Shown: positions 1 to 64,000 of the stretch, one piece after another | Layout of the letters: the number at the start of each line of letters is the position of its first letter | Position numbering within the stretch: position 1 is the stretch's first letter | NCBI GenBank assembly: GCA_964607485.1 | Contig: CAZSKP010000004.1 | Location: 125,509-189,508 of the forward strand | Source of the DNA: an uncultured bacterium | GTDB lineage: Bacteria > Abyssobacteria > SURF-5 | DNA: 64,000 nt | Reading direction: 5' to 3' | Made by a program: the position numbers and the translations under genes | Notes under the pieces: model-generated | Told to the model about the DNA's origin: nothing | The model's input: the letters and a program-made list of their open reading frames with translations, nothing else | Database searches by the model: none

Positions 1-2
1 TC

Positions 3-2042
3 GCCCTTACCGGCAATATCGCAAATTGTGGTCTTGTGGAAGTGCCGATGGGGACCTCGCTTCGTAAGATTATTTATGACATCGGCGGTGGAATTCCCGG
101 CGGCAGGGCATTTAAAGCCGTCCAGACCGGAGGCCCTTCAGGAGGCTGTCTGCCGTCGAGCTTCCTGGATCATCCCGTTGACTACGAGTCCCTTGCCAGC
201 GCGGGCTCAATCATGGGTTCCGGCGGCATGGTCGTTATGGACGAGAACACATGTATCGTGGATATCGCTCGATACTTCGTTGACTTCACGCAAAGGGAAT
301 CCTGCGGCAAATGCATGCCGTGCCGCCTTGGCACAAAACAGATGTTGGAAATCCTTGAGGACATAACACGAGGCAAGGGAAGGCCCGGAGATATCGACCT
401 GCTCGTTGACATAGGCGAAGCGGTCAAATCGGGTTCGCTTTGCGGTTTGGGGCAGACTGCCCCGAATCCGGTGCTCAGCACGATTCGGTATTTCAGGGAA
501 GAATACGAAGCCCATGTTAAGTACAAGAGATGTTCGGCAGCCGCGTGCAAGGAGATAATATCTTCCCCTTGCCAACATGCCTGTCCGATAAGCACGCAGG
601 CAGCGACCTATATTTCCATGATTGCTGAAAGCCGCTTCGACGAGGCGATGGACATAATTTGGATGGACAATCCACTCCCGTCGGTCTGCGGCAGGGTATG
701 TCATCATCCATGCGAGTTGAAATGCCAAGCGGGCAAATGGGGCGACCCCATCTCGATCAGGGCGCTCAAGAGATTTGTTACCGATTATGCAATCAGCAAT
801 GGAACCTACTCCGTCGAAGAAAGAACACCGACGAAAACCGAAAAGGTGGCGATTGTCGGTGCCGGGCCGGCAGGTTTGGCGGCGGGTCACTCCCTCGCCC
901 AGAAGGGATATAATGTTACTGTGTTCGAAGCCCTCCCGGTCGCCGGTGGCGCCGCAGCCGTGTACATACCGGAATACAGATTGCCGAAAGACATCCTCAA
1001 TCTTGACATCGAGAATATCAAGAAGACAGGCGTGGAAATAAGAACAAATACCAGAGTGGGAAAAGATATATCCTTCGACCAGCTTCGGGATGATTATAAT
1101 GCAGTGTTTATCGCTGCGGGAGCACACGAGTCACGAAAGTTGGGCGTTCCAAACGAAGACGCCGATGGCGTATTGGATGCCATGGAATTCCTGAAAGCCG
1201 TGAATCTCAAGAAGGGCGTCAAAGTAGGAAAACGGGTCGGCGTCATTGGTGGAGGCAACGCCGCGGTTGATGCCGCCAGGGTGGCGATGCGGCTCGAAGG
1301 GTGTGAGAAGGTTCACCTGATCTACAGGAGAACGCGGAACGAGATGCCCGCGTTCAAGGAGGAGGTGGACGCGGCGATTGACGAGGGCATTGACATCGTC
1401 TATCTCGCCGCTCCCTCCAAGATCGTGACACAGCAAGGGCGAATCACAGGAATCGAATGCATAAGGATGGAGCTGGGACCGCGTGACGAAAGCGGCAGGA
1501 GAAGACCTGTTCCTATCAAGGGATCGGAATTCGTCGTCGAGCTGGACACACTCCTCGTTGCGATCGGTGAAGTGCCCGATGTCTCATTTCTTGGTGAGAT
1601 GTGCGGCGTCGAAGTGTCAAAGAGAAACACGATCGCGGTAAATCGCGAAACACTCGCGACTAATGTAGAAGGGGTCTTCGCGGGAGGCGACATCGTGACC
1701 GGTCCGAATACGCTCATAGAGGCTGTCGCAGCCGGCAAGAGGGCGGCGGAATCCATCGACAGATACATTCGTGGCGAGAGCCTGGTGGGGGAATACAACG
1801 TCACACGACCTTCAACGTACTTGCCTCCGGTCGAACTGACGGAGGAAGAGATTGCAGAGGCTGAAAGAGCGGCCACTCCGCATCTCTCTATCGAACGCAG
1901 ACAAAGGAGTTTTGATGAGGTCGAACTCACACTCTCCGAAAAGGCGGCAATAAAAGAGGCAAGGCGCTGCCTCAGGTGCGATTTGGAGACTGAAGACGCC
2001 AAGGAATGGCTTGAACAAGCTGCGTCGATGAAGGGTGCTTAA
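3..2042 (+). CDS. NuoF/HydB-like NADH-binding subunit fused to a GltD-like FAD/NAD(P)-dependent oxidoreductase (5'-truncated by the window edge)
   Basis: Frame open from position 3 ([17 protein letters not shown]). NuoF motifs GGPSGG and [12 protein letters not shown]...LCGLG; GltD motifs [38 protein letters not shown] and C-terminal EARRCLRC. Confidence 0.9.
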
Positions 2043-2157
2043 ATGAGGAAAACCTCCTGTCATTTTTGGATGATCTGGAGATAATTAAGGCCGCCATTTC
2101 TGGGGCCGGTATTTCGTTCAATGCTGCGCATCTTCCATGACTTAAGGAGAAAGAAGC

Positions 2158-5106
2158 GTGAAAAAGGTTACGCTCACAATTGACGGACGCAAAATTGCAG
2201 TGCCTGCGGGGTCCACCGTGCTGGATGCGATCCGGGCGGCGGGTCTCTATGTGCCCACCCTTTGCCACGATTCTGAACTGAAACCATACGGAGCATGCCG
2301 TTTGTGCATCGTTCAGATAGAAGGCTTGCGAGGGCTGCCTACATCTTGCACCACCCCTGCCACAGAAGGCATGGTCGTGCACACGGAAAGCGAGCAGATT
2401 CGCAACGTTCGCAGAACCGTTGTGGAATTGGCAATCGCGAATCATCCGTACGATTGTCTCCTCTGCAGCCAGAACCAGGAATGCGAGCTCCTGAGCGTGG
2501 CCCGATACGTTGGTGTCGAGAAGGGGGCGCTGGAGCGGATGCGGAGAGGCGCGCTGGACAGGGCCATCGACACATCCAACCCCGCCTTCGATTTCGACCC
2601 GAACAAGTGCATCCTCTGCGGAAGATGTGTGAGGATATGCCAAGAACTCACCGGAGTGGGCGCAATAGACTTCGCCTATCGCGGGAACAAGACCGTCGTC
2701 ACCACGTTTGGCGCAAGACCGTTGGCGTTGTCCCGATGTCAGAACTGCGGCGAATGCATGGAGCATTGTCCAACGGGAGCCCTGTCGCCGAAGCTCGCGG
2801 TCGCTCCTCAGCGTGAGGTCGAGACCACCTGCCCATACTGCGGCGTCGGCTGCTCCATGTATCTCGGGGTGCGCGGGCGCGAAATCGTTCGCGTCAGAGG
2901 GGCGAAGGAAAACAGCGTAAACCCGGAAGGTCTCTGCGTGAAAGGGCGGTTCGGACTCGATTTTGTCAATCATCCCGACCGCTTGACCCGGCCTCTGATT
3001 CGGAAAGAAGGTGCGCCCAAGGGTGATGGGCAAGTCGATCCGATGGAAGCGTTTCGCGAGGCCAGTTGGGATGAGGCGCTGGACCTCGTGGCCGAAAAAC
3101 TTGGCCGCATCCGTGACGAGCACGGTCCTGACGCCATCGGGGTGATCAGTTCCGCCAAGTGCACGAACGAAGAGAACTACGTCATTCAGAAATTCGCCAG
3201 GGCCGTCATCGGAACGAATAACGTCGACCACTGCGCCAGGTTGTGCCACGCCTCCACCGTGACGGCCGCGCTCGCGTCGTTCGGCTCCGGCGCCATGAGC
3301 AACTCGATTTCGGATATCGACCATGCCGACATGTTGTTTGTCATCGGGTCGAACACGACGGAATGCCATCCCATCATCGGAAGGCGTATCAAACGGGCCG
3401 TCCGTTTTAACGGGGCCAAATTGTTAGTTGCCGACCCGCGCATCACCGAACTGGGCGAGATGGCCGACGTGCGCATGAACCATTTTCCCGGTACCGATGT
3501 CGCTCTGATGAACGGCATGATGCGTCAGATCGTCGATGAGGGAATGCACGACAAGAAGTTCATCGATGAGCGGTGCGAGGATTTCGAGCCGTTCCTCGAA
3601 TCGTTGCAGCAGTATCCCGTCGATTATGTGAAAGATATTACCGGCGTTCCGGCCGAAAAGATACGCAAAGCCGCGCGTTTGTTCGGCAAGGCAAAGAGAG
3701 CCATCGTCTTCTACGGCATGGGCATCACGCAGCACACCACGGGAACCGACAACGTAAAGGCCGTCGCCAATCTGCTCATGTTGACCGGAAACATGGGTCG
3801 CAGGGGCACGGGCTTCTCGCCGTTGCGCGGTCAGAACAACGTGCAGGGGGCCTGCGACCTGGGGGCGCTCCCGAATGTCTTTTCCGGCTATCAGGTCGTC
3901 ACCAGCCCGGAGGTGAGGGCCAAGTTCGAAAAAGCCTGGGGAACGAGCTTGTCGGATCGACCCGGCCTCACCCTCACGGAGATGTTCGGCGCGACACATG
4001 AGGGCCGGCTCAAGGCAATGTACATCATGGGCGAGAATCCCACCATGAGCGAGCCCGACGCGAATCATGCCCGGGCCGCCCTCGCGGAACTCGATTTCCT
4101 TGTCGTTCAGGACCTCTTCCTGACGGGGACGGCCGAATACGCCGACGTGGTGTTGCCTGCGACAAGCTTTGCCGAAAAGGACGGAACCTTCACCAACACG
4201 GAGCGAAGGGTGCAGATGGTTCGCAAGGCCATCGACCCGCCCGGCGAGGCGCGCGTGGACTGGGAGATCACCGCCGACATCTCAAGGAGGATGGGATATC
4301 CCATGGAGTACGCCTCCAGCGCCGAGATAATGGATGAGATCGCCGAGTTGACTCCCATCTATGGAGGTATCCATCACGATCGACTGCAGAAGGGCGGATT
4401 GCAGTGGCCGTGCCTGAATCGCAAACACAAAGGCACGCTGTTCCTTCACAAAGGCCGATTCTCCCGAGGGCGTGGAAAATTTCACGTGCTGCACGATAAA
4501 CCGCCGGCCGAACTGCCGTCGCGCCTTTATCCGCTCGTTCTCACGACCGGCAGGATTCTTGAGCATTGGCACACGGGCAGCATGAGCCACAGGTCGCACG
4601 TCCTCGAGACGTTGCAGCCCGAGAGCAGCGTCGAACTGAGCCCGACAGACGCCGAGCGACTCGGCATCGAAGAGGGCGACATGGTTTCGGTGCGCTCGCG
4701 GCGCGGCCAGGTTCACACGAAGGCCAAGAAAACTCCTCGCGTGCGACCCGGCCAGGCCTTCATGGCCTTCCACTGGCTCGATGCTCCGGCGAATCTTCTG
4801 ACGAACCCGGCTCTGGACCCTGTGGCCAAAATCCCCGAGTACAAGGTATCCTCCGTGCGGGCCATTCTTGACGTGCTCGAACGCGCGGCCGAGGACAACG
4901 CGTTCATCGCCGCCCTTGCCGAGAACCCCGCCGGCGCACTGAGCTCCTACGACCTCACGCCTGAACACCGCGAGGCCCTGCTCAACGCGGATTTCAATGC
5001 GCTCGAAGAGTGGATAGGCCCGCTCGACGACCGTCTCAAGATTTGGCTGAAGCACCGGCTCAAGCAGGAGAAACTGTCGGAGGCATCTGAGACACCCCGC
5101 AAGTGA
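2158..5106 (+). CDS. fdhF: Formate dehydrogenase alpha subunit (N-terminal 2Fe-2S/4Fe-4S domains, Mo/W-bis-PGD domain), Cys-type, with an extra C-terminal helical domain
   Basis: PTLC..GACRLC, KCILCGRCVRIC, TTCPYCGVGC, NNVDHCARLCH (TGC codon), PLRGQNNVQG, EKDGTFTNTER, KIPEYK; RBS AAGGAG upstream of GTG. Confidence 0.93.
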   Translation: MKKVTLTIDGRKIAVPAGSTVLDAIRAAGLYVPTLCHDSELKPYGACRLCIVQIEGLRGLPTSCTTPATEGMVVHTESEQIRNVRRTVVELAIANHPYDCLLCSQNQECELLSVARYVGVEKGALERMRRGALDRAIDTSNPAFDFDPNKCILCGRCVRICQELTGVGAIDFAYRGNKTVVTTFGARPLALSRCQNCGECMEHCPTGALSPKLAVAPQREVETTCPYCGVGCSMYLGVRGREIVRVRGAKENSVNPEGLCVKGRFGLDFVNHPDRLTRPLIRKEGAPKGDGQVDPMEAFREASWDEALDLVAEKLGRIRDEHGPDAIGVISSAKCTNEENYVIQKFARAVIGTNNVDHCARLCHASTVTAALASFGSGAMSNSISDIDHADMLFVIGSNTTECHPIIGRRIKRAVRFNGAKLLVADPRITELGEMADVRMNHFPGTDVALMNGMMRQIVDEGMHDKKFIDERCEDFEPFLESLQQYPVDYVKDITGVPAEKIRKAARLFGKAKRAIVFYGMGITQHTTGTDNVKAVANLLMLTGNMGRRGTGFSPLRGQNNVQGACDLGALPNVFSGYQVVTSPEVRAKFEKAWGTSLSDRPGLTLTEMFGATHEGRLKAMYIMGENPTMSEPDANHARAALAELDFLVVQDLFLTGTAEYADVVLPATSFAEKDGTFTNTERRVQMVRKAIDPPGEARVDWEITADISRRMGYPMEYASSAEIMDEIAELTPIYGGIHHDRLQKGGLQWPCLNRKHKGTLFLHKGRFSRGRGKFHVLHDKPPAELPSRLYPLVLTTGRILEHWHTGSMSHRSHVLETLQPESSVELSPTDAERLGIEEGDMVSVRSRRGQVHTKAKKTPRVRPGQAFMAFHWLDAPANLLTNPALDPVAKIPEYKVSSVRAILDVLERAAEDNAFIAALAENPAGALSSYDLTPEHREALLNADFNALEEWIGPLDDRLKIWLKHRLKQEKLSEASETPRK

Positions 5107-5143
5107 CGGGCTGAGCAGACTCCTCTCTTGACTTCTTTTGGTC

Positions 5144-5178
5144 AACGGGCATGACGACCGTCGTCATGCCCGTTTTCT
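5144..5178 (+). terminator. Putative intrinsic terminator after fdh
   Basis: Perfect 14-bp stem AACGGGCATGACGA-CCG-TCGTCATGCCCGTT followed by TTCT. Confidence 0.65.
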
Positions 5179-5230
5179 CATTCCATCTCCTCTCCCCATC
5201 GCCGCCATTGCAGAGCGACCGGCACTCAAC

Positions 5231-5333
5231 GGCGTGTTGCCCAAAACGTCCTGTCATTCCCGCGGAGCCTGTCCTCGACCCTGATCGGGGAGCGGGAAAC
5301 CAGCGTTGTCTCAGGAGCACTCGACAACAGGCC
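5231..5333. repeat. Degenerate MITE-like element (GGCGTGTTGCCCAAA...CAACAGGCC) enclosing a GTCATTCCCG-type half palindrome
   Basis: Same left end as at 58472 and 41187; internal GTCATTCCCGCGGAG...GCGGGAA. Confidence 0.5.
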
Positions 5334-5427
5334 ACTAAGAATGGCACACCCCGCCCCTTAAGGCACGAAGGGACACCCTTGGGAAAGGTTAGAAATAGCC
5401 AACTACTATTCGGAGCAGCAAATAGTT

Positions 5428-5510
5428 GTCATTCTGAGCGCAGCGAAGAATCTCGAAGAATACAGTAGCTTTGGGCTAAACATGAGATCCTTCACTTCGT
5501 TCAGGATGAC
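5428..5510. repeat. GTCATTCTGAG-family palindromic repeat
   Basis: GTCATTCTGAGCGCAGCGAAGAATCTC...GAGATCCTTCACTTCGTTCAGGATGAC; second copy at 58503-58608. Confidence 0.8.
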
Positions 5511-5759
5511 AAGCATGTGACGTATTTCATGCACCTTGTAGTAATTCAGGAAATTAACAACGCTGGCGAACTCTGCCATCTTCTTCATCTTCAACATTCC
5601 TGCAAAAAATGCTATAATGCCGGGAAAACAGAAGGGACTGTGAAACTCCATGTGCGTATAGAGAAAGACATGGAAGGGGCTTCCCATTATTCAACCCGTT
5701 GAGCTTTAACGAATCATAGAAGGAAGCGTCTTAATAAATGTCAAACTGGCAGGGAGGAA

Positions 5760-6014
5760 TTGGCAATGGCAGTTTTGTTCATAGTAATAATTGGTACCTC
5801 TATTTTCTGTTTTTATCAAGGATATATTGGCACGGGCATAATCTGCCTCATCGGTTTTTCCAAAACGATCGGCTTTTTGGCACTCATATACACTTCAATC
5901 TATCTATTTTTCAAGGGCCACTATGTGATGGGATTTGCACCAATCGGGTTGATCGCATGGAATATTATTGGGATGTATTGGACCGAGAGGGATCGACATC
6001 GAGCAGAAGAGTGA
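5760..6014 (+). CDS. Small hydrophobic membrane protein
   Basis: RBS GGAGG before TTG/ATG; 84 aa almost entirely hydrophobic; AT-rich. Confidence 0.6.
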   Translation: MAMAVLFIVIIGTSIFCFYQGYIGTGIICLIGFSKTIGFLALIYTSIYLFFKGHYVMGFAPIGLIAWNIIGMYWTERDRHRAEE

Positions 6015-6282
6015 CCCAGCAAAGAGAGAATAGGGTCTCCCGCACAATCGCCGACCTCGCCGAGTCCGAAACTGTTCGTGCCAGGCGAATCTCCGGGGAG
6101 ACTTAGTACCGGAGGTCTGATAAGGGGCGTTGGAGGTGAGGAGAAGAGGCGTCGTCTTGGCCTGAATAGAAGTTTTGTGTACAGAATAGTAGGAAGGTTC
6201 AAGAGAGGAAAGAAAGGAATAAATGGTTCAATAAGAAGCCCGAAGCTCTCGAATTAGGAACGAATCAATGGAGGCGGTTTAA

Positions 6283-7044
6283 ATGGAGACGCCAAATCCG
6301 GCCAAGCGAATGAAGATATACTCCAGAATCAAAGGGAAATGGAGAGAACTTGTTGCGGCCGTTGCTGTCATATTATTTATCATCACTTCTGTTCTTACAG
6401 ACAACAAGTCTGGTGTTGTGGTTAGCTTCTTGATCTTGATTTCAATCCTCTATCTCGACCGAATCAAAGGAATTATAATCGAGATGAGGATAAGAAGAAT
6501 ATTTGGTATTGAACTGGCTGAAGAAGTCTTCAAGGAGGAACTGCGCCGTGAGGCACTCAAGAGGAAACCAGATCTCGACGAGGAAGATGTTGATATGATT
6601 GCCGACTTGGCGCTCAACCGTATTGAGGGTCCCTACCGTAAAGCAAAGTTGTTTGAAGATATCGTCCAACTTGCACTGAACGATCTGAATCTGACATTTC
6701 AAAGAGGGGTAACCTATCCTTCTCTTGCCAGCCACCCTCAGATTGATTTTTTAGTTGAGTTAGGTCAAGAACGCCTTGTTGGCATAGCAGTCGCATACAG
6801 TGATCTGATGTATCTTACTGACGACCATCTTTTTCGAGCAATTAAGATGTCAAACGCATTATCTGAGCACTTCAATCTTGCTGGCTTCTTGCTGATAACA
6901 AATGCCGCAGTTGGAGAAAGAGACAAGACAACTTTGAACGAGCAAGAGCCAAGAATTGATGTCATCGAGAGTGTAATATCTCCTGATGGCGTCACGTCAA
7001 GATTGTCGTCCTATTTCCAACAAATTGCCGAAAGAATAAACTGA
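6283..7044 (+). CDS. Membrane-anchored protein with a C-terminal restriction-endonuclease-like (PD-(D/E)XK) fold, apparently lacking catalytic residues
   Basis: RBS GGAGG; two N-terminal TM segments; FEDIV...QIDFLV...VGIAVAY...GFLLITN pattern. Confidence 0.55.
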   Translation: METPNPAKRMKIYSRIKGKWRELVAAVAVILFIITSVLTDNKSGVVVSFLILISILYLDRIKGIIIEMRIRRIFGIELAEEVFKEELRREALKRKPDLDEEDVDMIADLALNRIEGPYRKAKLFEDIVQLALNDLNLTFQRGVTYPSLASHPQIDFLVELGQERLVGIAVAYSDLMYLTDDHLFRAIKMSNALSEHFNLAGFLLITNAAVGERDKTTLNEQEPRIDVIESVISPDGVTSRLSSYFQQIAERIN

Positions 7045-7077
7045 TAGCAAATCATTCACCCCGCGGACGGTGTCACT

Positions 7078-7665
7078 ATGCGGATAGAGACGCTAAAAGA
7101 CTACATTCTCTTCTGGTTGAATTCCGCAAGGACCCTAGGCAAAGTGAGAAGAACATCCGAGCTTTTGACTTGGGTCTTCGGTTTGTGTGTCGCAATTATA
7201 GCTTTTCTTGGCTCAAATTTCGTGACGGCGGTGTTGGGGATTTGCGCAACAATCTCAGCTTTGCTTACGATTGTGGCTAACAAGCAGCTGGACAATCTAA
7301 ATGCTCCCCGTACCATAGATACCAACCGGAAACAACTGATACTCGATGCACTCGCCAACATAGCACCGTGTCGAGTAATAATATCGGCTGCGATCGGCGA
7401 TTGTGAGGCCATCAATCTTGCAGAGGAACTGGCGAAGGTCTTCAAAGATACAGGATGGCAGGTGGAAGGGCCCGACTATTCTCCTCTGTCGTCTGATGAC
7501 CAAGGCATTATACTTCGCGCACATGACCAACATTCGGCTCACAAAGAAGTCTCGGCTCTAAAGGAGGCCTTGGCTACTTGCGGCTTCGAAGTAAGAATGG
7601 AGTTCGATGAGCGCATACCGAACAAAGCAATTGACCTGCTGATAGGCTATAAAGGCTTTCGATGA
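7078..7665 (+). CDS. Hypothetical protein, two TM helices plus a soluble domain
   Basis: 195-aa ORF directly downstream of 6283-7044; hydrophobic hairpin at about aa 28-66. Confidence 0.6.
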   Translation: MRIETLKDYILFWLNSARTLGKVRRTSELLTWVFGLCVAIIAFLGSNFVTAVLGICATISALLTIVANKQLDNLNAPRTIDTNRKQLILDALANIAPCRVIISAAIGDCEAINLAEELAKVFKDTGWQVEGPDYSPLSSDDQGIILRAHDQHSAHKEVSALKEALATCGFEVRMEFDERIPNKAIDLLIGYKGFR

Positions 7666-7683
7666 AAGCTAACCTCGTTAGAA

Positions 7684-7914
7684 ATGATGACGGCTTACGA
7701 GGCCAAAGCGTTGCTCAAGTTGGCCATCTTTAAGCTCGGTTTCTCGGACCGCGCATATGAGTGTGTCCTCAGAATTGACCACACCACTGCAGACTTTTCC
7801 GAATACATCTTCAGGGGCGATTCAGTTTCGGAGTTTTCATGGGAAATTGTGATAGCAGAAGAGAAGTTGGGGACAGAGGTCGGACAATCCGGGCTGCGAT
7901 ATTTGATTACCTAG
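7684..7914 (+). CDS. Hypothetical protein (uncertain)
   Basis: 76-aa ORF filling the gap before the thiolase; no motif recognised. Confidence 0.3.
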   Translation: MMTAYEAKALLKLAIFKLGFSDRAYECVLRIDHTTADFSEYIFRGDSVSEFSWEIVIAEEKLGTEVGQSGLRYLIT

Positions 7915-7930
7915 AAGGAGGTAATTCGAA

Positions 7931-9196
7931 ATGCAGAAAGTCATCATAGCCGGCGGCGTGCGCACACCCATCGGGAGCTTCGGCGGCTCGTTGCGCGACG
8001 TGCCCGTGCACAAACTCGGAGCCCTGGCCCTCGCCGAGGCGGCGAAACGGGCTTCCATCGACCCCGCTCAGGTGGACGACGTCATCGTGGCGCAGTCGTA
8101 TCAGAACGGCGAATGCGCCAACGCCGCGCGAATGGCCGTGCTCGAGGCGGGCTGGCCCGACCACGTTCCGGGAGTGACGCTTGACCGCCGCTGCTGCTCG
8201 GGGCTGGACGCCATCTTCTTCGGCGTCATGAAAATCCAGACGGGCAACGCCGACATCGTCGTCGCCGCAGGCATGGAAAGCATGAGTCAGGCGGAGCTGT
8301 ACATTCCGGGCGAAATCCGCTGGGGGCTGGGCGGAAGGGTGGACAAGAAGTTGGGCTTCATGCCGAGGGGACACGGCGCGCTCTCGATGTGGGGGATACC
8401 GCTGTACGACAGGATTCAGCGCGCGCGGGTCATGTCGCAGCCCATCGAACGCTACGGCGAGCTGAACTCGATGATGGCCTGGGCCGAGGAGGCCGCCAGG
8501 AAGGAGAACATCTCGCGCCGCGAGGCCGACGAGTGGGCGGTGCGAAGCCATCAGAAGGCCATCGCCGCCATCGACTCGGGCAAGTTCAAGGAGGAGATCG
8601 TCCCCGTCCCGATTCCCCAGCGGAAGGGAGAGCCGAAGCTTTTCGACACCGACGAGCCGCCGCGGCGGGATACGCAGCTCGAAAAACTGGCGAAGTTGCG
8701 CACCGTCTATCCCGACGGAATATGCACCGCCGGCAATTCATCCACCGAGAACGACGGCGCGGCAGCCGTCGTGCTGATGTCCGAGAGCAAGGCCAAAGAG
8801 CTCAACGTCGCGCCGCTCGTTTACTTCGACTCCTGCGCCGTCGCCGCCACCGACCCCACGCTCACCTATCCGGCCGTGCCCGCTTCCGTCAACAAGGCGC
8901 TGGAAAAGGCCGGCCTCGCCATAGACCAGATCGACCTGATAGAGATTCAGGAGGCGTTCGCCGTGCAGGCGCTCGCCGACGCGAGGCTGATGGGAATCAA
9001 GCCGGAAGATTTCGACAAGACGATCAACGTGAACGGCTCGGGCATCTCGCTCGGGCATCCCATCGGCGCCACCGGCGTCATGCGACTGGTTACACTCATT
9101 CACGAGATGCGGCGGCGCGGCAGCCGCTACGGACTCGAAACCATCTGCGGAGGCGGCGGCCTCGGCATCTCCGCCATCGTCGAAGCCGGAAAATAG
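7931..9196 (+). CDS. Acetyl-CoA acyltransferase (thiolase)
   Basis: [56 protein letters not shown]. Confidence 0.95.
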
Positions 9197-9234
9197 GACT
9201 GGGGCAGGGCAAGGCATCGCTCAAACTATTCGGT

Positions 9235-9277
9235 GTCATTGCGAGGGAGGGTCACAGACTCGACCGAAGCAATCCCG
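9235..9277. repeat. Half copy of the GTCATTGCGAG palindromic repeat
   Basis: GTCATTGCGAGGGAGGGTCACAGACTCGACCGAAGCAATCCCG, near-identical to the left arms at 22219 and 41211. Confidence 0.85.
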
Positions 9278-9287
9278 CTGATAAATA

Positions 9288-9530
9288 GGGACAGACCCCG
9301 TTTTTCGAAGAGGGTACAAATACGACGCGTTCGGGAACATCATCTCGGAGACGGGGCAGGCGTTTAACCGACGGTTCACCTACACCTCTCGCGAGCGCCA
9401 CGTCCGCAGTGGGCTGTATTACTACCGCGGCCGCTTCTATGTTACTCTGGGGACAGTCCCGAATCTATGCGGCACAAGACGGCCGCCGTAATTCTTGGGA
9501 CAGTCCCCGTCGCAACTTTCGGACAGCCCT
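9288..9530. repeat. Cluster of GGGACAGTCCC mini-palindromes
   Basis: Copies at 9288 (GGGACAGACCC), 9450, 9497 and a degenerate one at 9521. Confidence 0.6.
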
Positions 9531-11523
9531 ATTCCAGCCGGCCCCACACCGACCAATTCCAGTCGATGGATGCACCTTCCGGATTGGATAATTCCACCCG
9601 CCTTGAGAATGTTCTGCTGTGAGGTGACAGCGCGTCACCCTTGAGGGCGGACCCGAAATCGATATACAGCTTTCCGTCGCAGGTTGTGCCGTCGGGATTT
9701 TTCACCTGGACAGTCGAGGGGCTTATGTATTCGATGACGAGCCTGAGCGGCCCCGCTATCTGCTGGGACGACACGTTGTAGAGACGGATGTCGCAGTATG
9801 TGACACTTCGCTTTCGGTCGAAGCGCGGGCGCGAGTGGCGCAGTAGTGTCAGAGAAGTCACATCGTCGCCCATCGGCGCGCAGCCGTAAGCACTGGCCGT
9901 GCACGTGTCGGGCTCGCTCTCATATTCACCGTCACCGACGATGAGCTGGACGACGTAGTCGCCCTCCGCGTCGACCTCGAACGTGGGAGTTGCGGACGTC
10001 TCGTCGGACAGCAGGGCGGAGCTGTCGGCGGGTTTGCTCAACATGCTCCAGCGATGTGTCAGCGGGTCGCCCTCAGGGTCGCTGCTGCCGCCGGCATCGA
10101 GCTGCACGATGTCGCCCACCGCGACCTCCTGGTCGGGCCCGGCATCGGCGACGGGCGGAAGATTGTACGTGCTGATCGCGACCGAATCGGGCTGGCTCGG
10201 GCATTTCCCGTCACTGACGACCAACTCGGCCACGTATTCGCCTGGAAGGTCAACGGTGAACGTGGGCGTCGCTGCGGTGGGGTCGGACAAAGTCGCTGCA
10301 CTGCCGGCGGGCGTGCCGACGAGCGTCCACATGAACGTCAGCGCATCACCGTCGGCGTCGGTGCTGCCCCGTCCGTCGAGGCTCACGACATCGCCGACAT
10401 GAACCGTTTGGTCGGAGCCGGCTTTTGCGACCGGACACGAATTGACGGTGCTCACGGTGACCGTGTCGGGTTCGCTGTCGCAGGCGCCGTCGTTGACGAC
10501 GAGCTCGGCCATGTATTCGCCTGAAAGATCAACGGTGAACGTGGTCGTTACTGCGATAGGGTCGGAAAGCGCCGCCGCGCTGCCCTCTGGTTTGCTCGAG
10601 AGCGACCACACGTAGGTGAGCGCATCACCGTCCGGGTCGGTGCTTCCGCCGCCGGCAAGCGTCACGATGTCGCCGAGCGCGACTGTCTGATCCGGTCCCG
10701 CGTTTGCGGTCGGACAGCTATTGCAGAATTCGTCTATTTCGCCGTTGCAGTTGTTGTCGATGCCGTCGTCGCACAGCTCCACTGCGCCGGGGTTAATCGT
10801 CGCATCGGCGTCATCGCAGTCCGTATTGTCGAGCACGTATCCGCCGGGGGCCTCGCACGTTTGGAGGGATACTGACGGGTCGCCGTATCCGTCTCCGTCG
10901 GCGTCCCGGTAATAGAGCGACCCCTCGACCCCTTCATCTATTTGACCGTCGCAGTCGTTGTCCACTCCGTCACAGATTTCGACGGCGCCGGGATGAATCG
11001 CCGGATTGGAGTCGTCGCAGTCGTCTCCGCCGCATGAGATACTGTCGTGCATGTCGCCGTCCGCGTCGCAGTCACACGCGTCGCCGACTCCGTCACCGTC
11101 CGTGTCCGCCTGGTCCGGGTTGTAGGTGAGCCGGCAATTATCGATTTCATCAGGCACACCATCGCCGTCGGAATCCGGCGCCATCACAACAACCGCATCT
11201 GAAGGGGGGGAGAACTGGCTGAAGTTTCCACATGTATCGACCGCTCGCAATTCGTAATAGTACGTGTTGTTCAGGCTCACGCTATCATCGGTCAGAGACG
11301 TGCCGGTGACGATACCGCTGTGTATCTTGGCGTAGGGACCGTCAGAGGCGTTTCCCCGGTAAACCTCGTATCCCGCAACATCGGGTTCGGGATTGGCCGT
11401 CCATGACAAGTGAACGGGCGGCTTAGGAACGAGGACATCAGCCCAACTCAAGGAATGTAAGCCTGCCAAAAGGCACAGTGCAATCAAGAAAGACCAGATT
11501 CGACGGGGATTGAGGTTTCGCAT
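9529..11523 (-). CDS. Secreted/surface protein: FN3, TSP3 Ca-binding repeats, two DCDD-type putative metal-binding motifs, three PKD/K319-like repeats
   Basis: Signal peptide [64 protein letters not shown] twice; three PxAxAGxDQxV repeats. An alternative GTG start lies at 11556. Confidence 0.85.
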
Positions 11524-11605
11524 GATTCTTTCTCCAGATTTGCCTTGCTGCTCCACTGGGGGAATGCCTATGATTTGTGAGCGTCATGAATTATGCTATA
11601 GCTTA

Positions 11606-11622
11606 AGCAGGGAAGATGCCAA
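11606..11622 (-). promoter_or_regulatory. Putative sigma54 (-24/-12) promoter, proximal
   Basis: Minus strand TTGGCATCTTCCCTGCT, GG-N10-GC, about 85 bp upstream of the ATG at 11523. Confidence 0.55.
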
Positions 11623-11955
11623 AGCACTCTATTTATTGAAACTACTTGTCGCGCCTACTGTTTTGCATTCTTTCCATCCACGAAGTTAGCTGCGGGAATA
11701 TACGCCCGTGTAGCTCTCAATCACAGAAATGTAAGTTGGCACTGGGACATTCATTCCCGGATACCGCGTGGAGGATTGTCACACAATATAAACAGTTTTG
11801 TATAAATACATGTAAATATAAACACCATAAGGCAAAAAAATTTTGGAAAATGCCTGAGCGGGGACATGGGGACATGAGGTCGGCTGCACCTGCGGCGCTA
11901 TCGGCGCGCTTGCATCCGTGGTGGGGCGGGATCTTATTTTTGGATGCGAAGGCAA

Positions 11956-11972
11956 AGCAACGCACGTGCCAA
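11956..11972 (-). promoter_or_regulatory. Putative sigma54 promoter, distal, consensus match
   Basis: Minus strand TTGGCACGTGCGTTGCT = TGGCACG-N4-TTGC. Confidence 0.7.
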
Positions 11973-12389
11973 TCGGCCGAGCCCGAGGTGAGAATCAACT
12001 AAACCGTTGCCGGGCAAGAGCTTTAGCACTTTACCGGAAGGAGGCTTCGTGAATGGGCGACTATAGGACTACGAATATCTACTTGGTATTGTTATGCCCC
12101 ACAATCCCATATTACTCAGTGCGCGGACAGCCGTTAGACCGATAAATTAAGGCTATTCTGAGATTCGCAGCACCCGACACGGGTATTTGAGGGGGAGGCC
12201 CATTATGCCCGGCAGGAAACGCATTTCGGGTTTTTCGAATCCCGACGCGATACGGCACGCCCCTGGCATGATGATAAGTTGAAGAAAAGTCGTCTTTTAC
12301 AACAAAAGTCCGCCCTCAGCGTCGCGTTGCCCAAGCAGCGGATGCCGCTTTCCCAGCAGGGGGTGCCGGAAGGAGCCGCGGCCCAATCT

Positions 12390-13532
12390 TCAGAGGCCGG
12401 TGAAGCCCAATTGCGAGATGACGACCCTCATGAATATCCACCTGACAATGAAGGCTCCGATCGCCAGGAAAAAGGCGCCGACGAAACCATAGCCATATGC
12501 GCTCATGAGGACGATGATATTGAGCGCAAGGGTCCAGACAAAGAGCGCCAGGAAGAGCATGCCAACGGCAGCGGCGACGGGACCCATGAGTTGCGGAGAG
12601 GCGACGATGACGACCACTCCAATCACCGCCACGATTACCAGTGTGTAGGTAACAATGCGCGTGACTCCCTCGACGAACGCAAAATAGACGGTGAGCGTGA
12701 TGAAGTTCGTCTCGTCGGCCACGAAAAAGTTCACGGCGGCTATGCTGAGCGAATAGACGAGAAGATTGAGCACGGTCTGACCAACCACCATCACGACGCT
12801 GGGTTGTCTGAACTCCCCTGAACCGATGAGAGAGCCCGCCATCCCCCCCGGCAGTTTATCGGCGATGCTTGCTCCGACGAGAACAAACAGGACCACGGGC
12901 AACAGGCTGATGAAATAGAACGCTGCCACCTTGGCCAGGCCCGACGGAGCCGACAGGTACTCGTCGAATTCGTCAAGCGTCTGGACCGGATGAATGATGA
13001 GATTCACGATGTAGTAGAGGAGACTGTTTGTCTCATATGTCTCCTCCACTCCCGCGTTGGGTCCGGCCGGCGGTTCCATTCCCGGGGGCAGGGCGTCTCG
13101 TTCGCTGATGGGCGTCTCGTATTCGCGCAACAGGACATCTTCGTTCTCGTCTGAATGAAGGAACGCTTCCTCGGGGGGTATGTAGGGCGGGGGCTCCGAA
13201 AAATCGAGGTCTTCCACACGCGGGGCCTCTTCATCCTCCGGGGGGAAAACCGGCGCCGGCTCTTCATAAAGCCTCTCACTCGGGCCTTCGTCCGAAACGA
13301 GGCCGAGCATTCGCTTGCGCGCCCTGAACTCCTCCTTCGCGAGGTCCATCAAGCGAAGCTTTTCCTCGTGCACCTCACGGCGATATTTCCTCCGCTTCTC
13401 CTCCACCGGGATTTTTTCCCGTCCAATGCGCTCCTTCGTCTCGCTCTTGTAATCGTCCAGCCGCCGCTGCATCGACTCCTTTATCTCCCGGCGGAGAGCG
13501 GCTTTCTTCTCCCTTATGTTTCTCTTATCCAT
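12390..13532 (-). CDS. Membrane protein with a charged/acidic N-terminus and a Yip1-like 5-TM C-terminus
   Basis: K/R/E-rich helix, P/E-rich linker, NLIIHP..T motif, then five hydrophobic segments. Confidence 0.7.
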   Translation of the reverse strand: MDKRNIREKKAALRREIKESMQRRLDDYKSETKERIGREKIPVEEKRRKYRREVHEEKLRLMDLAKEEFRARKRMLGLVSDEGPSERLYEEPAPVFPPEDEEAPRVEDLDFSEPPPYIPPEEAFLHSDENEDVLLREYETPISERDALPPGMEPPAGPNAGVEETYETNSLLYYIVNLIIHPVQTLDEFDEYLSAPSGLAKVAAFYFISLLPVVLFVLVGASIADKLPGGMAGSLIGSGEFRQPSVVMVVGQTVLNLLVYSLSIAAVNFFVADETNFITLTVYFAFVEGVTRIVTYTLVIVAVIGVVVIVASPQLMGPVAAAVGMLFLALFVWTLALNIIVLMSAYGYGFVGAFFLAIGAFIVRWIFMRVVISQLGFTGL

Positions 13533-13705
13533 GGATGCGTCTGCAATCTTTGACCGTCAGCTCTATTAGAGATGCATTCAAATAATAGCATACCCTTTGA
13601 ATACAGCGCAAATTTCGGGACGCCGATGGAGAAAACTTGCGGCAGTCTCCCCATCCGACAACAAGGCCCCGGTTCGCGACACGCCGCCGGGGCCCATGAG
13701 ACGTT

Positions 13706-15208
13706 TCAATTCTCGACCGCTTTCTGCGCCTTGTGGTTGCGGAAGATCCTCGCGAACGAAAAAGCGATCACGAAGGCCAGAATCACCACTCCCCAGCCGC
13801 CCACGAACAGCGACCATTGAGGATAACCTTCATACGGCACGCGAATGCGCTGGACGAATTCGCTCGCAATCATGAATATAAGGACGAGCGGAGTCAAATA
13901 CTTTATGCACACGCTCCACCACCGTCCCACGGAAAAATCGGAAGTGGAATTGACGAACTCTCGCATCTTCTCGGCCCCGAAGAACCAGCCGATGGCGAGG
14001 CACTCGAACAGGCCGAAAATCGTCAGCCCGAAATTGTTAATGTGGCGGTCCACAATGTCGAGCCAGTACAGCCCCGCATCCGTGCAGAACAGCAATCCCC
14101 CGAGCAGAGCCAGAATGCATGTAATGAGGCTGATCGTCTCGCGCTTGACGGGGATATAGTCATGGAACCCGGCGACCACCGCCTCCACCAGCGAAAAGGC
14201 CGAGTCGATTGCGAGAGTGAGCAGCGTGAGGAAGAACAGGAATCCGAACAGCGCAGGCAGATAGGGCATCAAGCTGATGGCCGTCGGGTACGTGACGAAC
14301 GCCAGGCCCGGCCCGCTGGATACCACTTCCGACACGGCCACGCCCTGCTGAACGGCCAGAAAACCCAACACCGTGAAAACAGCGAAGCCGGCGATGAAGC
14401 TGACGGCGGCATCCAGCGCGACCACCCATATGGCATTTGCGTTGATGTCCGAATTCTTGGGCAAATAGCTGGCATATGCGGGCATCACGCCGAACGCGAG
14501 CGTGATGCTGAAGAACACCTGCGAGTAGGCGGACAGCCATACGCGGTGGTCGAGCAGCTTCTCCCATTCGGGCCGAAGATAGAATGACACTCCCTCCAGC
14601 GCCCCCGGCAGCGTGAAACCCCGGATTACGAACAGTATGATGATAACGACCGGCAGCGGCACCGTCCACATCACGATTTTCGAGACCACCTTGGTTCCCT
14701 TGAAGATTGAAAGATAGATGAGAATCCACGCGGCGACGGACCCCGCCAAAAGCACGGGCACTATCTTGGTTATATCGCCCGGCCCCGAAGAAAGTTGGAG
14801 CACCTGCTTGAAGAAGTGAGCTTCGGCATCGCTTCCCCATGCAAGGGTCAGAGATTTGAACAGATAAATGATGGTCCAGCCCATCACCACGGCGTAAAAG
14901 CAACAGATGATAAAGCCATTGGCGAGCGTGCCCCAGCCGATCCAGCGCATGCCCGAACGGATGTCTCCGAACGCGGCGGGCGCGCCGTTGACCTCCCAAC
15001 GCGCGCGGCCCCAACAGCCGACGGCCATCTCCAGAACCAACAACGGAAAACCGGCCGTGACCAGCGCGATCAGCCACGGTATCAGAAATACCGCGCCGCC
15101 GCTGTCATACACGATATAGGGAAACCTCCAGAGGTTTCCCAGGCCGACCGCACTGCCGACAGCGGCCAGCACAAACGTAGTCCGACTGCTCCACTGTTCG
15201 CTTGCCAC
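13706..15208 (-). CDS. Sodium-dependent transporter, NSS/SNF family
   Basis: WSSR..FVLAAVGSAVGLGNLWRFPY; GPGLAFVTYP; RBS AAGGGAGAG. Confidence 0.95.
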   Translation of the reverse strand: MASEQWSSRTTFVLAAVGSAVGLGNLWRFPYIVYDSGGAVFLIPWLIALVTAGFPLLVLEMAVGCWGRARWEVNGAPAAFGDIRSGMRWIGWGTLANGFIICCFYAVVMGWTIIYLFKSLTLAWGSDAEAHFFKQVLQLSSGPGDITKIVPVLLAGSVAAWILIYLSIFKGTKVVSKIVMWTVPLPVVIIILFVIRGFTLPGALEGVSFYLRPEWEKLLDHRVWLSAYSQVFFSITLAFGVMPAYASYLPKNSDINANAIWVVALDAAVSFIAGFAVFTVLGFLAVQQGVAVSEVVSSGPGLAFVTYPTAISLMPYLPALFGFLFFLTLLTLAIDSAFSLVEAVVAGFHDYIPVKRETISLITCILALLGGLLFCTDAGLYWLDIVDRHINNFGLTIFGLFECLAIGWFFGAEKMREFVNSTSDFSVGRWWSVCIKYLTPLVLIFMIASEFVQRIRVPYEGYPQWSLFVGGWGVVILAFVIAFSFARIFRNHKAQKAVEN

Positions 15209-15417
15209 CTCTCCCTTCTCCTTTTCCAGATTTAGAATCGGCAGTCAACTTGTCTGAGGCTTATCGTACGAAATGACATATTAACATAAACTCTATCTTG
15301 AGTCACTAGAAAAACCGGGCTCGAGTAGTGTCCGGCAAGGTATCTGCCTGCTTTTCCAGACAGCCCATAACGTTTCGCATACGCTCCTTCTTCCTGATGG
15401 ATCATAAGGAATCTCAG

Positions 15418-15508
15418 GTAGGGGCAGGCCCCCGTGGTTGCCCGTTTTTTCCCATGATACCGCAAATATTCACGAGCGCGCGAGGCAGGCACAGGGGCCT
15501 GCCTCTAC
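15418..15508. repeat. REPIN-like pair of inverted GTAG-type REP sequences
   Basis: GTAGGGGCAGGCCCCCGTGGTTGCCC ... AGGCAGGCACAGGGGCCTGCCTCTAC. Confidence 0.75.
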
Positions 15509-15589
15509 TTCGAATCGGTCTTCGGAATAAGACGCGTTGTTCGCGTGGGATGGATTCACCCGTGCAGGGAAGAGTGGAAGAGATTCCGC

Positions 15590-16747
15590 TCAGAGCCGCA
15601 GCACCCTGGCGAGCGGGCCGCTGCCGACCGTTATTGCGCCCTGAGGGCACATCTCCTGACAGCAGAAGCAGCGAATGCACTGCTTGAGGTCGAACCGAAG
15701 GGAATCGTTGTGGGCGGTGATGACGTGCGCGGGACAGTTATTAACGCATACGAGACACATCTCGCATTTGCGCGAATCGACAACGGGCCGCGTCGTCAGC
15801 CAGTCGCGCAAATAGTCTCTGAGGAAGCCGGGGAAAAGCCCTATCAAGTCGCTGGTCTCGGGAAAAACGAAGCCGGCCACCTTGCAATCTTCAAGACGCT
15901 CACCGGCGGTCGAGATCTCTCGCAGCCGCGTCTGCCCCGCTCCCATTTCCTCCGCGGCCAGAATCGTCGGCATTCGGTCTCGTGGCAGTCCGACTATCTC
16001 GCACACGACGGTGTCCAGCGCCACGGCGTCCTCGGACGCCAGGACGAGCCCCATCCTCTTGAGGTCGCCGTTCTGCGGGCCGTTGCCGTGCATGGCGGTA
16101 ATCCCGTCCATGAGCGTCAGCCGCGGGGACACCTTGCGGTAAAGATCGACCAGCATTCGCGCGAAATTCATCCGGTCGGCGCCGGCGGCCAGGTGCCACT
16201 GCGATTTGCGCGTGCCCGGCACTACGCCAAACATATTCTTCACGCCGAGGGTGAGCGTCATCTGTCCGTGCGTCTTCAATTTGGGGAGATTTATGACGAC
16301 GTCGGCGTCGAGGACCGACCGGTCGATCTTGAACCTCTTGTATTTTGCGCCGTCGGGACTGTCCACATCCACGGGATTGTCGAAATTGACAACCTCCACT
16401 TTCTCCTCTTTGGCCACAGCGGCGATCCCGCACTTCGAGGCAACCCTCACGGCGCTCCCCATGGCCGGGCTGTCCCCGATCAGGGGCTTGCCGCCCGCCT
16501 TCTTCACCAACCCGACGACCGCGCGGACGATCTCCGGATGGGTGGTCACGTGCTTGTCGGTCGGCCTGCCTATGAGCAAATTGGGCTTGAGAAGAACTCG
16601 GTCCCCCTTTTTCACAAAACGGTCGATCCCGCCCAGCTCATCGACCGCCTTATCGACGGCTTTGAAAACCTTCTGCGAGCCATAGCTGCCGCATCGCGAC
16701 ACAGCCACTCGCGCGCTTTTTTCAGCGCTCTTCTTCGACTTCCCCAT
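15590..16747 (-). CDS. DUF362 family protein with a C-terminal 2x[4Fe-4S] ferredoxin domain
   Basis: VLLKPNL, TTHP, NLPKLKTH, GVKNMFG, CEMCLVCVNNCP, CIRCFCCQEMCP. Confidence 0.9.
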   Translation of the reverse strand: MGKSKKSAEKSARVAVSRCGSYGSQKVFKAVDKAVDELGGIDRFVKKGDRVLLKPNLLIGRPTDKHVTTHPEIVRAVVGLVKKAGGKPLIGDSPAMGSAVRVASKCGIAAVAKEEKVEVVNFDNPVDVDSPDGAKYKRFKIDRSVLDADVVINLPKLKTHGQMTLTLGVKNMFGVVPGTRKSQWHLAAGADRMNFARMLVDLYRKVSPRLTLMDGITAMHGNGPQNGDLKRMGLVLASEDAVALDTVVCEIVGLPRDRMPTILAAEEMGAGQTRLREISTAGERLEDCKVAGFVFPETSDLIGLFPGFLRDYLRDWLTTRPVVDSRKCEMCLVCVNNCPAHVITAHNDSLRFDLKQCIRCFCCQEMCPQGAITVGSGPLARVLRL

Positions 16748-16958
16748 CGGGCAGCTCTCCCCCAAAATTGGATGGGTCGCGGACAATCTTGTGCAGCCCC
16801 GTCCCGTTCTCAGAAAGACGAAAACCCTCGGAGTCGCGCGAACCGATGCCCAGACCCGAGGTCCGACTGAATATCTGGCGAAACACCAGAAAAAGATGAA
16901 GGCCGTACAAGCCGATGGACACGCCCAGAATTAATTTTGCAATCGTTTCGATGCTCAT
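16722..16958 (-). CDS. Small hypothetical membrane protein (uncertain)
   Basis: 78 aa with an N-terminal hydrophobic helix; overlaps the DUF362 start. Confidence 0.35.
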   Translation of the reverse strand: MSIETIAKLILGVSIGLYGLHLFLVFRQIFSRTSGLGIGSRDSEGFRLSENGTGLHKIVRDPSNFGGELPDGEVEEER

Positions 16959-17257
16959 CTCAACGCACTGCCAATAAAATACTTACGCAATCCAGCATCA
17001 ATCGGTCAACCCCTCGATCTGCTCCATTATAACACGTTCCTGCCCGCATTCAAAGGGGCCCGTTGTTCCGCTGTCCGAAAGCGGCCGGACTGCCTCGAAG
17101 TGGTCACCGACCGGCAGGGGCTTTGGCATGATATTTTCTCCCCTTCGCGGTGGAAAAGTGCGTCGGCTCTCCTCAAAACAGGGGAGGAATAATACATTTG
17201 CTGCCTGAAAAAGGTCAAGCGAGGCTTTCGCGGCCGGCTCGGGCGCAGGGTGGCCCC

Positions 17258-18103
17258 ATGAGCGATTCTGCCGAACAGTTCAAGAAGAAATTGATGGCCA
17301 TAAAGGAGATCTCCACCCTCCCTCAGGTGATGATAAGGATAATGGAGATAATCACCGACGAAAGCTCGTGCGCATCCGACCTTGCGAGCGAGATCGCAAA
17401 TGACACCTCGCTCACCGCCAAGATACTCAAAATGGTGAACTCCGCCTACTATGGTTTCTACAGGGAAATAGTCAAGGTGTCGGACGCCGTCGTCGTGCTC
17501 GGGTTCAACGAAATCAGACGTCTCTCGCTCGCAATCTCCGTGCTCGACATGTTCGGCCCCGGCAACCGGGCGGAACATCGTCTGAGACTCTGGAATCACT
17601 CGTTCGGATGTGCCGCGTTGAGCGACATCATCGCGAAGGAGTGGGGCATATTCGACAGGGGCGCATTCACGGCCGGACTGCTGCACGACATCGGCAAGGC
17701 GGTACTCGACCAGTATTTCCCCAGCATGTTCTCAGCCATTCAGGCCTGCATGCGGGAACACTCATTGAAGGCGCACGAGGCGGAAAGACAGCTATTCGAA
17801 TTCGACCATGCCGATGTCGGCTATTGGTTGTCCGAACGATGGAACCTTCCGGTAAGCCTGAGCGAAGCCATCCACTTTCATCACCGGCCGGAAGCAGCCG
17901 AAGAGGCGCCCGAACTCGCGACGCTCGTCCATCTGGCCGACGGCCTCGTGAACGAGTTCATGAGTCTTAAAGCTGCGGGCGTGCCTCTGACCGATGTGTC
18001 GGCCGAAGATGGCGAGGAGTTCTCGTCCGAGAAGAAGGCGGCCCTCCTTCTCGAACTGGAAAGAAGGATGAAGAGTTCGGCGGCGGCGAACAGTTTCCTC
18101 TGA
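17258..18103 (+). CDS. HDOD domain signalling protein
   Basis: TLPQV, ILKMVNSAYYG, LWNHS, AGLLHDIGK, DHADVG...WNLP...HFHH. Confidence 0.92.
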   Translation: MSDSAEQFKKKLMAIKEISTLPQVMIRIMEIITDESSCASDLASEIANDTSLTAKILKMVNSAYYGFYREIVKVSDAVVVLGFNEIRRLSLAISVLDMFGPGNRAEHRLRLWNHSFGCAALSDIIAKEWGIFDRGAFTAGLLHDIGKAVLDQYFPSMFSAIQACMREHSLKAHEAERQLFEFDHADVGYWLSERWNLPVSLSEAIHFHHRPEAAEEAPELATLVHLADGLVNEFMSLKAAGVPLTDVSAEDGEEFSSEKKAALLLELERRMKSSAAANSFL

Positions 18104-18144
18104 TCGTTCGAGCATGAGTCGTCGAACCACGGGGGCATTCACGA

Positions 18145-19980
18145 ATGAGGCTCGAAAAACGCATCTCCCACGAAGATTACATAATAAAGGCCCTGAGCAT
18201 TCTCGAACGGCGCGCCACAGAGGAAGACCCGGCGCTGGGCGCCCAAGCTCACACCGGGGACGAACCGGGAGAGACGTTGCTTCGGGGACTGAATTCGCTC
18301 CACGAGTCATGGCGTGACGCGACCGAAAACGTCAAGCGAATGAAGAGGGAACTGGCCGTCTTCAGGGAGGTCACCGCCGAGACGGGACGTCGGCTGGAGA
18401 GAAAGATTGAGGAGCTTTCCTTGCTTCGGCTCATCACCGACACGACCAGTCGGGCCATAATGTCGCAGGATCCGTTCAAGCCCGTGCTCGATACGGTCAT
18501 CGCAAAAGTCGGAGCCGACAACGGTTCGATCATCCTGCTCAGCCAGGAAACCGGGCGCTTCGAGTTGAGAACCGCCGGCGGAGAAGAATATTCCCAGCTC
18601 GACAAGCCGCAATTCGACCTGACGGAGAAAGTTGCAAGCGTGGTCGTCTCCTCGGGCGAGCCGTGTCTCATCGACGACGCCCGCAGCGACCCCCGCTTCG
18701 GGATGTCGAGCGACACAGACCACGGTATCGGCTCCCTCGCGTCGTTTCCGCTTGTCGCCGAGGGCAAAACGGTGGGCGTCCTGACCGTGAGCAGCCGGCA
18801 TTCCAACACCTTCGGCGCCGAGACAACGCGCATGATGCACATCATAGCCGGCCAGATTGCCGTCGCCGTCCAGAATGCCAGGCTGTACGGTGAGGTGAGG
18901 AAGACGAAAGAATATCTGGAGAATCTCGTCGAGAGGGCGGGCGACGCGATTTTCACCCTCGACCACGGTCACAACATAGTTTCCTGGAACAAGGGCGCCG
19001 AAATGATTTTCAAGCGGGACAAGCAGGCCGTGGTCGGCTCGGCCATTTACAACCTGGTCCCGGGGAGCTCATCGCCCATGCTGCGAGAGCACGTCGACGG
19101 CGTCCTCGGTGCCGAAAGCATCGTCACAGTCGAGACCGATGTGGCGAGGGGAGACGGCCAGACGACCCAGATCGCACTCACGCTTTCCCCCATCCATGGG
19201 GCAGAGGGCGAAGTGGTGGGCGTATCGGGCATCGCGAAGGATATCACCGAGCGCAAGCGGGTGGAGGAAGAACTGCGACACCTGAATGCCGCCAAGACAA
19301 GCTTCGTCTCCACCGTCTCTCACGAACTGCGCACTCCGCTCACCTCAATCAAGAGCTATGTCGAAATTCTCCTGCACGACGTAGCCTCGCTCCCCGAGGA
19401 CACCGTGAAAAGGTATCTGAACATCATGAACGAGGAGTGCGACCGGCTGACAGGGCTCATTTCCACCGTGCTCGACCTGCAGAAGCTGAATGCGGGCAAG
19501 CTCGAGGCACGGCTGGAGCCGCTGCTGCTTTCCGACCTCGTCCGACAGGCGGCCGAGCTGTTCGATAGTGTGGCGCTTCGAAACCGAACAGAGCTGAGCA
19601 GGGAATTCCTCGTGCCCGACCACATGACCAAAGTCATGGGCGACCGCAAGCGCTTGATGCAGATTCTGTCCAACCTGTTCTCGAACGCATTCAAATACAC
19701 CGACGCCGGCGGCCACGTTCTCGTCACGCTCGCCCGCGAGGACGAAGAAGTGAAGCTCACCGTCAAGGACAACGGCATCGGCATACCGAAGGCAGAGTTG
19801 GACAATGTCTTCGAAAAGTTCTACCAGGTGAACAACTCGACCACGCGAACAAAGGGCGGCACCGGACTCGGCCTGGCGATAACGAAAGAACTCGTCGCAC
19901 TCCACCGGGGACGGATTTGGGTGGAGAGCGAAGAGGGGAGAGGATGCAGCTTCAGCGTCCTGTTTCCGGCCATCGAATAG
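18145..19980 (+). CDS. GAF-PAS sensor histidine kinase
   Basis: GAF then PAS (SWNKGAE, KDITERK); H-box VSHELRTPL, N-box NAFKY, G-boxes DNGIG and GTGLGL. Confidence 0.95.
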   Translation: MRLEKRISHEDYIIKALSILERRATEEDPALGAQAHTGDEPGETLLRGLNSLHESWRDATENVKRMKRELAVFREVTAETGRRLERKIEELSLLRLITDTTSRAIMSQDPFKPVLDTVIAKVGADNGSIILLSQETGRFELRTAGGEEYSQLDKPQFDLTEKVASVVVSSGEPCLIDDARSDPRFGMSSDTDHGIGSLASFPLVAEGKTVGVLTVSSRHSNTFGAETTRMMHIIAGQIAVAVQNARLYGEVRKTKEYLENLVERAGDAIFTLDHGHNIVSWNKGAEMIFKRDKQAVVGSAIYNLVPGSSSPMLREHVDGVLGAESIVTVETDVARGDGQTTQIALTLSPIHGAEGEVVGVSGIAKDITERKRVEEELRHLNAAKTSFVSTVSHELRTPLTSIKSYVEILLHDVASLPEDTVKRYLNIMNEECDRLTGLISTVLDLQKLNAGKLEARLEPLLLSDLVRQAAELFDSVALRNRTELSREFLVPDHMTKVMGDRKRLMQILSNLFSNAFKYTDAGGHVLVTLAREDEEVKLTVKDNGIGIPKAELDNVFEKFYQVNNSTTRTKGGTGLGLAITKELVALHRGRIWVESEEGRGCSFSVLFPAIE

Positions 19981-20107
19981 GCCGCACGGCGAGCCGGCCG
20001 GAAGGGCTCAAAGCATGGCGAGGGCGTATCGAATCCGCTCGTTCCACGCGGTGTTTCGAGTGTGTCTGAACGATTTCCTCCGGGCATCAACACACGCTTC
20101 GGACCGT

Positions 20108-20136
20108 TTGACAAAGCCAGGCCGACGTGCTACGAT
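20108..20136 (+). promoter_or_regulatory. Sigma70-type promoter of clpX
   Basis: TTGACA-17 bp-TACGAT with TGn extension. Confidence 0.65.
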
Positions 20137-20186
20137 TTCTCTGGGCGCGCGGGTGACACTCCGGCGTCAAAGAGGGAGCAAGCAGT

Positions 20187-21242
20187 ATGAAGACCGCTCG
20201 CCGTGAATATCCCGACCTTCTCACTCCGGCACAGATATACACCCACCTGAACCAGTATGTCATAGGGCAGGAACGCGCCAAGCGCATCGTCGCCATTGCC
20301 GCCTACAACCACCAGAAACGCATCCTTCACAAGAAGGCCGGCCAGCCCAACCCGATCAAGAAATCCAACACCCTCCTCATCGGACCCACCGGCTGCGGCA
20401 AGACACACATAGCCAGGAACCTGGCGAATGTGCTCAACCTTCCCTTCACGGTCGTCGATGCCACCGAGTACACCGAGGCCGGCTACTACGGAAAAGACGT
20501 GGAGGTGATGGTCGCCGAGCTGCTGTTCAAAACCGGCGGTCGCACCGACGAGACACAGAGGGGAATCATATTCATCGACGAGATAGACAAGGTCGCCAGA
20601 CGCTCCCACGGCGCACGCACCGGCGCGGGTGCGCGCGACATAGGCGGCGAGGGCGTTCAGCAGGCCCTGCTGAAGCTGCTCGAGGGCTCCGAGGTGTTCG
20701 TCCCGCTCAACGTCACCCAGCACTGGAGCAAGCACGACTTCGTGCTCGTGGACACCTCCGAGATACTTTTCATCTGCGCGGGCACGTTCTCAGACATGCC
20801 GCTCATTCAGCATCAACTCAGGCCCGTCGGCTTCCGAAGCAAGAAGACGGGGGAACGGGCCAAGCAGCGCAGAAGAGTGACCACGAAGGATTTGCTCGAG
20901 TACGGAATGCTGGCCGAATTCCTCGGCAGACTGCCCGTCGTGGTCGAGCTCGAGGCGTTGACCGCCGAGGACATGATGCGAATTCTCAAGGAACCGCCCG
21001 ACTCCATCCTGAAGGAATATACCCACCTGCTCAGCCTCGACAACATCGAGATCAGGTTCACCGACGGCGCGCTCAGGCTGGTGATAGAACACTCCCTGAA
21101 AACCAACCTGGGAGCGCGCGGCCTTCGCTCGATAATGGAAGAGGTCATGCACGACATCATGTTCGACGCGCCCGCTTCAAGGGGTAAGAAGGTCACCATC
21201 GACAAGCGCTTCGTCGTAAAACGACTGGCGAAGCTGGAGTGA
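20187..21242 (+). CDS. clpX: ClpX-family AAA+ ATPase lacking the N-terminal Zn-binding domain
   Basis: YVIGQERAK, KSNTLLIGPTGCGKT, IFIDEIDK, GEGVQQALLK, VGF loop, LGARGLRSI. Confidence 0.88.
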   Translation: MKTARREYPDLLTPAQIYTHLNQYVIGQERAKRIVAIAAYNHQKRILHKKAGQPNPIKKSNTLLIGPTGCGKTHIARNLANVLNLPFTVVDATEYTEAGYYGKDVEVMVAELLFKTGGRTDETQRGIIFIDEIDKVARRSHGARTGAGARDIGGEGVQQALLKLLEGSEVFVPLNVTQHWSKHDFVLVDTSEILFICAGTFSDMPLIQHQLRPVGFRSKKTGERAKQRRRVTTKDLLEYGMLAEFLGRLPVVVELEALTAEDMMRILKEPPDSILKEYTHLLSLDNIEIRFTDGALRLVIEHSLKTNLGARGLRSIMEEVMHDIMFDAPASRGKKVTIDKRFVVKRLAKLE

Positions 21243-21397
21243 ACTCCAAACTGCCATAAGGGCGGCTCAACATTCTCAGAGAACTCTGTGTCCTCTGTGG
21301 CTAAAACGAAGGCTTGCTTGTGGCGGGGCCGCGTATGGTTTCATCATGAAAATGCGCGTTCAGTTCGGCTTTGCGCTATGCCGATTCGGGCAGGCTC

Positions 21398-21655
21398 TCA
21401 CCAATACTTCGGGTTGGGCTCTTTCGGGGCCGCCGGGCCGGAGGTCAGGCTCTTCACGAAGTTCTTGGCGGCGTCGATGATCTCGAGATGAATGTTCCGA
21501 TAGCGGGTGAACTGGAGCGCCACAATTATAATGATGAGGATCACAAGCCCGCTGACGGCGTTCGCCAGCCACCGTCGGTTCAACCGACGCTGCTGTCTCT
21601 CGAACATCCGGTTCGCCTGGGCGGCGTCCGCGTCTTCACTTCTTTTCCGAGCCAT
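21398..21655 (-). CDS. Small single-TM hypothetical protein
   Basis: Basic N-terminus, one TM (LVILIIIIVAL), directly downstream of the PilZ gene. Confidence 0.55.
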   Translation of the reverse strand: MARKRSEDADAAQANRMFERQQRRLNRRWLANAVSGLVILIIIIVALQFTRYRNIHLEIIDAAKNFVKSLTSGPAAPKEPNPKYW

Positions 21656-21690
21656 TCTGATCACCCCTCATCTTGCCGAGAACGGAAGAA

Positions 21691-22053
21691 TCATCGCCTC
21701 TTTCTTGGCGTCATCGTCCCGAGAATTTTCCGGAGAAGCTCCCTGTCGGCATTCTTGAACCCGACAAACAGGACGCCCGCGCAGTAGCGCAACGTGTTCT
21801 TGTCAAACGTGTACCAGAGGATATTGGCCAGCGTATCCAGCCGCACGGGCCGGCCTTCCTCATCCGTCGTCTCTATTGAAAGGTTGAGAATAGTCTCGTT
21901 GGATATGTCCATTTCCGTCGTGAAGGAAAGGCCTTCGATGCTTATGTCCTTCACGCGCAGACGTTGTTCTCTCTTGGCGGGAAACACGGCGGTTGCGACA
22001 AGCGATTCAGGCGCGCGATACCGTGGAGACAGGCGTCTTTCTTCCTGAATCAT
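21691..22053 (-). CDS. Stand-alone PilZ domain protein
   Basis: RRLSPR (RxxxR) and DISIEG (DxSxxG); RBS GAGGAG. Confidence 0.85.
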   Translation of the reverse strand: MIQEERRLSPRYRAPESLVATAVFPAKREQRLRVKDISIEGLSFTTEMDISNETILNLSIETTDEEGRPVRLDTLANILWYTFDKNTLRYCAGVLFVGFKNADRELLRKILGTMTPRKRR

Positions 22054-22218
22054 CGGGGACTCCTCAAATGGGCGACGAAGGACCCTCTTCCTCCATAACC
22101 GTATCGACATAAAGATCATATACGAATCGCCCCGTTCTTTTCAAGAACATTATTCCTGGGGGCTCCCTGTCTTAAATGGTGCATTCTTGAACGGCGTATC
22201 GTTCGAAAAATAGTTGGA

Positions 22219-22332
22219 GTCATTGCGAGGAAGAGTCACAGACTCGACTGAAGCAATCCCGCATGCGTTTCCCCCATGCTAGCGGGATTGCTTCGTCGCC
22301 CGAGCTTCCAGCCCTTTGCTCCTCGCAATGAC
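22219..22332. repeat. Full GTCATTGCGAG...CTCGCAATGAC palindromic repeat
   Basis: Inverted arms with GAAGCAATCCC/GGGATTGCTTC; closely similar to 41211-41324. Confidence 0.9.
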
Positions 22333-22528
22333 GAGGCACAGGAATGATGTCGTGCAAGAGCGCTTGGGCAACAATTCCTGAAGGCCGGATTCGCACAACC
22401 AGCCGCTCGATTCGTCTTCAGGACCGTCTGATTTGAACGGGGATGAATATTTTGGTATCATTTAGGAGGGCCGGCCCCTTTCAACGGGGGCGGGCAATAA
22501 CGTTTGTTCGGAAGAATCGGGGAATTCA

Positions 22529-23215
22529 ATGCTTAAGCAGCCAGAAGTGCACGATATAGAGGTCAGCGTCGCCATCGACGATCTTCTCGGCCCGCTCGGC
22601 TACGGGAAGGGCGGAGCGGTCGAGCCCTCTATCATGGAACAGATTCTGTCAGAAACCGACCGCTGCAAACAGACAATATACGGAAAGGCCATCCATGCCT
22701 GCGTGGGAATCACGCATGCCGCCGGCCGCGACGCCTTCGAGGCGAACGGCGTGACAATCAACGACGAGACTCTCACAAGCTCGCTCGACGGCGCAGAGTC
22801 GCTCGCCGTCGCCGTTTGCACGGTGGGCGCCGGGATAGATGAGCTCATCGGCGAACACTTCGGCCGCGGCGATTTTCTCGGGGGCATGATCGCCGACGTC
22901 TTTGCGAGCCGCGCCGTCGAAGCGGCCGCCGAAAAATGCGCGGCGCTCATCTGCGCCGAGGCGCGGAGGCACAATCTCTCGGCGTCGCGTCACCTCAGCC
23001 CGGGTTACGGAAAATGGGATGTGAGCGGCCAGCGGGCCGTGTTCGCATTGCTCGACCCGTCGCCGATAGGAGTGTCGCTGAACGAGCACTGCATGATGCA
23101 GCCGCGGAAATCCGTCTCTTTCGTCCTTCCGCTCCTGAAGGGTGAAGTGCGCCCCGAACAACGGCGCCACTGCCAAGAGTGCGGTTTTGAGAACTGCGGC
23201 TACAGGCGAGAATGA
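22529..23215 (+). CDS. B12-dependent methionine synthase activation-domain-like protein
   Basis: AVCTVG, SPGYG.W, IGVSLNEHCMMQPRKSVS, C-terminal CQECGFENCGYR. Confidence 0.8.
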   Translation: MLKQPEVHDIEVSVAIDDLLGPLGYGKGGAVEPSIMEQILSETDRCKQTIYGKAIHACVGITHAAGRDAFEANGVTINDETLTSSLDGAESLAVAVCTVGAGIDELIGEHFGRGDFLGGMIADVFASRAVEAAAEKCAALICAEARRHNLSASRHLSPGYGKWDVSGQRAVFALLDPSPIGVSLNEHCMMQPRKSVSFVLPLLKGEVRPEQRRHCQECGFENCGYRRE

Positions 23216-23255
23216 CGTATCCGGCATCGCCGGATGCGCGGGATGAAGAAATCTT

Positions 23256-24146
23256 ATGACTCTGCTGGAACGACTCAGCGCGGGTGAGAAACTCGTATTC
23301 GACGGCGCGATGGGCACGATGCTTCAGGCAAAGGGCCTTGGCGTCGGCGAGTGTCCGGAAGAATGGAACGCGTCGCACCCGGACGTCGTTCGGCAGATTC
23401 ACCAATCCTACTTCGATGTCGGCTGCGACATCGTGGAGACGAACTCATTCGGCGGAACCCGCCTGAAGTTTGCCCGCTTCGGACTGGCCGGCAGGGTGAG
23501 GGAGTTGAACCGCAAGGCCGCCGAAAACGCGCGCGCCGCAGCCGGGCCGAATCGTTACGTCGCCGGCTCGGTGGGCCCGACGGGCGAGTTCATCCAGCCC
23601 TACGGCAACCTGACGTATGAGGAGGTTCGCGACGCATTCCGCGAGCAGGCGAGCGCGCTCGAAGAGGGCGGAGCCGACATCATCTGTGTGGAAACGATGT
23701 CGGACCTGAACGAGGCACGGGCCGCCGTCGAGGCGGCGCGCGCGAGCACGAAGTGTGCCGTGTTCGCTTCGATGACGTTCAACCGAGACAAGCGGGGTTT
23801 CCGGACGATGATGGGCGTGGACCCCATGTCGGCCGCCGCGGCGTTGGAAAAGTACGGAGCGGACGTGATAGGCTCGAATTGCGGCGTCGGGCCGGAGGGA
23901 ATGTTTGACATCTTGAGAGAGATGCTCGAAGCCACGTCGAAGTTTCTGCTTGTCAAGCCCAATGCGGGCGTGCCCCGCCTCGAGGGCGGCAAGACAATTT
24001 TTCCCGAGACGCCTAAGGGGATGGCCGAAAAGATGCCTCCGCTGCTCGACATCGGCGTCAGAATACTCGGCGGCTGCTGCGGAACGACGCCCGAACACCT
24101 GCGCGAGATTGTGAGGGTAGTCAGGCCGCATACGGAGGGTTCATGA
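23256..24146 (+). CDS. Homocysteine S-methyltransferase domain (stand-alone MetH N-terminal module)
   Basis: FDGAMGTML, ETNSFG, GSNC, PNAGVP, GGCCGTTPEH Zn ligands. Confidence 0.92.
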   Translation: MTLLERLSAGEKLVFDGAMGTMLQAKGLGVGECPEEWNASHPDVVRQIHQSYFDVGCDIVETNSFGGTRLKFARFGLAGRVRELNRKAAENARAAAGPNRYVAGSVGPTGEFIQPYGNLTYEEVRDAFREQASALEEGGADIICVETMSDLNEARAAVEAARASTKCAVFASMTFNRDKRGFRTMMGVDPMSAAAALEKYGADVIGSNCGVGPEGMFDILREMLEATSKFLLVKPNAGVPRLEGGKTIFPETPKGMAEKMPPLLDIGVRILGGCCGTTPEHLREIVRVVRPHTEGS

Positions 24147-24946
24147 CGATGGAAGAATCCGAAGTAGTCTCTCCAAGCCGAATCGAGCGTCTGCTTGAAC
24201 TCGCCTGCGTGTACAACACCCCTCTGTCCATCACGACCGAAGCGCGCGACACGATGTATCGCTACAAGAGCCGGATGCTCGAAATGAACAAGGCGACCGG
24301 CTCGAGGTCGCTCATCATAGACCATCCCGTGACCGATGGGCCGGCGATTGCGCTCAAACCGGAAACGCTCCTCACCGTCTTCTTCGCGCTCGACAAGGAA
24401 CGGTTCATCTTTGAGACCGAGGTCCTGCGCAAGACCACGTTCGCCCTCGCCAGCCGGAGGAAGATATCGGTTCTCGAGATTGCGTATCCGAATGTCCTGT
24501 ACAGCGGCGAACGCCGGATGTATTACAGGGTGCCCACTCCGATGGGAAAACCGATTTCCGTCGAGTGCGGCGTGATCGGCGGCGTCGGTGACTGGCTCGT
24601 TCAGGAACCCGGCACGTGGAATTTCCCCTCGCATGTCCGGTTCGACGGGCGCATCCTGAACCTGAGCGTCGGCGGGATGGTCCTGGCCGTCAAGGAGGGC
24701 GGCAGCAGCAAGGCCAGGGTGGGGACGAAGCTGGGCCTGCGGTTCTCGCTCGCGCGCGATGAGACCCCCATTTCGCTGAAAGGGATAATCCGGCGGACGG
24801 GAACGAAGGCCTCCACCGGAGAGGAGACGGTGGCGATCGAGTTCATCGACATCGCCGAAAAATTCGAGTACAAACTGGCCATTAACCGATTGTACCGATA
24901 CGTCGTCGAGCGACAGCGAGAGATCATAAAGTCCGGCGCGAAATAG
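24143..24946 (+). CDS. YcgR-like PilZ protein (PilZN + PilZ)
   Basis: ERRMYYR and NLSVGG motifs; ATGA overlap with the upstream gene. Confidence 0.8.
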   Translation: MTMEESEVVSPSRIERLLELACVYNTPLSITTEARDTMYRYKSRMLEMNKATGSRSLIIDHPVTDGPAIALKPETLLTVFFALDKERFIFETEVLRKTTFALASRRKISVLEIAYPNVLYSGERRMYYRVPTPMGKPISVECGVIGGVGDWLVQEPGTWNFPSHVRFDGRILNLSVGGMVLAVKEGGSSKARVGTKLGLRFSLARDETPISLKGIIRRTGTKASTGEETVAIEFIDIAEKFEYKLAINRLYRYVVERQREIIKSGAK

Positions 24947-24959
24947 GATTTGCAATAGC

Positions 24960-25334
24960 ATGTCGAGCAGAAGTTCGAAGGCGTTTGAGAGATTCCTGTT
25001 AAAAAGAGGCGTCATCGATGAGGCCGCCCTGCGGGAAGTCGAATCGATGAAAGAGGACATGAACATCTCGTTGGGCGTGGTCGCAATGAACCGCGGACTG
25101 TTGACTTCGGAGCAGATCGGAGAAATCCTGGCTGCCAAGAAGAAGACGAAGAAGAGATTCGGACAGGCCGCCCTCCACCTGAAATTTCTCAACCGTGTCC
25201 AGCTCCGCGACCTCCTCGCCGAACAGGAGCAGGTGAACCTCGACGTGGGAGAACTGCTCGTCTTGACGGGCCACCTCTCATACGAACAACTCCAAAAAGA
25301 GCGCCGCGCCTTCGCCCGCGCAAAGAAGCGATAA
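24960..25334 (+). CDS. Small protein made of MshEN-like repeats
   Basis: About four repeats resembling (R)LGxxLxxxGxxxxxxLxxxLxxQ, e.g. SLGVVAMNRGLLTSEQI, RFGQAALHLKFL, DVGELLVLTGHL. Confidence 0.65.
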   Translation: MSSRSSKAFERFLLKRGVIDEAALREVESMKEDMNISLGVVAMNRGLLTSEQIGEILAAKKKTKKRFGQAALHLKFLNRVQLRDLLAEQEQVNLDVGELLVLTGHLSYEQLQKERRAFARAKKR

Positions 25335-25421
25335 GAACATGCCTTCCTGTACGCATACATGAACTCCGAAAACATGAAACTATCGCGGCCTCATTTCGCG
25401 ACCTTTGCGCCTTTGCGGTGA

Positions 25422-26192
25422 TTAGGAGATTCTTCTTTCACCTTCCGGCTTGAATCCGAAGAGCTCGCTCTGGATGATTCTCGTCACGAGCGTCGTCTGG
25501 TCCGCCGTGAAATATACGCCACGCGTCCGGTGTTCTTTCCTTCGATATTCACGCGCATGTTCTTCTGACCAGAAGAACACACTCTCCTTTCAGAACGCAT
25601 GGATGATGCATTTGTCCTCGATCTTCGAGAAATTGACATCCGGCACGAAGACGATCGGCTCGCATCCCTGCTCGGCGGCCTGATAATTCAGGTCGCTGTC
25701 GATTCTCATGCGCATCGGCCGGGAGCAGTGCGCGCATTCCGAGCTGACTTCCACCGACAGCGCTTCTCCGCGTAAGCGCCCTTGCACGAAGGGCGTTGCA
25801 AACGCATCGGCCGCTCAGGCGGCGTAAATCTGCTCGCCCGTGCTGAAGGTGAGATGGTGCGGCGTCCTTTCGACCGTCACCGGATACGCCCACACTGCCA
25901 GGCCTTCATCATTCCTGCAGATGAACGTCATGTGCCGTTCCAGGTCATCGAACACGGACCGCACGCGGTCGAGGGATATTGACAGTTTCTCCGCGATGAA
26001 TTCGGGCGAGATCGGCTCCTTGACTCTGGGGAGTTCTCTGACGATACAGTGGTGCACAGCTCGATGCTCGTCGGTCATGAACCGCAGGTCGGCGCGTATT
26101 TTATTCTTAGCCCTGCCAATCTGTTTCTCCCACAGAAACGGCGGTACCGAGAGCATGTAACGCCAAAGTCCGCTCATGAGTTTGCTGCTCAT
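25422..26192 (-). CDS. MerB (organomercurial lyase)-like protein, probable selenoprotein with two Sec (codons 126 and 201), 256 aa
   Basis: Single frame from ATG 26192 (RBS AAAGGAG) to TAA 25422 with in-frame TGA at 25815-25817 (YAA-U-AAD) and 25590-25592 (HAF-U-KESVFFWS), aligning to MerB YAWCALD and SFCCHVHFFAS. Confidence 0.85.
25555..25582 (-). promoter_or_regulatory. SECIS-like hairpin for the second UGA
   Basis: TGTTCTTCT-GGTC-AGAAGAACA, 9-bp stem extendable by three more pairs; loop begins 20 nt after UGA. Confidence 0.8.
25777..25795 (-). promoter_or_regulatory. SECIS-like hairpin for the first UGA
   Basis: CGCCCTT-CGTGC-AAGGGCG, 7-bp stem, G at loop position 2; loop begins 27 nt after UGA. 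Confidence 0.7.
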
Positions 26193-26256
26193 CGCCTCAC
26201 TCCTTTCCAGGTTCGAACGCCGATACCATCAAGGTTTCACGAAAGGGAAATTCCCT

Positions 26257-27354
26257 TCAAACTCGAATTCGCTTTCCCGTCTCCGCGTCGAACAAATGGA
26301 GCTTCTCGTCCGGGACGCCGTATCTGACCTGACTGCCCGGCTCGATGTCGGCGTATCCCAACACACGCGCGAGAAGCTTCAGATTCGCGGCATCGAGATA
26401 GATGAGCGTGTCGGCGCCCATGGCCTCGACCGCCGACACCTGCGCGGCCCCCGTCAGCGAACAGCCCTCCGAGGTCTCGCCGAGCCGAACGTCTTCGGGA
26501 CGGAAGCCCAGGACAACTTTTCCCGGCACCTGCTCGAATCGCTTCGCCGCCTGCGGCTTCAGCAGGAGCATGAGCCCGCCGCACGTGAGCTCCAGGGAAC
26601 CGAGCTTTGCCTCGCTCCCGCACTCGACGAAGTTCGTTGGCGGGTTGCCGAAAAAGCCTGCGACAAACCTGCTTTCAGGATTACGGTACAGTTCGGCGGG
26701 GGCGCCGACCTGTTCCAGTGCGCCCGCGTTCATCACGGCGATTCGCTCGCCGATCGTCATGGCCTCGGTCTGATCGTGGGTGACATACACCATCGTCGCC
26801 GCGAGCCTGTCGTGAATCTGCTTTATCTCCTGTCTGAGTTGCACCCGCAGGGATGCGTCAAGATTGCTGAGGGGCTCGTCGAAAAGGAAAATTTTCGGAT
26901 TGCGCACGAGCGCGCGGCCGAGCGCAACCCGCTGGCGCTGTCCGCCGGAAAGCTCTTTCGGCCTCCGCCCGAGCAGGTCGGAGATGCCGAGCATGCCCGC
27001 CGCCTCCATCACGCGCGAGCGGACCTCCTGCTTGGGGAACCCGCGCATCTTCAGGCCGAACCCCAGGTTCTGCTCGACGTTGAGGTGGGGATAGAGCGCG
27101 TAATCCTGGAACACCATCGCGATGTCGCGGTCGCGCGGAGGCACGTCGTTGGCGCGCCTGCCGCCGATGAAGACCTCGCCCTCGGTGGGCGCTTCGAGGC
27201 CCGCTATCAGCCTGAGCGTGGTCGATTTTCCGCTGCCCGACGGGCCGACCAGCACCATGAGCTCCCGTTCCGACACTTCGATATTGAGGGCGCGCACGCC
27301 GACCGCGCCGTTTTTATAGAGCTTGGAAAGGTTCTTGAGCACGAGCGCCGCCAT
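26257..27354 (-). CDS. MalK/UgpC-type sugar ABC transporter ATP-binding protein
   Basis: GPSGSGKST, MVFQDYALYPH, LSGGQRQR, FLFDEPLSNLDA, C-terminal TOBE-like region. Confidence 0.95.
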   Translation of the reverse strand: MAALVLKNLSKLYKNGAVGVRALNIEVSERELMVLVGPSGSGKSTTLRLIAGLEAPTEGEVFIGGRRANDVPPRDRDIAMVFQDYALYPHLNVEQNLGFGLKMRGFPKQEVRSRVMEAAGMLGISDLLGRRPKELSGGQRQRVALGRALVRNPKIFLFDEPLSNLDASLRVQLRQEIKQIHDRLAATMVYVTHDQTEAMTIGERIAVMNAGALEQVGAPAELYRNPESRFVAGFFGNPPTNFVECGSEAKLGSLELTCGGLMLLLKPQAAKRFEQVPGKVVLGFRPEDVRLGETSEGCSLTGAAQVSAVEAMGADTLIYLDAANLKLLARVLGYADIEPGSQVRYGVPDEKLHLFDAETGKRIRV

Positions 27355-27356
27355 GT

Positions 27357-27875
27357 TCACCCCAACAGTTCGCGAACCCTGCGCCCCAATTTCCGTCTGC
27401 GCCGAAACGAGAAGCCCATAACCAGCATCCATTTCAAGACGACATAGGCGACGATGCCGAGCACCGCACCGTACAGCGCGGCAAAGATGATGTCGGGAGT
27501 CGCCGCGACCAGCGCGCCCGTGACCTTGAACGCCTTGTTCGCATCGTTGATTCTCCGGCTCAAGTCCTCGCCAAGGAAGAATCTGAGCGATTCCCCGAAC
27601 CGCTGTTCTTTCCCGATGAGGGGATAGAGCGCCTTGGCCGCCGTGTACTCGGCGGCGGCGAGCATTCCCAAGAACGGCGCGCTGTACTTGGCAACGAAAT
27701 CGAACAGGCCGAGAACGGCACGGGCGGGCGCCGAGCGCCTCCGCTGAGGACCGTATGTCCTCGCTATCTCGCGCACGTCGTCGCGGTCGACAGTGGACGG
27801 GAGAAAATCCAGCTCGCGGTCGAGAAGTCGGTTCCTGGCGATGTTCCTCTTCAAGCGTTTTCCGTACGTTGTCAT
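27357..27875 (-). CDS. Hypothetical membrane protein
   Basis: 172 aa, RBS GGAG, ends 2 nt before the ABC ATPase start; C-terminal TM. Confidence 0.65.
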   Translation of the reverse strand: MTTYGKRLKRNIARNRLLDRELDFLPSTVDRDDVREIARTYGPQRRRSAPARAVLGLFDFVAKYSAPFLGMLAAAEYTAAKALYPLIGKEQRFGESLRFFLGEDLSRRINDANKAFKVTGALVAATPDIIFAALYGAVLGIVAYVVLKWMLVMGFSFRRRRKLGRRVRELLG

Positions 27876-27989
27876 TTAGGAAATCTCCATATATCCCGCA
27901 TGTTGCGCTGCGGCCGTTCCCGTGTTGAGCGTGCCTGAGCTATGTTAGTTGAGTGGCCGCGTTCATGTCAACATCGAGGTCAACATCAT

Positions 27990-28018
27990 TTGACTTTCAA
28001 CTGTCTCAAAAATATACT
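27990..28018 (+). promoter_or_regulatory. Sigma70-type promoter, probably giving a leaderless mRNA
   Basis: TTGACT-17 bp-TATACT, 6 nt before ATG 28025. Confidence 0.65.
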
Positions 28019-28024
28019 GTCACC

Positions 28025-30070
28025 ATGTCGGTCCTCATCGAAACCGTTCTCGGCAGGCTCGGCTCGCGTTTCTCGCTGAGCTTCCATCCATGCAGGAAAC
28101 AACTCTGGACCTCGCCTCTGGGCAGGCTATATGACCGGCCGATTCGGCTCGAAATTTCCATGGTCGCGGGCGACAAACGCCTGATGTGGCCGTTCTCGTC
28201 CGGCGAACAGATGGATGTCTGCGAGCAGCAAATGACGATGACGAGCGTGGGATTTCGGTGCATATCTGTGTCGCTCGGCGTCGAACTTCTCATAAGATTC
28301 GTCGCGCCTTTCTATCCGCAAGACGAGAAGCTTTCGGTCGCACCCTTCTTCTACATCGACCTTGTCTGCAAACCGATGTCGGGCGCGACGGAACGCACTG
28401 CGGGCGAGATCAAGGTGGCTCTCCTCGGGAGTGAAGACGACGTCGTTGCCCGGGACGGCTCGGGAGTGACGCTCCAGGGCGCGTATCGACTGACGCCGGA
28501 CGTCTCGAGCGAAGAGGCGGACGAGTTTTCCCGGGGCGATTTCGGGGGGACAATCGCGCTCGCGCCCATTCGGGGCAAGCTTACTCTCAAGGAGAGCACG
28601 TTCTCGATTCCCTACTCGGTCGATGAGGGCGCAACAACGCGAGCGACGTTTGCGCTCGCCGCTCATTGCGACGAACCGGTCCTTGAGGTAGAAGGAACGC
28701 CCCATCGTTTTCGTTACCTGCGGTGGTTCCCGTCTCTGGCGGACGTGACGGCGTTCGCGAAGGACGGAGAAGCGAGCATCGCACAGCGCTCAGACTTCTT
28801 CGACGAATTGTTCCTGCGTTCTTCGCTGGGACAATCGGCAAAAAATCTCATCGCGCATTCGTTCCAGTCGCACCTTTCGGCGACGTGGTGGACCGAACCG
28901 GCCACAGGCGACGGCGCCGAGTGGTTCGGCTTCTGGGACAGTCGAGCGTTCCACAACGCGGCGGAAGCCGAATATGCCTCCTCGCTGCTCTATCTGAACC
29001 TGTGGCCCGACCTCCTCGAGAAACAACTGAATCAACGAGCCTCTCTTGAGAAGGAGAGCGGCGTCCTTCCCGTCAACTGCGGCCGTTTCCTGTCGGTGCA
29101 ATCCTCGGACGCGCGGCCGGCGGGTGTCGAGGAATCGTGCGACTTTCTTCTGATGCTGTTCGCGCACTGGCGGTGGTGGAACCGGTTCGAGCCGATAGAA
29201 CGAAACGCCTCCCTGATACGAAGGCTCGGCGGTTTTCTGCTGCATTCCGACCCCGCCCGACCCGGCCGCTCGAGCGTCCAGACCCGCCTGGTGTTGAAAA
29301 CGTTGTGCGCCCTCGAGGCGGTGGCCGTCATGGCGGAGGAGCTCGACGACGGCGACCTGTCGGACTCCTGCAGGGACGCCGTGAGGGCCATGAGGACGCA
29401 GTTCGAGGAACACGCGTGGGCGCGGGATCACTTCATTGTCCGGCTCGGCGGCTCGGAATCGGGAGAACGGGAACATTATTCCATCTGTACGCCCGACGGA
29501 CTGCTTCACCATCTCATGTGCGACTCGTTTCCCGAGCTGGATTACGGGCGTTTCAGGCAGGATATTCTGTCGTCCGCATCGAACACGCTCTCCCGCTACG
29601 GCTCCGCGGCTGCGGCCGCGGAACCCGAACGATTCTCCATTTTGGACAATGTCTGGCGCGACGTCGTTGCCGCATACCTCGGGATCGATTTCTCGCGGAT
29701 GACCGAACGGTACCGGGACTTTTGTGTTTCCGCGAATGCGAGCGAGCCGGGCGGACGCCGCGTCGATCCGCCGAGTTCTCCCAATCTTCTCAGCGATGCG
29801 AGAGGCGCAAGCACGATGGGACTCCTCCAGGCGCTGCTCGGATTGAAACTGGACAGGGTCGAGCGTTCAATCACGATATCCCCGCTGTCCATCCCGGCGG
29901 AGGCGCCCATACTGCCCCTTGCCGACTGGGAAAGAGGCCTTGTGCCACGAGCGAGCGTCGGGTGTGAAGGAAACCAGATGAGGGTGGATGTGAGCGAACG
30001 CGACCTTGTCGATGCGGCGGGCGATCTCGCAATAGACCCGCATCCCGAGCTCAGGTGGGGAGGCTCTTAG
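28025..30070 (+). CDS. DUF4965/glutaminase-A-like (alpha/alpha-barrel, glycoside-hydrolase-like) protein
   Basis: LGSRFSL.F.P, APFYPQDEKLS.APFFY, LYLNLWPDLL, VEE motif; family assignment is from recall only. Confidence 0.55.
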   Translation: MSVLIETVLGRLGSRFSLSFHPCRKQLWTSPLGRLYDRPIRLEISMVAGDKRLMWPFSSGEQMDVCEQQMTMTSVGFRCISVSLGVELLIRFVAPFYPQDEKLSVAPFFYIDLVCKPMSGATERTAGEIKVALLGSEDDVVARDGSGVTLQGAYRLTPDVSSEEADEFSRGDFGGTIALAPIRGKLTLKESTFSIPYSVDEGATTRATFALAAHCDEPVLEVEGTPHRFRYLRWFPSLADVTAFAKDGEASIAQRSDFFDELFLRSSLGQSAKNLIAHSFQSHLSATWWTEPATGDGAEWFGFWDSRAFHNAAEAEYASSLLYLNLWPDLLEKQLNQRASLEKESGVLPVNCGRFLSVQSSDARPAGVEESCDFLLMLFAHWRWWNRFEPIERNASLIRRLGGFLLHSDPARPGRSSVQTRLVLKTLCALEAVAVMAEELDDGDLSDSCRDAVRAMRTQFEEHAWARDHFIVRLGGSESGEREHYSICTPDGLLHHLMCDSFPELDYGRFRQDILSSASNTLSRYGSAAAAAEPERFSILDNVWRDVVAAYLGIDFSRMTERYRDFCVSANASEPGGRRVDPPSSPNLLSDARGASTMGLLQALLGLKLDRVERSITISPLSIPAEAPILPLADWERGLVPRASVGCEGNQMRVDVSERDLVDAAGDLAIDPHPELRWGGS

Positions 30071-30126
30071 GGAGCTGTCTCAGAAGTACCTTTACATATT
30101 CACACAACGCATCGCTGATTTTTTAT

Positions 30127-30196
30127 GTCATTCCCACGAAAGTGGGAATCCAGTTTACAGGGGAAAATCATGGATTCCCGTTTTCACGGGAATGAC
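30127..30196. repeat. GTCATTCCC-family (dRS3-like ATTCCC-N8-GGGAAT) double hairpin between convergent genes
   Basis: GTCATTCCCACGAAAGTGGGAATCCA...TGGATTCCCGTTTTCACGGGAATGAC. Confidence 0.85.
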
Positions 30197-30263
30197 AACA
30201 AGCACGAATAACACAAGACATTATTGAAACAGTTTCCGGAACGAAACACCAGGGGGCTTCGCC

Positions 30264-31586
30264 TCAGCCGAGCTTCAGCACATACCTTACAACGAACAAC
30301 GCGGCGAATATGTAAACGAACGCGTTCACTTCCTTTCCGCGCCCGCTCAGCAGCTTGATGAGAGCGAATGAGATAAACCCGAACGCGATGCCGTCGGTGA
30401 TGCTGAACGTGAGCGGCATCATTATCATGGTGAGAAACGCCGGCACGGATTCGGTATAATCCTCCCACTTTATCGATTTCACACTGGTCATCATCATGCT
30501 CCCGACGATAATCAGCGGCGGCGCTATCACGGGATAGAGCTGGAGACCGCCGTACGTAACCGCGCCCCCGACCATCTTCGCCAGCGGATAGAAGAAGAGC
30601 GCGAGGATGAACAGCGACGCCGTCACCATGTTGGCCAGCCCGGTACGCCCGCCCTCCGACACGCCGGCGGCGCTTTCGATATAGCTCGTGACCGTCGAGG
30701 TGCCCAGCGTGGTGCCGACGACGGTGCCGATGGCGTCTGAAAGCAGCGCCCGCTCGGCGCGGGGAAGCTTGCCGTTGACCATGAACCCGGCCCGCTCGCT
30801 TATTCCCACGAGCGTGCCGACCGTGTCGAACAGGTCGAGGAAGAAGAACACGAATATGACCGCCAGCACATCCGCGATGCGGCCCGTCCTGAATGCGCCG
30901 AAGATGTCCAGCTTGAACAACGTCGGGGCGATCGATGGCGGCGCGCCCACGACTCCCTCGAATTTCACCATGTTGAGCATCCACCCCGCGAGGGCGGTGG
31001 CGAGGATGCCGATGAGAATCGCACCCCGTATGCGCAGGGCGAAAAGTAACGAGATGAGCAGCACTCCGAACAGCGAAAGCAGGACGGGGGCGCTGTGAAG
31101 GTCGCCCAGCCTCACCAGCGTGCTCGGATGGCCGACGACGAGTCCGCCCCATTCCATGCCCACGAGCGCGATCAGGAGGCCTATCCCGACGGCGATGGAG
31201 CTCTTGAGCGACTGGGGAATCGCGTCCACGAGCCGGGCGCGGAAGCTGAACAGCGACAGGAATATGAACAGCGCGCCCGAGATGAAGTTCGCGCCGAGGG
31301 CAACCTGCCAGCTATAGCCCATCAGTTCGCAAATGGTGAAGACGAAGAAGAAATTGTGGCCCATGGCGGGCGCCAGCGCGATGGGGTAGTTGGCCAGCAC
31401 TCCCATGAGAAACGTGGCTAACGCGCTTGCGACGCACGTGGCGACGAGCACCGCTCCGTGGTCCATGCCGCAGATGCTCAACACCGCCGGCTGCACGAAA
31501 ATGATGTAGGACATCGTCATGAAGGTGGATAATCCTGCCACGACTTCCGTGCGGACGTTGGTGCCCCTTGACCGAAGCTCGAACAT
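30264..31586 (-). CDS. NCS2/AzgA-family purine permease
   Basis: TEVVAGLSTFMTMSYI, APAMG, DLFDTVGT, YIESAAGV.EGGRTG. Confidence 0.95.
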   Translation of the reverse strand: MFELRSRGTNVRTEVVAGLSTFMTMSYIIFVQPAVLSICGMDHGAVLVATCVASALATFLMGVLANYPIALAPAMGHNFFFVFTICELMGYSWQVALGANFISGALFIFLSLFSFRARLVDAIPQSLKSSIAVGIGLLIALVGMEWGGLVVGHPSTLVRLGDLHSAPVLLSLFGVLLISLLFALRIRGAILIGILATALAGWMLNMVKFEGVVGAPPSIAPTLFKLDIFGAFRTGRIADVLAVIFVFFFLDLFDTVGTLVGISERAGFMVNGKLPRAERALLSDAIGTVVGTTLGTSTVTSYIESAAGVSEGGRTGLANMVTASLFILALFFYPLAKMVGGAVTYGGLQLYPVIAPPLIIVGSMMMTSVKSIKWEDYTESVPAFLTMIMMPLTFSITDGIAFGFISFALIKLLSGRGKEVNAFVYIFAALFVVRYVLKLG

Positions 31587-31660
31587 GGGGGCGACACCTC
31601 CTTTGCTTTCTGGTCAAAGGTCGGGGATGCCGAGCCTGGAGAATCATCCGACCCGGCCTA

Positions 31661-32155
31661 TCATCGTTCTCGCTGCACGTAGAATTTCTCCTTGAGCCTG
31701 CGTTCGACCACCTCGGGCACGAACGAGCCTATGTCCCCCCCAAACTCTATTAACTCCTTCACGAGGCTGGAGCTGATGAACGAATAGTTCTCGTGAGTCA
31801 TCAAGAATATCGTTTCGTAGGAATCGTTGAGCTTTCGGTTGGTCAGCGCCATCTGGAATTCGTACTCGAAGTCGGAGAACGCCCTCAGCCCGCGCACGAC
31901 GCAGCACGCCTTCTTCTTGCGTATGTAATCGACGAGCAGGCCGTCGAAAGAGTCGACGCTCACGCTCGGAAAGTCCTTGGTCAACTCGCGAATCATTTCC
32001 ATCCGTTCGGAAATCGAAAAGAATTCGGTTTTCCGGATATTGTGCGCGATGGCGACGATGAGCTCATCGAAAAGCCCGACGGCGCGCTCGATAAGGTCGA
32101 TGTGACCGTACGTAATAGGGTCGAAGCTGCCGGGATAGACGGCTATTCTTTTCAT
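31661..32155 (-). CDS. coaD: Phosphopantetheine adenylyltransferase
   Basis: YPGSFDPITYGH, RGLRAFSDFEYE, ISSSLVKE. Confidence 0.97.
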   Translation of the reverse strand: MKRIAVYPGSFDPITYGHIDLIERAVGLFDELIVAIAHNIRKTEFFSISERMEMIRELTKDFPSVSVDSFDGLLVDYIRKKKACCVVRGLRAFSDFEYEFQMALTNRKLNDSYETIFLMTHENYSFISSSLVKELIEFGGDIGSFVPEVVERRLKEKFYVQRER

Positions 32156-32157
32156 AC

Positions 32158-33336
32158 TTATTCCCCCAATTCCTTCATCGCTGATCTCTTGGCCGCGTCA
32201 TATACGTGTTTCAAGGGCACGCTGTGGCTGCGCGCGATTTTCCTGCAATCTTCGAATTCGGGCGAGACGGACATCAATTTCCCTTCTCCCGTTCCCACCT
32301 TCACTCTGACCGGCCCCCACTCGGTGGACACCTCTATCACCTTGCGCTCCAGCTTCAGCCGCGCCTCACGGTGATATCTTACACCAAACGTGGTGGATTC
32401 TGAAAATAATATCGAAGCCAGAGAGGATGTGTCGGCCGGCTCGCACAGTACGGTGAGGAGAGTGCCGGGCCTCGTCTTCTTCGCCTGTATGGGCGTGAGA
32501 TACGCCTCCAGCGCCCCTCTTTCAAACAGCAGCTCCATGAGATACTCGAAATTTTCCGGATTCATGTCGTCGATGGTGGTGCTCATGACCGTAACGTCGT
32601 CGCCGGCGTAGGCCTCCGTCGGCTCTCCGACGACGGCCCGCAGCAGGTTGGGCCACTCGGGAAACTCGCGCTTGCCCGCGCCGTAGCCGTGGAACAGCAC
32701 CTTCTGCGGGGGAAGCGGGCCGAAGCTCTTCGCGAGCGACCTCAGGATGACGGCGCCCGTGGGCGTGACGAGCTCGGCCTGTGGGCCGCGTGAATAGATG
32801 GGGATGCCCTCGAGCAGCTTCATCGTCGCGGGCGCGGGCACCGGGAGCACTCCGTGCCTGCACTCGACGAAGCCGCTCCCCACGTTGACGGGCGACGAAT
32901 GCACTTCGTCGATTCCCAGCCTGTCGAGTCCGACGAGCGCGCCGACCACATCGACGATCGAGTCGATTGCGCCCACCTCGTGAAAACGGATCTTGTCGGG
33001 CGTCGTGGAATGAATCGCCGCCTCGGTATCCGCCAGCAGGGTGAAAATCCGCTCCGCCTTGTCGCGTAGTCCCTGGGGCAGGGAGCTTGAGTGGAGAAGT
33101 TCGAGGATGTGGTTGAGTCCGCGCTCGCTGGGCTGGGGTTCCGTCACATCGACGAAGAAGCTGGTGGCGGTCAAGTGCCGCCGCGAGGTCTTTTGCGCGC
33201 GTAGTTCGTAGCCCTCGAGCGGAAGCAGGCGCAGCCCTTCTCGCAGGTCCTCGATGTCAAGGCCCGCGTCGAGGAGGGAGCCTACGAGCATGTCGCCGCT
33301 GATGCCGGAGAAACAGTCGAAATAGATATGTCTCAC
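32158..33336 (-). CDS. larC: Nickel pincer cofactor biosynthesis protein LarC
   Basis: YFDCFSGISGDM, FHEVGAIDSIVD, PVPAPAT, ELVTPTGA, TIDDMNPE, PEFEDC. Confidence 0.95.
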   Translation of the reverse strand: MRHIYFDCFSGISGDMLVGSLLDAGLDIEDLREGLRLLPLEGYELRAQKTSRRHLTATSFFVDVTEPQPSERGLNHILELLHSSSLPQGLRDKAERIFTLLADTEAAIHSTTPDKIRFHEVGAIDSIVDVVGALVGLDRLGIDEVHSSPVNVGSGFVECRHGVLPVPAPATMKLLEGIPIYSRGPQAELVTPTGAVILRSLAKSFGPLPPQKVLFHGYGAGKREFPEWPNLLRAVVGEPTEAYAGDDVTVMSTTIDDMNPENFEYLMELLFERGALEAYLTPIQAKKTRPGTLLTVLCEPADTSSLASILFSESTTFGVRYHREARLKLERKVIEVSTEWGPVRVKVGTGEGKLMSVSPEFEDCRKIARSHSVPLKHVYDAAKRSAMKELGE

Positions 33337-33354
33337 TGATTTTCTCCGGAGGGC

Positions 33355-34104
33355 TTATTTCCGCCTCGCGATGATACTGGCAAAGTAGCCCGCGCCGAAT
33401 CCGTTATCTATGTTGACCACCGAAACGCCCGGAGAGCAGGTGTTCAGCATTCCCAGGAGAGCCGCCAGCCCGTCGAAGCTCGCGCCATAGCCCACGCTGG
33501 TAGGGACGGCGACGACAGGGCATTCTACCAGACCGCCCACGACGCTTGCAAGTGCTCCCTCCATGCCGGCCGCCACGACGATGGAGTCGGATTTCGATAT
33601 GTCGTTTCTCCGGTCGAACAGCCTGTGTATTCCCGCCACGCCGACGTCGTATATCCGCGTCACGCGGCATCCCATCATCTCGGAGGTGACGGCGGCCTCC
33701 TCGGCCACGGGAATGTCGGAGGTGCCGGCGGTGATGATGGTGACTTTGCCCTTGCGTCGTCCTATCGGACGCACGACGATCGTCATCGCGCGGGCGTCCC
33801 GGTTGTAGCGGGCCTTCTTGTGGATTGCGCGGACGGAGTTGAATGCTTCGGGTGAGACCCTCGTCGCCAACACGTTGCATTCGCGCTCGACCATCTTGTC
33901 CACGATGGCCACTATCTGCTCCGAGGTCTTGTTCTCGCACAGGATCACCTCGGGAAATCCTCTTCGGAGGTGGCGGTGGTGGTCGAGCTTGGCGAATCCG
34001 AGGTCTTCGTAGGGAAGCGACTTGAGCGCCGACATCGCGTCGTCAACGCTCATCTTGCCTCGCGCGACGGCGAGCATAATCGAGCGGAGTTTGTCGGGGT
34101 GCAT
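33355..34104 (-). CDS. larB: NCAIR-mutase-like LarB
   Basis: DHHR..R.GFPE, AGTSDIPVAEEA, DVGVAGIHR, AGMEGAL, PTSVGYG, VNIDNGFGA. Confidence 0.95.
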   Translation of the reverse strand: MHPDKLRSIMLAVARGKMSVDDAMSALKSLPYEDLGFAKLDHHRHLRRGFPEVILCENKTSEQIVAIVDKMVERECNVLATRVSPEAFNSVRAIHKKARYNRDARAMTIVVRPIGRRKGKVTIITAGTSDIPVAEEAAVTSEMMGCRVTRIYDVGVAGIHRLFDRRNDISKSDSIVVAAGMEGALASVVGGLVECPVVAVPTSVGYGASFDGLAALLGMLNTCSPGVSVVNIDNGFGAGYFASIIARRK

Positions 34105-34123
34105 GCTCTGAGTCAGTCTCCAA

Positions 34124-37100
34124 TCATATTTTCTTCCTTGAGCTTTTCTTGAACATGGTTCCGAACACGGACTCCTTCTTGTACTGCTTCGACATGCCTA
34201 TCGTCACCAGGATATCCCGTCCGGTTATCTCCTCTACTATAGCATGAAGATAGCCCGAAGCGGAATCTGGGAGCCTGGCGATGCTCTCGCAGTCGTCGAT
34301 CAGCACGACGTGCGAATTGGCGAGCTTGTTGAGAAGGCCGTTCCAATCGAAGGTGGGCGTGAGCGCGAGCATCTCCGCAAGCTTCTCGACCGAAAGCAGG
34401 GAAACCGGCCCCTTGAAGATTCCCCGCAGCGTGTTGCACAATGCGTTGAAGAAATGGTTGCGGCGCTGCTGGTCATTCTCGATGACCAGCAGGGGGAACT
34501 TGTTGCGCCATTTCTTGTTCGGGTTCCTGAAGGCCTCGTGGAAGTCCTCAAAGACCTGGCTTCCTCGGAAGTTGCTCGTCGTGAGGTCGGGGTCGGGCGA
34601 CAGGAACTCATCCAGGAAATCCTTCTGTTTTTCGGCGACCTCCGGCTCTGCGACCGCTTCCGACTCCTCCGCGACTCCTTCCTCGACCACCTGCTGTTCC
34701 TCTTCCGGAGCGGCGACCGTCGCACGCGCAACGGATGCTATCGCCTCGGCAGCTTCCTTCCCTCGGCTGATGATGTCCGGATGCCCCTCCAGCTTCACGA
34801 GCAGTCCGCTCTCGAGGAAGTGGAGCAGATACTCCTGCAGGTAGTTCATCTTGATTGGGGGCACCTTCGACGCCAAGACGACCTGTGCGTCCTTATCCGT
34901 CAACGCCTTGAGGAAATTATACAGTTGAATCTGGTCGTCGGCGGACACATTTGAGACGTCAAAGTCGTCAATGATGAGCAGCCGGAGCGCTTCCTGCCAC
35001 TGAGCGACTGTCGCCGGGTCTGTCTTTACCATATTCAGGAGCGACGTCAGCGAGACCAACTCGGCTGTCACTTCGGGGTCCTCCGACGTGGCCTCCTCGC
35101 CGATAGCGTGCAGGATGTGAGTTTTTCCGCAATGCGGAGGTCCGTATAGGCACAGAGGATTATACAGCTCAGCGATGTTCCGGGCTATCTTTTCGGCCAT
35201 GTTCACCGTGAACGCATCGGTTTCGGAGACCTTCAGGCCTTCGAAGGTGTGCATCCACTCGACTTGGCGCAAGCTCTCCAAAACTTCGGGGGCGACCTTG
35301 ACCGGCTCCTCCGGCGCCTCGGCTTCGACCGAGGGTTTCGGCTCGTCCGCTTGAGCCTCCGCCGGAACGCTCTCCGGAACGACGGCCTCAACGGGCCGCT
35401 CCTCAGCCCGCTCCTCAGTCCTGACCCTTTCCGCGCCGGGTTCCATTTGAGCCATCTTCGACCTCAGGGCATCGGCCTGCTTGCGCTCCTCTTTGAGCTG
35501 TGCGTCGAACCCTTCGCGAACCTTCGTCAGTTCGTTAACGGCGTCTTTGACCTGACCCTTGAGCGTGCTTGTTGCTTCTTTGTGTTTGGACTTCAACCGT
35601 GCAATCTCTTCGTCCTTCGATGCGACGGCGGCCTGAATGGCTTCCTTTTCACGGGCTCCGGCCGACGCGATCGCTTCGTCTTTCTCCGTCACCAGTTTTT
35701 CCAGCTCTACTACCTGCGCAAGAAGCTTCTTCTCCGCAGCGTCCTTCTCCTCTTCGAGCTCGGCCAGACGGCTTTCAAGCCGCCCGATCCGCTCCTGTCG
35801 GGATTCGGCCTCCTTCTCCACTTTTGCTTTTTCGGATTCGAGCCCGCCCGCCTGCTTCTTGGCCTTTCCGGCCTCCGACTTCAGCCTTTCGTAAGCCGCC
35901 TGCAGCTCGGAATAGTCCTGGCGAACCATGGCAAGCGTCTTCTCTTTTGCGGAGAGGTCGGCCTCGAGCGACGAGAATTTCTCTTTTGCTCCCGAGTCCT
36001 CTGCGGTCTGCTTCAGGAAATCTTCGCGCATCGAGTCGAGCGTGTTGTGGAGGTCGCTTATTCGGCGATCCTTATCCTTCATCAACTGCTTCTGATTCTC
36101 AGTCTCCAGCTCCGCTTCTTCCGCCGTCGTTTTGAGCTCGAGAATGCGGTCGGAGGCCTCTCTCAGCATTGTCTCGAGCGATGCGCTGGTCTCGCGGATC
36201 TCCTTTTCCTTCTCCGCGAACTGGGCGCGTTCGGCGTCGAGCTTGGCCGAGAGGTCGGATGCGCGGGCCTGCGTTTCCCCCAGCTCCTTGCGCAGTTCGC
36301 TGAGCTGACCCTCGCTCGCTTTGCGCTTGTTCTCCGCCTCCTCGACCGCCTGCGAAAGTTGCTGCTCGATGCCCGCCTTCTCCGCGGACAGCGAGGCCAT
36401 CTCGGCCTCCAGCGTGGAGAGTTTCTCGCTCAGGCCGGCCATCTGTTCGGCGCTTGACTGGAGCTCCCGGCTGCGTTTCTCAAGTTCGTCGTTGAGCTTC
36501 GAGATGTGCTCGGACGCGCTCTTCTCCTTCTCGGCCAGCAGGTGCTCGTTTTGCCTCAGCCGGTCATCGAGTTCCGTGCTCTGGGCCGTGAGGCGCTCGA
36601 TCTCCGCCGACGCCTGTTGAAGCTGGCCCTCGATTGACGCTTTGGCATCCGACAGCGCCTTCTCTTGTTCTGCCCACTGTGCGCTCTGCTCCTCGATCTG
36701 CCTGGCCGAGGTGTTCCGGACTTCCTCGACCTGCTGGGCCAGTTCGGATGCCCGGGCCTCGGCTTCGCCGAGCTTCGCCTGGAAGTCGGCCAGTTGCTGT
36801 TCGGCCGCCTCCAACTGGCGGTTGGATTGTTCGAGAGAACCGGACAGCTTCTGCTCGGAATCTTCTTTTTCTTTCGTCAGGGCTGTAAGGTCCTTCGACA
36901 GGCGGGAGACCTCGGCGTTGAGAGTCTCCATCTCCTTCTGATTCGCCTTCACTCCCTTGTCGCGCTCATCCAGTTCGGCTCTGAGGTTTCGGAGGTCGCG
37001 GTCGCGCCGCTTGATCTCGTCCTTGAGCTTGCTGATGCGCTTCGACTCGTCCTTCTCTTTGGACACGAGCAGTTGGTCGCGTTCGTTCAACTTCTCCTGA

Positions 37101-39358
37101 AGGTCGCGGGCTGCCGCGTTGAGCTTCTCAATCTCCGAATCCTTGCCTGCAATCGTCGAGTTGCGCTCTTCCACGGTCCCGCTCAGGGCTGCGACCTCGC
37201 CCGACAGGGCATCTATCTTCGACCGCAGTTCGTCCCGCTCAGAGGATACTTTATTGACCTGCTCCGCCAGGGTCCCGTTCTCGGAGCGGGCCTTCTCAAG
37301 CTCCGCCTCGATTGCTTCGACGCGGCCGGAGAGTTCCTGCGCGCGCTGGTCGGCGGATTGCGCGTTCGAGCGCTCGGCGTCGAGCGATTCCGAAAGCTTC
37401 CCGGCTTCGCTTCGCAACTGCGCTTCGAGTTCGGCTGCGGCGGCCAGCATGCCGTCCTTTTCCGAGACGATGCGCTCAAGCTCCGAACGCCCGGTGTCGC
37501 TTGACTTCCTGAGTTCTTCGAGCGAAGCCACGGCCGAAGCAAGCTCGTTCTCGATGCCTTTTCGCTTTTCGATTTCCGATTCCAGCCTGCCCGCTATCTC
37601 CAGCGCTTCCTTCTGCCTCTGCTGCAGTTCTCTGCTGACAGAGTCCAGGTGAGCCTGCCGTTCGGCGTTCTGTTCTTCCGTTCCCGTCCTGATTGAGTCG
37701 AGCTCTTGCTGCTTTGCCTCAAGCGAGGCGATCAACTGCTGTCCCCGCTCCGTCTTCTCTCGAATGGCGGCCGCGTGCTGCTTGGCGTCTGCTTCGAGTT
37801 TTGAGCGGGTCTCCGCAAGCTGCTTGGCGAGCTGCTCGCGTTTTTGGTCGCCTGTGCCGTGCAGCTCGAGCGCCTTATTGAGCTCTTCCGACCTTTGTGC
37901 CAGTTGTTCTTCGAGTTCACCGACGCGTTCGTTGAGACCCTCGATTGTCTTTTCCAGCAGGAGATTTTCGTTGTGCGCCTCGGCCGTCAGTTCCCGCAAT
38001 TCCGATTTTTCCTTGTCCTGCTGGACGATGCGCATCTCGCGCTCTTCGCTCAGGAGCTTGAGTTTCTCCTCCTTGTCTTCGAGCTGTATTCTCAGGGCAT
38101 GCAGTTCGTCTTCCTTGTCCTTCTTCAGTTGTTCCAGTTCCGTCCCGAGAGTTTTTGCGGCTCTCTCCGAGTGCTTCTGCTCATCGGCGCTGGCGGCCAG
38201 ATTGTCCGTGGCCCTTGAGAGCATTTGCTCCAGCTCTACTATCTTCGAATCTCTCTCCGAAAGGGTCTTCTCGTAGTCCGTTTTGAGCTTGTCGGTGAGC
38301 TTATCCCGCTTCTCTATCTTCTTGGTGAGGTCGGCTATTTCACTGGAAATGAGCTTCTCCTGCGATTGCAGGGTGCTGTCCTTGTTGCTCAATTCCTTCT
38401 CAAAGGCCTGAACGCGGGCGGAAAGCTCGGACGCCTCGGCCGCGGCCGTTTGCTCGCGAGATGCAGCCGCTTCGAGTTCGCTCTTGAGCTTCTGCGTTTG
38501 CTTGACCTGTTCGGCGAGTTTCTGTTCGAGCCGCTCGATTGTGGCGTTGAAGTCGCCTTCACGCTTCTTGGCCTGCGACTGCACCCATGAGCCGTATATC
38601 TGCTCTGCCGTGGCGGCGGCTTTATCTTCGCCCGTCTCGGACCGGATGACCGACAGGAACTCTTCCACGTTTTCTTTGGTCAGAGTCTGGCGGGTGAGCG
38701 TGGAGAATGTTTTCAGGTGGCCGGGCAGTTTCTTAAGATAGGCCACATCCTTCCCGGCTTCACGCATGAGTTTTTGCAGGATAGCGACGTCCAGACGCAG
38801 GCCCAGCTGCTCGCACTCCCGTTTGAGTATCTTAAGGAGAGTCTCGGGCTGAGGTGTGCCGAGGGGCGCATCTATTCCGCCCCGGAGCCGGCTGAAGAAA
38901 CGTTTGTCGAAGCCTTTCAGCTTCTCGATTGGGTACGACGAGGCCAGCAGAACCTGCTTGCCGTTGTCAACGAACGTGTCGAAGAGCGCGTAGAATCTCT
39001 CGCGGATCTTGGTATCGAGGCTGAAGCGCTCGATGTCATCGACTATCAGCAGGTCCTTGCGGCTGTATGCCTTGTATATGAATTCCTCCGAGCCGCCGTT
39101 TGAACCATTCGAATCTTCTCCAAACAGCAGCCTCTCAATCGGAAGGTGGTCGGAAATATAGAGCAGGGATATCTCCGGATGGGCGATGGTCAACTCCGAA
39201 CTCACGGCCAGGAGCAGATGTGTCTTGCCGGAGCCGCGCTCTCCGTGGATGAGCAGGGGGGAATAGCCCTTCTCGAGATTGACGACGGCTTTGCACAGAG
39301 CCACCGCAAACTTGTTGGATTCGTCCACCTCGAAAGAATCAAGCTTCAGTTCAGGCAT
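34124..39358 (-). CDS. 1744-aa protein: DnaA/Hda-like AAA+ domain, long coiled coil, second DnaA-like AAA+ domain and a third degenerate one
   Basis: YSPLLIHGERGSGKTHLL/LLIVDD/FFSRL; YNPLCLYGPPHCGKTHIL/LLIIDD; FPLLVIENDQQRRNH/VVLIDD; E/K/A/L-rich heptads in between. Confidence 0.88.
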   Translation of the reverse strand: MPELKLDSFEVDESNKFAVALCKAVVNLEKGYSPLLIHGERGSGKTHLLLAVSSELTIAHPEISLLYISDHLPIERLLFGEDSNGSNGGSEEFIYKAYSRKDLLIVDDIERFSLDTKIRERFYALFDTFVDNGKQVLLASSYPIEKLKGFDKRFFSRLRGGIDAPLGTPQPETLLKILKRECEQLGLRLDVAILQKLMREAGKDVAYLKKLPGHLKTFSTLTRQTLTKENVEEFLSVIRSETGEDKAAATAEQIYGSWVQSQAKKREGDFNATIERLEQKLAEQVKQTQKLKSELEAAASREQTAAAEASELSARVQAFEKELSNKDSTLQSQEKLISSEIADLTKKIEKRDKLTDKLKTDYEKTLSERDSKIVELEQMLSRATDNLAASADEQKHSERAAKTLGTELEQLKKDKEDELHALRIQLEDKEEKLKLLSEEREMRIVQQDKEKSELRELTAEAHNENLLLEKTIEGLNERVGELEEQLAQRSEELNKALELHGTGDQKREQLAKQLAETRSKLEADAKQHAAAIREKTERGQQLIASLEAKQQELDSIRTGTEEQNAERQAHLDSVSRELQQRQKEALEIAGRLESEIEKRKGIENELASAVASLEELRKSSDTGRSELERIVSEKDGMLAAAAELEAQLRSEAGKLSESLDAERSNAQSADQRAQELSGRVEAIEAELEKARSENGTLAEQVNKVSSERDELRSKIDALSGEVAALSGTVEERNSTIAGKDSEIEKLNAAARDLQEKLNERDQLLVSKEKDESKRISKLKDEIKRRDRDLRNLRAELDERDKGVKANQKEMETLNAEVSRLSKDLTALTKEKEDSEQKLSGSLEQSNRQLEAAEQQLADFQAKLGEAEARASELAQQVEEVRNTSARQIEEQSAQWAEQEKALSDAKASIEGQLQQASAEIERLTAQSTELDDRLRQNEHLLAEKEKSASEHISKLNDELEKRSRELQSSAEQMAGLSEKLSTLEAEMASLSAEKAGIEQQLSQAVEEAENKRKASEGQLSELRKELGETQARASDLSAKLDAERAQFAEKEKEIRETSASLETMLREASDRILELKTTAEEAELETENQKQLMKDKDRRISDLHNTLDSMREDFLKQTAEDSGAKEKFSSLEADLSAKEKTLAMVRQDYSELQAAYERLKSEAGKAKKQAGGLESEKAKVEKEAESRQERIGRLESRLAELEEEKDAAEKKLLAQVVELEKLVTEKDEAIASAGAREKEAIQAAVASKDEEIARLKSKHKEATSTLKGQVKDAVNELTKVREGFDAQLKEERKQADALRSKMAQMEPGAERVRTEERAEERPVEAVVPESVPAEAQADEPKPSVEAEAPEEPVKVAPEVLESLRQVEWMHTFEGLKVSETDAFTVNMAEKIARNIAELYNPLCLYGPPHCGKTHILHAIGEEATSEDPEVTAELVSLTSLLNMVKTDPATVAQWQEALRLLIIDDFDVSNVSADDQIQLYNFLKALTDKDAQVVLASKVPPIKMNYLQEYLLHFLESGLLVKLEGHPDIISRGKEAAEAIASVARATVAAPEEEQQVVEEGVAEESEAVAEPEVAEKQKDFLDEFLSPDPDLTTSNFRGSQVFEDFHEAFRNPNKKWRNKFPLLVIENDQQRRNHFFNALCNTLRGIFKGPVSLLSVEKLAEMLALTPTFDWNGLLNKLANSHVVLIDDCESIARLPDSASGYLHAIVEEITGRDILVTIGMSKQYKKESVFGTMFKKSSRKKI

Positions 39359-40748
39359 TGGTGCCCCCGACCGTTATGCCTTCAATCCGCAACGTGGGCT
39401 GCGCGTCCGAGACGGGCACTCCCTGACCGTCTTTTCCGCAGGTGCCTACCGCGAAGCCGAGGTCGTCGGCCACCATGTCTATTCCGGCGAGCACCTTCGA
39501 TGAGTTTCCGATGAGGGAGGCCCCGCGAACCGGCTCCTTCACTTCTCCGCCGCGGATCACGTATGCCTCGTTCACCTCGAACATGAAGTCGCCGTTTATC
39601 GTGTTGACCTGGCCTCCGCCCATCTTGCGGACGAACAGTCCCTTCTCAGTTGCCGCGACCACGTCCTGCGGCCTTGCCGTGCCCGGCACGATCAATGTGT
39701 TCGTCATACGCGGAATCGGCCTGTGCCGATGCGACTCGCGTCTGCCGTTGCCCGTGGACCTGCCGCCATCTTTCTTCGCCGTGCCCAGGTCGTACATGTA
39801 CGTCTTGAGGACGCCGTTCTCGACCAGCACGGTGCATTCCGAGGGCGTTCCCTCGTCGTCGAAGGCAAACGAGCCCCGCCTGCCGGCGAGAGTTGCGTCG
39901 TCGTGAACCGACACCATCTCCGATGCTATTCTCTCGCCCCGTTTCCGGGCGAACACGGAAAGCCCTTTCTGTACGAGGTCGGCCTCGAGACCGTGGCCCA
40001 CCGCCTCGTGTATCATCGTTCCACCCGCCTCACTGCCGATGACCACCGGCATCACGCCCGTGGGCGCCGGCGAGGCCCCGAGCATGGTGAGCGCCCGCTG
40101 TGCGGCACGTCGGGCGATTTCCGACGGACCCATCTGCTCGAATATCTCGAAGCCGACGCTGCCGCCGATGGGCTCATAGCCCGTCTGTATTATGCCGTCC
40201 TTTTCCGCAACTGCCTGCACTACAAAGATGACGTGAACTCGCTCATCGGCGGCGAAAAGCCCGTCCGAATTCGCGATGATGACGCGCTGCCGAGAGTCGC
40301 CATACCTCACGTGTACCTGGGTTATCCTGTCGCCAAGCGACCACGCAACCTCATTCGCCTCAAGCACTTTCGAGACTTTATCGTCTGCAGCGACGGATGA
40401 CGGATATGTGATCGCCTTTGTGCCGAACGAGGTCGTGTAACCCTCTGGAAATACGTACTTTCCGACGGGCGCATTGACCCCCCTGCTCACCCGCTCGGCC
40501 AGCTCGCGCAGGCCGGAGGGAGTGAGGTCGTTGGTGGAGGCGTACGCGGTCATCTCTCCCACAACTACCCTGAGACCGGCGCCCCTGTCGGTTCCGCTGA
40601 TGACGCGCTCAATCTTGCTGTCCTCACACCCCATGGAAACCGACAGCCGTTCTTCCACGAAAATCTCTGCAAAATCTCCGCCATTCCTGAGTGCCGCCTG
40701 CAAGATTTTTGGAATTTCTCTTATCGTCTCTATGTCGTTCACCCCCAT
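39351..40748 (-). CDS. tldD: TldD family metalloprotease
   Basis: HEAVGHGLEAD, DDEG, PRMTNT, GGGQV, CGKDGQGVPVSDAQPT. Confidence 0.95.
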   Translation of the reverse strand: MGVNDIETIREIPKILQAALRNGGDFAEIFVEERLSVSMGCEDSKIERVISGTDRGAGLRVVVGEMTAYASTNDLTPSGLRELAERVSRGVNAPVGKYVFPEGYTTSFGTKAITYPSSVAADDKVSKVLEANEVAWSLGDRITQVHVRYGDSRQRVIIANSDGLFAADERVHVIFVVQAVAEKDGIIQTGYEPIGGSVGFEIFEQMGPSEIARRAAQRALTMLGASPAPTGVMPVVIGSEAGGTMIHEAVGHGLEADLVQKGLSVFARKRGERIASEMVSVHDDATLAGRRGSFAFDDEGTPSECTVLVENGVLKTYMYDLGTAKKDGGRSTGNGRRESHRHRPIPRMTNTLIVPGTARPQDVVAATEKGLFVRKMGGGQVNTINGDFMFEVNEAYVIRGGEVKEPVRGASLIGNSSKVLAGIDMVADDLGFAVGTCGKDGQGVPVSDAQPTLRIEGITVGGTNA

Positions 40749-40770
40749 TTCTTTAAAAAATGTCAGCCCA

Positions 40771-40799
40771 ATTATACGCGCGGCGGGCTCGAAAGTCAA
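40771..40799 (-). promoter_or_regulatory. Sigma70-type promoter of the tldD operon
   Basis: Minus strand TTGACT-17 bp-TATAAT. Confidence 0.75.
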
Positions 40800-41185
40800 G
40801 CGAGAGAAACTCGGGCCGGTCGGTGTAAATTACTGATTTTACGTCATTTACAGAATGCAAAAGGCCCGTGATCGTCGGAGGCCTTCCCGGTCAGATGTGA
40901 GCCAAATTTGAGGGTTCCAATTCACCGCTTGCCCAATATGAAAAACTGATGAGTTAAGAAAAATTTTTCCGCCGCGAGCCCCGTGGGGGAGCATTTCCCG
41001 GCGTGGGAACGGCCGCATGGCAAAAAATGTGCAGCTTCGTTTCCGAAAGTGTATCTCCGCCATTAGGAGGGATTCCGCGGCTGGAATAGAAGCGGCTGGG
41101 CCGCGCATGCGGCGGGGCGATTAGAGCCCGAAGTGATTTCTGCTATACTTGTGATGCGGGCAAAAGAAGGGGCTCGCGTCGAATG

Positions 41186-41372
41186 GGGCCTGTTGCCCAA
41201 ATGATTTGGAGTCATTGCGAGGGAGAGTCACAGACTCGACCGAAGCAATCGCGGAGGCGTTTCCCTCATGCCATCGGGATTGCTTCGTCGCCCGAGCTTG
41301 CAGCTCTTTGCTCCTCGCAATGACGAGGCAGGAGAACGTTAATGGGTGAGGAATCATTTCGGCAACAGGCCC
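41186..41372. mobile_element. MITE-like element: 21-bp terminal inverted repeats enclosing a GTCATTGCGAG palindrome (41211-41324)
   Basis: GGGCCTGTTGCCCAAATGATT ... AATCATTTCGGCAACAGGCCC (one mismatch). Confidence 0.7.
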
Positions 41373-41386
41373 GAAAGGAGAAGGCG

Positions 41387-41590
41387 ATGGAAATGAAGAA
41401 AGCGCTGGCCGCGTGGGGCAAGGTATGTCCCGGCTGCAACATCGCGCGCAAGTATCCCGATTCGCTCATCGGCAGGACGGTGCGGGCGCACTGGGAGCGG
41501 GGTTGCATCTCGCACGACGCGTACGTCGAGGTGTACAACGTCGACGAGCCTTCGCCGAAGAGGAGCAAGGAGAAACCTGCCGAGAAGTGA
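41387..41590 (+). CDS. Small CxxC/CxxH protein
   Basis: RBS AAAGGAG; 67 aa; VCPGCNIARKYP...GCISHDAY. Confidence 0.65.
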   Translation: MEMKKALAAWGKVCPGCNIARKYPDSLIGRTVRAHWERGCISHDAYVEVYNVDEPSPKRSKEKPAEK

Positions 41591-41631
41591 GCCGACCGGG
41601 GTCTGCATTTCTTGCCCGAACCAAAAGCGGC

Positions 41632-41660
41632 TTGACAAGAACGAGTTTCTTTCGTAGTAT
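41632..41660 (+). promoter_or_regulatory. Sigma70-type promoter of cmoA
   Basis: TTGACA-17 bp-TAGTAT. Confidence 0.6.
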
Positions 41661-41776
41661 CATGACCGATGTTGGCTTCTTGAAGTTATCATTTTCTGCG
41701 AGAGACGACATCGAGGGATGAACATCATCCTCACAGGCCGACCCGTTACCATCCTGCCTTGAAAGGAGAAACTCCC

Positions 41777-42517
41777 ATGGAGAAGCCTCCCGAGGGAAAA
41801 GATAAACTGTTTGACGACAAGAGGGACCTCATATCCGACTTCAACTTTGGGAAGGACACGGCGAACGTTTTCGACGACATGCTCGACCGCTCGGTCCCTT
41901 ATTATCGCGAGATTCAGCGCATGATCGGCGAGATCGCCGCGGATTTCGCCGTTCCGGGGACCAACCTTTACGATTTAGGATGCTCGACGGGGAACACGTT
42001 CCTGTTCATTGACGAAGCGGTTCCCAACGACGTGGCCTTCATTGGAATCGACTCTTCGAAAGAAATGCTGGAAAAGGCGGAAGAAAAACTTCGCAGTGCG
42101 GGCTTCTCCAGAAAGTACGAACTGATTCCGCTCGATCTGAACAAGGGCATTCCCATCACCGACGCTTCCGTTGTCATCATGACTCTGACACTGCAATTCG
42201 TCAGGCCTCTTTTCCGCCAGAAAATTGTTCAGAACATTGCGGGCGGTCTGAATGAGGGAGGATGTTTCATTCTGGTCGAGAAAGTCCTGAGCCGCGATTC
42301 GACCGTGAACCGGCTTTTCATCAAACACTACTATGAGATGAAGAGGCGTAAGGGCTACAGCGAGCTGGAGATTTCTCAGAAGAGAGAGGCTTTGGAAAAC
42401 GTGCTCATTCCCTACCATCTCGAGGAGAACAGGGAGCTTCTTTTGAGCAATGGCTTCAAAGCCTGCGACATTTTTTTCAAATGGTATAACTTCTGCGGAA
42501 TTTTGGCTCTGAAGTAA
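41777..42517 (+). CDS. cmoA: Carboxy-S-adenosyl-L-methionine synthase CmoA
   Basis: VFDDMLDRSVPYY, YDLGCSTG, TLQF, KREALENVL, WYNF. Confidence 0.88.
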   Translation: MEKPPEGKDKLFDDKRDLISDFNFGKDTANVFDDMLDRSVPYYREIQRMIGEIAADFAVPGTNLYDLGCSTGNTFLFIDEAVPNDVAFIGIDSSKEMLEKAEEKLRSAGFSRKYELIPLDLNKGIPITDASVVIMTLTLQFVRPLFRQKIVQNIAGGLNEGGCFILVEKVLSRDSTVNRLFIKHYYEMKRRKGYSELEISQKREALENVLIPYHLEENRELLLSNGFKACDIFFKWYNFCGILALK

Positions 42518-42534
42518 GCGGAGTAGAGGAGTCC

Positions 42535-43320
42535 ATGCGAGAGAGTCCGGAAATAGAGAAACAATTCGACGATACGCGCGATGTCTCCCCGTTTCAACGG
42601 TTCATGTTGGCCTCGGGGAATTTTTTCTTCCGATTCCGGAACGCCCTGTTCCCGGCTGTCGTCGTCGCCCTGTTGTTATTCACGAGGCCCGCATTGTTCT
42701 TCGGCAGCGCGTCGCTCGACCGCGTGGTCACCGCGCTCGGCGTCGCCGTCACGCTGGCGGGGCAATGCTTCCGTCTGCTGGTAATCGGCTTTGTGTATAT
42801 CAAGAGGGGCGGCAAGGACGGCCGCATCTATGCCAAGAACCTGGTCACGGAGGGATTCTACGCCCACACGCGCAATCCCATGTATGTCGGCAACTTCCTG
42901 ATCGTCCTCGGACTGGGCATGATATACGGCGCGCCTCAGGTGTACTTCATCGTGGTTCCTTTCTTCGCCTTCGTGTACCTGTCGATTGTCACGGCAGAGG
43001 AAAGATACCTGAGGCAGCGGTTCGGCGACGAATTCGACGAATACGTGCGTAACGTCAACCGCTTCATTCCGAACTTTAGGGGAATCCGGAAGTCGTTAAG
43101 AGAATTTCACTACGACTGGAAGCGCGCCCTGAGGAAGGACTACGGGGTCTTGTATGAGACTCTCGTCGCAATCTGTCTCACTCACCTGTGGAAGACCTAT
43201 TACCTGTACGGCTACGCCGGCCGCGAGAAACAATTCCTGGCCTTCGCGGTCCTGATAGGGGTCTTGTCCCTCCTGTATCTTCTCGCACGATACCTCAAGC
43301 TCACAAAACGCCTGCGGTAG
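42535..43320 (+). CDS. Isoprenylcysteine carboxyl methyltransferase (ICMT/PEMT) family membrane protein
   Basis: LVTEGFYAHTRNPMYVG, EERYLRQRFG..F..Y...V.RFIP. Confidence 0.88.
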   Translation: MRESPEIEKQFDDTRDVSPFQRFMLASGNFFFRFRNALFPAVVVALLLFTRPALFFGSASLDRVVTALGVAVTLAGQCFRLLVIGFVYIKRGGKDGRIYAKNLVTEGFYAHTRNPMYVGNFLIVLGLGMIYGAPQVYFIVVPFFAFVYLSIVTAEERYLRQRFGDEFDEYVRNVNRFIPNFRGIRKSLREFHYDWKRALRKDYGVLYETLVAICLTHLWKTYYLYGYAGREKQFLAFAVLIGVLSLLYLLARYLKLTKRLR

Positions 43321-43376
43321 GGGGTTGCCCCATGTGCGCTTTACGAATTCAGCCGACGCGCGACTGACTGTCTAAT

Positions 43377-43402
43377 GTCATTCCCGCTTTTGCGGGAATG
43401 AG
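43377..43402. repeat. Collapsed GTCATTCCC hairpin between convergent genes
   Basis: GTCATTCCCGCTTTTGCGGGAATGAG. Confidence 0.7.
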
Positions 43403-43452
43403 AAGAGGCGGGACCTTGCCTATGCAGGCCTCAGTAATTATCGGGAAAGTTC

Positions 43453-44544
43453 TCACAGATACGTATCGAGGCCGCGTTTCTTTAGTTCGTCCACGACGCG
43501 TCGCACGTCGGGAGCGCGGTCTTTCGCGCACACCAGGATCGCGTCCTCGGTCTCGATGATGACGATGTCTTTCAGTCCGATGACGGCGACCAGCTTCTTG
43601 GTGCTGTGGATGATGTTGCCCGACGATTCGATGGAGAGCACCTCGGCGTTCAGGAAGTTGCCGTCGGCGTCCTTCGGCCATATCTGTTCCATGGCGGCCC
43701 AACTGCCGATGTCGTTCCATCCGAAATCGCCCTTGAGCAGCAGAACCTTCTTGGCCTTTTCCATGACGCCGAAGTCGATGGACTCGGGCTGGAGCGAGGC
43801 GTACACCTTCTCGACGGCTTTCCTCTCGGTGCCTTCGGCGATGGCCGCCTCTATCTTCATCAGCCCGTCGTAGAGTTCGGGCAGGTGGGTGCGAATCTCT
43901 TCGAGTATCGTGTTCGCGGTCCAGACGAACATGCCGCTATTCCACATGTAGTTGCCCGCTTTGAGGAACTTCTTCGCCACGGCGCGCGTGGGCTTTTCCT
44001 TGAAGGCGACGACCTCATAGACATCCTCGCCGTTGACGCTGTCCACCTTGTCGCCGATCTGAATGTAACCGTAGCCCGTCTCGGCGAAGGTGGGCTCGAT
44101 GCCGATGGTGACCAGGTGGTTTCCCTTCCGGGCGACCTCGGCGGCGGCCCTGGCCACCTTGCGGAAGCGGCTGGCGTTTCCGATGAGATGGTCGGAGGGC
44201 AGGACGAGCATGACGGCGTCTTTCCGACGCGCCCTGATGTGGATTGCGGCCAGCCCGATGCACGGCGCCGTGTTCTTGCCTTCGGGCTCGATGATGATAT
44301 TTTCGCTGGGGACCTCGGCAAGCTGCCTGTCTATCTCCTTGAAATGGATGTCTCCGACCACGATTATCACGTGGCTGCCGTCAACGAGCGGGCTCAGTCG
44401 CTCGACGGTTTCCTGTATCATGGTCTTGTTGCTGACGATGTCGAGGAGCTGCTTGGGCTTTGTCCTGCGGCTTCTCGGCCACAACCTCGTGCCCGAGCCC
44501 CCGGCCATTATGACCACATAAAGCTGGCTGTCCTTCTTTGTCAT
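43453..44544 (-). CDS. manC: Mannose-1-phosphate guanylyltransferase
   Basis: IMAGGSGTRLWPRSR..PKQ, EPEGKNTAP, PSDH, ETGYGYI, WNSGMF, SIDFGVME, WNDIGSW. Confidence 0.93.
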   Translation of the reverse strand: MTKKDSQLYVVIMAGGSGTRLWPRSRRTKPKQLLDIVSNKTMIQETVERLSPLVDGSHVIIVVGDIHFKEIDRQLAEVPSENIIIEPEGKNTAPCIGLAAIHIRARRKDAVMLVLPSDHLIGNASRFRKVARAAAEVARKGNHLVTIGIEPTFAETGYGYIQIGDKVDSVNGEDVYEVVAFKEKPTRAVAKKFLKAGNYMWNSGMFVWTANTILEEIRTHLPELYDGLMKIEAAIAEGTERKAVEKVYASLQPESIDFGVMEKAKKVLLLKGDFGWNDIGSWAAMEQIWPKDADGNFLNAEVLSIESSGNIIHSTKKLVAVIGLKDIVIIETEDAILVCAKDRAPDVRRVVDELKKRGLDTYL

Positions 44545-44645
44545 ACCTCTACCCCCCTGGTCCCAAGAAGAGGAACGCGCCGCCTCGGTGCGAGGAAACC
44601 GCGTCATGGGATTTCAGCGCCCGTTTCCGCCTCTGAACGAGCGAG

Positions 44646-45353
44646 TCAATTCTTTTCGAAATATTCACGCGCCTCCTTGTGCATCCGATTCAGTTGGTCC
44701 GTGAGGCCGGCCCGAATCTGTTCCAACTGTTCATTCGTCGCGTCGGGCGGCACGAATATCGGCGGCTCGTAGAAGAACACGATTCGAGTGAACGGCAGCG
44801 GCAGGAGCGTTTTGTCCCAACTGTTGAACATGATCTTTCTCTTCGCCCACCACATCACGGGAATCAACGGCAGGCCCGTGTCCCTCGCCAGTCTTATTAT
44901 ACCAATTTTGGCGACGCCGAACGGTCCGCGCGGCGCGTCGGCGACCAATCCGCCGCTGCAATGCGTGCGGTTGATTGTGTCGATCATCACCTCGAGCGCC
45001 TGCTTTCCGCCACGCGTGCTCGACCCGCGAGCGCTCTGGTAGCCGAACAGTTTCAGGACTCGGGCGATCACTTCGCCGTCCTTGCTTTGGCTCACCATGA
45101 TGAGCCCGTCCCGGTTGCGGAAATAATACACGTAGTACAGCAATCCCTGATGCCACGAGACGAACAGGCTGGGCTTGCCCTCGCGCAGGAACTGGTCCTC
45201 GTTTTCCTTTCCGATGATGGTGATCCGGCAGGTGCGGTATATCGCGGTCGCAACGAGGTAGAACAACCTCGGCGCAATCGCCAGCAGGAGGCGAAACTTC
45301 CAACCGTATTTTGCCTCAGATTCGCCGGCCAATGCGCGCGTCTCCGTCGTCAT
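44646..45353 (-). CDS. DUF374 / lysophospholipid acyltransferase family protein
   Basis: WHQ, SQSKDGE, RGSSTRGG, DAPRGP, SWD...P.PF. Confidence 0.85.
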   Translation of the reverse strand: MTTETRALAGESEAKYGWKFRLLLAIAPRLFYLVATAIYRTCRITIIGKENEDQFLREGKPSLFVSWHQGLLYYVYYFRNRDGLIMVSQSKDGEVIARVLKLFGYQSARGSSTRGGKQALEVMIDTINRTHCSGGLVADAPRGPFGVAKIGIIRLARDTGLPLIPVMWWAKRKIMFNSWDKTLLPLPFTRIVFFYEPPIFVPPDATNEQLEQIRAGLTDQLNRMHKEAREYFEKN

Positions 45354-45354
45354 G

Positions 45355-46194
45355 TCAGCCCTTGAAGATGCCGAGCGCGATCGCCACCAGCCCGACCGCC
45401 CAACAATAATATGCGAACAGATGAATCCTGCCCCGCTTGACGACTCTCAACAATACCACCAGCGCGGTGATTCCGGCAACGGCCGCCACGAGCGTTCCGC
45501 ACAGCATCGCCGGCATGCTCGCCGAAGCAGGCGCCGTGTTGCCGGCAGCCGAATGGCCTTTCAGTTCGAACGCGAGCGCGCCCAGTATCGCCGGGACCGC
45601 CAGCAGAAACGAAAATCGCGCCGCCAGCTCGCGCGGCACACCGAGCAGGAGCCCGACGGCTATCGTCGCGCCCGACCGGGATATGCCCGGAACGATTGCG
45701 AGGCCTTGCGCCGTTCCTATCAGAAGGGCGTGCACCAGTCCGACGCGTTCCGGAGCACCCGCCCCCGCGTCGGCCTCAGGCTCGCTCCTCCAGACAGTGC
45801 CTATGAGAACCAGCCCCGTGATCAGGAGCCCGATGCCGGCTGCGGTCGTCGAGGCGAACATCCGCTCGAATTGCTTTGAGAAGACTACCCCGATGAACGC
45901 CGTAGGGACGCATCCGACCGCGATTGCCGCAAGCATCCTTTCGGCCGGTTGCTCGCCCAGATTTCTGTTGACGGCGATTCTGATTGCCGCCCGGACCAGC
46001 TCCACGACATCCTTTCGGAACACTATCAGGATGGCCGCGAGCGTGCCCGCGTGCAGCATCACGTCAAACAGCACCTGCGGCTCGCTCATGCCGAACAGGC
46101 CCTGCAATATGACCAGGTGCCCCGAACTGCTTATGGGCAGGAATTCGGTGATGCCCTGCACCAGCCCCAGAATCACCGATTCAATAAGAGAAAT
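45355..46194 (-). CDS. uppP: Undecaprenyl-diphosphate phosphatase; probable ATT start at 46194 (GTG at 46176 is the alternative)
   Basis: LGLVQGITEFLPISSSGHL, PGISRSGAT, RFSFLL. Confidence 0.93.
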   Translation of the reverse strand: MSLIESVILGLVQGITEFLPISSSGHLVILQGLFGMSEPQVLFDVMLHAGTLAAILIVFRKDVVELVRAAIRIAVNRNLGEQPAERMLAAIAVGCVPTAFIGVVFSKQFERMFASTTAAGIGLLITGLVLIGTVWRSEPEADAGAGAPERVGLVHALLIGTAQGLAIVPGISRSGATIAVGLLLGVPRELAARFSFLLAVPAILGALAFELKGHSAAGNTAPASASMPAMLCGTLVAAVAGITALVVLLRVVKRGRIHLFAYYCWAVGLVAIALGIFKG

Positions 46195-46209
46195 GGAAGC
46201 GCCCTCGTT

Positions 46210-47289
46210 TCAAAAGACGACCCTGCGGATCGCCTCTTCGGCTATGCCGCTCGACCGAAGTTTCCCCACTATCTCCGCTTCAACATCCGGCACGAATATC
46301 CTCAGCAGCGCGCAACCGGCGGAGGGTACGATTGCGTAATCGCCCAGGCAGGCGGGAATGAGCGCCGAGTCGCCGGTCGAGACGGGAGTCTCATGCCCCT
46401 GCTTCGTCCGGATGACGGCGTTTCCGCTGACCATCATGAGCGATTCAAACCTCTTTCCGCCGGTCGATTCTTCCGTCGGTTCTTCGAGCGTCAGCAACTG
46501 GACGGCGAAGTATCGGCAGGCGACGAGGTATGCGCGCCTGTTCTTTCCCTCCAGCACCTCTATCGACTGCACCTTGTCGGGCGAACGGTCCTCGAAGTTG
46601 ATGGACCCAAGCGCCTGCTCGATGTGAAGCTGCCGGGGCTTGCCGTCGGCTTCGACCCTCCCCCAATCATACACGCGGTACGTGGTGTCGGAGTTCTGCT
46701 GAATCTCGCAGATGACCAGCCCCTTGCCCATCGCGTGCACGCAGCCTGCAGGGACGAACACCATGTCGCCCGCCGAGACGGGGAACGAATTCAACACATC
46801 GGGCACGGTATCATTGCGGATGGCGCTCTCGAAGGCCTCCTTCGTGACGCCCGGCCTGAGCCCTTTCACCAGCGTCGTTTCGGGGTCGGCGTGGATGATG
46901 TACCACGCCTCGGTCTTGGCCTCGGCGTCCGCGACCTCGGCGGCGGCTTTCTCATTGGGATGCACCTGAACCGACAGCAGGCTGTTGGCGTCGATGAACT
47001 TGTTGAGGAGAGGAAAGCGCTTGAGACCGGCGGGGGAGGAGCCGACGAGCGCCTCACCGTCCGCCTCGAACACATCGGCCAGCGTGCGGCCGGCCAGCTC
47101 GCCGTTCCTGATGAGATTGTTGTCGTCGCCCCGGCAGGATACTTCCCATGACTCGCCGATGGGCTCATCGGGAGGGAGCTTCTTGCCGAGCATTTGCTCC
47201 AGCCTTCGTCCGCCCCAGATGCGATACTTGAATATCGGCTCAAGGACGAGCGGATAGAGCCGGGGCGTGTCCTTTCTTGAGGATTTCAT
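46210..47289 (-). CDS. manA: Type I phosphomannose isomerase
   Basis: IWGG, GESWE, LSVQVHP, KTEAW, GCVHA, EIQQNSDTTYRVYDW. Confidence 0.92.
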   Translation of the reverse strand: MKSSRKDTPRLYPLVLEPIFKYRIWGGRRLEQMLGKKLPPDEPIGESWEVSCRGDDNNLIRNGELAGRTLADVFEADGEALVGSSPAGLKRFPLLNKFIDANSLLSVQVHPNEKAAAEVADAEAKTEAWYIIHADPETTLVKGLRPGVTKEAFESAIRNDTVPDVLNSFPVSAGDMVFVPAGCVHAMGKGLVICEIQQNSDTTYRVYDWGRVEADGKPRQLHIEQALGSINFEDRSPDKVQSIEVLEGKNRRAYLVACRYFAVQLLTLEEPTEESTGGKRFESLMMVSGNAVIRTKQGHETPVSTGDSALIPACLGDYAIVPSAGCALLRIFVPDVEAEIVGKLRSSGIAEEAIRRVVF

Positions 47290-47342
47290 ATCGCGGGCAC
47301 GTCTGTATCGGGGAATCGCCTTGCGACTGGCAACGTCGCCGG

Positions 47343-48314
47343 CTATTGAACGATACCGTTCAGCCTTGTCAGTATCTCTCTCGCGCCGTTTACGATGTTG
47401 TCGATAACCTGCTTTACGGTGAGCACCTCGTGTATCAGCCCCACGTTTTCTCCGCAGGCGATGGTGGCGCCGTCGAGGTCGCCGCTCGTCCATGCCTGCT
47501 GTCCGACCTTGCCGCTGATGTACACGATCAGTTCGTCCAGTGTTGCGCCCTGCTGCTCCATCTCGAGCACCTTCTGCGACGTTTCGTTCTTCATCACTCT
47601 GACGGCGTTGCGGATGGAACGCTCGATAATCATCGTGTCGGTTTCCTGCGCCTCGACGAGCCATTCCTTAAAGTTGGGATGCGCCGGGCACTCCTTGGTC
47701 GCCAGGAAGCGCGTGCCCATCACGACGCCTTCCGCTCCCAGCGCGAGCGCGGCCAGGAAGCCGCGCGCATCGGCGATGCCCCCGCCCGCTATCACGGGTA
47801 TGCTGACGCTTTCGGCGGCGCGTGGAATGAGTATCATCGATGTCACGTCGTCCATGCCCGGATGCCCGCCGCACTCGAAGCCGACGATGGTCACCGCGTC
47901 GGCCCCGACCGCCTCCGCCTTTCGGGCGAACCGGACGGCCGGCACTTTGTGTATCAGCTTCACGCCCGCCTCTTTGAGGGCGGGAACGTATGGTTCGGGA
48001 TTGCGGCCCGACGTTTCGACCACGGGCACTTTCTCGTCCGCTATCACCTCGATGTACCTCTTGGTGGTGTCGCCTTCCATGATGACGGGCAGCATCGACA
48101 CGTTCACGCCGACGGGCTTCTTGGTGAGCGAGCGCGCCTTTTGCAGTTCGTCACGAAGCTCGGATGGGTCGGGAAACGAGGCGGCCGTCATGAAGCCCAA
48201 TCCGCCCGCTTCGGAAACCGCGGAGGCGAGCTCGGCCCTGCTCAGCCACTGCATTCCTCCCTGGATGATTGGATATTCTATTCCAAGCAATTCGGTTATT
48301 CGTGTCTTGAACAT
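47343..48314 (-). CDS. Nitronate monooxygenase / FabK-like FMN oxidoreductase
   Basis: PIIQGGM, GFECGGH, VIAGGGIAD, GVVMGTRF. Confidence 0.9.
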   Translation of the reverse strand: MFKTRITELLGIEYPIIQGGMQWLSRAELASAVSEAGGLGFMTAASFPDPSELRDELQKARSLTKKPVGVNVSMLPVIMEGDTTKRYIEVIADEKVPVVETSGRNPEPYVPALKEAGVKLIHKVPAVRFARKAEAVGADAVTIVGFECGGHPGMDDVTSMILIPRAAESVSIPVIAGGGIADARGFLAALALGAEGVVMGTRFLATKECPAHPNFKEWLVEAQETDTMIIERSIRNAVRVMKNETSQKVLEMEQQGATLDELIVYISGKVGQQAWTSGDLDGATIACGENVGLIHEVLTVKQVIDNIVNGAREILTRLNGIVQ

Positions 48315-48429
48315 ATCCTCTCCTCTCCCTCTGTCAGAACTTATTTGCCTTCGTTCCTATTGGAGACAGCGCTCAAGTTGTGGCAATCCTTCGCCTGTCC
48401 GGCCCAAGCCGGGACCGGGCCGGTTCGCA

Positions 48430-49797
48430 TCAGGCTTTCTTCTTGTTCTTCTTGAGGACCTTTTGCAGCTCGTCTTCGATCAGCTTTCTGATCTCGTCGC
48501 GGCGCTTCTCGCTCGTGGCCTCGAATCTCAGGACGAGAACCGGCTGTGTGTTGGACGCCCGCACCAGCCCCCACCCGTCCTCGAACGTGACGCGCGCACC
48601 GTCCACATCGACGACGTCGTAGTCGTTTTCCTTGAAGTACCGGGTTATTTCCTCGACGACTTTGAACTTGATTTCCTCGGGACATTCCATCCGAATTTCG
48701 GGAGTCGAGTACATCTTGGGCACGTCCGAGAGCATCGTGCTCAAGGGCTTCTGCGACTTCGCGAGAATCTCCAGCAGCCTGCACGATGAGTAGATGGCGT
48801 CGTCGTAACCGAAGTATCTGTCGGCGAAGAAGATGTGCCCGCTCATCTCGCCCGAGACGGCCGCATTCGTCTCCTTCATCTTCTGCTTGATGAGCGAGTG
48901 GCCCGTCTTCCACATGATGGGCTTGCCGCCGTGTTTGGCGATGTCGTCGAAGAGCGCCTTCGAGCTCTTGACCTCGGAGATGACCACCGAGCCGGGCTTT
49001 CGGGAGAGAATCTCGCGCGCGAACAGAATGAGCAGTTGGTCTCCCCACAGGATGTTTCCCTTGTCGTCTATGATGCCCAGCCTGTCGGCGTCGCCGTCGT
49101 AGGCGATGCCGCAATCGTATCCCTCTTTCTTGACGCGGCCCATGATTTCCTCGATGTACTTGGGAACGGTGGGGTCGGGGTGATGGTTGGGGAAGCTGCC
49201 GTCCATCTCGCAGTACATCTCCTCGACCTCACAGCCGAGGTCGCGAATCAGCTTGGGCGCCACGGGGCCGGCGGTGCCGTTGCCGGCGTCGAGGATGACT
49301 CTGAGCGGGCGTTCGACCTTGATATTCTCGGTGACGAATTTCTGGTATTCCGGGATGATGTCGTAGTCGCTGACCGTTCCGCGGCTTCCGGCGAAACGGC
49401 CTTTCTCGCACACCAGCCTGAGCTTCTGAATCTCCTCACCGAAGATCGTGCTCTTGCCGATGCATACCTTGAACCCATTCTGATCCGGCGGGTTGTGACT
49501 GCCGGTGATGTGCATGCCGCCCTCTTTTTCGAGGTGAAACAGCGAGAAATAGAACACCGGGGTCGGACATATTCCGATGTCCACCACGTTCAGCCCGGTC
49601 GAGAGCATGGCGTCGAGGAGCACCTTGTGCAGGCGCGGCGAGCTGAGGCGGCAATCGCGACCGAGCACCACCTGCTTCTTGCCGAAGCTTTGCGCATAGG
49701 TGCCGAATGCCTTCCCGATGCACGCGGCGACGTCGTCGGTCAAGTCCCGGTCGGCCACGCCTCGAATATCGTATTCCCGAAAAATATCAGGGTTCAT
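48430..49797 (-). CDS. Phosphomannomutase/phosphoglucomutase
   Basis: IFREYDIRG, ITGSHNP, DGDADR, GEMSGH, RASNTQP. Confidence 0.95.
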   Translation of the reverse strand: MNPDIFREYDIRGVADRDLTDDVAACIGKAFGTYAQSFGKKQVVLGRDCRLSSPRLHKVLLDAMLSTGLNVVDIGICPTPVFYFSLFHLEKEGGMHITGSHNPPDQNGFKVCIGKSTIFGEEIQKLRLVCEKGRFAGSRGTVSDYDIIPEYQKFVTENIKVERPLRVILDAGNGTAGPVAPKLIRDLGCEVEEMYCEMDGSFPNHHPDPTVPKYIEEIMGRVKKEGYDCGIAYDGDADRLGIIDDKGNILWGDQLLILFAREILSRKPGSVVISEVKSSKALFDDIAKHGGKPIMWKTGHSLIKQKMKETNAAVSGEMSGHIFFADRYFGYDDAIYSSCRLLEILAKSQKPLSTMLSDVPKMYSTPEIRMECPEEIKFKVVEEITRYFKENDYDVVDVDGARVTFEDGWGLVRASNTQPVLVLRFEATSEKRRDEIRKLIEDELQKVLKKNKKKA

Positions 49798-50017
49798 CGC
49801 CTTGCTCCTTTCTCGCTGAGCGGGTGAGCTGCGGAGCCTTCGGACGCATCCGGCGATTGGAGAGCTTCGCGCCAATTGTGCGCATTATGATATATCATCT
49901 CCGCCGGCGTTTTCAAGTACGGCTCGGCAGTTTCCGCGCCGCCCGACCGGCATGCGCACGACGCAACAAGAAGCCGGACGGTCACAGGTTCATTATAAAC
50001 GTGGCGCGGCTCGGGCG

Positions 50018-51517
50018 CTACTCGTTAAAGGCGTCGCACAGTTTCTGCTTCACACGCTCGGGCCGGGCGAACAGGCCCACCATCCTGATACTCACCGTTA
50101 TCAGGCTTCGGCCGCTCAGGCTGTCGACATGGCAGCGAACCTGATACCACGGCATGTATATCCGAAGCGCCATCAAAATCATCAGGAAAGTGGTGGAGAC
50201 CCAGAGAGGCGGAACGGCGGGGTCGTATCTGTAGCTCAGGACACTGCTCTCCCTCAGGTTGGTGAGCGTCATCTGGGCGCGCATCGCTTCCACCGGTCTC
50301 CCCAGCGGCAGCTCGGCGACCGTGCTCCATTTGCGGCCGACCTCCCCGGCAGGGGGACGATACTGGAGCTTCGCCGACGGAGACAGCGGCGCAACCGTGC
50401 CGTCGTACCCGTACAGCGTTCCGACGCGGGGCGTCCTCACGCGGAACTCGCCTTCCATCTGGAGAACCGTGAAGGGCTTATCGGCGAGGATGTCGTTGAG
50501 CGTTTCCGTGCCTATCCGCAGGTCGAACTTGTATTCGTAACCCTCCTGGTAGAACGTGAGGCCGGCATAGCGGAGCGGGTCGTTCACCTCTATCCTCTTC
50601 TGCGCGACGAGCCTGCCGTCCTCGTACACCTTGAGCCGGCTGAACCAATCGCGAGGATACAGGGAGTCGCCTGTGAGCTTGTAGCCGACGGTTTGTCCTC
50701 TCAATCCCCATGCCGCCGACAAGCGGTTCGCCGGCTCGTCGGGGTATTGGAGCGTGGGCTTCTGTGTGTACTCGGTCACGAAACTTTCGAGCTCGACCTC
50801 TACGTGTTTCGGATGCAGCTTGGCCGGGTGGCCGAGCAGCCGCGTCAGCCTTCGCCAGGCCGTCGTGGGCGAGTTCAGCGGCACGGCCTTCCTTTCGCCG
50901 GCGGCGATAGTGAGGGAATCCTCGAACGCCAGCAGGTACGTCACGCAGAATCCGCCGATTGCGACAAGAATGCAGAGGTGATAGGCCCACGACACCCACC
51001 GGAAAGGGATTCCCTTTTCGGAGACCACCCTCTTCACGTTCGCATCTTCGGAGTAGTATCTCAGTCGTCTGAACCCCATGCGCTTGAGCGTCTTCTCGAT
51101 GTCCGGGCCCGTTCCGTCGGCGGAGTTCGAGACCGAAAAGGAATGCTCGCGGTGCAGGAGAGATTCGCGCGTGAACAGGCCGAATTTGGGCCTCTTGCGC
51201 AGTACGCCCAGCCTGTGGATGGAGCAAAGCAGCAGGTGAAGCGCAAACAGCGACGCCGCGAGCGTGAAATACCATGAATGGAAAAGGTCAAGGAGGTCCA
51301 GCCCGCCGACCAGCGCGACGAATTTCCCCCCGGCGTCACGGTATCTGTCGAGCCTGTCGGGGTCGGAATTTTGGGGGAAGACCGTCCCGACGAAGAACAG
51401 GAACGCGAACACGCCCAGAAATACCAGCGACGTCTTTATCGAGACCATCGTGCGGTATAGCCCGCCTCGGTCGCGCGTTTCATCTCTTTTCGAAGTCTTA
51501 TTTGTGGTCTCAGCCAT
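50018..51517 (-). CDS. resB: Cytochrome c biogenesis protein ResB/CcsB
   Basis: GTVFPQ, LFHSWYF, LLCS, AYHL, VNDPLRY.G.TFYQ, YDP; ATG 51517 with RBS GGAGG. Confidence 0.85.
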   Translation of the reverse strand: MAETTNKTSKRDETRDRGGLYRTMVSIKTSLVFLGVFAFLFFVGTVFPQNSDPDRLDRYRDAGGKFVALVGGLDLLDLFHSWYFTLAASLFALHLLLCSIHRLGVLRKRPKFGLFTRESLLHREHSFSVSNSADGTGPDIEKTLKRMGFRRLRYYSEDANVKRVVSEKGIPFRWVSWAYHLCILVAIGGFCVTYLLAFEDSLTIAAGERKAVPLNSPTTAWRRLTRLLGHPAKLHPKHVEVELESFVTEYTQKPTLQYPDEPANRLSAAWGLRGQTVGYKLTGDSLYPRDWFSRLKVYEDGRLVAQKRIEVNDPLRYAGLTFYQEGYEYKFDLRIGTETLNDILADKPFTVLQMEGEFRVRTPRVGTLYGYDGTVAPLSPSAKLQYRPPAGEVGRKWSTVAELPLGRPVEAMRAQMTLTNLRESSVLSYRYDPAVPPLWVSTTFLMILMALRIYMPWYQVRCHVDSLSGRSLITVSIRMVGLFARPERVKQKLCDAFNE

Positions 51518-51543
51518 TTCGCGGCCGGCCTCCAACGGGAATT

Positions 51544-52434
51544 TCACACAGAATAGGCGTGCAGACTGGGAATCCCAAGCAGCTTGGCTATCCAACTGAC
51601 GCCCAGAAACGTCATGACGACGCAGACGAACCCGAGCATGTTGAGGGCCGACGCCCTGCCTCCCCGCCAGCGCGCCATCGTCATCGAATGCAGGTACAGG
51701 CCATAAACGGTCCAGGTAATCAGCGACCACGTCTCCTTCGGGTCCCACGACCAGTATCGGCCCCACGCCTGCTCGGCCCAGGCTGCGCCCGAGACGATGC
51801 CGAACGTGAGCAGCGGGAATCCGAACAGCACCAACTGGTGGGCGGTACGGTGAAAGCGCGCGGCGGCCTCGGTGTCCATGCCGTATCTCGCGAGCGCTCG
51901 AGAAGGCAGCAGCCCGGTCAGGGCCACGTGGGCGAGTTCGACGGAAAAAGCCACGACGAACACGGCATACGCCATGAACGCTATCACGACGTGCCAGATG
52001 AACCAGTCGCTCTGAAGCGCGGGAAACAACGGCTCGATGGCCGGGTTGCGCGCGAGCGCCGCGTACAGACACGCCCCAACGGCTATTGCGGCGACCGGGA
52101 AGCCGGCGGCGAATATTCGCCCGAACCGTCTCTCCACAAAGAGATACACGATCTTCGCCGACCAAGCGAACCACAGCAGGCTCTCGTACAGCGTCTGATA
52201 CGGCGGCCGCCTCCCCTCGACGGTGCGCAGGATTATTATCGCCGACAGCAATATCGTGGCGACGAACAGCAGCCGCGAAGCCGTCTTGCCCGTCCTGTAG
52301 CTGGGCGAAAAGAGCCACATGAGATAGAGAAGCAAGGAAAGAAGCTGAAGGAGGATTGTAACCCAGACGGCCCGGAGCTCCCAGACGAGAAGCAGCGTAT
52401 CGCGCCGCAGAAGCGCCTCAGTCGTCGCGCTCAT
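51544..52434 (-). CDS. ccsA: Cytochrome c biogenesis protein CcsA/ResC
   Basis: PALQSDW..WH and WWD motif WAEQAWGRYWSWDPKETW. Confidence 0.95.
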   Translation of the reverse strand: MSATTEALLRRDTLLLVWELRAVWVTILLQLLSLLLYLMWLFSPSYRTGKTASRLLFVATILLSAIIILRTVEGRRPPYQTLYESLLWFAWSAKIVYLFVERRFGRIFAAGFPVAAIAVGACLYAALARNPAIEPLFPALQSDWFIWHVVIAFMAYAVFVVAFSVELAHVALTGLLPSRALARYGMDTEAAARFHRTAHQLVLFGFPLLTFGIVSGAAWAEQAWGRYWSWDPKETWSLITWTVYGLYLHSMTMARWRGGRASALNMLGFVCVVMTFLGVSWIAKLLGIPSLHAYSV

Positions 52435-52578
52435 GCCTGTTCTCCGTGGGGTGGGGCGTCAAAGGCCGGGAGGCGGCGCCGATTGTTTCACGGGGATGAG
52501 ATGAGGAGAAGTCAGGTCGTCGTGACGCGCGGAATTTGTAGAGGGTTGCTCGATGGATGGCTGAGAATGAACGACGCC

Positions 52579-53058
52579 TCATGTGTAGAATAAGTCCTTG
52601 CCTTCCTCTGCTCGGATGGTTTCCATCGCCTCTTTCGCGCTTGTTGCGTTCCGAAGCGCGCGCGTCATCTGGTCGTGATTGAACAGCCGCGCGATTCCGG
52701 CCAGCGTCCTCACGTGCTGTTGAAACTTATCTTTCGGAATGACCAGGAGTATTATGAGCTGGGCGGGTTGGCCGTCGAGCGACTCGAAAGCGATCCCCTC
52801 CTTCGAGATGCCCAGCGCTCCCACCACGTCGTCGATCAGGGGCGAATTGGCGTGGGGAATCGCGATGCCGCGCTCCATTCCCGTGCTCATCGAGCGTTCC
52901 CTGTCGAATATCGTCTCGATTATTTTTTCCCTGTGCTCCGGCTTCACCTTTTTCGCCGCCACCATCAGGTCCACCAGATGCGTGATGGCTTCCCACTTAT
53001 CTTTTGCCTCCAGCCCCACCGTTATGAGTTCGGGCTGGAGGAACTCGGAGAGTTTCAT
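52579..53058 (-). CDS. PTS EIIA domain protein (Ntr/Fru type)
   Basis: RERSMSTGMERGIAIPHA; FESLDGQP. Confidence 0.9.
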   Translation of the reverse strand: MKLSEFLQPELITVGLEAKDKWEAITHLVDLMVAAKKVKPEHREKIIETIFDRERSMSTGMERGIAIPHANSPLIDDVVGALGISKEGIAFESLDGQPAQLIILLVIPKDKFQQHVRTLAGIARLFNHDQMTRALRNATSAKEAMETIRAEEGKDLFYT

Positions 53059-53086
53059 TGGAACATCACCGCCTTTTCGAGTGTCT

Positions 53087-54793
53087 TCATCGCAAGCGCT
53101 CTCGTTTCTCATATTCAGAACGCGCGCGCCTGAATACGTCAACCACGTCGTGCTGCCGGACGATGCCCACCACCTGCCGGCTCTCCCCCTCCGCCACGAC
53201 GGGCAGGTTGCCGACCTCGTTCTTGAGATCGTGAAACTTCGACAGAACCACTTCGAGCGGCTCGTCGGGAGTCACATACGCCGGCTCGGCGTCGAGCAGG
53301 TCCCGCGCTATCACGAGGTCCGCCAGCGCCTGGTCGAATATCACGTCCCGGATTCGGGGGAACGATATGTTTCCCACGTAATTGCCGTCCCTGTCCACGA
53401 CCGGCAGCAGGTCGTGGCGTGCACGGGAGATTATCTTCAGAAGCTCGTCGAAGCGCGTGTTGTCGGAAACCGTCTCCACATTGCTTCTCATCACGTGCTT
53501 GGCAGCAAGCGGCTCCTCCCCGCTGCCCAGCCCTCTCATCGGGAGCCCCAACGACCTTCTTATTTGACCGATAACTTTCTGCAAGTTATCGATGCTCGAC
53601 CGGCCCGGCAGGTGAGGCAACAGCGAGACCATCTTCACCTCGCCGCAGCGCACGAGCGAGAACCTCACTGTGATGGGTCCGACCAACTCATAGATGACTA
53701 TCGAGCCGAGCACCACCGCCTGAGCCACTGAAGCGCTCTGCGAGCCGAGTTGTCCGACGGCCATCGCGAGCCCTATCGCCACGCCCGCATGCGAGATCAT
53801 CGCCGGTCCCAGATAGCGCTTCAGGTCTCTCGACAGACCCGCAACGTGCGCTCCCCACGCCGCGCCCACAATCTTTGCGACCGCCCTCCCGACGATGTAG
53901 GTGACTCCCAGGATACCCGCGTGGAGCAACGTCTCCAGATGGAGATTCGCGCCCGCTATCACGAAAAACAACACATACAGCGGATAGGCCCCGGCATCGA
54001 TGCGCTCGAACAACACCTGTCCGCGCGTGGAGGAGTTCACCTTGGCCATGCCCATCACGAGCGCCGAGAGCGGACCGGAGCCGCCCCACGCATAGGCCAG
54101 CCCCACCACCAGCGCAATGGCGCAGAAGCCGAGCAGAATCTGCTGCTTGGGCGAATGGGCGCGCTCCTCCAGAAAGCTCAGCCCCAACCCGAGCCCCACG
54201 CCCAGCACCAGCGATTTGCCTACCTCGAAAAACGGGAAGCCGTATCCCGTGCTCTGACTCATCAGGGCCAGCAGGAGAAACGGGAACAATACCAAACAAA
54301 AGAAATTATTGATTCCCACGAGCGCAATCAGGTTGCTCGTGAGCGGGCCTTCGGATTCGTACTCTTTCACCACCACCAGCGTCGTCGCCGGCGCGGTGGC
54401 CATCGCTATGAACCCGACGACGAGTGATAAGATGGCGTCGCGGCTCAGAATCCAGACGGCTCCGCCGACCGCAAGCCACGTCAGGCCCATTTCGAAGGCC
54501 GCCACGGTGAGGAGTTTACGCCCGAAGCGCCTCACATGGCTCGCCTCGAACTCGCCGCCTATGTTGAACATTATCAGCCCAAGCGCGAGCTGGGCGATAA
54601 GGTCGAAATTGCGAAGCTCGGAACTGCCGATCACGCCTGCCGCCGACGGACCTATCAACAGGCCCGCCAGCAGGTAGCCGGTCACCCTCGGAATTCTGAC
54701 GCGAGCGAGTATTTCCCCCGCCATCAGGCCGACGAGCAGCATCAGGCCGACGTGGACTATCAGCCGTATTTCCACTGCCGGAACAGGAGGCAT
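53087..54793 (-). CDS. Cation:proton antiporter with a C-terminal CBS pair
   Basis: IPRVTGYL..G...GPS, ATAPA, LFFVIAG, about 12 TM; LPVVD/LPVV CBS repeats. Confidence 0.9.
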   Translation of the reverse strand: MPPVPAVEIRLIVHVGLMLLVGLMAGEILARVRIPRVTGYLLAGLLIGPSAAGVIGSSELRNFDLIAQLALGLIMFNIGGEFEASHVRRFGRKLLTVAAFEMGLTWLAVGGAVWILSRDAILSLVVGFIAMATAPATTLVVVKEYESEGPLTSNLIALVGINNFFCLVLFPFLLLALMSQSTGYGFPFFEVGKSLVLGVGLGLGLSFLEERAHSPKQQILLGFCAIALVVGLAYAWGGSGPLSALVMGMAKVNSSTRGQVLFERIDAGAYPLYVLFFVIAGANLHLETLLHAGILGVTYIVGRAVAKIVGAAWGAHVAGLSRDLKRYLGPAMISHAGVAIGLAMAVGQLGSQSASVAQAVVLGSIVIYELVGPITVRFSLVRCGEVKMVSLLPHLPGRSSIDNLQKVIGQIRRSLGLPMRGLGSGEEPLAAKHVMRSNVETVSDNTRFDELLKIISRARHDLLPVVDRDGNYVGNISFPRIRDVIFDQALADLVIARDLLDAEPAYVTPDEPLEVVLSKFHDLKNEVGNLPVVAEGESRQVVGIVRQHDVVDVFRRARSEYEKRERLR

Positions 54794-54962
54794 CGGGAAC
54801 GCTCGCTCTCAGCGCGCCCCGGTCGCCCACGCGAGCCAGGCGCCTTCTGGTGTGTCCTTCGGGTTCGTCCCTTCGCACTAAGCGCACAATGCCGACCTGC
54901 GCATCAAAGGGAAAGTATAGCCGAAAGCCGCGAAAAAATAAAGCTCTAATTCGATGCGGTCG

Positions 54963-56255
54963 TCAAACGATTTCGAGAAGGGACTGCTCCGCCGCGCCTA
55001 TCGTCCTCTCTATGTCTTTTTCCGTGTGCGCCAGCGAGACGAAGGCGGTCTCGTATTGAGACGGCGCCAGGTAAACGCCCCGACGAAGCATCTCGTGGAA
55101 GTACTTGCCGTATCTCTGGGTGTCGCACCTGAGCGCGTCCTCGTAATTGTTCACCGGGCCGTCGGAGAAGAACATGCAGAGCATCGAGCCGACGCGGGTG
55201 TGGTAGGAGGGCACTCCCGTCATCTGCGCGGCGCGGATCAGCCCGTCGCCCAGCATCGAGGCCAGCCGTTCGAGCTTCTTGTATGTGCCCGGCCGAGAGA
55301 GCACCTCGAGCGTCGCCAGCCCCGCCTCGACCGCCAGCGGATTGCCCGACAGCGTGCCCGCCTGATAGACGGGTCCCGCCGGAGCCATCTTCTCCATTAT
55401 TTCCGCCCTGCCCCCATACGCGCCGACGGGCAGGCCGCCGCCGATTATCTTGCCGAGAGTCGTCAGGTCGGGCTTGATCTTGAAGAGAGATTGAGCGCCG
55501 CCGTATGCGACGCGGAAGCCCGTGATAATCTCGTCGAATATGAGCAGTATCCCGTGCTGCTCCGTAATCTCGCGCAGCGACGAGAGGAATCCGTCCACGG
55601 GAGGCACGACGCCCATGTTGCCCGCAATCGGCTCGACTATGATGCAGGCGATCCTGTTCCCGTGTTCCTTGCACGCGGCCGCGACCGAATCGACGTCGTT
55701 GTAGGGAAGCGTCATCGTGCAACCGGCGTATTCGGCCGGCACGCCGGGGCTGGTCGGCACGCCGAGCGTGGTCGCTCCGGAGCCGGCTTTCACCAGGAGC
55801 CCGTCGGCGTGACCGTGGTAGCAGCCCTCGAACTTGACGACGATGGAGCGGTCGGTGTAGGCACGCGCGAGCCGAATCGCGCTCATGACGGCCTCGGTGC
55901 CCGAGCTCACCAGCCGCACCTTTTCGATGGAGGGCACGGCGCGGATGACCTTCTTCGCCAGGTCGGACTCGCGCTCGGTGGGTATGCCGAAGCTCGTGCC
56001 GTCGGCGGCGACTTTCTTCAGCCGGGCGACGACTTCCCTGTGCGCGTGCCCGAGAATGAGGGGACCCCACGAGCAGACGTAATCGATGTATTCGTTGTCG
56101 TCGGCGTCCCATATCTTGCAGCCCTTGCCTCGCTCGACGAATATGGGCGAACCGCTCACTCCTTTGAACGCGCGCACGGGGCTGTTTACGCCGCCGGGCA
56201 TGTAGCGCTGCGCCTGCTTCCACAATCTCTTCGACTTCGTCGTCCTTCGAGCCAT
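54963..56255 (-). CDS. hemL: Glutamate-1-semialdehyde 2,1-aminomutase
   Basis: [44 protein letters not shown]. Confidence 0.97.
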
Positions 56256-56264
56256 CTCGAACCC

Positions 56265-56738
56265 TCATTTCACGAAATATCGTGGGCTGGTTTTTTTGAA
56301 CTCGCGCGTGCTGAAGACCACCTTGTACCGCTCGACGCCGACCTCCCTCGAAAGCCTTTCGGCGATGCGCTCGCAGGCCTTGCGGGTGCGGCCGTGCACC
56401 ATCGTGTAGAGATTGTAGGGCCATTCGGGGTGCCGCCGCCGCGCGTAGCAGTGGGTGACCTCGCGCGCGGCCGTCAGCTTCGACCCGATCTCCTCAACCC
56501 GGCTCTCCGGTATATCCCACACGACCATGCCGTTGGCGTCCACGCCGGCCACGCGATGGGCGATCATCGCGCCCATCCTGCGGAGCAATCCCTTTTCCTC
56601 GTAGCCGCGGACACGTCGGAGCAGCTCTTGCTCGCTGATTCCCAACCGGTCGGCGATGTCCTTGTAGGGCTGCTTCGAGCCGGAGATGTCGCCCGACAGC
56701 GCATTGATGATTTTGCGGTCGAGCGCGTCGAGCGTCAT
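56265..56738 (-). CDS. ahbB: Siroheme decarboxylase subunit beta
   Basis: H...G..ANGMVVW, VTHCY.R, WPYNLYTMVH, KKTS. Confidence 0.9.
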   Translation of the reverse strand: MTLDALDRKIINALSGDISGSKQPYKDIADRLGISEQELLRRVRGYEEKGLLRRMGAMIAHRVAGVDANGMVVWDIPESRVEEIGSKLTAAREVTHCYARRRHPEWPYNLYTMVHGRTRKACERIAERLSREVGVERYKVVFSTREFKKTSPRYFVK

Positions 56739-57202
56739 TCGTCATCCTCTCCGAGGTCGAAATCGACCTTGATCTTGAACAGATGCGTCGCGGGAAGATT
56801 CAGGGCCGCCACGCCCGCCCTGCTCTTTATCTCCTCGATGGTGCGCTCAATCTCGTTTTCGGATTCCGCTATGAGGGTGAACCACACGTTGTATGTGCCT
56901 TCCCTCTCGTAGTTGTGGGTGACTCCGGGATAGCCGTTCACTATCGCGACCACTTCGTCCAGGCGGTCTTTCGGCACGCTGAGGGCCGCCAGCGTGCTCT
57001 TGTAGCCGACCTTTCGCGAGTCGAAGCTGCCGCCGAGACGGCGTATGATGCCCTTCTTGCAGAGCGCCTGCACGGCGTCGAACGCTTCGTCCTCGGTCAC
57101 GCCGAGTTGGCGGCCAAGCTCTTCATATGGGTGGGACGCGATGGGGAACTTCTGCTGGATGACTTCGAGGACTTTCCGTTCCAATTTTGTCAACGCTGCC
57201 AT
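56735..57202 (-). CDS. ahbA: Siroheme decarboxylase subunit alpha
   Basis: Q..FP....PY, IRRLGG.FDS..VGY.STL, VTHNYER, NVWFT; ATGA overlap with ahbB. Confidence 0.9.
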   Translation of the reverse strand: MAALTKLERKVLEVIQQKFPIASHPYEELGRQLGVTEDEAFDAVQALCKKGIIRRLGGSFDSRKVGYKSTLAALSVPKDRLDEVVAIVNGYPGVTHNYEREGTYNVWFTLIAESENEIERTIEEIKSRAGVAALNLPATHLFKIKVDFDLGEDDE

Positions 57203-57258
57203 TGGATCTCAGGGTAATCGACGTAGTTGTTATGTAAGCTGCACCCGCATATTCTATT

Positions 57259-57286
57259 GTAGGGGCGCAGCATGCTGCGCCCCTAC
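57259..57286. repeat. GTAG-type REP perfect palindrome
   Basis: GTAGGGGCGCAGCATGCTGCGCCCCTAC; related copies at 61204 and 63979. Confidence 0.85.
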
Positions 57287-57317
57287 GAGAACTCATAAGA
57301 ACGATGTTGACAAACCG

Positions 57318-58415
57318 CTAATCGTGGCCCGGATAGACGCAGTAGGGCTCCTCGGCCAAATAGTTGCCCGTGCGCGCATACGCACGGGCGCGGCAGCCGC
57401 CGCAGACCTTCAGGTAGCGGCAATGTCCGCACTTGCCCTCGTACCTGGAGAAATCGCGGAGTTCGTTGAATATTCGCGATTCCTCCCACGCCTTCCGGAA
57501 GCCTTCCTTGCGCACGCTGCCGCAGTCGAGTTCGAGGTACCCGCAGGGCGAGAGCGTACCGACGTGCGAGATGAAGCAGAACGCGATGCCGCCCAGGCAG
57601 CCGCGTGTGACCGCGTCCATGCCGTGGGTTTCGAACGTGACCTCTTTGCCCTCTTCGGCCGCCCGCTGGCGGAGTATCCTGTAATAGTGCGGAGCGCAGG
57701 TGGCCTTCAGTTGAATGGGAACGTTCTCGCGCTGTTCATAGAACCAGTTGAGCGTGCGTTCGTATTGCTCGGGCGATATCTCCTGCTCCTCGAGTTCCTT
57801 GCCGCGTCCCGTGGGAACGAGCAGGAATATGTGATGCGCGACCGCGCCCACCTCGACCGCCAGCTTGAGCATATCGGGCACCTCTTCGAGGTTGAGCTTG
57901 GTGATGGTCGAATTTATCTGGAACGGAAGCCCGGCCTTCTTCGCCGCCTCGATGCCCCTCATCGCGCCCTCGAACGCGCCGGGCACGTTGCGAAACGCGT
58001 CGTGCGTGCGGGCCGCGGCGCCGTCGAGGCTGATGCTTATGCGCTGGATGCCATGCTCGACCAGCCTGCGCGCGGTCGCCTCGTCGAGGAGGAGGCCGTT
58101 GACAGCCATCGTCATCTTGAGGCCGAGGCCCTGGCCGTGACGGAGTATCTCGAAAATGTCGGGCCTGAGGAGCGGCTCGCCGCCCGTGAAGATGATTATC
58201 GGGTCGCTGAACGAGGCGATCTCGTCGAGCACGCGCCTGCACTCCTCCGTGCTGAGCTCGTTCGGATACGGCCCGCGCTCGGCCGACGCGCGGCAGTGGA
58301 TGCACGCCAGGTTGCACGAGCGCGTTATCTCCCATGCGACCAGCCTGAGCTCCGACTTGCCATGCGGGCGAGCCTCGTGCTTCGTCTCGGGCTTCTTATG
58401 TTCCGCTGTCTTCAT
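57318..58415 (-). CDS. ahbD: Heme b synthase (radical SAM/SPASM)
   Basis: LRLVAWEITRSCNLACIHCRASA, LVPTGRG, KATCAPHYYR, CGGCRARA. Confidence 0.93.
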   Translation of the reverse strand: MKTAEHKKPETKHEARPHGKSELRLVAWEITRSCNLACIHCRASAERGPYPNELSTEECRRVLDEIASFSDPIIIFTGGEPLLRPDIFEILRHGQGLGLKMTMAVNGLLLDEATARRLVEHGIQRISISLDGAAARTHDAFRNVPGAFEGAMRGIEAAKKAGLPFQINSTITKLNLEEVPDMLKLAVEVGAVAHHIFLLVPTGRGKELEEQEISPEQYERTLNWFYEQRENVPIQLKATCAPHYYRILRQRAAEEGKEVTFETHGMDAVTRGCLGGIAFCFISHVGTLSPCGYLELDCGSVRKEGFRKAWEESRIFNELRDFSRYEGKCGHCRYLKVCGGCRARAYARTGNYLAEEPYCVYPGHD

Positions 58416-58434
58416 CGGTCTGTTCTAAGACATT

Positions 58435-58713
58435 GTTCGAATAAATTCGAACCTACAATCTGTCTCTTTTGGGCGTGTTGCCCAAAAGGCAGTCGCCTAT
58501 TCGTCATTCTGAGCGAAGCGAAGAATCTCTGTTTTGAGACAAGAATTTCCAGAAAAATGAGAGATTTTTCGTCGCCCGGGTCTGCGACCCTTCGCTCCTC
58601 AGAATGACAGTTCTGATAGACTCTTGAAACAAGATACCGTTTGGGCAACAGGCCGTTTTCAATTAAATTCGAACCTGCAAATCGATTGAATGTGGGTGCG
58701 AATTCATTCGCAC
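58435..58713. mobile_element. Nested repeat region: GTAG-type REPs flanking a MITE-like element (58472-58654) that carries a GTCATTCTGAG palindrome
   Basis: TIR TGTTGCCCAAA (58476) / TTTGGGCAACA (58640); inner 58503-58608; REPs GTTCGAATAAATTCGAACCTACA and TGTGGGTGCGAATTCATTCGCAC. Confidence 0.7.
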
Positions 58714-59703
58714 TCATCCCAGCAGGCGCGCCGCCTCCATCGCGTGGTACGTCAGTATCATGTCCGCTCCGGCGCGCTTGATGCTGGTGAGTATCTCCAG
58801 CACCAGCCTCTGTTCGTCCACCCACTTGCGCGCCGCGGCCGCCTTGACGAGTGCGAACTCGCCGCTCACGTTGTAGGCGGCGACGGGATAGCCGAACTCC
58901 TCCTTCACGCGAAGGATGACGTCGAGGTACGGGAGCGCCGGCTTGACCATGACGATGTCGGCGCCTTCCTCGATGTCGAGCGCCACTTCGCGCAGCGCCT
59001 CGTCGCTGTTGGGCGGGTCCATCTGATACGAACGCCGGTCGCCGAACTGGGGCGGCGATTCGGCCGCCTCGCGGAACGGCCCGTAGAACGCCGAGGCGTA
59101 CTTCGCGGCGTAGGCCATGATCGGGATATTGTCGAAACCGCATTCATCGAGCGTGGCCCTGACGGCTCCGATGCGGCCGTCCATCATGTCGCTCGGGGCC
59201 ACCATGTCGGCTCCGGCCTCGACGTGCGAGAGCGCCATCTTCGCCAGCAGCTCGAGCGTGGCGTCGTTGTCGATTGTGAAATCTTTTCCGCCCTTTTTCT
59301 TCTTCACGACGCCGCAATGACCGTGGTCGGTGTATTCGCACAGGCACACGTCGGTGATGACGACGAGGTCATCGACCTTGTCCTTGACGGCCCGTATCGC
59401 CTTCGCGACGATGCTGTTTTTCCTGTAGCCCTCGGTTCCGCGCGCATCCTTTTTCTCGGGAATGCCGAAAAGGATGATCGCGGGAATGCCGAGGCCGGCG
59501 ACCTTGCGGGCCTCTTTGACAAGCTCATCGACCGAGAGCTGGTAATTGCCCGGCATCGAGGAAATCTTGTTCCGCACCCCCTTGCCGGGCCGGACGAACA
59601 GCGGCATCATCAGGTCGTCCACCGAGAGGGTGGTTTCGCGGATGAGGCGCCTGAGGTTTTCGTTCGCCCTCAGTCTGCGCGGACGATAGATGGGATATCG
59701 CAT
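58714..59703 (-). CDS. hemB: Porphobilinogen synthase (Zn-type)
   Basis: [45 protein letters not shown]. Confidence 0.97.
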
Positions 59704-59782
59704 TTGTTCGGCTCCCTTGGTCATTGTAGGTATATCGGGGACACCATAAACATGGTGTCCCCAATATAACCCTTGGTGGCGT

Positions 59783-60967
59783 TCAGCTCATTATCTCCTC
59801 GTCGGTGAGGTAGCAGGCGGGGTCGTCGCCCCACCTGTCGCCCGTGACGGCCTCGGCCCTGATGCGGCAGCCGCCGCAGATTGTCTTGTACTTGCACACG
59901 CCGCAGCGCTCGCCGCCGATGTGCTCGTGCATGTGTTTGAGCTGCTGGAGGAACGCGTTGCTCTCGTCGGTCCAGATTTCGGAAAACTTGCGCTCCTTCA
60001 CGTTGCCGAGCGTGACGTGGTTCCAGAACTGGCAGGCGTGCACGTCGCCGCGCCAGTCCACGTTGGCGAACTTTCTGCCGGCCGAACAGCCGCCGTGACG
60101 CTTCTGGAGCTCGGTTATCTCGAGGGCGCGGTCGGGGTTGAGGCTGCGGATGTGTTTCTCGAGCATGACGCCGTCGGCGTGGTTGTCGGTCGTGAGTATC
60201 TCCGTCTCGACGCCGCGCCGGTGCCAGTCGTATGTCTTGTCGATGAGCGTCTGAACGACGTTGCGCGATTGCTCCAGCGTGAGGTCCTGCTTCGCCAGGT
60301 CGCGCCCGCGTCCCGAATACACGAGGTGATACATGCAGAAGCGGGGTATCTTGTGCTTCTCGACGATGTCGAGCACCGTGTTCAGGTCGTTGTAGTTGTG
60401 CTGATTTATCGTCAGCCTGACGCCCGCCTTCACGCCCGCGCGGGTGCAGTTTTCGATGCCGCGGATGGCCGCGTCGAACGCGCCCTTCTTCTGGCGGAAA
60501 TGGTCGTGCGTCTCGGGGCCGCCGTCGATGCTGATGCCGACGTAGGAGAACCCCACCTCGGCTATCCGCTTCGCCTTCGCCTCGTCGATCAAGGTTCCGT
60601 TCGACGAGATGACCGCGCGGATGCCCTTCGCGATGGTGTATTCGCCCAGCTCGAACAGGTCCTTGCGCAGGATCGGCTCACCGCCGGAAAACAGCAGCAC
60701 GGGCGAGCCGATGTCGGCCAGGTCGTCTATCATCGCCTTCGCCTGCTCGGTGGTCAGCTCGCCAGCGTAGTCCTTATCCTCCGAGTCGAGGTAGCAGTGG
60801 ATGCAGCGCAGGTTGCACCGGCGGGTGGTGTTCCAGGCCACGAGCGGCCTCTCGGCGGTCGTGAACTGGAGCATATGCGCGGGCACGCCCGACTCGCCCT
60901 GGCGGCTGTAGTTGAGCGCCTCGCCGATTGTCGCCACGCCGCACAGCAGTTTTGTGAAGCCTATCAT
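59783..60967 (-). CDS. ahbC: Fe-coproporphyrin III synthase (radical SAM/SPASM)
   Basis: [11 protein letters not shown]-terminus, [34 protein letters not shown]. Confidence 0.9.
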
Positions 60968-61001
60968 CTGGATATGCCCTCTCTATGGAATTTACAACTT
61001 C

Positions 61002-61053
61002 TTTGCGCCCAAGGCATTACAAATTCATTTGCGCCCAAGCCATTACAAATTCA
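61002..61053. repeat. 26-bp tandem direct repeat upstream of ahbC
   Basis: TTTGCGCCCAAG(G/C)CATTACAAATTCA twice with one mismatch. Confidence 0.85.
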
Positions 61054-61099
61054 GCCGGATGGCACACTTTGCCCTTTTTGCCAACCGGCGTACCACTCT

Positions 61100-61129
61100 A
61101 ATTTAGCACAAAATTGGCCCGTATGTCAA
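61100..61129 (-). promoter_or_regulatory. Possible sigma70-type promoter of the ahb/hem operon
   Basis: Minus strand TTGACA-18 bp-TAAATT with TGn. Confidence 0.5.
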
Positions 61130-61153
61130 CGAAAATGGCCCGAAAACAGATCT

Positions 61154-61576
61154 TCAACCACGGATTCCATAACCACGAATTACACGAAATACACGAAATT
61201 CCTGTAGGGGCGCATCGCGATGCGCCCAAGATCGTTCTATCCACGAAGAACACGAAGGAACACCAAGGAATCTAAAGGAAGTCAATGGGAACCACAGATG
61301 CACACGGATTAACACGGATCTTACCCTGAGCCTGTCGAAGGGTCCCTTTTCGCCTTTCGACTTCAAACTCCAGACTCCAGACCTCCGACTCAGGACTTAT
61401 TTTGAACCACGGGGAAGTCATTGCGAGGGAGAGCAACGACCGAAGCAATCCCTTCTCACGCCAAGCCCGCCATGAGCGAGGCCGAATGGACGCGAAGGCG
61501 CAAAAGCGGCGAGGGTCTCGGACCCAAGTCGCCGCTGAAGTTTAAACCCTTGGCGGCTTTGCGACTTTGCGTGAGA
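61154..61576. repeat. Mosaic of short-repeat families
   Basis: ACACGAA/ACACGGA 9-mers, GTAG REP, CCCTGAGCCTGTCGAAGGG, ACTCCAG heptamers, GTCATTGCGAG half copy, CTTTGCG 8-mers. Confidence 0.75.
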
Positions 61577-61600
61577 TTTCTCGCTGTGGCGCCTTCCCAC

Positions 61601-61638
61601 AAACGAAAACCCCGCATCGAGCGAATCGGTGCGGGGTT
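61601..61638 (-). terminator. Intrinsic terminator of the csp gene
   Basis: Minus strand AACCCCGCACCGA-TTCGC-TCGATGCGGGGTT-TTCGTTT. Confidence 0.8.
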
Positions 61639-61664
61639 CGGGCACAACAACTATGGGGAAACCC

Positions 61665-61865
61665 TTACAGCTTCTCCACGTTTTGCGCTCTCAGTCCTTT
61701 TGGGCTGTCGGCCGTCTCAAAGCGGACACGGTCGTTCTCGGCGAGAGTCTTGAAACCATTTCCGTTAATCGACTCATGGTGAACAAACACGTCTGGTCCG
61801 TTATCCTGGGTTATGAATCCATAGCCCTTACGGTCATTGAACCACTTCACGGTTCCTTCTGGCAA
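61665..61865 (-). CDS. Cold-shock protein (CspA family), TTG start
   Basis: GTVKWFN..KGYGFI (RNP1), DVFVH (RNP2); RBS AAGGAGGTG. Confidence 0.97.
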
Positions 61866-61912
61866 ATCCTTTCACCTCCTTATCGAAGATTGAGTAGTGC
61901 GCTTGCAAAGCA

Positions 61913-61950
61913 ACAAAAAACCCGTAAGAGCCGACATATACTCTTACGGG
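61913..61950 (-). terminator. Terminator-like hairpin inside the csp 5' leader
   Basis: Minus strand CCCGTAAGAG-TATATGTCGG-CTCTTACGGG-TTTTTTGT. Confidence 0.65.
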
Positions 61951-62013
61951 CCAAATCGAATTATTCTTCTTAACTAACTCGTTCTTGCTTCTAAGAGCCT
62001 TACTCTTGGCGTA

Positions 62014-62042
62014 AGCATATCACACCCCACCGCTTTTGTCAA
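62014..62042 (-). promoter_or_regulatory. Sigma70-type promoter of csp
   Basis: Minus strand TTGACA-17 bp-TATGCT with TGn. Confidence 0.75.
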
Positions 62043-62168
62043 GTGGGGGTGCGGGGGACGGTCGGCATTCAGGGGCGGAAGGATGAAGATTTAAGCGTAT
62101 CCACTCTCTCCGTGTCGTCATATGGACTTAATCGACGTCTTCGCGCATGATGAGCATAGGATGCGATT

Positions 62169-62882
62169 TCAGCTACTGATCCTCACTATTTCGCCCAAGA
62201 GCACATCTATGTCATTCGAAAAATCCACTTGAGTCAGGGTTGGCAGAATCTCTCTCTTTCTGATCTGACAGTGAAGATGCTGGTCGGCAATTTTGCGTAA
62301 CGAATCGGACAAGTGGCGCATTGACTCTCCAAAGGACTTAGAACCTTTGTAGTTATTGGAAACCTCTGAAAAGGTCTTGCATCCGAAAACTGGAGGGATA
62401 TGGTCTATCAAGGCACGACCGAGGGTAATAAGCGCCACATAACATTCATATTTGCAGGAAACATTCATTTCTTCGCAGATTTGTATCAATTTACGGAAAT
62501 CATGTTGGGGTGACTTTATAGACCTAAGTTCATTTATTCGCGCCGGATTTACGTAATGACCTGAATTGTGTTTGGCCTTGGTCAAGATGGGTTCAAGCAA
62601 TGGGGATAGTTCTCTACTCAGTCTTTCGAGAGCATTTCCATGGATACGGAAGGAATCTCGGTTACTGCCTGAAGTGAAGTTCCTGGATCTTCTGATGTTT
62701 TTACGAAGCCGAGAGACGTTTGGCTTTGGCAGGTTGAGGCTCGAGAACCACTTCCCTATGTCACCCATCGTAAAATCTTGCTCACCACTTCCCTGCAAGT
62801 TGAAATAAGCAAGATAAATAACCTTGTCAATCTCTTTCTTGCTGAATAGTGATGCTCCCTTTAGGTATTCGGTAAGATTCAT
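62169..62882 (-). CDS. Hypothetical protein: N-terminal wHTH-like region and C-terminal HEPN-like domain
   Basis: EEMNVSCKYECYVALITLGRALID helix pattern and RKIADQH(LH) R-x-H motif; AT-rich. Confidence 0.6.
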   Translation of the reverse strand: MNLTEYLKGASLFSKKEIDKVIYLAYFNLQGSGEQDFTMGDIGKWFSSLNLPKPNVSRLRKNIRRSRNFTSGSNRDSFRIHGNALERLSRELSPLLEPILTKAKHNSGHYVNPARINELRSIKSPQHDFRKLIQICEEMNVSCKYECYVALITLGRALIDHIPPVFGCKTFSEVSNNYKGSKSFGESMRHLSDSLRKIADQHLHCQIRKREILPTLTQVDFSNDIDVLLGEIVRISS

Positions 62883-63448
62883 TCAGCTTCCTTTTCCTTC
62901 GACTTCGACGCTGGAAGGTCATGCTCTACAAAATTGGTGCCGAGAAGCGTAATCCCTAGGTCGTTCATTTTGGAGGTGTCAATGTATCCATATCTCCGTG
63001 ATGTATCCCAGAAACTTTGTTGAAACTTTCCGGATGGGCGTCTTGTCACCTCGCGATAACAAGTATAAACGTGATCAGGTGTAACTTTCTCCAGCTGAAG
63101 CATTTGTTTAAGATAATATATAGACACTGTATTGAACTGGAGGTTGGAGCGTGGTTTTTTCTGGTCAACGAATGTCCTAAAGGAGGGTGTTTCTTTATTG
63201 CCGCGCAAGTTCAAATCCTTAACTATTTTGAAGGACTCTTTTCGCGCTGGGGTTTTCTTGGTCTTGCTTTTCCGACTACCAGAGTGTTTCTGCTTTCTCT
63301 CGTTACTTGGTCGGTCGCCGTCTCCAGATTTCCCTAGATACCGGTCCATCAGTAGGTCAAAGACCTGCTTTTGCAGTGATTCCGGATAGTTACCTAGCAA
63401 CTTTGCGATCTCCTGTAATTCGGTTTTGAGTTCCTCATAAGACGTCAT
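62879..63448 (-). CDS. Hypothetical protein with a basic linker and probable C-terminal winged helix
   Basis: RBS GGAGG; YGYID...ITLLG.NFV wing-like motif; ATGA overlap with the downstream gene. Confidence 0.7.
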   Translation of the reverse strand: MTSYEELKTELQEIAKLLGNYPESLQKQVFDLLMDRYLGKSGDGDRPSNERKQKHSGSRKSKTKKTPARKESFKIVKDLNLRGNKETPSFRTFVDQKKPRSNLQFNTVSIYYLKQMLQLEKVTPDHVYTCYREVTRRPSGKFQQSFWDTSRRYGYIDTSKMNDLGITLLGTNFVEHDLPASKSKEKEAE

Positions 63449-63716
63449 TTCTATCCCTCCGTTCTAACATTATCCACTGAATCAATATGAAATGAGATTC
63501 ACAATCTCACACGCTTTGTGCACGCACACTTGGTAAATTTCCTCATATTGTTTCAGTGCGGACCACGTCCTTCACACAAATAGTAAATAGGATAGAATCA
63601 TCATTCCTGAATAGACCTTCTGTGAGTGTCGAGCCGAAGAGGATACGTGCTAATCTTTATAGATATAAAATACTACTTTCAGTTAATTAAAGTCAAGCCT
63701 AAGGGGCCGCAGGCCC

Positions 63717-64000
63717 CGGGGGAAAGGGGGAAACGGGGAAAAGGGGAAATCCGTGGTTGAAAGTAAGTCTTGAGCCTTGAGTCCAGAGTCCGGAGGCGAA
63801 GGATGAAGGACGAGGGGCGAAGGATGAAGAGCGAAGAGCGAAGACCGGAAACCGTAAACCAAAATCCCCGTGATTCTCCGTGATCTCCGTGGTGAATTTG
63901 GCTTTGCCATGGAAATTAACAAAAACTTCCTTGACCGACTTCTTAGCGTGTGGTTCAATGCGCTTGAGTCAACCGATTGTAGGGGCGCATGGCCATGCGC
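63717..64000. repeat. Second short-repeat mosaic (runs off the window end)
   Basis: GGGGAAA(A/C) 8-mers, GAAGGAT/GAAGAGC heptamers, CTCCGTGAT 9-mers, GTAGGGGCGCA REP at 63979. Confidence 0.75.

Follow-up and report, generated by a model that had tools for sequence, protein, structure and literature searches.

The minus strand of the 64,000-nucleotide stretch of DNA analyzed here (the window) carries, at positions 25422..26192, a reading frame that is open except for two in-frame TGA codons. The question raised by this locus is whether the frame represents a single functional gene in which both TGA codons are read as selenocysteine (Sec) and, if so, what its product does.

Structure of the reading frame

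Direct translation of the minus strand gave a single frame of 256 codons plus the closing TAA (25422-25424). As stated in the preliminary description, this frame (26192-25422) is interrupted only by the TGA triplets of codons 126 (25815..25817) and 201 (25590..25592). The start ATG (26192-26190) is preceded by a Shine-Dalgarno-like sequence AAGGAG (26200..26205) located 7 nt 5′ of it; both were read directly from the minus-strand sequence. Retranslation reproduced exactly the motifs quoted earlier for the surroundings of the two codons, YAA-U-AAD at codon 126 and HAF-U-KESVFFWS at codon 201. With translation table 11 the frame breaks into three ORF fragments, 25815-26192 (125 aa), 25590-25787 (65 aa) and 25422-25580 (52 aa). 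A search of the region 25000-27700 found no promoter-like site.

Predicted MerB fold and location of the TGA codons in the active site

The homology to MerB that had been proposed for this frame was borne out by a Pfam search. The MerB family PF03243 was matched with 54.9 bits (gathering threshold 27; E = 1.1e-14), the match spanning residues 107-233 of the protein and positions 3-117 of the 126 profile positions. The NCBIfam models of MerB (EC 4.99.1.2), NF009710 and NF033555, gave sub-threshold scores (53.8 against 193 and 48.7 against 200, respectively). With the model of the MerB-like protein SaoL, NF040728, the score was 39.5 bits (cut-off 140), for a match limited to residues 58-167.

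A structure of the product was predicted with AlphaFold2 using a 32-row alignment as input and Cys substituted for Sec. The model (pLDDT 89.4, pTM 0.88) contains one confident MerB-fold domain that covers all three ORF pieces. When it was compared with the PDB using Foldseek, MerB and MerB2 accounted for the best 11 matches (E between 3.5e-11 and 2e-6), with TM up to 0.79 (target-normalised) and an identity of ∼18-20% to the MerB structures, while the next match had E = 0.054. On the predicted structure, the product belongs to the MerB fold. A PDB search with the single sequence yielded only a marginal match to MerB2 (E = 0.34), whereas the profile of the family (alignment A3) matched the MerB chains 5c17 (E = 2.4e-10) and 1s6l (E = 1.4e-7).

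The essential residues of MerB are given as Cys96, Asp99 and Cys159 in passages of PMC8261052 and of Haft and Gwadz (bioRxiv 10.1101/2022.07.06.499078). The MerB motifs LYAWCALD and SFCCHVHFFAS were seen in the aligned PDB MerB chain. In the profile alignment with 1s6l, 3f2g and 5c17, U126 is placed on Cys96 (LYAWCALD), D129, encoded by the GAT codon at 25806..25808 (minus strand), on the proton donor Asp99, and U201 on Cys159 (SFCCHVHFF), while C153 corresponds to the structural Cys117. The earlier claim that the TGA codons fall on both catalytic Cys columns, with the Asp kept, is thus upheld by the alignment.

Conservation of both TGA codons in related loci

A scan with one genome per species provided 24 related loci. 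All their carriers are MAGs, assigned to Smithellaceae, Syntrophaceae, Desulfomonilaceae or Desulfobacteraceae, labelled 'delta proteobacterium', or unclassified. In 21 of the 24 loci the gene is intact and carries TGA at the same two columns, and the TGA-retaining loci are ∼50-80% identical at the protein level. The occurrence of two TGA codons at the same columns in 21 intact homologous genes is far beyond chance. The remaining three loci are damaged: L022 and L023 have one frameshift each, with both TGA codons and their conserved flanks persisting in the shifted frame, and L024 is an internal-deletion remnant which retains only the second TGA and its hairpin. Both TGA codons are therefore present in 23 of the 24 loci, and TGA 201 in all 24, L024 included.

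The collapse of conservation after the first TGA, which the preliminary description had named as evidence against its reading, does not occur, and none follows the second TGA: the mean pairwise identity of the 22 intact genes was 63.3% for residues 1-125, 62.3% for residues 127-200 and 66.7% for residues 202-247. Asp occupies column 129 in the 21 translated genes, as it does in alignment A3 in all 16 rows of the U/U type.

These results leave a negligible probability for a pseudogene or for three independent small ORFs mistaken for one gene. The three fragments produced with table 11 and the damage found in 3 of the 24 loci would agree with such a reading, but both TGA codons are kept in nearly every locus, the three segments are equally conserved, and a single confident MerB-fold domain extends over all three pieces. 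Judged on this sequence evidence, the frame is a real gene and not a pseudogene.

Homologues in protein databases

The homologues were analyzed in two sets, the first comprising the 120 listed matches and the second 147 of 150 listed representatives (P0106, P0112 and P0118 were excluded because they were already in the first set). In the second search, the number of representative clusters was 511 with a limit of E<=1e-3 and 215 with one of E<=1e-10, which indicates a large family.

Of the 120 matches listed, 66 stop precisely at residue 125, and 40 extend over the full length and carry W at both TGA columns; eight carry Cys126 and stop at 200, and one has Ser126 together with Cys201. Among the 147 representatives listed, 93 stop at 125, 18 are shorter fragments, eight again combine Cys126 with a stop at 200, and two have Ser126 and Cys201. 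The W/W proteins, which are known here as proteins alone, are read as products of code-4 gene calls on short contigs, in which TGA was translated.

In total, 16 homologues (8 + 8) among the matches listed have Cys126 and end at column 200, and we infer a TGA at column 201 of these Cys126 members from where the proteins end, all of them stopping exactly at column 200. Cys at column 201 was found in P0035 and P0127. The expected alternation at both columns was therefore observed, with TGA in the related loci, Cys at 126 in the 16 proteins and Cys at 201 in these two. Among the matches listed, none has Cys at 126 and 201 together, and some members (P0124, P0126, P0130 and P0131) have neither Cys nor Sec at column 126. 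The Cys126/Sec201 members P0046 (MBI5477877.1), P0122 and P0129 share 32-47% identity, the same length and the same motifs with the di-Sec gene of the window, but have Cys and not Sec at the first site, an arrangement like that of SaoL.

A FastTree phylogeny of the N-terminal 125 columns (208 rows) was poorly resolved. The Cys-at-126 forms are scattered on it, with 11 changes by parsimony, at least three of which are forced by well-supported branches; from a tree of such resolution, no direction of the Cys/Sec change at column 126 can be claimed.

Recoding of UGA and SECIS-like hairpins

TGA is the commonest ordinary stop codon in the window, where it ends 24 of the 37 Pfam-supported ORFs. Of the 22 family genes, 12 likewise terminate in TGA (by the rule applied, a third TGA was taken as a stop), and sequence conservation stops at that point. 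Since TGA is the commonest normal stop, and serves as such in the family genes as well, the code has not been reassigned.

The published consensus of the bSECIS element (PMC13188914) calls for a stem of 4-16 bp, a loop of 3-9 nt whose first two positions include a G, a spacing of 16-37 nt to the UGA, and an MFE of −7.5 or lower. A SECIS-like hairpin that fits this consensus was found downstream of each of the two UGA codons on the minus strand. Hairpin 1 (25777..25795), placed 26 nt past UGA 126, has a 7-bp stem (CGCCCUU/AAGGGCG), a CGUGC loop and an MFE of −10.9 kcal/mol. Hairpin 2 (25555..25582), placed 19 nt past UGA 201, has a GGUC loop and an MFE of −14.8 kcal/mol (z = −4.31); its stem comprises 12 bp in the window, with eight contiguous pairs in all relatives.

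Across the 22 sequences, 96.1% of the cells of hairpin 1 and 92.5% of those of hairpin 2 are paired, compared to 30-66% when the partners are slid. Covariation is thin. None was detected in hairpin 1, in which five of the seven pairs are invariant and shuffles are uninformative, and in hairpin 2 a single pair covaries, from U-A to C-G in L010, L011 and L018, a change that replaces Trp by Arg and alters the partner Ser codon synonymously. For this reason, we relied on synonymous sites instead. The mean codon entropy of conserved degenerate codons in the 22 sequences was 0.46 within the hairpins, compared to 1.26 outside (Mann-Whitney p = 8e-6), and a single codon was used in all 22 sequences at 7 of 15 such positions within the hairpins versus 1 of 76 outside; in hairpin 1 alone this was true of five of the six scored codons. 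The frozen synonymous sites indicate that the RNA is constrained beyond the protein, although the peptides encoded by both hairpins are themselves strongly conserved, which makes it hard to separate the two constraints fully.

Genes for Sec insertion were also sought. No selA, selB, selD or tRNA-Sec gene was found in the 64-kb window or in the 24 related loci; tRNA scans of the same sequences detected no tRNA whatever, and an Rfam scan of the window at gathering thresholds gave no matches. Two other TGA-interrupted candidate frames of the window were translated, and as neither was coding-like, they provide no independent sign of Sec use.

This lack of visible Sec machinery in the window, together with the full-length proteins obtained by gene calls with TGA as Trp, could speak for UGA codons that are read through or recoded as an amino acid other than Sec, by near-cognate insertion of Trp or Cys or by a local change of the code. 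We regard this as very improbable, given that TGA is the main stop in the window and a frequent one in the family, that the UGA codons lie on the columns of the catalytic Cys, where some relatives have Cys instead, that both are followed by hairpins of the SECIS model with frozen synonymous sites, and that the carriers are MAGs of the deltaproteobacteria, a selenoprotein-rich group. Recoding as Sec is the preferred reading, and the prediction of a selenoprotein of the MerB fold that has Sec in place of both metal-ligating Cys and retains the Asp is strongly supported.

Genomic context

In the window, the gene starts 65 nt 3′ of a UgpC-type ABC ATPase gene (26257-27432), the product of which scored 439.3 with the model of this subfamily (cut-off 432) and 147.8 with that of SaoA (cut-off 360). 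On its 3′ side, c-di-GMP-related genes (24143-24946 and 24960-25334) and a homocysteine S-methyltransferase gene (23256-24146) lie in convergent orientation. Elsewhere in the window, the gene for a formate dehydrogenase alpha subunit (2158-5106) is uninterrupted. Apart from the gene itself, no synteny was detected between the window and the related loci.

In the related loci, a regulator gene is usually located directly upstream on the same strand. It encodes a 149-residue MarR-family protein in 12 loci (a partial copy lies at the contig edge of L011) and a MerR-family protein of ∼190 residues in seven, while a 4HBT thioesterase gene is found 3′ of the family gene in four. The regulators and the thioesterase are the only conserved neighbours in the 24 loci, and no mer, hgc, ars or SAO genes are conserved beside the family there. 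The regulator copies examined, namely the MerR-type protein of L002 and three MarR-type proteins, contain no cysteine and thus give no sign of thiolate metal sensing. The window had been described as having no mer or sao genes, and this holds among its 81 ORFs of at least 150 aa, a scan outside which ORFs of merP or merT size fall.

Comparison with SaoL and canonical MerB

SaoL is presented in passages of Haft and Gwadz (bioRxiv 10.1101/2022.07.06.499078) as the MerB-like organometallic lyase of SAO loci. It shares with the di-Sec protein the MerB fold, a selenoprotein nature, an origin in anaerobes, and shortening at UGA in databases. According to the same passages, Sec of SaoL occupies the MerB Cys159 column, the equivalents of Cys96 and Asp99 are retained, and the protein is proposed to act on organometallic compounds. 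The two proteins differ in several respects. In SaoL, the only Sec is part of a CU dipeptide and the first site is a Cys, whereas the di-Sec protein has an F-U sequence (HAF-U-K) and Sec at both sites, 75 residues apart; unlike the SaoL gene, the di-Sec gene needs two SECIS elements. It also lacks the nine-gene SAO neighbourhood of SaoL, and the adjacent ABC ATPase fails the SaoA cut-off. Finally, the di-Sec protein has an extra N-terminal segment with the conserved sequence VPPFLWEKQI that is absent in SaoL. The separation from SaoL made in the preliminary description therefore stands, and an identification as SaoL was rejected on score, CU motif and neighbourhood.

With canonical MerB (1S6L, 3F0P, 3F2F) and MerB2 (5C17), the di-Sec protein shares the fold, the N-terminal helical domain and the core, its N-terminus being longer than that of MerB. 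The di-Sec gene, unlike merB, has no merA, merT, merP or gene for a cysteine-bearing MerR nearby (within the scope of the scans given above), and its carriers are anaerobic deltaproteobacterial MAGs, whereas MerB is found on resistance plasmids or transposons. An assignment to canonical MerB was rejected because of the NCBIfam scores below cut-off and the missing mer context.

Table 1 of PMC13188914, an inventory from 2026 that counts 119 families and subfamilies of prokaryotic selenoproteins, contains only one MerB-type entry, 'MerB-like organometallic lyase SaoL, CU, 1 Sec'. In a full-text literature search, in which the families of Haft and Tolstoy (2025) were covered through this table, no MerB-type selenoprotein besides SaoL was found. 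Under the rule used in PMC13188914, a different Sec position defines a distinct subfamily, and the di-Sec gene is thereby distinct from SaoL. The di-Sec MerB-like family is apparently both widespread and undescribed.

Proposed function

We consider it probable that the gene encodes a di-Sec MerB-fold selenoprotein, with a separate SECIS element for each UGA, that cleaves carbon-metal bonds, organomercurials being the leading candidate substrate. Both the lyase activity and the substrate are what we infer from the sequence, protonolysis of a carbon-metal bond being the likeliest function. The evidence strongly supports a cytosolic product and the recoding of each UGA by its own SECIS hairpin, located in the coding sequence just downstream. 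The selenolates of Sec126 and Sec201 would clamp the metal of the organometallic substrate, and Asp129 would protonate the carbon, so that the carbon-metal bond would be cleaved and the hydrocarbon released, as in MerB. The family would operate without MerA or other mer genes, mostly as a single gene following a MarR- or MerR-type regulator.

To our knowledge, protonolysis of the carbon-mercury bond is the only chemistry demonstrated for the MerB fold. For this reason, and in view of two other observations contained in passages of PMC10114901, namely the cleavage of carbon-mercury bonds by a synthetic selone that imitates the MerB site and the chemical demethylation of MeHg by selenoamino acids, organomercurials such as methylmercury are placed first among the candidate substrates.

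The substrate of a genuine di-Sec MerB-fold enzyme might instead be another organometal or organometalloid, for example an organoarsenic, organotin, organolead, organoselenium or organotellurium species, or an unknown carbon-metal metabolite. We think this unlikely, though worth serious weighing: the only chemistry that we know to be demonstrated for the fold is that on mercury, the full geometry of a Cys/Asp/Cys-type triad is kept, and no particular alternative metal is indicated, but the gene has no mer context, the regulators examined lack metal-binding cysteines, and the family falls outside the MerB equivalog models. In addition, passages of Haft and Gwadz state that MerB binds other metals and that Sec at the metal site leaves the organomercurial specificity of SaoL uncertain.

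It is also conceivable, if quite improbable, that the di-Sec protein is not a lyase and serves in the high-affinity binding or the hand-off of a metal or of selenium, or in redox reactions through a Sec126-Sec201 diselenide. Most selenoproteins are redox proteins (PMC13188914), NosL is a Cu(I)-binding protein of the MerB fold (in a passage of PMC10114901), and a single residue change turns MerB to copper binding (in a passage of Haft and Gwadz); the members with neither Cys nor Sec at column 126 point in the same direction. Against such a role, the Asp three residues past the first Sec, invariant in the U/U rows and the translated genes, is a lyase signature and not that of a simple binding site, and neither a thioredoxin-like motif in the protein nor a redox partner nearby was found.

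If the di-Sec protein is, as we favour, an organomercurial lyase, the choice of Sec has consequences for both capture and release. In almost all of the members seen the codon is UGA and not one for Cys, a preference implying that selenium is strongly advantageous for this chemistry. Sec would bind mercury more tightly than Cys and stay deprotonated. It could provide tighter capture at trace concentrations, against sulfide and thiols in anoxic habitats. With binding so tight, release of Hg(II) from two selenolates should be difficult without a MerA-like acceptor; catalysis could be slow, and the reaction might even be stoichiometric. For genomes with MerB only, the problem of product release is raised in a passage of PMC8261052.

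Implications for selenoprotein diversity and methylmercury demethylation

Most selenoprotein families carry one Sec (2026 inventory, PMC13188914). It is rare for Sec to occupy both catalytic metal ligands of an enzyme when these are far apart and a separate SECIS element is needed for each, and the protein would represent a new family or subfamily.

The di-Sec family occurs in lineages that dominate anoxic, methylmercury-producing habitats, and the mechanism of demethylation in such habitats is described as unresolved in a passage of PMC10114901. A bolder proposal, to which we assign a rather low probability, is that the gene is the founding example of a MerB-fold clade, nearly always with two Sec and widespread in syntrophic and sulfate-reducing Desulfobacterota, that provides the enzyme so far missing for mer-independent demethylation of methylmercury under anaerobic conditions. 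Were this true, two selenolates would allow the enzyme to capture picomolar to nanomolar MeHg in competition with sulfide and thiols and to cleave it without MerA. Net methylmercury production in anoxic sediments would then become genetically predictable from this gene alongside hgcAB.

Surveys of merB that require Cys96, Asp99 and Cys159, or that depend on standard gene calls, miss the di-Sec family entirely, and NCBIfam release 20.0 contains no dedicated model for it. The gene is therefore a concrete case for a selenoprotein model in annotation pipelines. It had been anticipated that standard pipelines would call the gene a pseudogene; this was not the case, as public annotation instead shortens its relatives to fragments or reads TGA as Trp. 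All three named GenBank records of family fragments are annotated as 'hypothetical protein'.

Regulators upstream of the MerB-like lyase gene

In most of the related loci found in other genomes, a regulator gene lies directly 5' of the MerB-like lyase gene and on the same strand, and it is of one of two alternative types, belonging to either the MerR or the MarR family. The MerR-family regulator (~190 aa, with a C-terminal domain that received no assignment) was located about 570-660 nt upstream in seven loci (L002, L003, L007-L009, L013 and L014). The MarR-family regulator (149 aa) was found about 500-810 nt upstream, likewise on the strand of the lyase gene, in 12 loci (L004, L005, L010, L012, L015, L017-L021, L023 and L024). 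Cysteine was absent from the regulator copies inspected, i.e. the MerR-type protein of L002 and three of the MarR type. Neither of these regulators is present in the window.

Damaged copies and apparent domain fusions

Three related loci (L022, L023 and L024) carry damaged copies of the lyase gene, at about 10001-10800. A single frameshift was detected in each of L022 and L023, while in L024 an internal deletion joins codon ~25 to the second TGA. Because all three sequences originate from MFD-labelled MAGs, assembly indels and real decay are indistinguishable as the source of this damage. In two predicted homologous proteins, P0047 and P0073, the MerB-like sequence is joined to a second domain, either subtilase-like or a GNAT acetyltransferase; these are probably artefacts of read-through of TGA stops and not real fusions.

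Methyl-transfer neighbours

In L001, the closest relative locus, a gene encoding a URO-D / MtaA-CmuA-like methyltransferase (4608-5594, + strand) is placed directly upstream of the lyase gene. In the window, a homocysteine S-methyltransferase gene and a Met_synt_B12-like gene (22529-24146, + strand) converge on the MerB-like gene. The methyl-transfer neighbours in these two closest loci are of different kinds, and their presence may be due to chance.

Other genes in the window

A gene for a NuoF/GltD-like flavoprotein is followed by that of a formate dehydrogenase alpha subunit (3-5106, + strand). The latter protein (982 aa; TIGR01591 match, 860.7 bits) is encoded without an internal TGA, and is therefore not a Sec form. 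Overlapping long ORFs of 492 and 652 aa, either or neither of which may be coding, occupy both strands at 54946-56912; no match in Pfam was obtained for them. A cluster at 56265-60967 (- strand) combines hemB with a pair of NirD/L-like siroheme decarboxylase genes and a pair of radical SAM genes, one of which encodes a SPASM domain. It resembles the alternative haem pathway, which is typical of sulfate reducers, and is consistent with the window deriving from a member of the Desulfobacterota. Adjacent LarC-like (Ni_insertion) and LarB-like (AIRC) genes (32158-34104, - strand) suggest synthesis of the nickel-pincer cofactor. An ORF at 34124-39358 (- strand) encodes an unusual giant protein of 1744 aa, with an N-terminal DnaA-type ATPase domain and a second AAA domain near residue 1400.

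Follow-up and report, generated by a model that had tools for sequence, protein, structure and literature searches.

What could a protein do that carries the ATPase module of the replication initiator DnaA three times, on a rod some 150 nm long, without any means of reading a DNA sequence? To our knowledge, and within the reach of the searches made, DnaA-type AAA+ modules serve only in DnaA, which opens the origin, in Hda, which regulates this step, and in DnaC and IstB, which act in helicase or transposition-target loading. The question is raised by a gene on the minus strand (34124..39358) of the window, i.e. of the whole stretch of 64,000 nucleotides analyzed here, from an uncultured subsurface bacterium; it forms a single open reading frame of 1,744 codons plus stop, with an ATG start and no internal stop in the translation. 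Its product is a soluble protein that combines a rod of about 1,040 residues with three DnaA-domain-III-type modules, in the order module 1, coiled-coil rod, Pro/Glu linker, module 2, acidic linker, module 3, basic tail; no transmembrane segment is found in it (maximum KD(19) = 1.30).

Coding sequences of such length, low-complexity and repeat-like, are prone to misassembly, and this architecture could be mimicked by a chimeric contig, as the first-pass annotation of the DNA had also considered, by gene calls run together or by a pseudogene in decay. Such an artefact is effectively refuted. There are nine independent full-length homologues (1,567-1,830 aa, 40-48% identity) and one distant homologue, P0016 (1,248 aa); the flanking genes recur in other genomes, as does the 8-nt overlap between the stop of the upstream gene and the start of this one (ATGCCTGA), seen again in L001, L002, and L003; and GC3 and synonymous codon use are even over head, rod, and tail, and the same as in the neighboring genes. 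Internal DNA repeats, the other conceivable source of the rod, amount to four arrays of 19-23 nt, with no long tandem repeats. The protein is thus real and conserved in relatives.

Over the whole protein, the Pfam family Bac_DnaA is matched in two stretches (E 3.1e-46). The NCBIfam DnaA model, TIGR00362, scores 201.2 bits, below its cut-off of 343.9, and places residues 3-241 on positions 107-341 of the 437 in its profile, i.e. in domain III only. Domain I and linker domain II are not found, as the alignment opens at position 107 and no DnaA N-terminal family is among the 12 Pfam families at E <= 1; nor is the DnaA-box-binding helix-turn-helix of domain IV, as the alignment ends at position 341 and the C-terminal family is likewise absent from those 12. 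With domains I and IV missing and the DnaA score below cut-off, the protein cannot serve as an origin-recognizing initiator. Both the missing domains and this conclusion had been anticipated, as had the assignment of residues 1 to about 240 to domain III.

In module 1, the α/β core covers residues 1-170 (38849..39358, minus strand; Bac_DnaA 1.3e-25, PDB DnaA 1.1e-19) and the lid, DnaA domain IIIb, residues 171-245 (38624..38848, minus strand), where the NCBIfam profile is matched up to position 341. Searched as a separate piece, residues 1-260 have Bac_DnaA as their top Pfam family and a DnaA chain as their top solved structure. The Walker A motif GxxGxGKT (G39-T46), the Walker B DD (D107/D108), and both box VII arginines (R153, R157) are each present in 10/10 family members, and in 11/11 when P0016 is included. 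The sensor II arginine is absent: its column, located by alignment to B. subtilis DnaA, holds A206 in the lid of the window protein and an arginine in none of the 10 members. These alignments show that module 1 has a lid, a full predicted ATP site, and the two arginines of box VII, but lacks that of sensor II. Its loop between strands 2 and 3 carries a Gly/Ser/Asn insert; in sequence alignments, the segment from strand 2 to the Walker B strand, where AAA+ ATPases of the initiator clade carry an extra helical insert, has the length found in DnaA in both module 1 and module 2.

The rod is followed by a Pro/Glu-rich linker, as the first-pass annotation had noted (residues 1305-1365, 35264..35446, minus strand; 61 residues, among them 9 P and 16 E, net charge -10), which as a separate piece matches no Pfam family, and then by the α/β core of module 2 (residues 1366-1525, 34784..35263, minus strand). 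For residues 1360-1530, Bac_DnaA is again the top Pfam family (2.2e-20) and a DnaA chain the top solved structure (2.5e-13); hhalign relates module 2 to module 1 at 99.4%, E 2.8e-21. For both modules DnaA is the best match, and no unrelated AAA+ clade scores better: the runner-up Pfam families (AAA_22, AAA, IstB) reach 1e-5 to 1e-6. A helicase-loader type akin to IstB or DnaC is rejected, the IstB helper model scoring 55 bits against a cut-off of 200, Pfam IstB_IS21 6e-5 and 3.8e-6 against 1e-25 and 2e-20 for Bac_DnaA (modules 1 and 2), and DnaC 6.5e-4 against 1e-19 for DnaA in the PDB search with module 1. Module 2 had been described as having intact Walker motifs and no arginine finger, and the family bears this out: Walker A is kept in 10/10 members and Walker B as DD in 8/10 and DE in 2/10, but in all 10 neither box VII column holds an arginine, and the finger column is Phe in 11/11, P0016 included. 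One position ahead of that column, 8/10 members have an arginine; the window protein has His. By its motifs, module 2 is shown to have kept a putative ATP site, lost the arginine finger, and lack the lid. Its box VII face, though 'dead', holds the invariant residues F1514, E1516, G1518, L1519, and L1520. An acidic linker, variable in the alignment (residues 1526-1580, 34619..34783, minus strand; net charge -10), leads to module 3.

In module 3 (residues 1581-1744, 34127..34618, minus strand) both Walker motifs have degenerated, but the module is no less conserved than the other two. Direct Pfam searches give no family for two of three sequences and STAS at E 0.23 for the third, and a PDB profile search does no better than chance (best match E 0.021). 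With a profile built from 86 DnaA-type modules, however, hhalign aligns it in register at 94.4%, E 9.3e-8; this match is clear with the 86-module profile only, not with module 1 (6.5%, E 0.0056) or module 2 (46%, off register) singly. An HMM built from module 3 only matches other DnaA modules in register, and the language-model features of its counterpart in the homologue P0010 score 0.93 to Bac_DnaA clusters. This profile-level evidence identifies module 3 as a probable homologue of the DnaA-type modules. The position of the P-loop is occupied by E-[DNE]-D-x-x-[RL]-R, and GK[ST] is found in 0/10 members, so that the dead Walker A proposed earlier stands; the Walker B proposed with it does not hold for the family, with DD in only 5/10. 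In this 'dead' P-loop region K1620, F1621, P1622, L1623, E1627, D1629, R1633, F1636, and F1637 are all invariant. The conservation of the catalytically 'dead' faces of modules 2 and 3 fits interfaces that may have been preserved, rather than decay. The chain ends in a basic tail (the last 21 residues, 1724-1744, net charge +7); a membrane-targeting amphipathic helix at the C-terminus is rejected, its hydrophobic moment of 0.21-0.29 comparing with a mean of 0.27 for 16-mers of the heads, with no transmembrane segment.

The rod spans residues 266-1304 (35447..38563, minus strand; about 154 nm if extended). Residues 261-1306 hold no proline, and within 268-1302 as many as 1,014 residues score as coiled-coil-like, whereas three composition-preserving shuffles yield 422-483, both score and heptad register coming from a crude home-made model, not a calibrated predictor. 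The coiled coil is continuous, as had been claimed, in that it contains no proline and no globular insert, but it is not uninterrupted, as its heptad register breaks about 13 times. Positions a and d are rich in Leu, and positions g and e' show a charge bias. Family matches within the rod are sub-threshold and of the coiled-coil type only. The conservation profile shows two islands: island A (residues 404-470, 37949..38149, minus strand), with K413, D417, L422, I424, E427, L436, and E439 invariant, and island B (residues 1090-1160, 35879..36091, minus strand), with K1096, L1131, L1135, L1142, and E1151 invariant.

Two observations bear on how the chains pair. Among the 10 members, the span between the anchors W258 and W1368 varies from 932 to 1,205 residues; the indels responsible, of 7 to 141 residues, fall in four segments only, of which segment 482-707 has 84 to 320 residues between flanking segments of fixed length, and the other half of the rod shows no mirror change. 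Further, opposite-charge pairs from g to e'(i+5) outnumber same-charge pairs in 7/7 proteins, with permutation p values of 0.0045-0.02 in five of them, including the distant P0016, and of 0.08 and 0.14, not significant, in two; the seven proteins are homologues and hence not independent. Uncompensated indels and g-e' charge pairing together favor a parallel, in-register coiled coil and, with it, heads at opposite ends, as the first-pass annotation had supposed. We infer that the protein is most simply a homodimer whose rod, about 150 nm long, separates module 1 from modules 2 and 3.

Within the family, identity among members rises towards the C-terminus, from 44-51% over the full length to 52-60% over the C-terminal 380 residues and 61-68% in module 3 alone. 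P0016, when used as a query, found only itself. Two precomputed Pfam entries, PF24161 and PF28422, are given for the homologues. In a tree, with HMM scores as further evidence, the N-type and C-type modules form separate clades (support 97/89 and 94/62), both of which include the modules of P0016 and of P0033, a protein with an MshEN domain and the same N-type/C-type plan as the giant protein. The first module of a family of tandem DnaA-module proteins of about 650 residues, common in metagenome genomes of Gemmatimonadota, falls on the same side of the tree as the giant N and C modules (95/86); the deep branching among giant modules, tandem family, and canonical DnaA is unresolved in a quick tree and partly resolved in a careful one. 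The claim that no protein of this architecture had been described holds in part: no published description of a rod with three DnaA modules was found in the literature searched, but the databases do contain uncharacterized relatives, which automatic annotation has given DnaA-type names.

Compared with DnaA itself, all three modules are of the domain III type, and DnaA or Bac_DnaA is the top PDB or Pfam match for modules 1 and 2; the giant protein differs in lacking domains I, II, and IV, in having three modules per chain, in the insertion of about 1,040 residues of coiled coil, and in missing the sensor II arginine, the finger of module 2, and the P-loop of module 3. Hda, which works with the sliding clamp, consists of one module of roughly 230-250 residues. 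With it the giant protein shares a DnaA-type AAA+ module, a retained arginine finger, and the absence of a DNA-binding domain, but Hda has neither a rod nor extra modules, against three modules in 1,744 residues here, and the Hda model TIGR03420 scores 108.5 bits, below its cut-off of 194.8. The tandem proteins, named 'DnaA/Hda family protein', also have several DnaA-type modules per chain and no domain IV; their two modules, however, lie about 200 residues apart and each have a lid, the finger arginine is present in both modules (171-174 of 186 sequences), there is no third, degenerate module, and coiled coil is slight or absent (0 residues in P0020 and P0032, 111 in P0022). Proteins of the P0033 type (MshEN-DnaA-spacer-DnaA, 1,248 aa, uncharacterized) resemble the giant protein in two ways, as a long, partly coiled-coil spacer parts the N-type from the C-type module, and the C-type module lacks the finger, with a similar box VII motif, LLxYLEEG-like. 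They differ in the additional N-terminal MshEN, a known c-di-GMP-binding domain (PMC5013675), in a lid after module 2, in the absence of module 3, and in a shorter, less regular spacer.

Among long coiled-coil proteins, SMC, Rad50, and MukB likewise combine ATPase heads with a very long coiled coil; their heads are of the ABC type, split between the termini, and their coiled coil folds back antiparallel over a hinge or hook. The heads of the giant protein are AAA+ instead, and its indel pattern speaks against a fold-back. The rod does draw weak matches from SMC, Rad50, and JetC models (SMC_prok_B 92 bits against a cut-off of 567; Rad50 models 19-26 bits), all confined to its interior, both termini being DnaA-type modules. 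Scy, FilP, crescentin, and TipN, long bacterial coiled-coil scaffolds or polar organizers, are similar as rods by general description; we know of no nucleotide-binding heads in them.

The distribution of kept and lost catalytic residues over the modules, conserved as it is, suggests a putative device for directional assembly. In DnaA oligomers, the head-to-tail contact between ATP and Arg285 is established (PMC6868365). By the same principle, DnaA-type modules would join head to tail where the arginine finger of one meets the ATP on the next, and the pattern of lost residues would render such association directional and capped: module 1 could both donate and receive a finger, module 2 could only receive one, and module 3, able to do neither, would probably be packed permanently on module 2. 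Module 1 of one rod might then dock on the module 2 ATP site of another rod, or on copies of module 1, linking rods end to end or in bundles, and the missing sensor II arginine may make the ATP state long-lived. The reading we put forward, tentatively and at less than even confidence, is thus an ATP-gated, self-associating tether or scaffold held together by DnaA-style contacts of ATP and arginine finger; what it anchors might be DNA, DnaA or a cell pole. The first-pass annotation had likewise thought of a scaffold or tether, perhaps co-polymerizing with DnaA or sequestering it, or of a polar organizer. Against our reading, a substitute finger could be supplied by the arginine next to the finger column of module 2 (in 8/10 members) or by the Lys-rich end of module 3, in which case modules 2 and 3 would form a self-contained ATP switch rather than an end-to-end joint; nor do the gene neighbors offer a functional hint for it. 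Its stronger form is speculative and, taken as a whole, improbable: a nucleotide-gated cytoskeletal or tethering polymer with the initiator ATPase fold as its joining piece, in which parallel rods of about 150 nm would be laid end to end or networked, the finger of module 1 completing the module 2 ATP site of the next rod and module 3 acting as a cap, with the MshEN relatives placed under c-di-GMP control.

Other functions can be set against a tether. The closeness of module 1 to DnaA itself (TIGR00362 201 bits, Hda model 108 bits, PDB DnaA 1e-19) and its finger arginine, present in 11/11 members, would suit a regulator of replication initiation, which would dock Hda-like on the true DnaA and either give its finger to DnaA-ATP or cap DnaA oligomers, while the rod keeps DnaA off the origin or ties it elsewhere. 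For this there is a precedent in Hda, a DnaA relative that has no DNA-binding domain and whose target is DnaA, not DNA; together with the clamp, it promotes the hydrolysis of DnaA-ATP (PMC6868365, PMC3905854). The Hda model stays under its cut-off here, however, and the first 12 residues, judged by eye, are the start motif of DnaA domain III, with no apparent clamp-binding peptide added. No cluster of DnaA boxes is found in the window, and a regulator would not explain why there are three modules or why the rod varies in length; we consider such a regulator unlikely. It is similarly doubtful that the protein bridges DNA, as a chromosome organizer analogous to SMC but built from another ATPase, whose ATP-bound modules would bind single- or double-stranded DNA, aided by the basic tail, while the rod links distant segments. 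Domain III of DnaA does itself use H/B motifs to bind the single-stranded unwinding element (PMC6868365), the 21-residue tail of the giant protein is basic (net charge +7), and two ATPase ends on a long rod resemble condensin-like proteins. Yet Pfam finds no recognized DNA-binding domain, SMC-type models match in the rod only and far below cut-off, no parS-like site in the window stands above chance, and the Gly/Ser/Asn insert sits in the strand 2-3 loop of module 1.

A further rival keeps these parts but arranges them differently. If the rod folded back or paired antiparallel, modules 1, 2, and 3 could meet in a single AAA+ assembly where the two arms of a hairpin, about 75 nm long, come together, in the manner of SMC, Rad50, or MukB. 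Such a closed trio would suit the motifs, with the module 1 finger reaching the ATP site of module 2, whose dead face would in turn lie on the dead site of module 3, and the two islands are similarly distant from the ends of the rod, about 140 residues past its start and 145 short of its end. The large indels of segment 482-707, however, have no match in the other half, the g-e'(i+5) bias suits in-register parallel pairing, and searches of the whole protein with Pfam and NCBIfam detect no hinge or zinc-hook family; we regard this geometry as quite unlikely.

If a tether or scaffold assembled by DnaA-style contacts is indeed what the gene encodes, the ATP-dependent oligomerization of the initiator would have become a structural or tethering principle. 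Structural use of an AAA+ ATPase-like domain has a precedent in Sir3 (PMC5386860), to whose re-use of the domain the giant protein would be a bacterial parallel. By origin, Sir3 derives from Orc1. In that case, one large, unstudied family of DnaA paralogues that are not initiators may comprise both the MshEN fusions and the tandem proteins of Gemmatimonadota, and the automatic name 'replication initiator' for such proteins is misleading.

The gene lies in a housekeeping chromosomal context, all of it on the minus strand. Upstream is a tldD-like metalloprotease gene (39351..40748, start taken at the ATG at 40748) with PmbA_TldD Pfam domains, which scores 323 bits with NCBIfam TldD, below the cut-off of 513. 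Downstream and co-oriented follow larB (33355-34104), larC (32158-33336), coaD (31661-32155), and a permease gene (30264-31586), all assigned by Pfam and NCBIfam, in an order kept in L001-L005 as far as those contigs extend; as the compared genomes are close relatives (neighbors 73-86% identical), no functional link is drawn from it. A defense origin is rejected, PADLOC matching in the rod only (LmuB, JetC, PDC-M46B, E 4e-7 to 8e-4) and giving no match for the two neighboring genes tested. So is a mobile-element origin, as none of 35 plasmid records covers 80% or more of the C-terminal query. A link to origin or segregation sites is rejected as well, DnaA boxes and parS-like sites in the window being at chance level (9 DnaA-box matches against 5.4 expected; 8 of 100 shuffles have at least 9). 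Neither Rfam nor a tRNA scan gives any match in the window. A terminator-like hairpin after the permease gene (30174-30193, minus strand) comes from a consensus scan that works at chance frequency (12 found, 12.6 expected). Promoter-like sites in the region number 7, against 2.1 expected from the same kind of scan; one of them, TTGACT-17-TATAAT (11 of 12), lies upstream of the tldD-like gene at 40771..40799 on the minus strand.

The gene at 34124-39358 on the minus strand forms, as proposed in the first-pass annotation, one long open reading frame of 1,744 codons from an ATG start; this ATG overlaps the stop of the upstream tldD-like gene by 8 nt (ATGCCTGA) and is preceded, 7 nt upstream, by a G-run. 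The head, rod and C-terminal part of the gene have GC3 values of 0.72, 0.75 and 0.76 (0.67-0.84 in neighbouring genes), the synonymous codon choices are almost identical to those of the neighbouring genes, and there are four tandem DNA repeats, each of 19-23 nt. For the tldD-like gene, the longest frame begins at TTG 40799, within a strong promoter-like site (TTGACT-17-TATAAT); its true start is probably ATG 40748, since the N termini of its homologues fit there.

In Pfam, the whole giant protein matches Bac_DnaA with an E-value of 3.1e-46 in two stretches, and the 12 matches at E ≤ 1 include neither an N-terminal DnaA family nor one for domain IV, in agreement with the earlier reading, which recognised neither DnaA domain I nor domain IV. 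Searched by piece, Bac_DnaA is found at 1.3e-25 for residues 1-260 and at 2.2e-20 for residues 1360-1530, with generic AAA and IstB families falling 15-20 orders of magnitude below. Among solved structures, the best five matches of module 1 (residues 1-245) are DnaA chains (1.1e-19 to 2.1e-17), followed by DnaC (6.5e-4), and the best five of module 2 (residues 1366-1525) are DnaA chains as well (2.5e-13 to 2.5e-10); the likeness to DnaA domain III noted for the N-terminal ~240 residues, and that of the second module, thus hold. A comparison of the two modules with one another shows that they, too, are homologous (hhalign 99.4%, E 2.8e-21). Positions 107-341 of the 437 in the NCBIfam DnaA profile correspond to residues 3-241, scoring 201 bits against a cut-off of 344; as the score lies below the cut-off and domains I and IV are absent, the protein is not an initiator.

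Other identities fare no better. Hda (108.5 against a cut-off of 194.8), IstB (55 against 200) and DnaC are out by score; an SMC-type protein is out, as SMC models match the rod alone and far under their cut-offs; a known defence protein was not found; and a plasmid-borne gene is out, as the matches in 35 plasmid records are confined to module 2, without a single record that covers 80% of the query. The 64-kb window yielded no dnaA, no RNA gene and neither a DnaA-box cluster nor a parS site above chance.

Module 3 (residues 1581-1744) is missed by direct searches: Pfam returns no family except one STAS match (E 0.23), and the best match in a PDB profile search reaches only E 0.021. An alignment of eight module-3 sequences, among them that of the distant 1,248-residue homologue P0016, matches a profile of 86 DnaA-type modules across 83 columns with 94.4% probability (E 9.3e-8). 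The register is as expected: the degenerate loop falls opposite the P-loop, the VVLIDD strand opposite Walker B, and the DPxLTxxxF ahead of the loop opposite the start motif of domain III. An HMM of module 3 only, searched against 292 proteins, matches the P-loop-to-Walker-B part of other DnaA-type modules with domain E-values down to 5.5e-7. The counterpart in the full-length homologue P0010 has language-model features at 0.93 to Bac_DnaA clusters, by a measure uncalibrated for protein parts, and its ten best family-bearing matches all agree on Bac_DnaA. Because profile, HMM and language model agree, we regard module 3 as DnaA-type but degenerate, despite the failed direct searches.

A word-indexed search finds nine full-length homologues (1,567-1,830 residues, 40-48% identity), which carry automatic DnaA names or 'hypothetical protein'; three of the nine have organism labels, two Candidatus Abyssubacteria/Abyssobacteria and one 'Candidatus Poribacteria'. 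Precomputed Pfam lists for these homologues show PF24161 in six and PF28422 in three; a local Pfam copy reports neither in the giant protein, P0003 or P0004. Scanning one genome per species (185,579 species) gives 93 pattern matches, from which five loci are confirmed. As far as their contigs reach, these share the order tldD (8-nt overlap), giant gene, larB, larC, coaD and permease, with neighbour-gene identities of 73-86%. The C-terminal 380 residues, compared exhaustively with 1.84 billion representatives, have 3,665 matches at E ≤ 0.001 and 10 at E ≤ 1e-30; the latter include P0016 (26-29% identical), which has the same three modules and the same tail on a shorter rod of ~580 residues. As far as these searches see, the giant architecture is limited to a small uncultured lineage and a few deeper relatives.

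The motifs of the modules were compared across 11 proteins, ten family members and P0016. Module 1 keeps the Walker A Lys/Thr (Ser for Thr in one), both aspartates of the Walker B DD, and the two arginines of box VII, R153 and the finger R157, in 11/11; at its sensor II position, Arg is replaced by Ala, Leu, Gln, Lys or Asp in 10/10 members. Module 2 was expected to have intact Walker motifs and no finger, and this is what is seen: Walker A is present in all 11, the second acid of Walker B is D in eight, E in two and N in one, and the finger column is Phe throughout (11/11). The other box VII arginine is replaced by Tyr, Phe, His, Ser or Asp, and the residue directly before the finger column is Arg in 8/10 members and His in the giant protein. 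For module 3, the dead Walker A is confirmed (GK[ST] absent in 10/10), the proposed Walker B only in part (DD in its place in 5/10). The 'dead' surfaces of modules 2 and 3 are strongly conserved, with invariant residues around both. Identity to the giant protein is 63-70% over the N-terminal 270 residues, 52-60% over the C-terminal 380, and 44-51% overall.

The rod (residues 266-1304) bears out the ~1000 residues of coiled coil first noted: proline is absent from residues 261-1306, seven residue types (Glu, Ala, Leu, Lys, Ser, Gln and Arg) account for 76% of that stretch, and a crude heptad score marks 1,014 coiled-coil-like residues within 268-1302 against 422-483 in three same-composition shuffles. 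A simple register model gives 13 breaks in 1,039 residues, with a and d positions dominated by Leu; the extended length is estimated at ~154 nm. The rod is followed by a Pro/Glu linker (residues 1305-1365, net charge -10), modules 2 and 3 are joined by an acidic one (1526-1580, also -10), and the last 21 residues form a tail of net charge +7 that is not amphipathic; the protein has no transmembrane segment.

In ten aligned members, indels are limited to four rod segments (258-377, 482-707, 945-976 and 976-1096), the remaining ones being fixed in length save for differences of a few residues; segment 482-707 changes by -141 to +95 residues, and the W258-to-W1368 span ranges from 932 to 1,205. 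A rod folded back on itself is the alternative to a parallel one; the length changes have no mirror change in the other half, and opposite-charge pairs from g to e'(i+5) exceed same-charge ones in 7/7 related proteins, with 25 opposite and 13 same in the giant protein (20.3 to 22.4 by permutation, p 0.02), 11 to 3 in P0016 (p 0.0135), and a non-significant bias in two of the seven (p 0.08 and 0.14). We therefore favour an in-register parallel coiled coil with heads at opposite ends, which we infer rather than demonstrate, as the methods are home-made and the proteins related. Domain and score data likewise support the anatomy first proposed, of a non-initiator rod with initiator-type heads at both ends.

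DnaA oligomers form by head-to-tail contact between domain III modules, in which the ATP of one protomer touches the Arg285 finger of the following one (PMC6868365). By analogy, module 1 would be able both to donate and to accept a finger, module 2 only to accept one, and module 3 neither. On the simplest reading, module 3 would be permanently packed against the face of module 2 that lacks the finger, forming a conserved dead interface, and the ATP site of module 2 would take R157 of a module 1, which in a parallel rod would come from another molecule; ATP would thus drive end-to-end or bundled association of rods. Alternatively, modules 2 and 3 could form a self-contained switch that relies on the Arg beside the finger column or on the Lys-rich end of module 3, or the protein could act on true DnaA in the manner of Hda, bridge DNA in an ATP-dependent way, or have its rod folded back. 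R334 of DnaA is taken as the sensor II arginine, whose loss would block hydrolysis and spare ATP binding; if so, the bound state of module 1, lacking that arginine, should be long-lived. The R334A substitution is listed in Table 3 of PMC3905854.

Many of the next-best matches to the C-terminal query are ~650-residue proteins that lack domain IV and carry a pair of complete DnaA-type modules, abundant in Gemmatimonadota metagenome genomes and named 'DnaA/Hda family protein' or 'chromosomal replication initiator protein'; they keep the finger arginine in both modules (171-174 of 186 sequences). In our set these tandem proteins are P0020-P0074 and P0174-P0292. A further type has an N-terminal MshEN, a c-di-GMP-binding domain (PMC5013675, whose main text makes no mention of DnaA), then a DnaA module, a spacer of 700-1,250 residues and a second DnaA module (P0033, 1,248 residues; P0049, 1,876; P0120, 1,990). 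The first module of P0033 scores 68 bits as N-type and 41 as C-type, the second 37 and 95; the latter lacks the finger and has the box VII variant common to the giant family. Careful tree building with 58 modules places the N modules of the giant family, P0016 and P0033 in one clade (97/89); the corresponding C modules also form one in the best tree, not strongly supported (94/62). Scores, motif and tree together indicate that the plan of N-type module, spacer and C-type module is older than the giant family. The modules of P0049 and P0120 cluster with canonical DnaA modules instead. DnaA-type modules are also fused to HEAT repeats and DUF835 in P0075 (812 residues) and to a CARDB domain in P0082 (948 residues), which are further non-initiator uses.

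Among the AAA+ proteins of the DnaA/Hda group, the giant protein represents a new variant in architecture. Full-text searches of open papers brought up neither DnaA-type heads on a coiled coil, as the first-pass annotation had supposed, nor an MshEN-DnaA fusion, and the main text of the Candidatus Abyssubacteria genome paper (PMC6121073) is without the terms DnaA, coiled, replication, cell division and cytoskelet-.

Elsewhere in the window, fifteen ORFs of 91-652 residues have no match in Pfam, PHROGs or NCBIfam; four of these (652, 520, 359 and 428 residues) lie in a row at 54954-61207 on the plus strand. G+C is low at 6001-8000 (0.471) and 62001-64000 (0.455), against 0.55-0.63 elsewhere; these stretches, which hold unannotatable ORFs (6283-7665 and 62169-63958) with no phage family match, could be foreign DNA. 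A signalling cluster at 17150-22119 (an HDOD/HD protein, a GAF-PAS histidine kinase, a 351-residue ClpB-D2-like AAA_2 ATPase and a PilZ-domain protein) is, as far as seen, unrelated to the giant protein. The family-less 388-residue ORF at 43606-44772 (plus strand) is a shadow ORF, since a real NTP_transferase/ManC-type gene occupies the opposite strand (43453-44607). A run of cell-envelope sugar genes, encoding a ManC-type nucleotidyl transferase, BacA/UppP, phosphomannose isomerase and phosphomannomutase, spans 43453-49875 on the minus strand; next to it, at 50018-52318, is a ResB-like gene for cytochrome c biogenesis.
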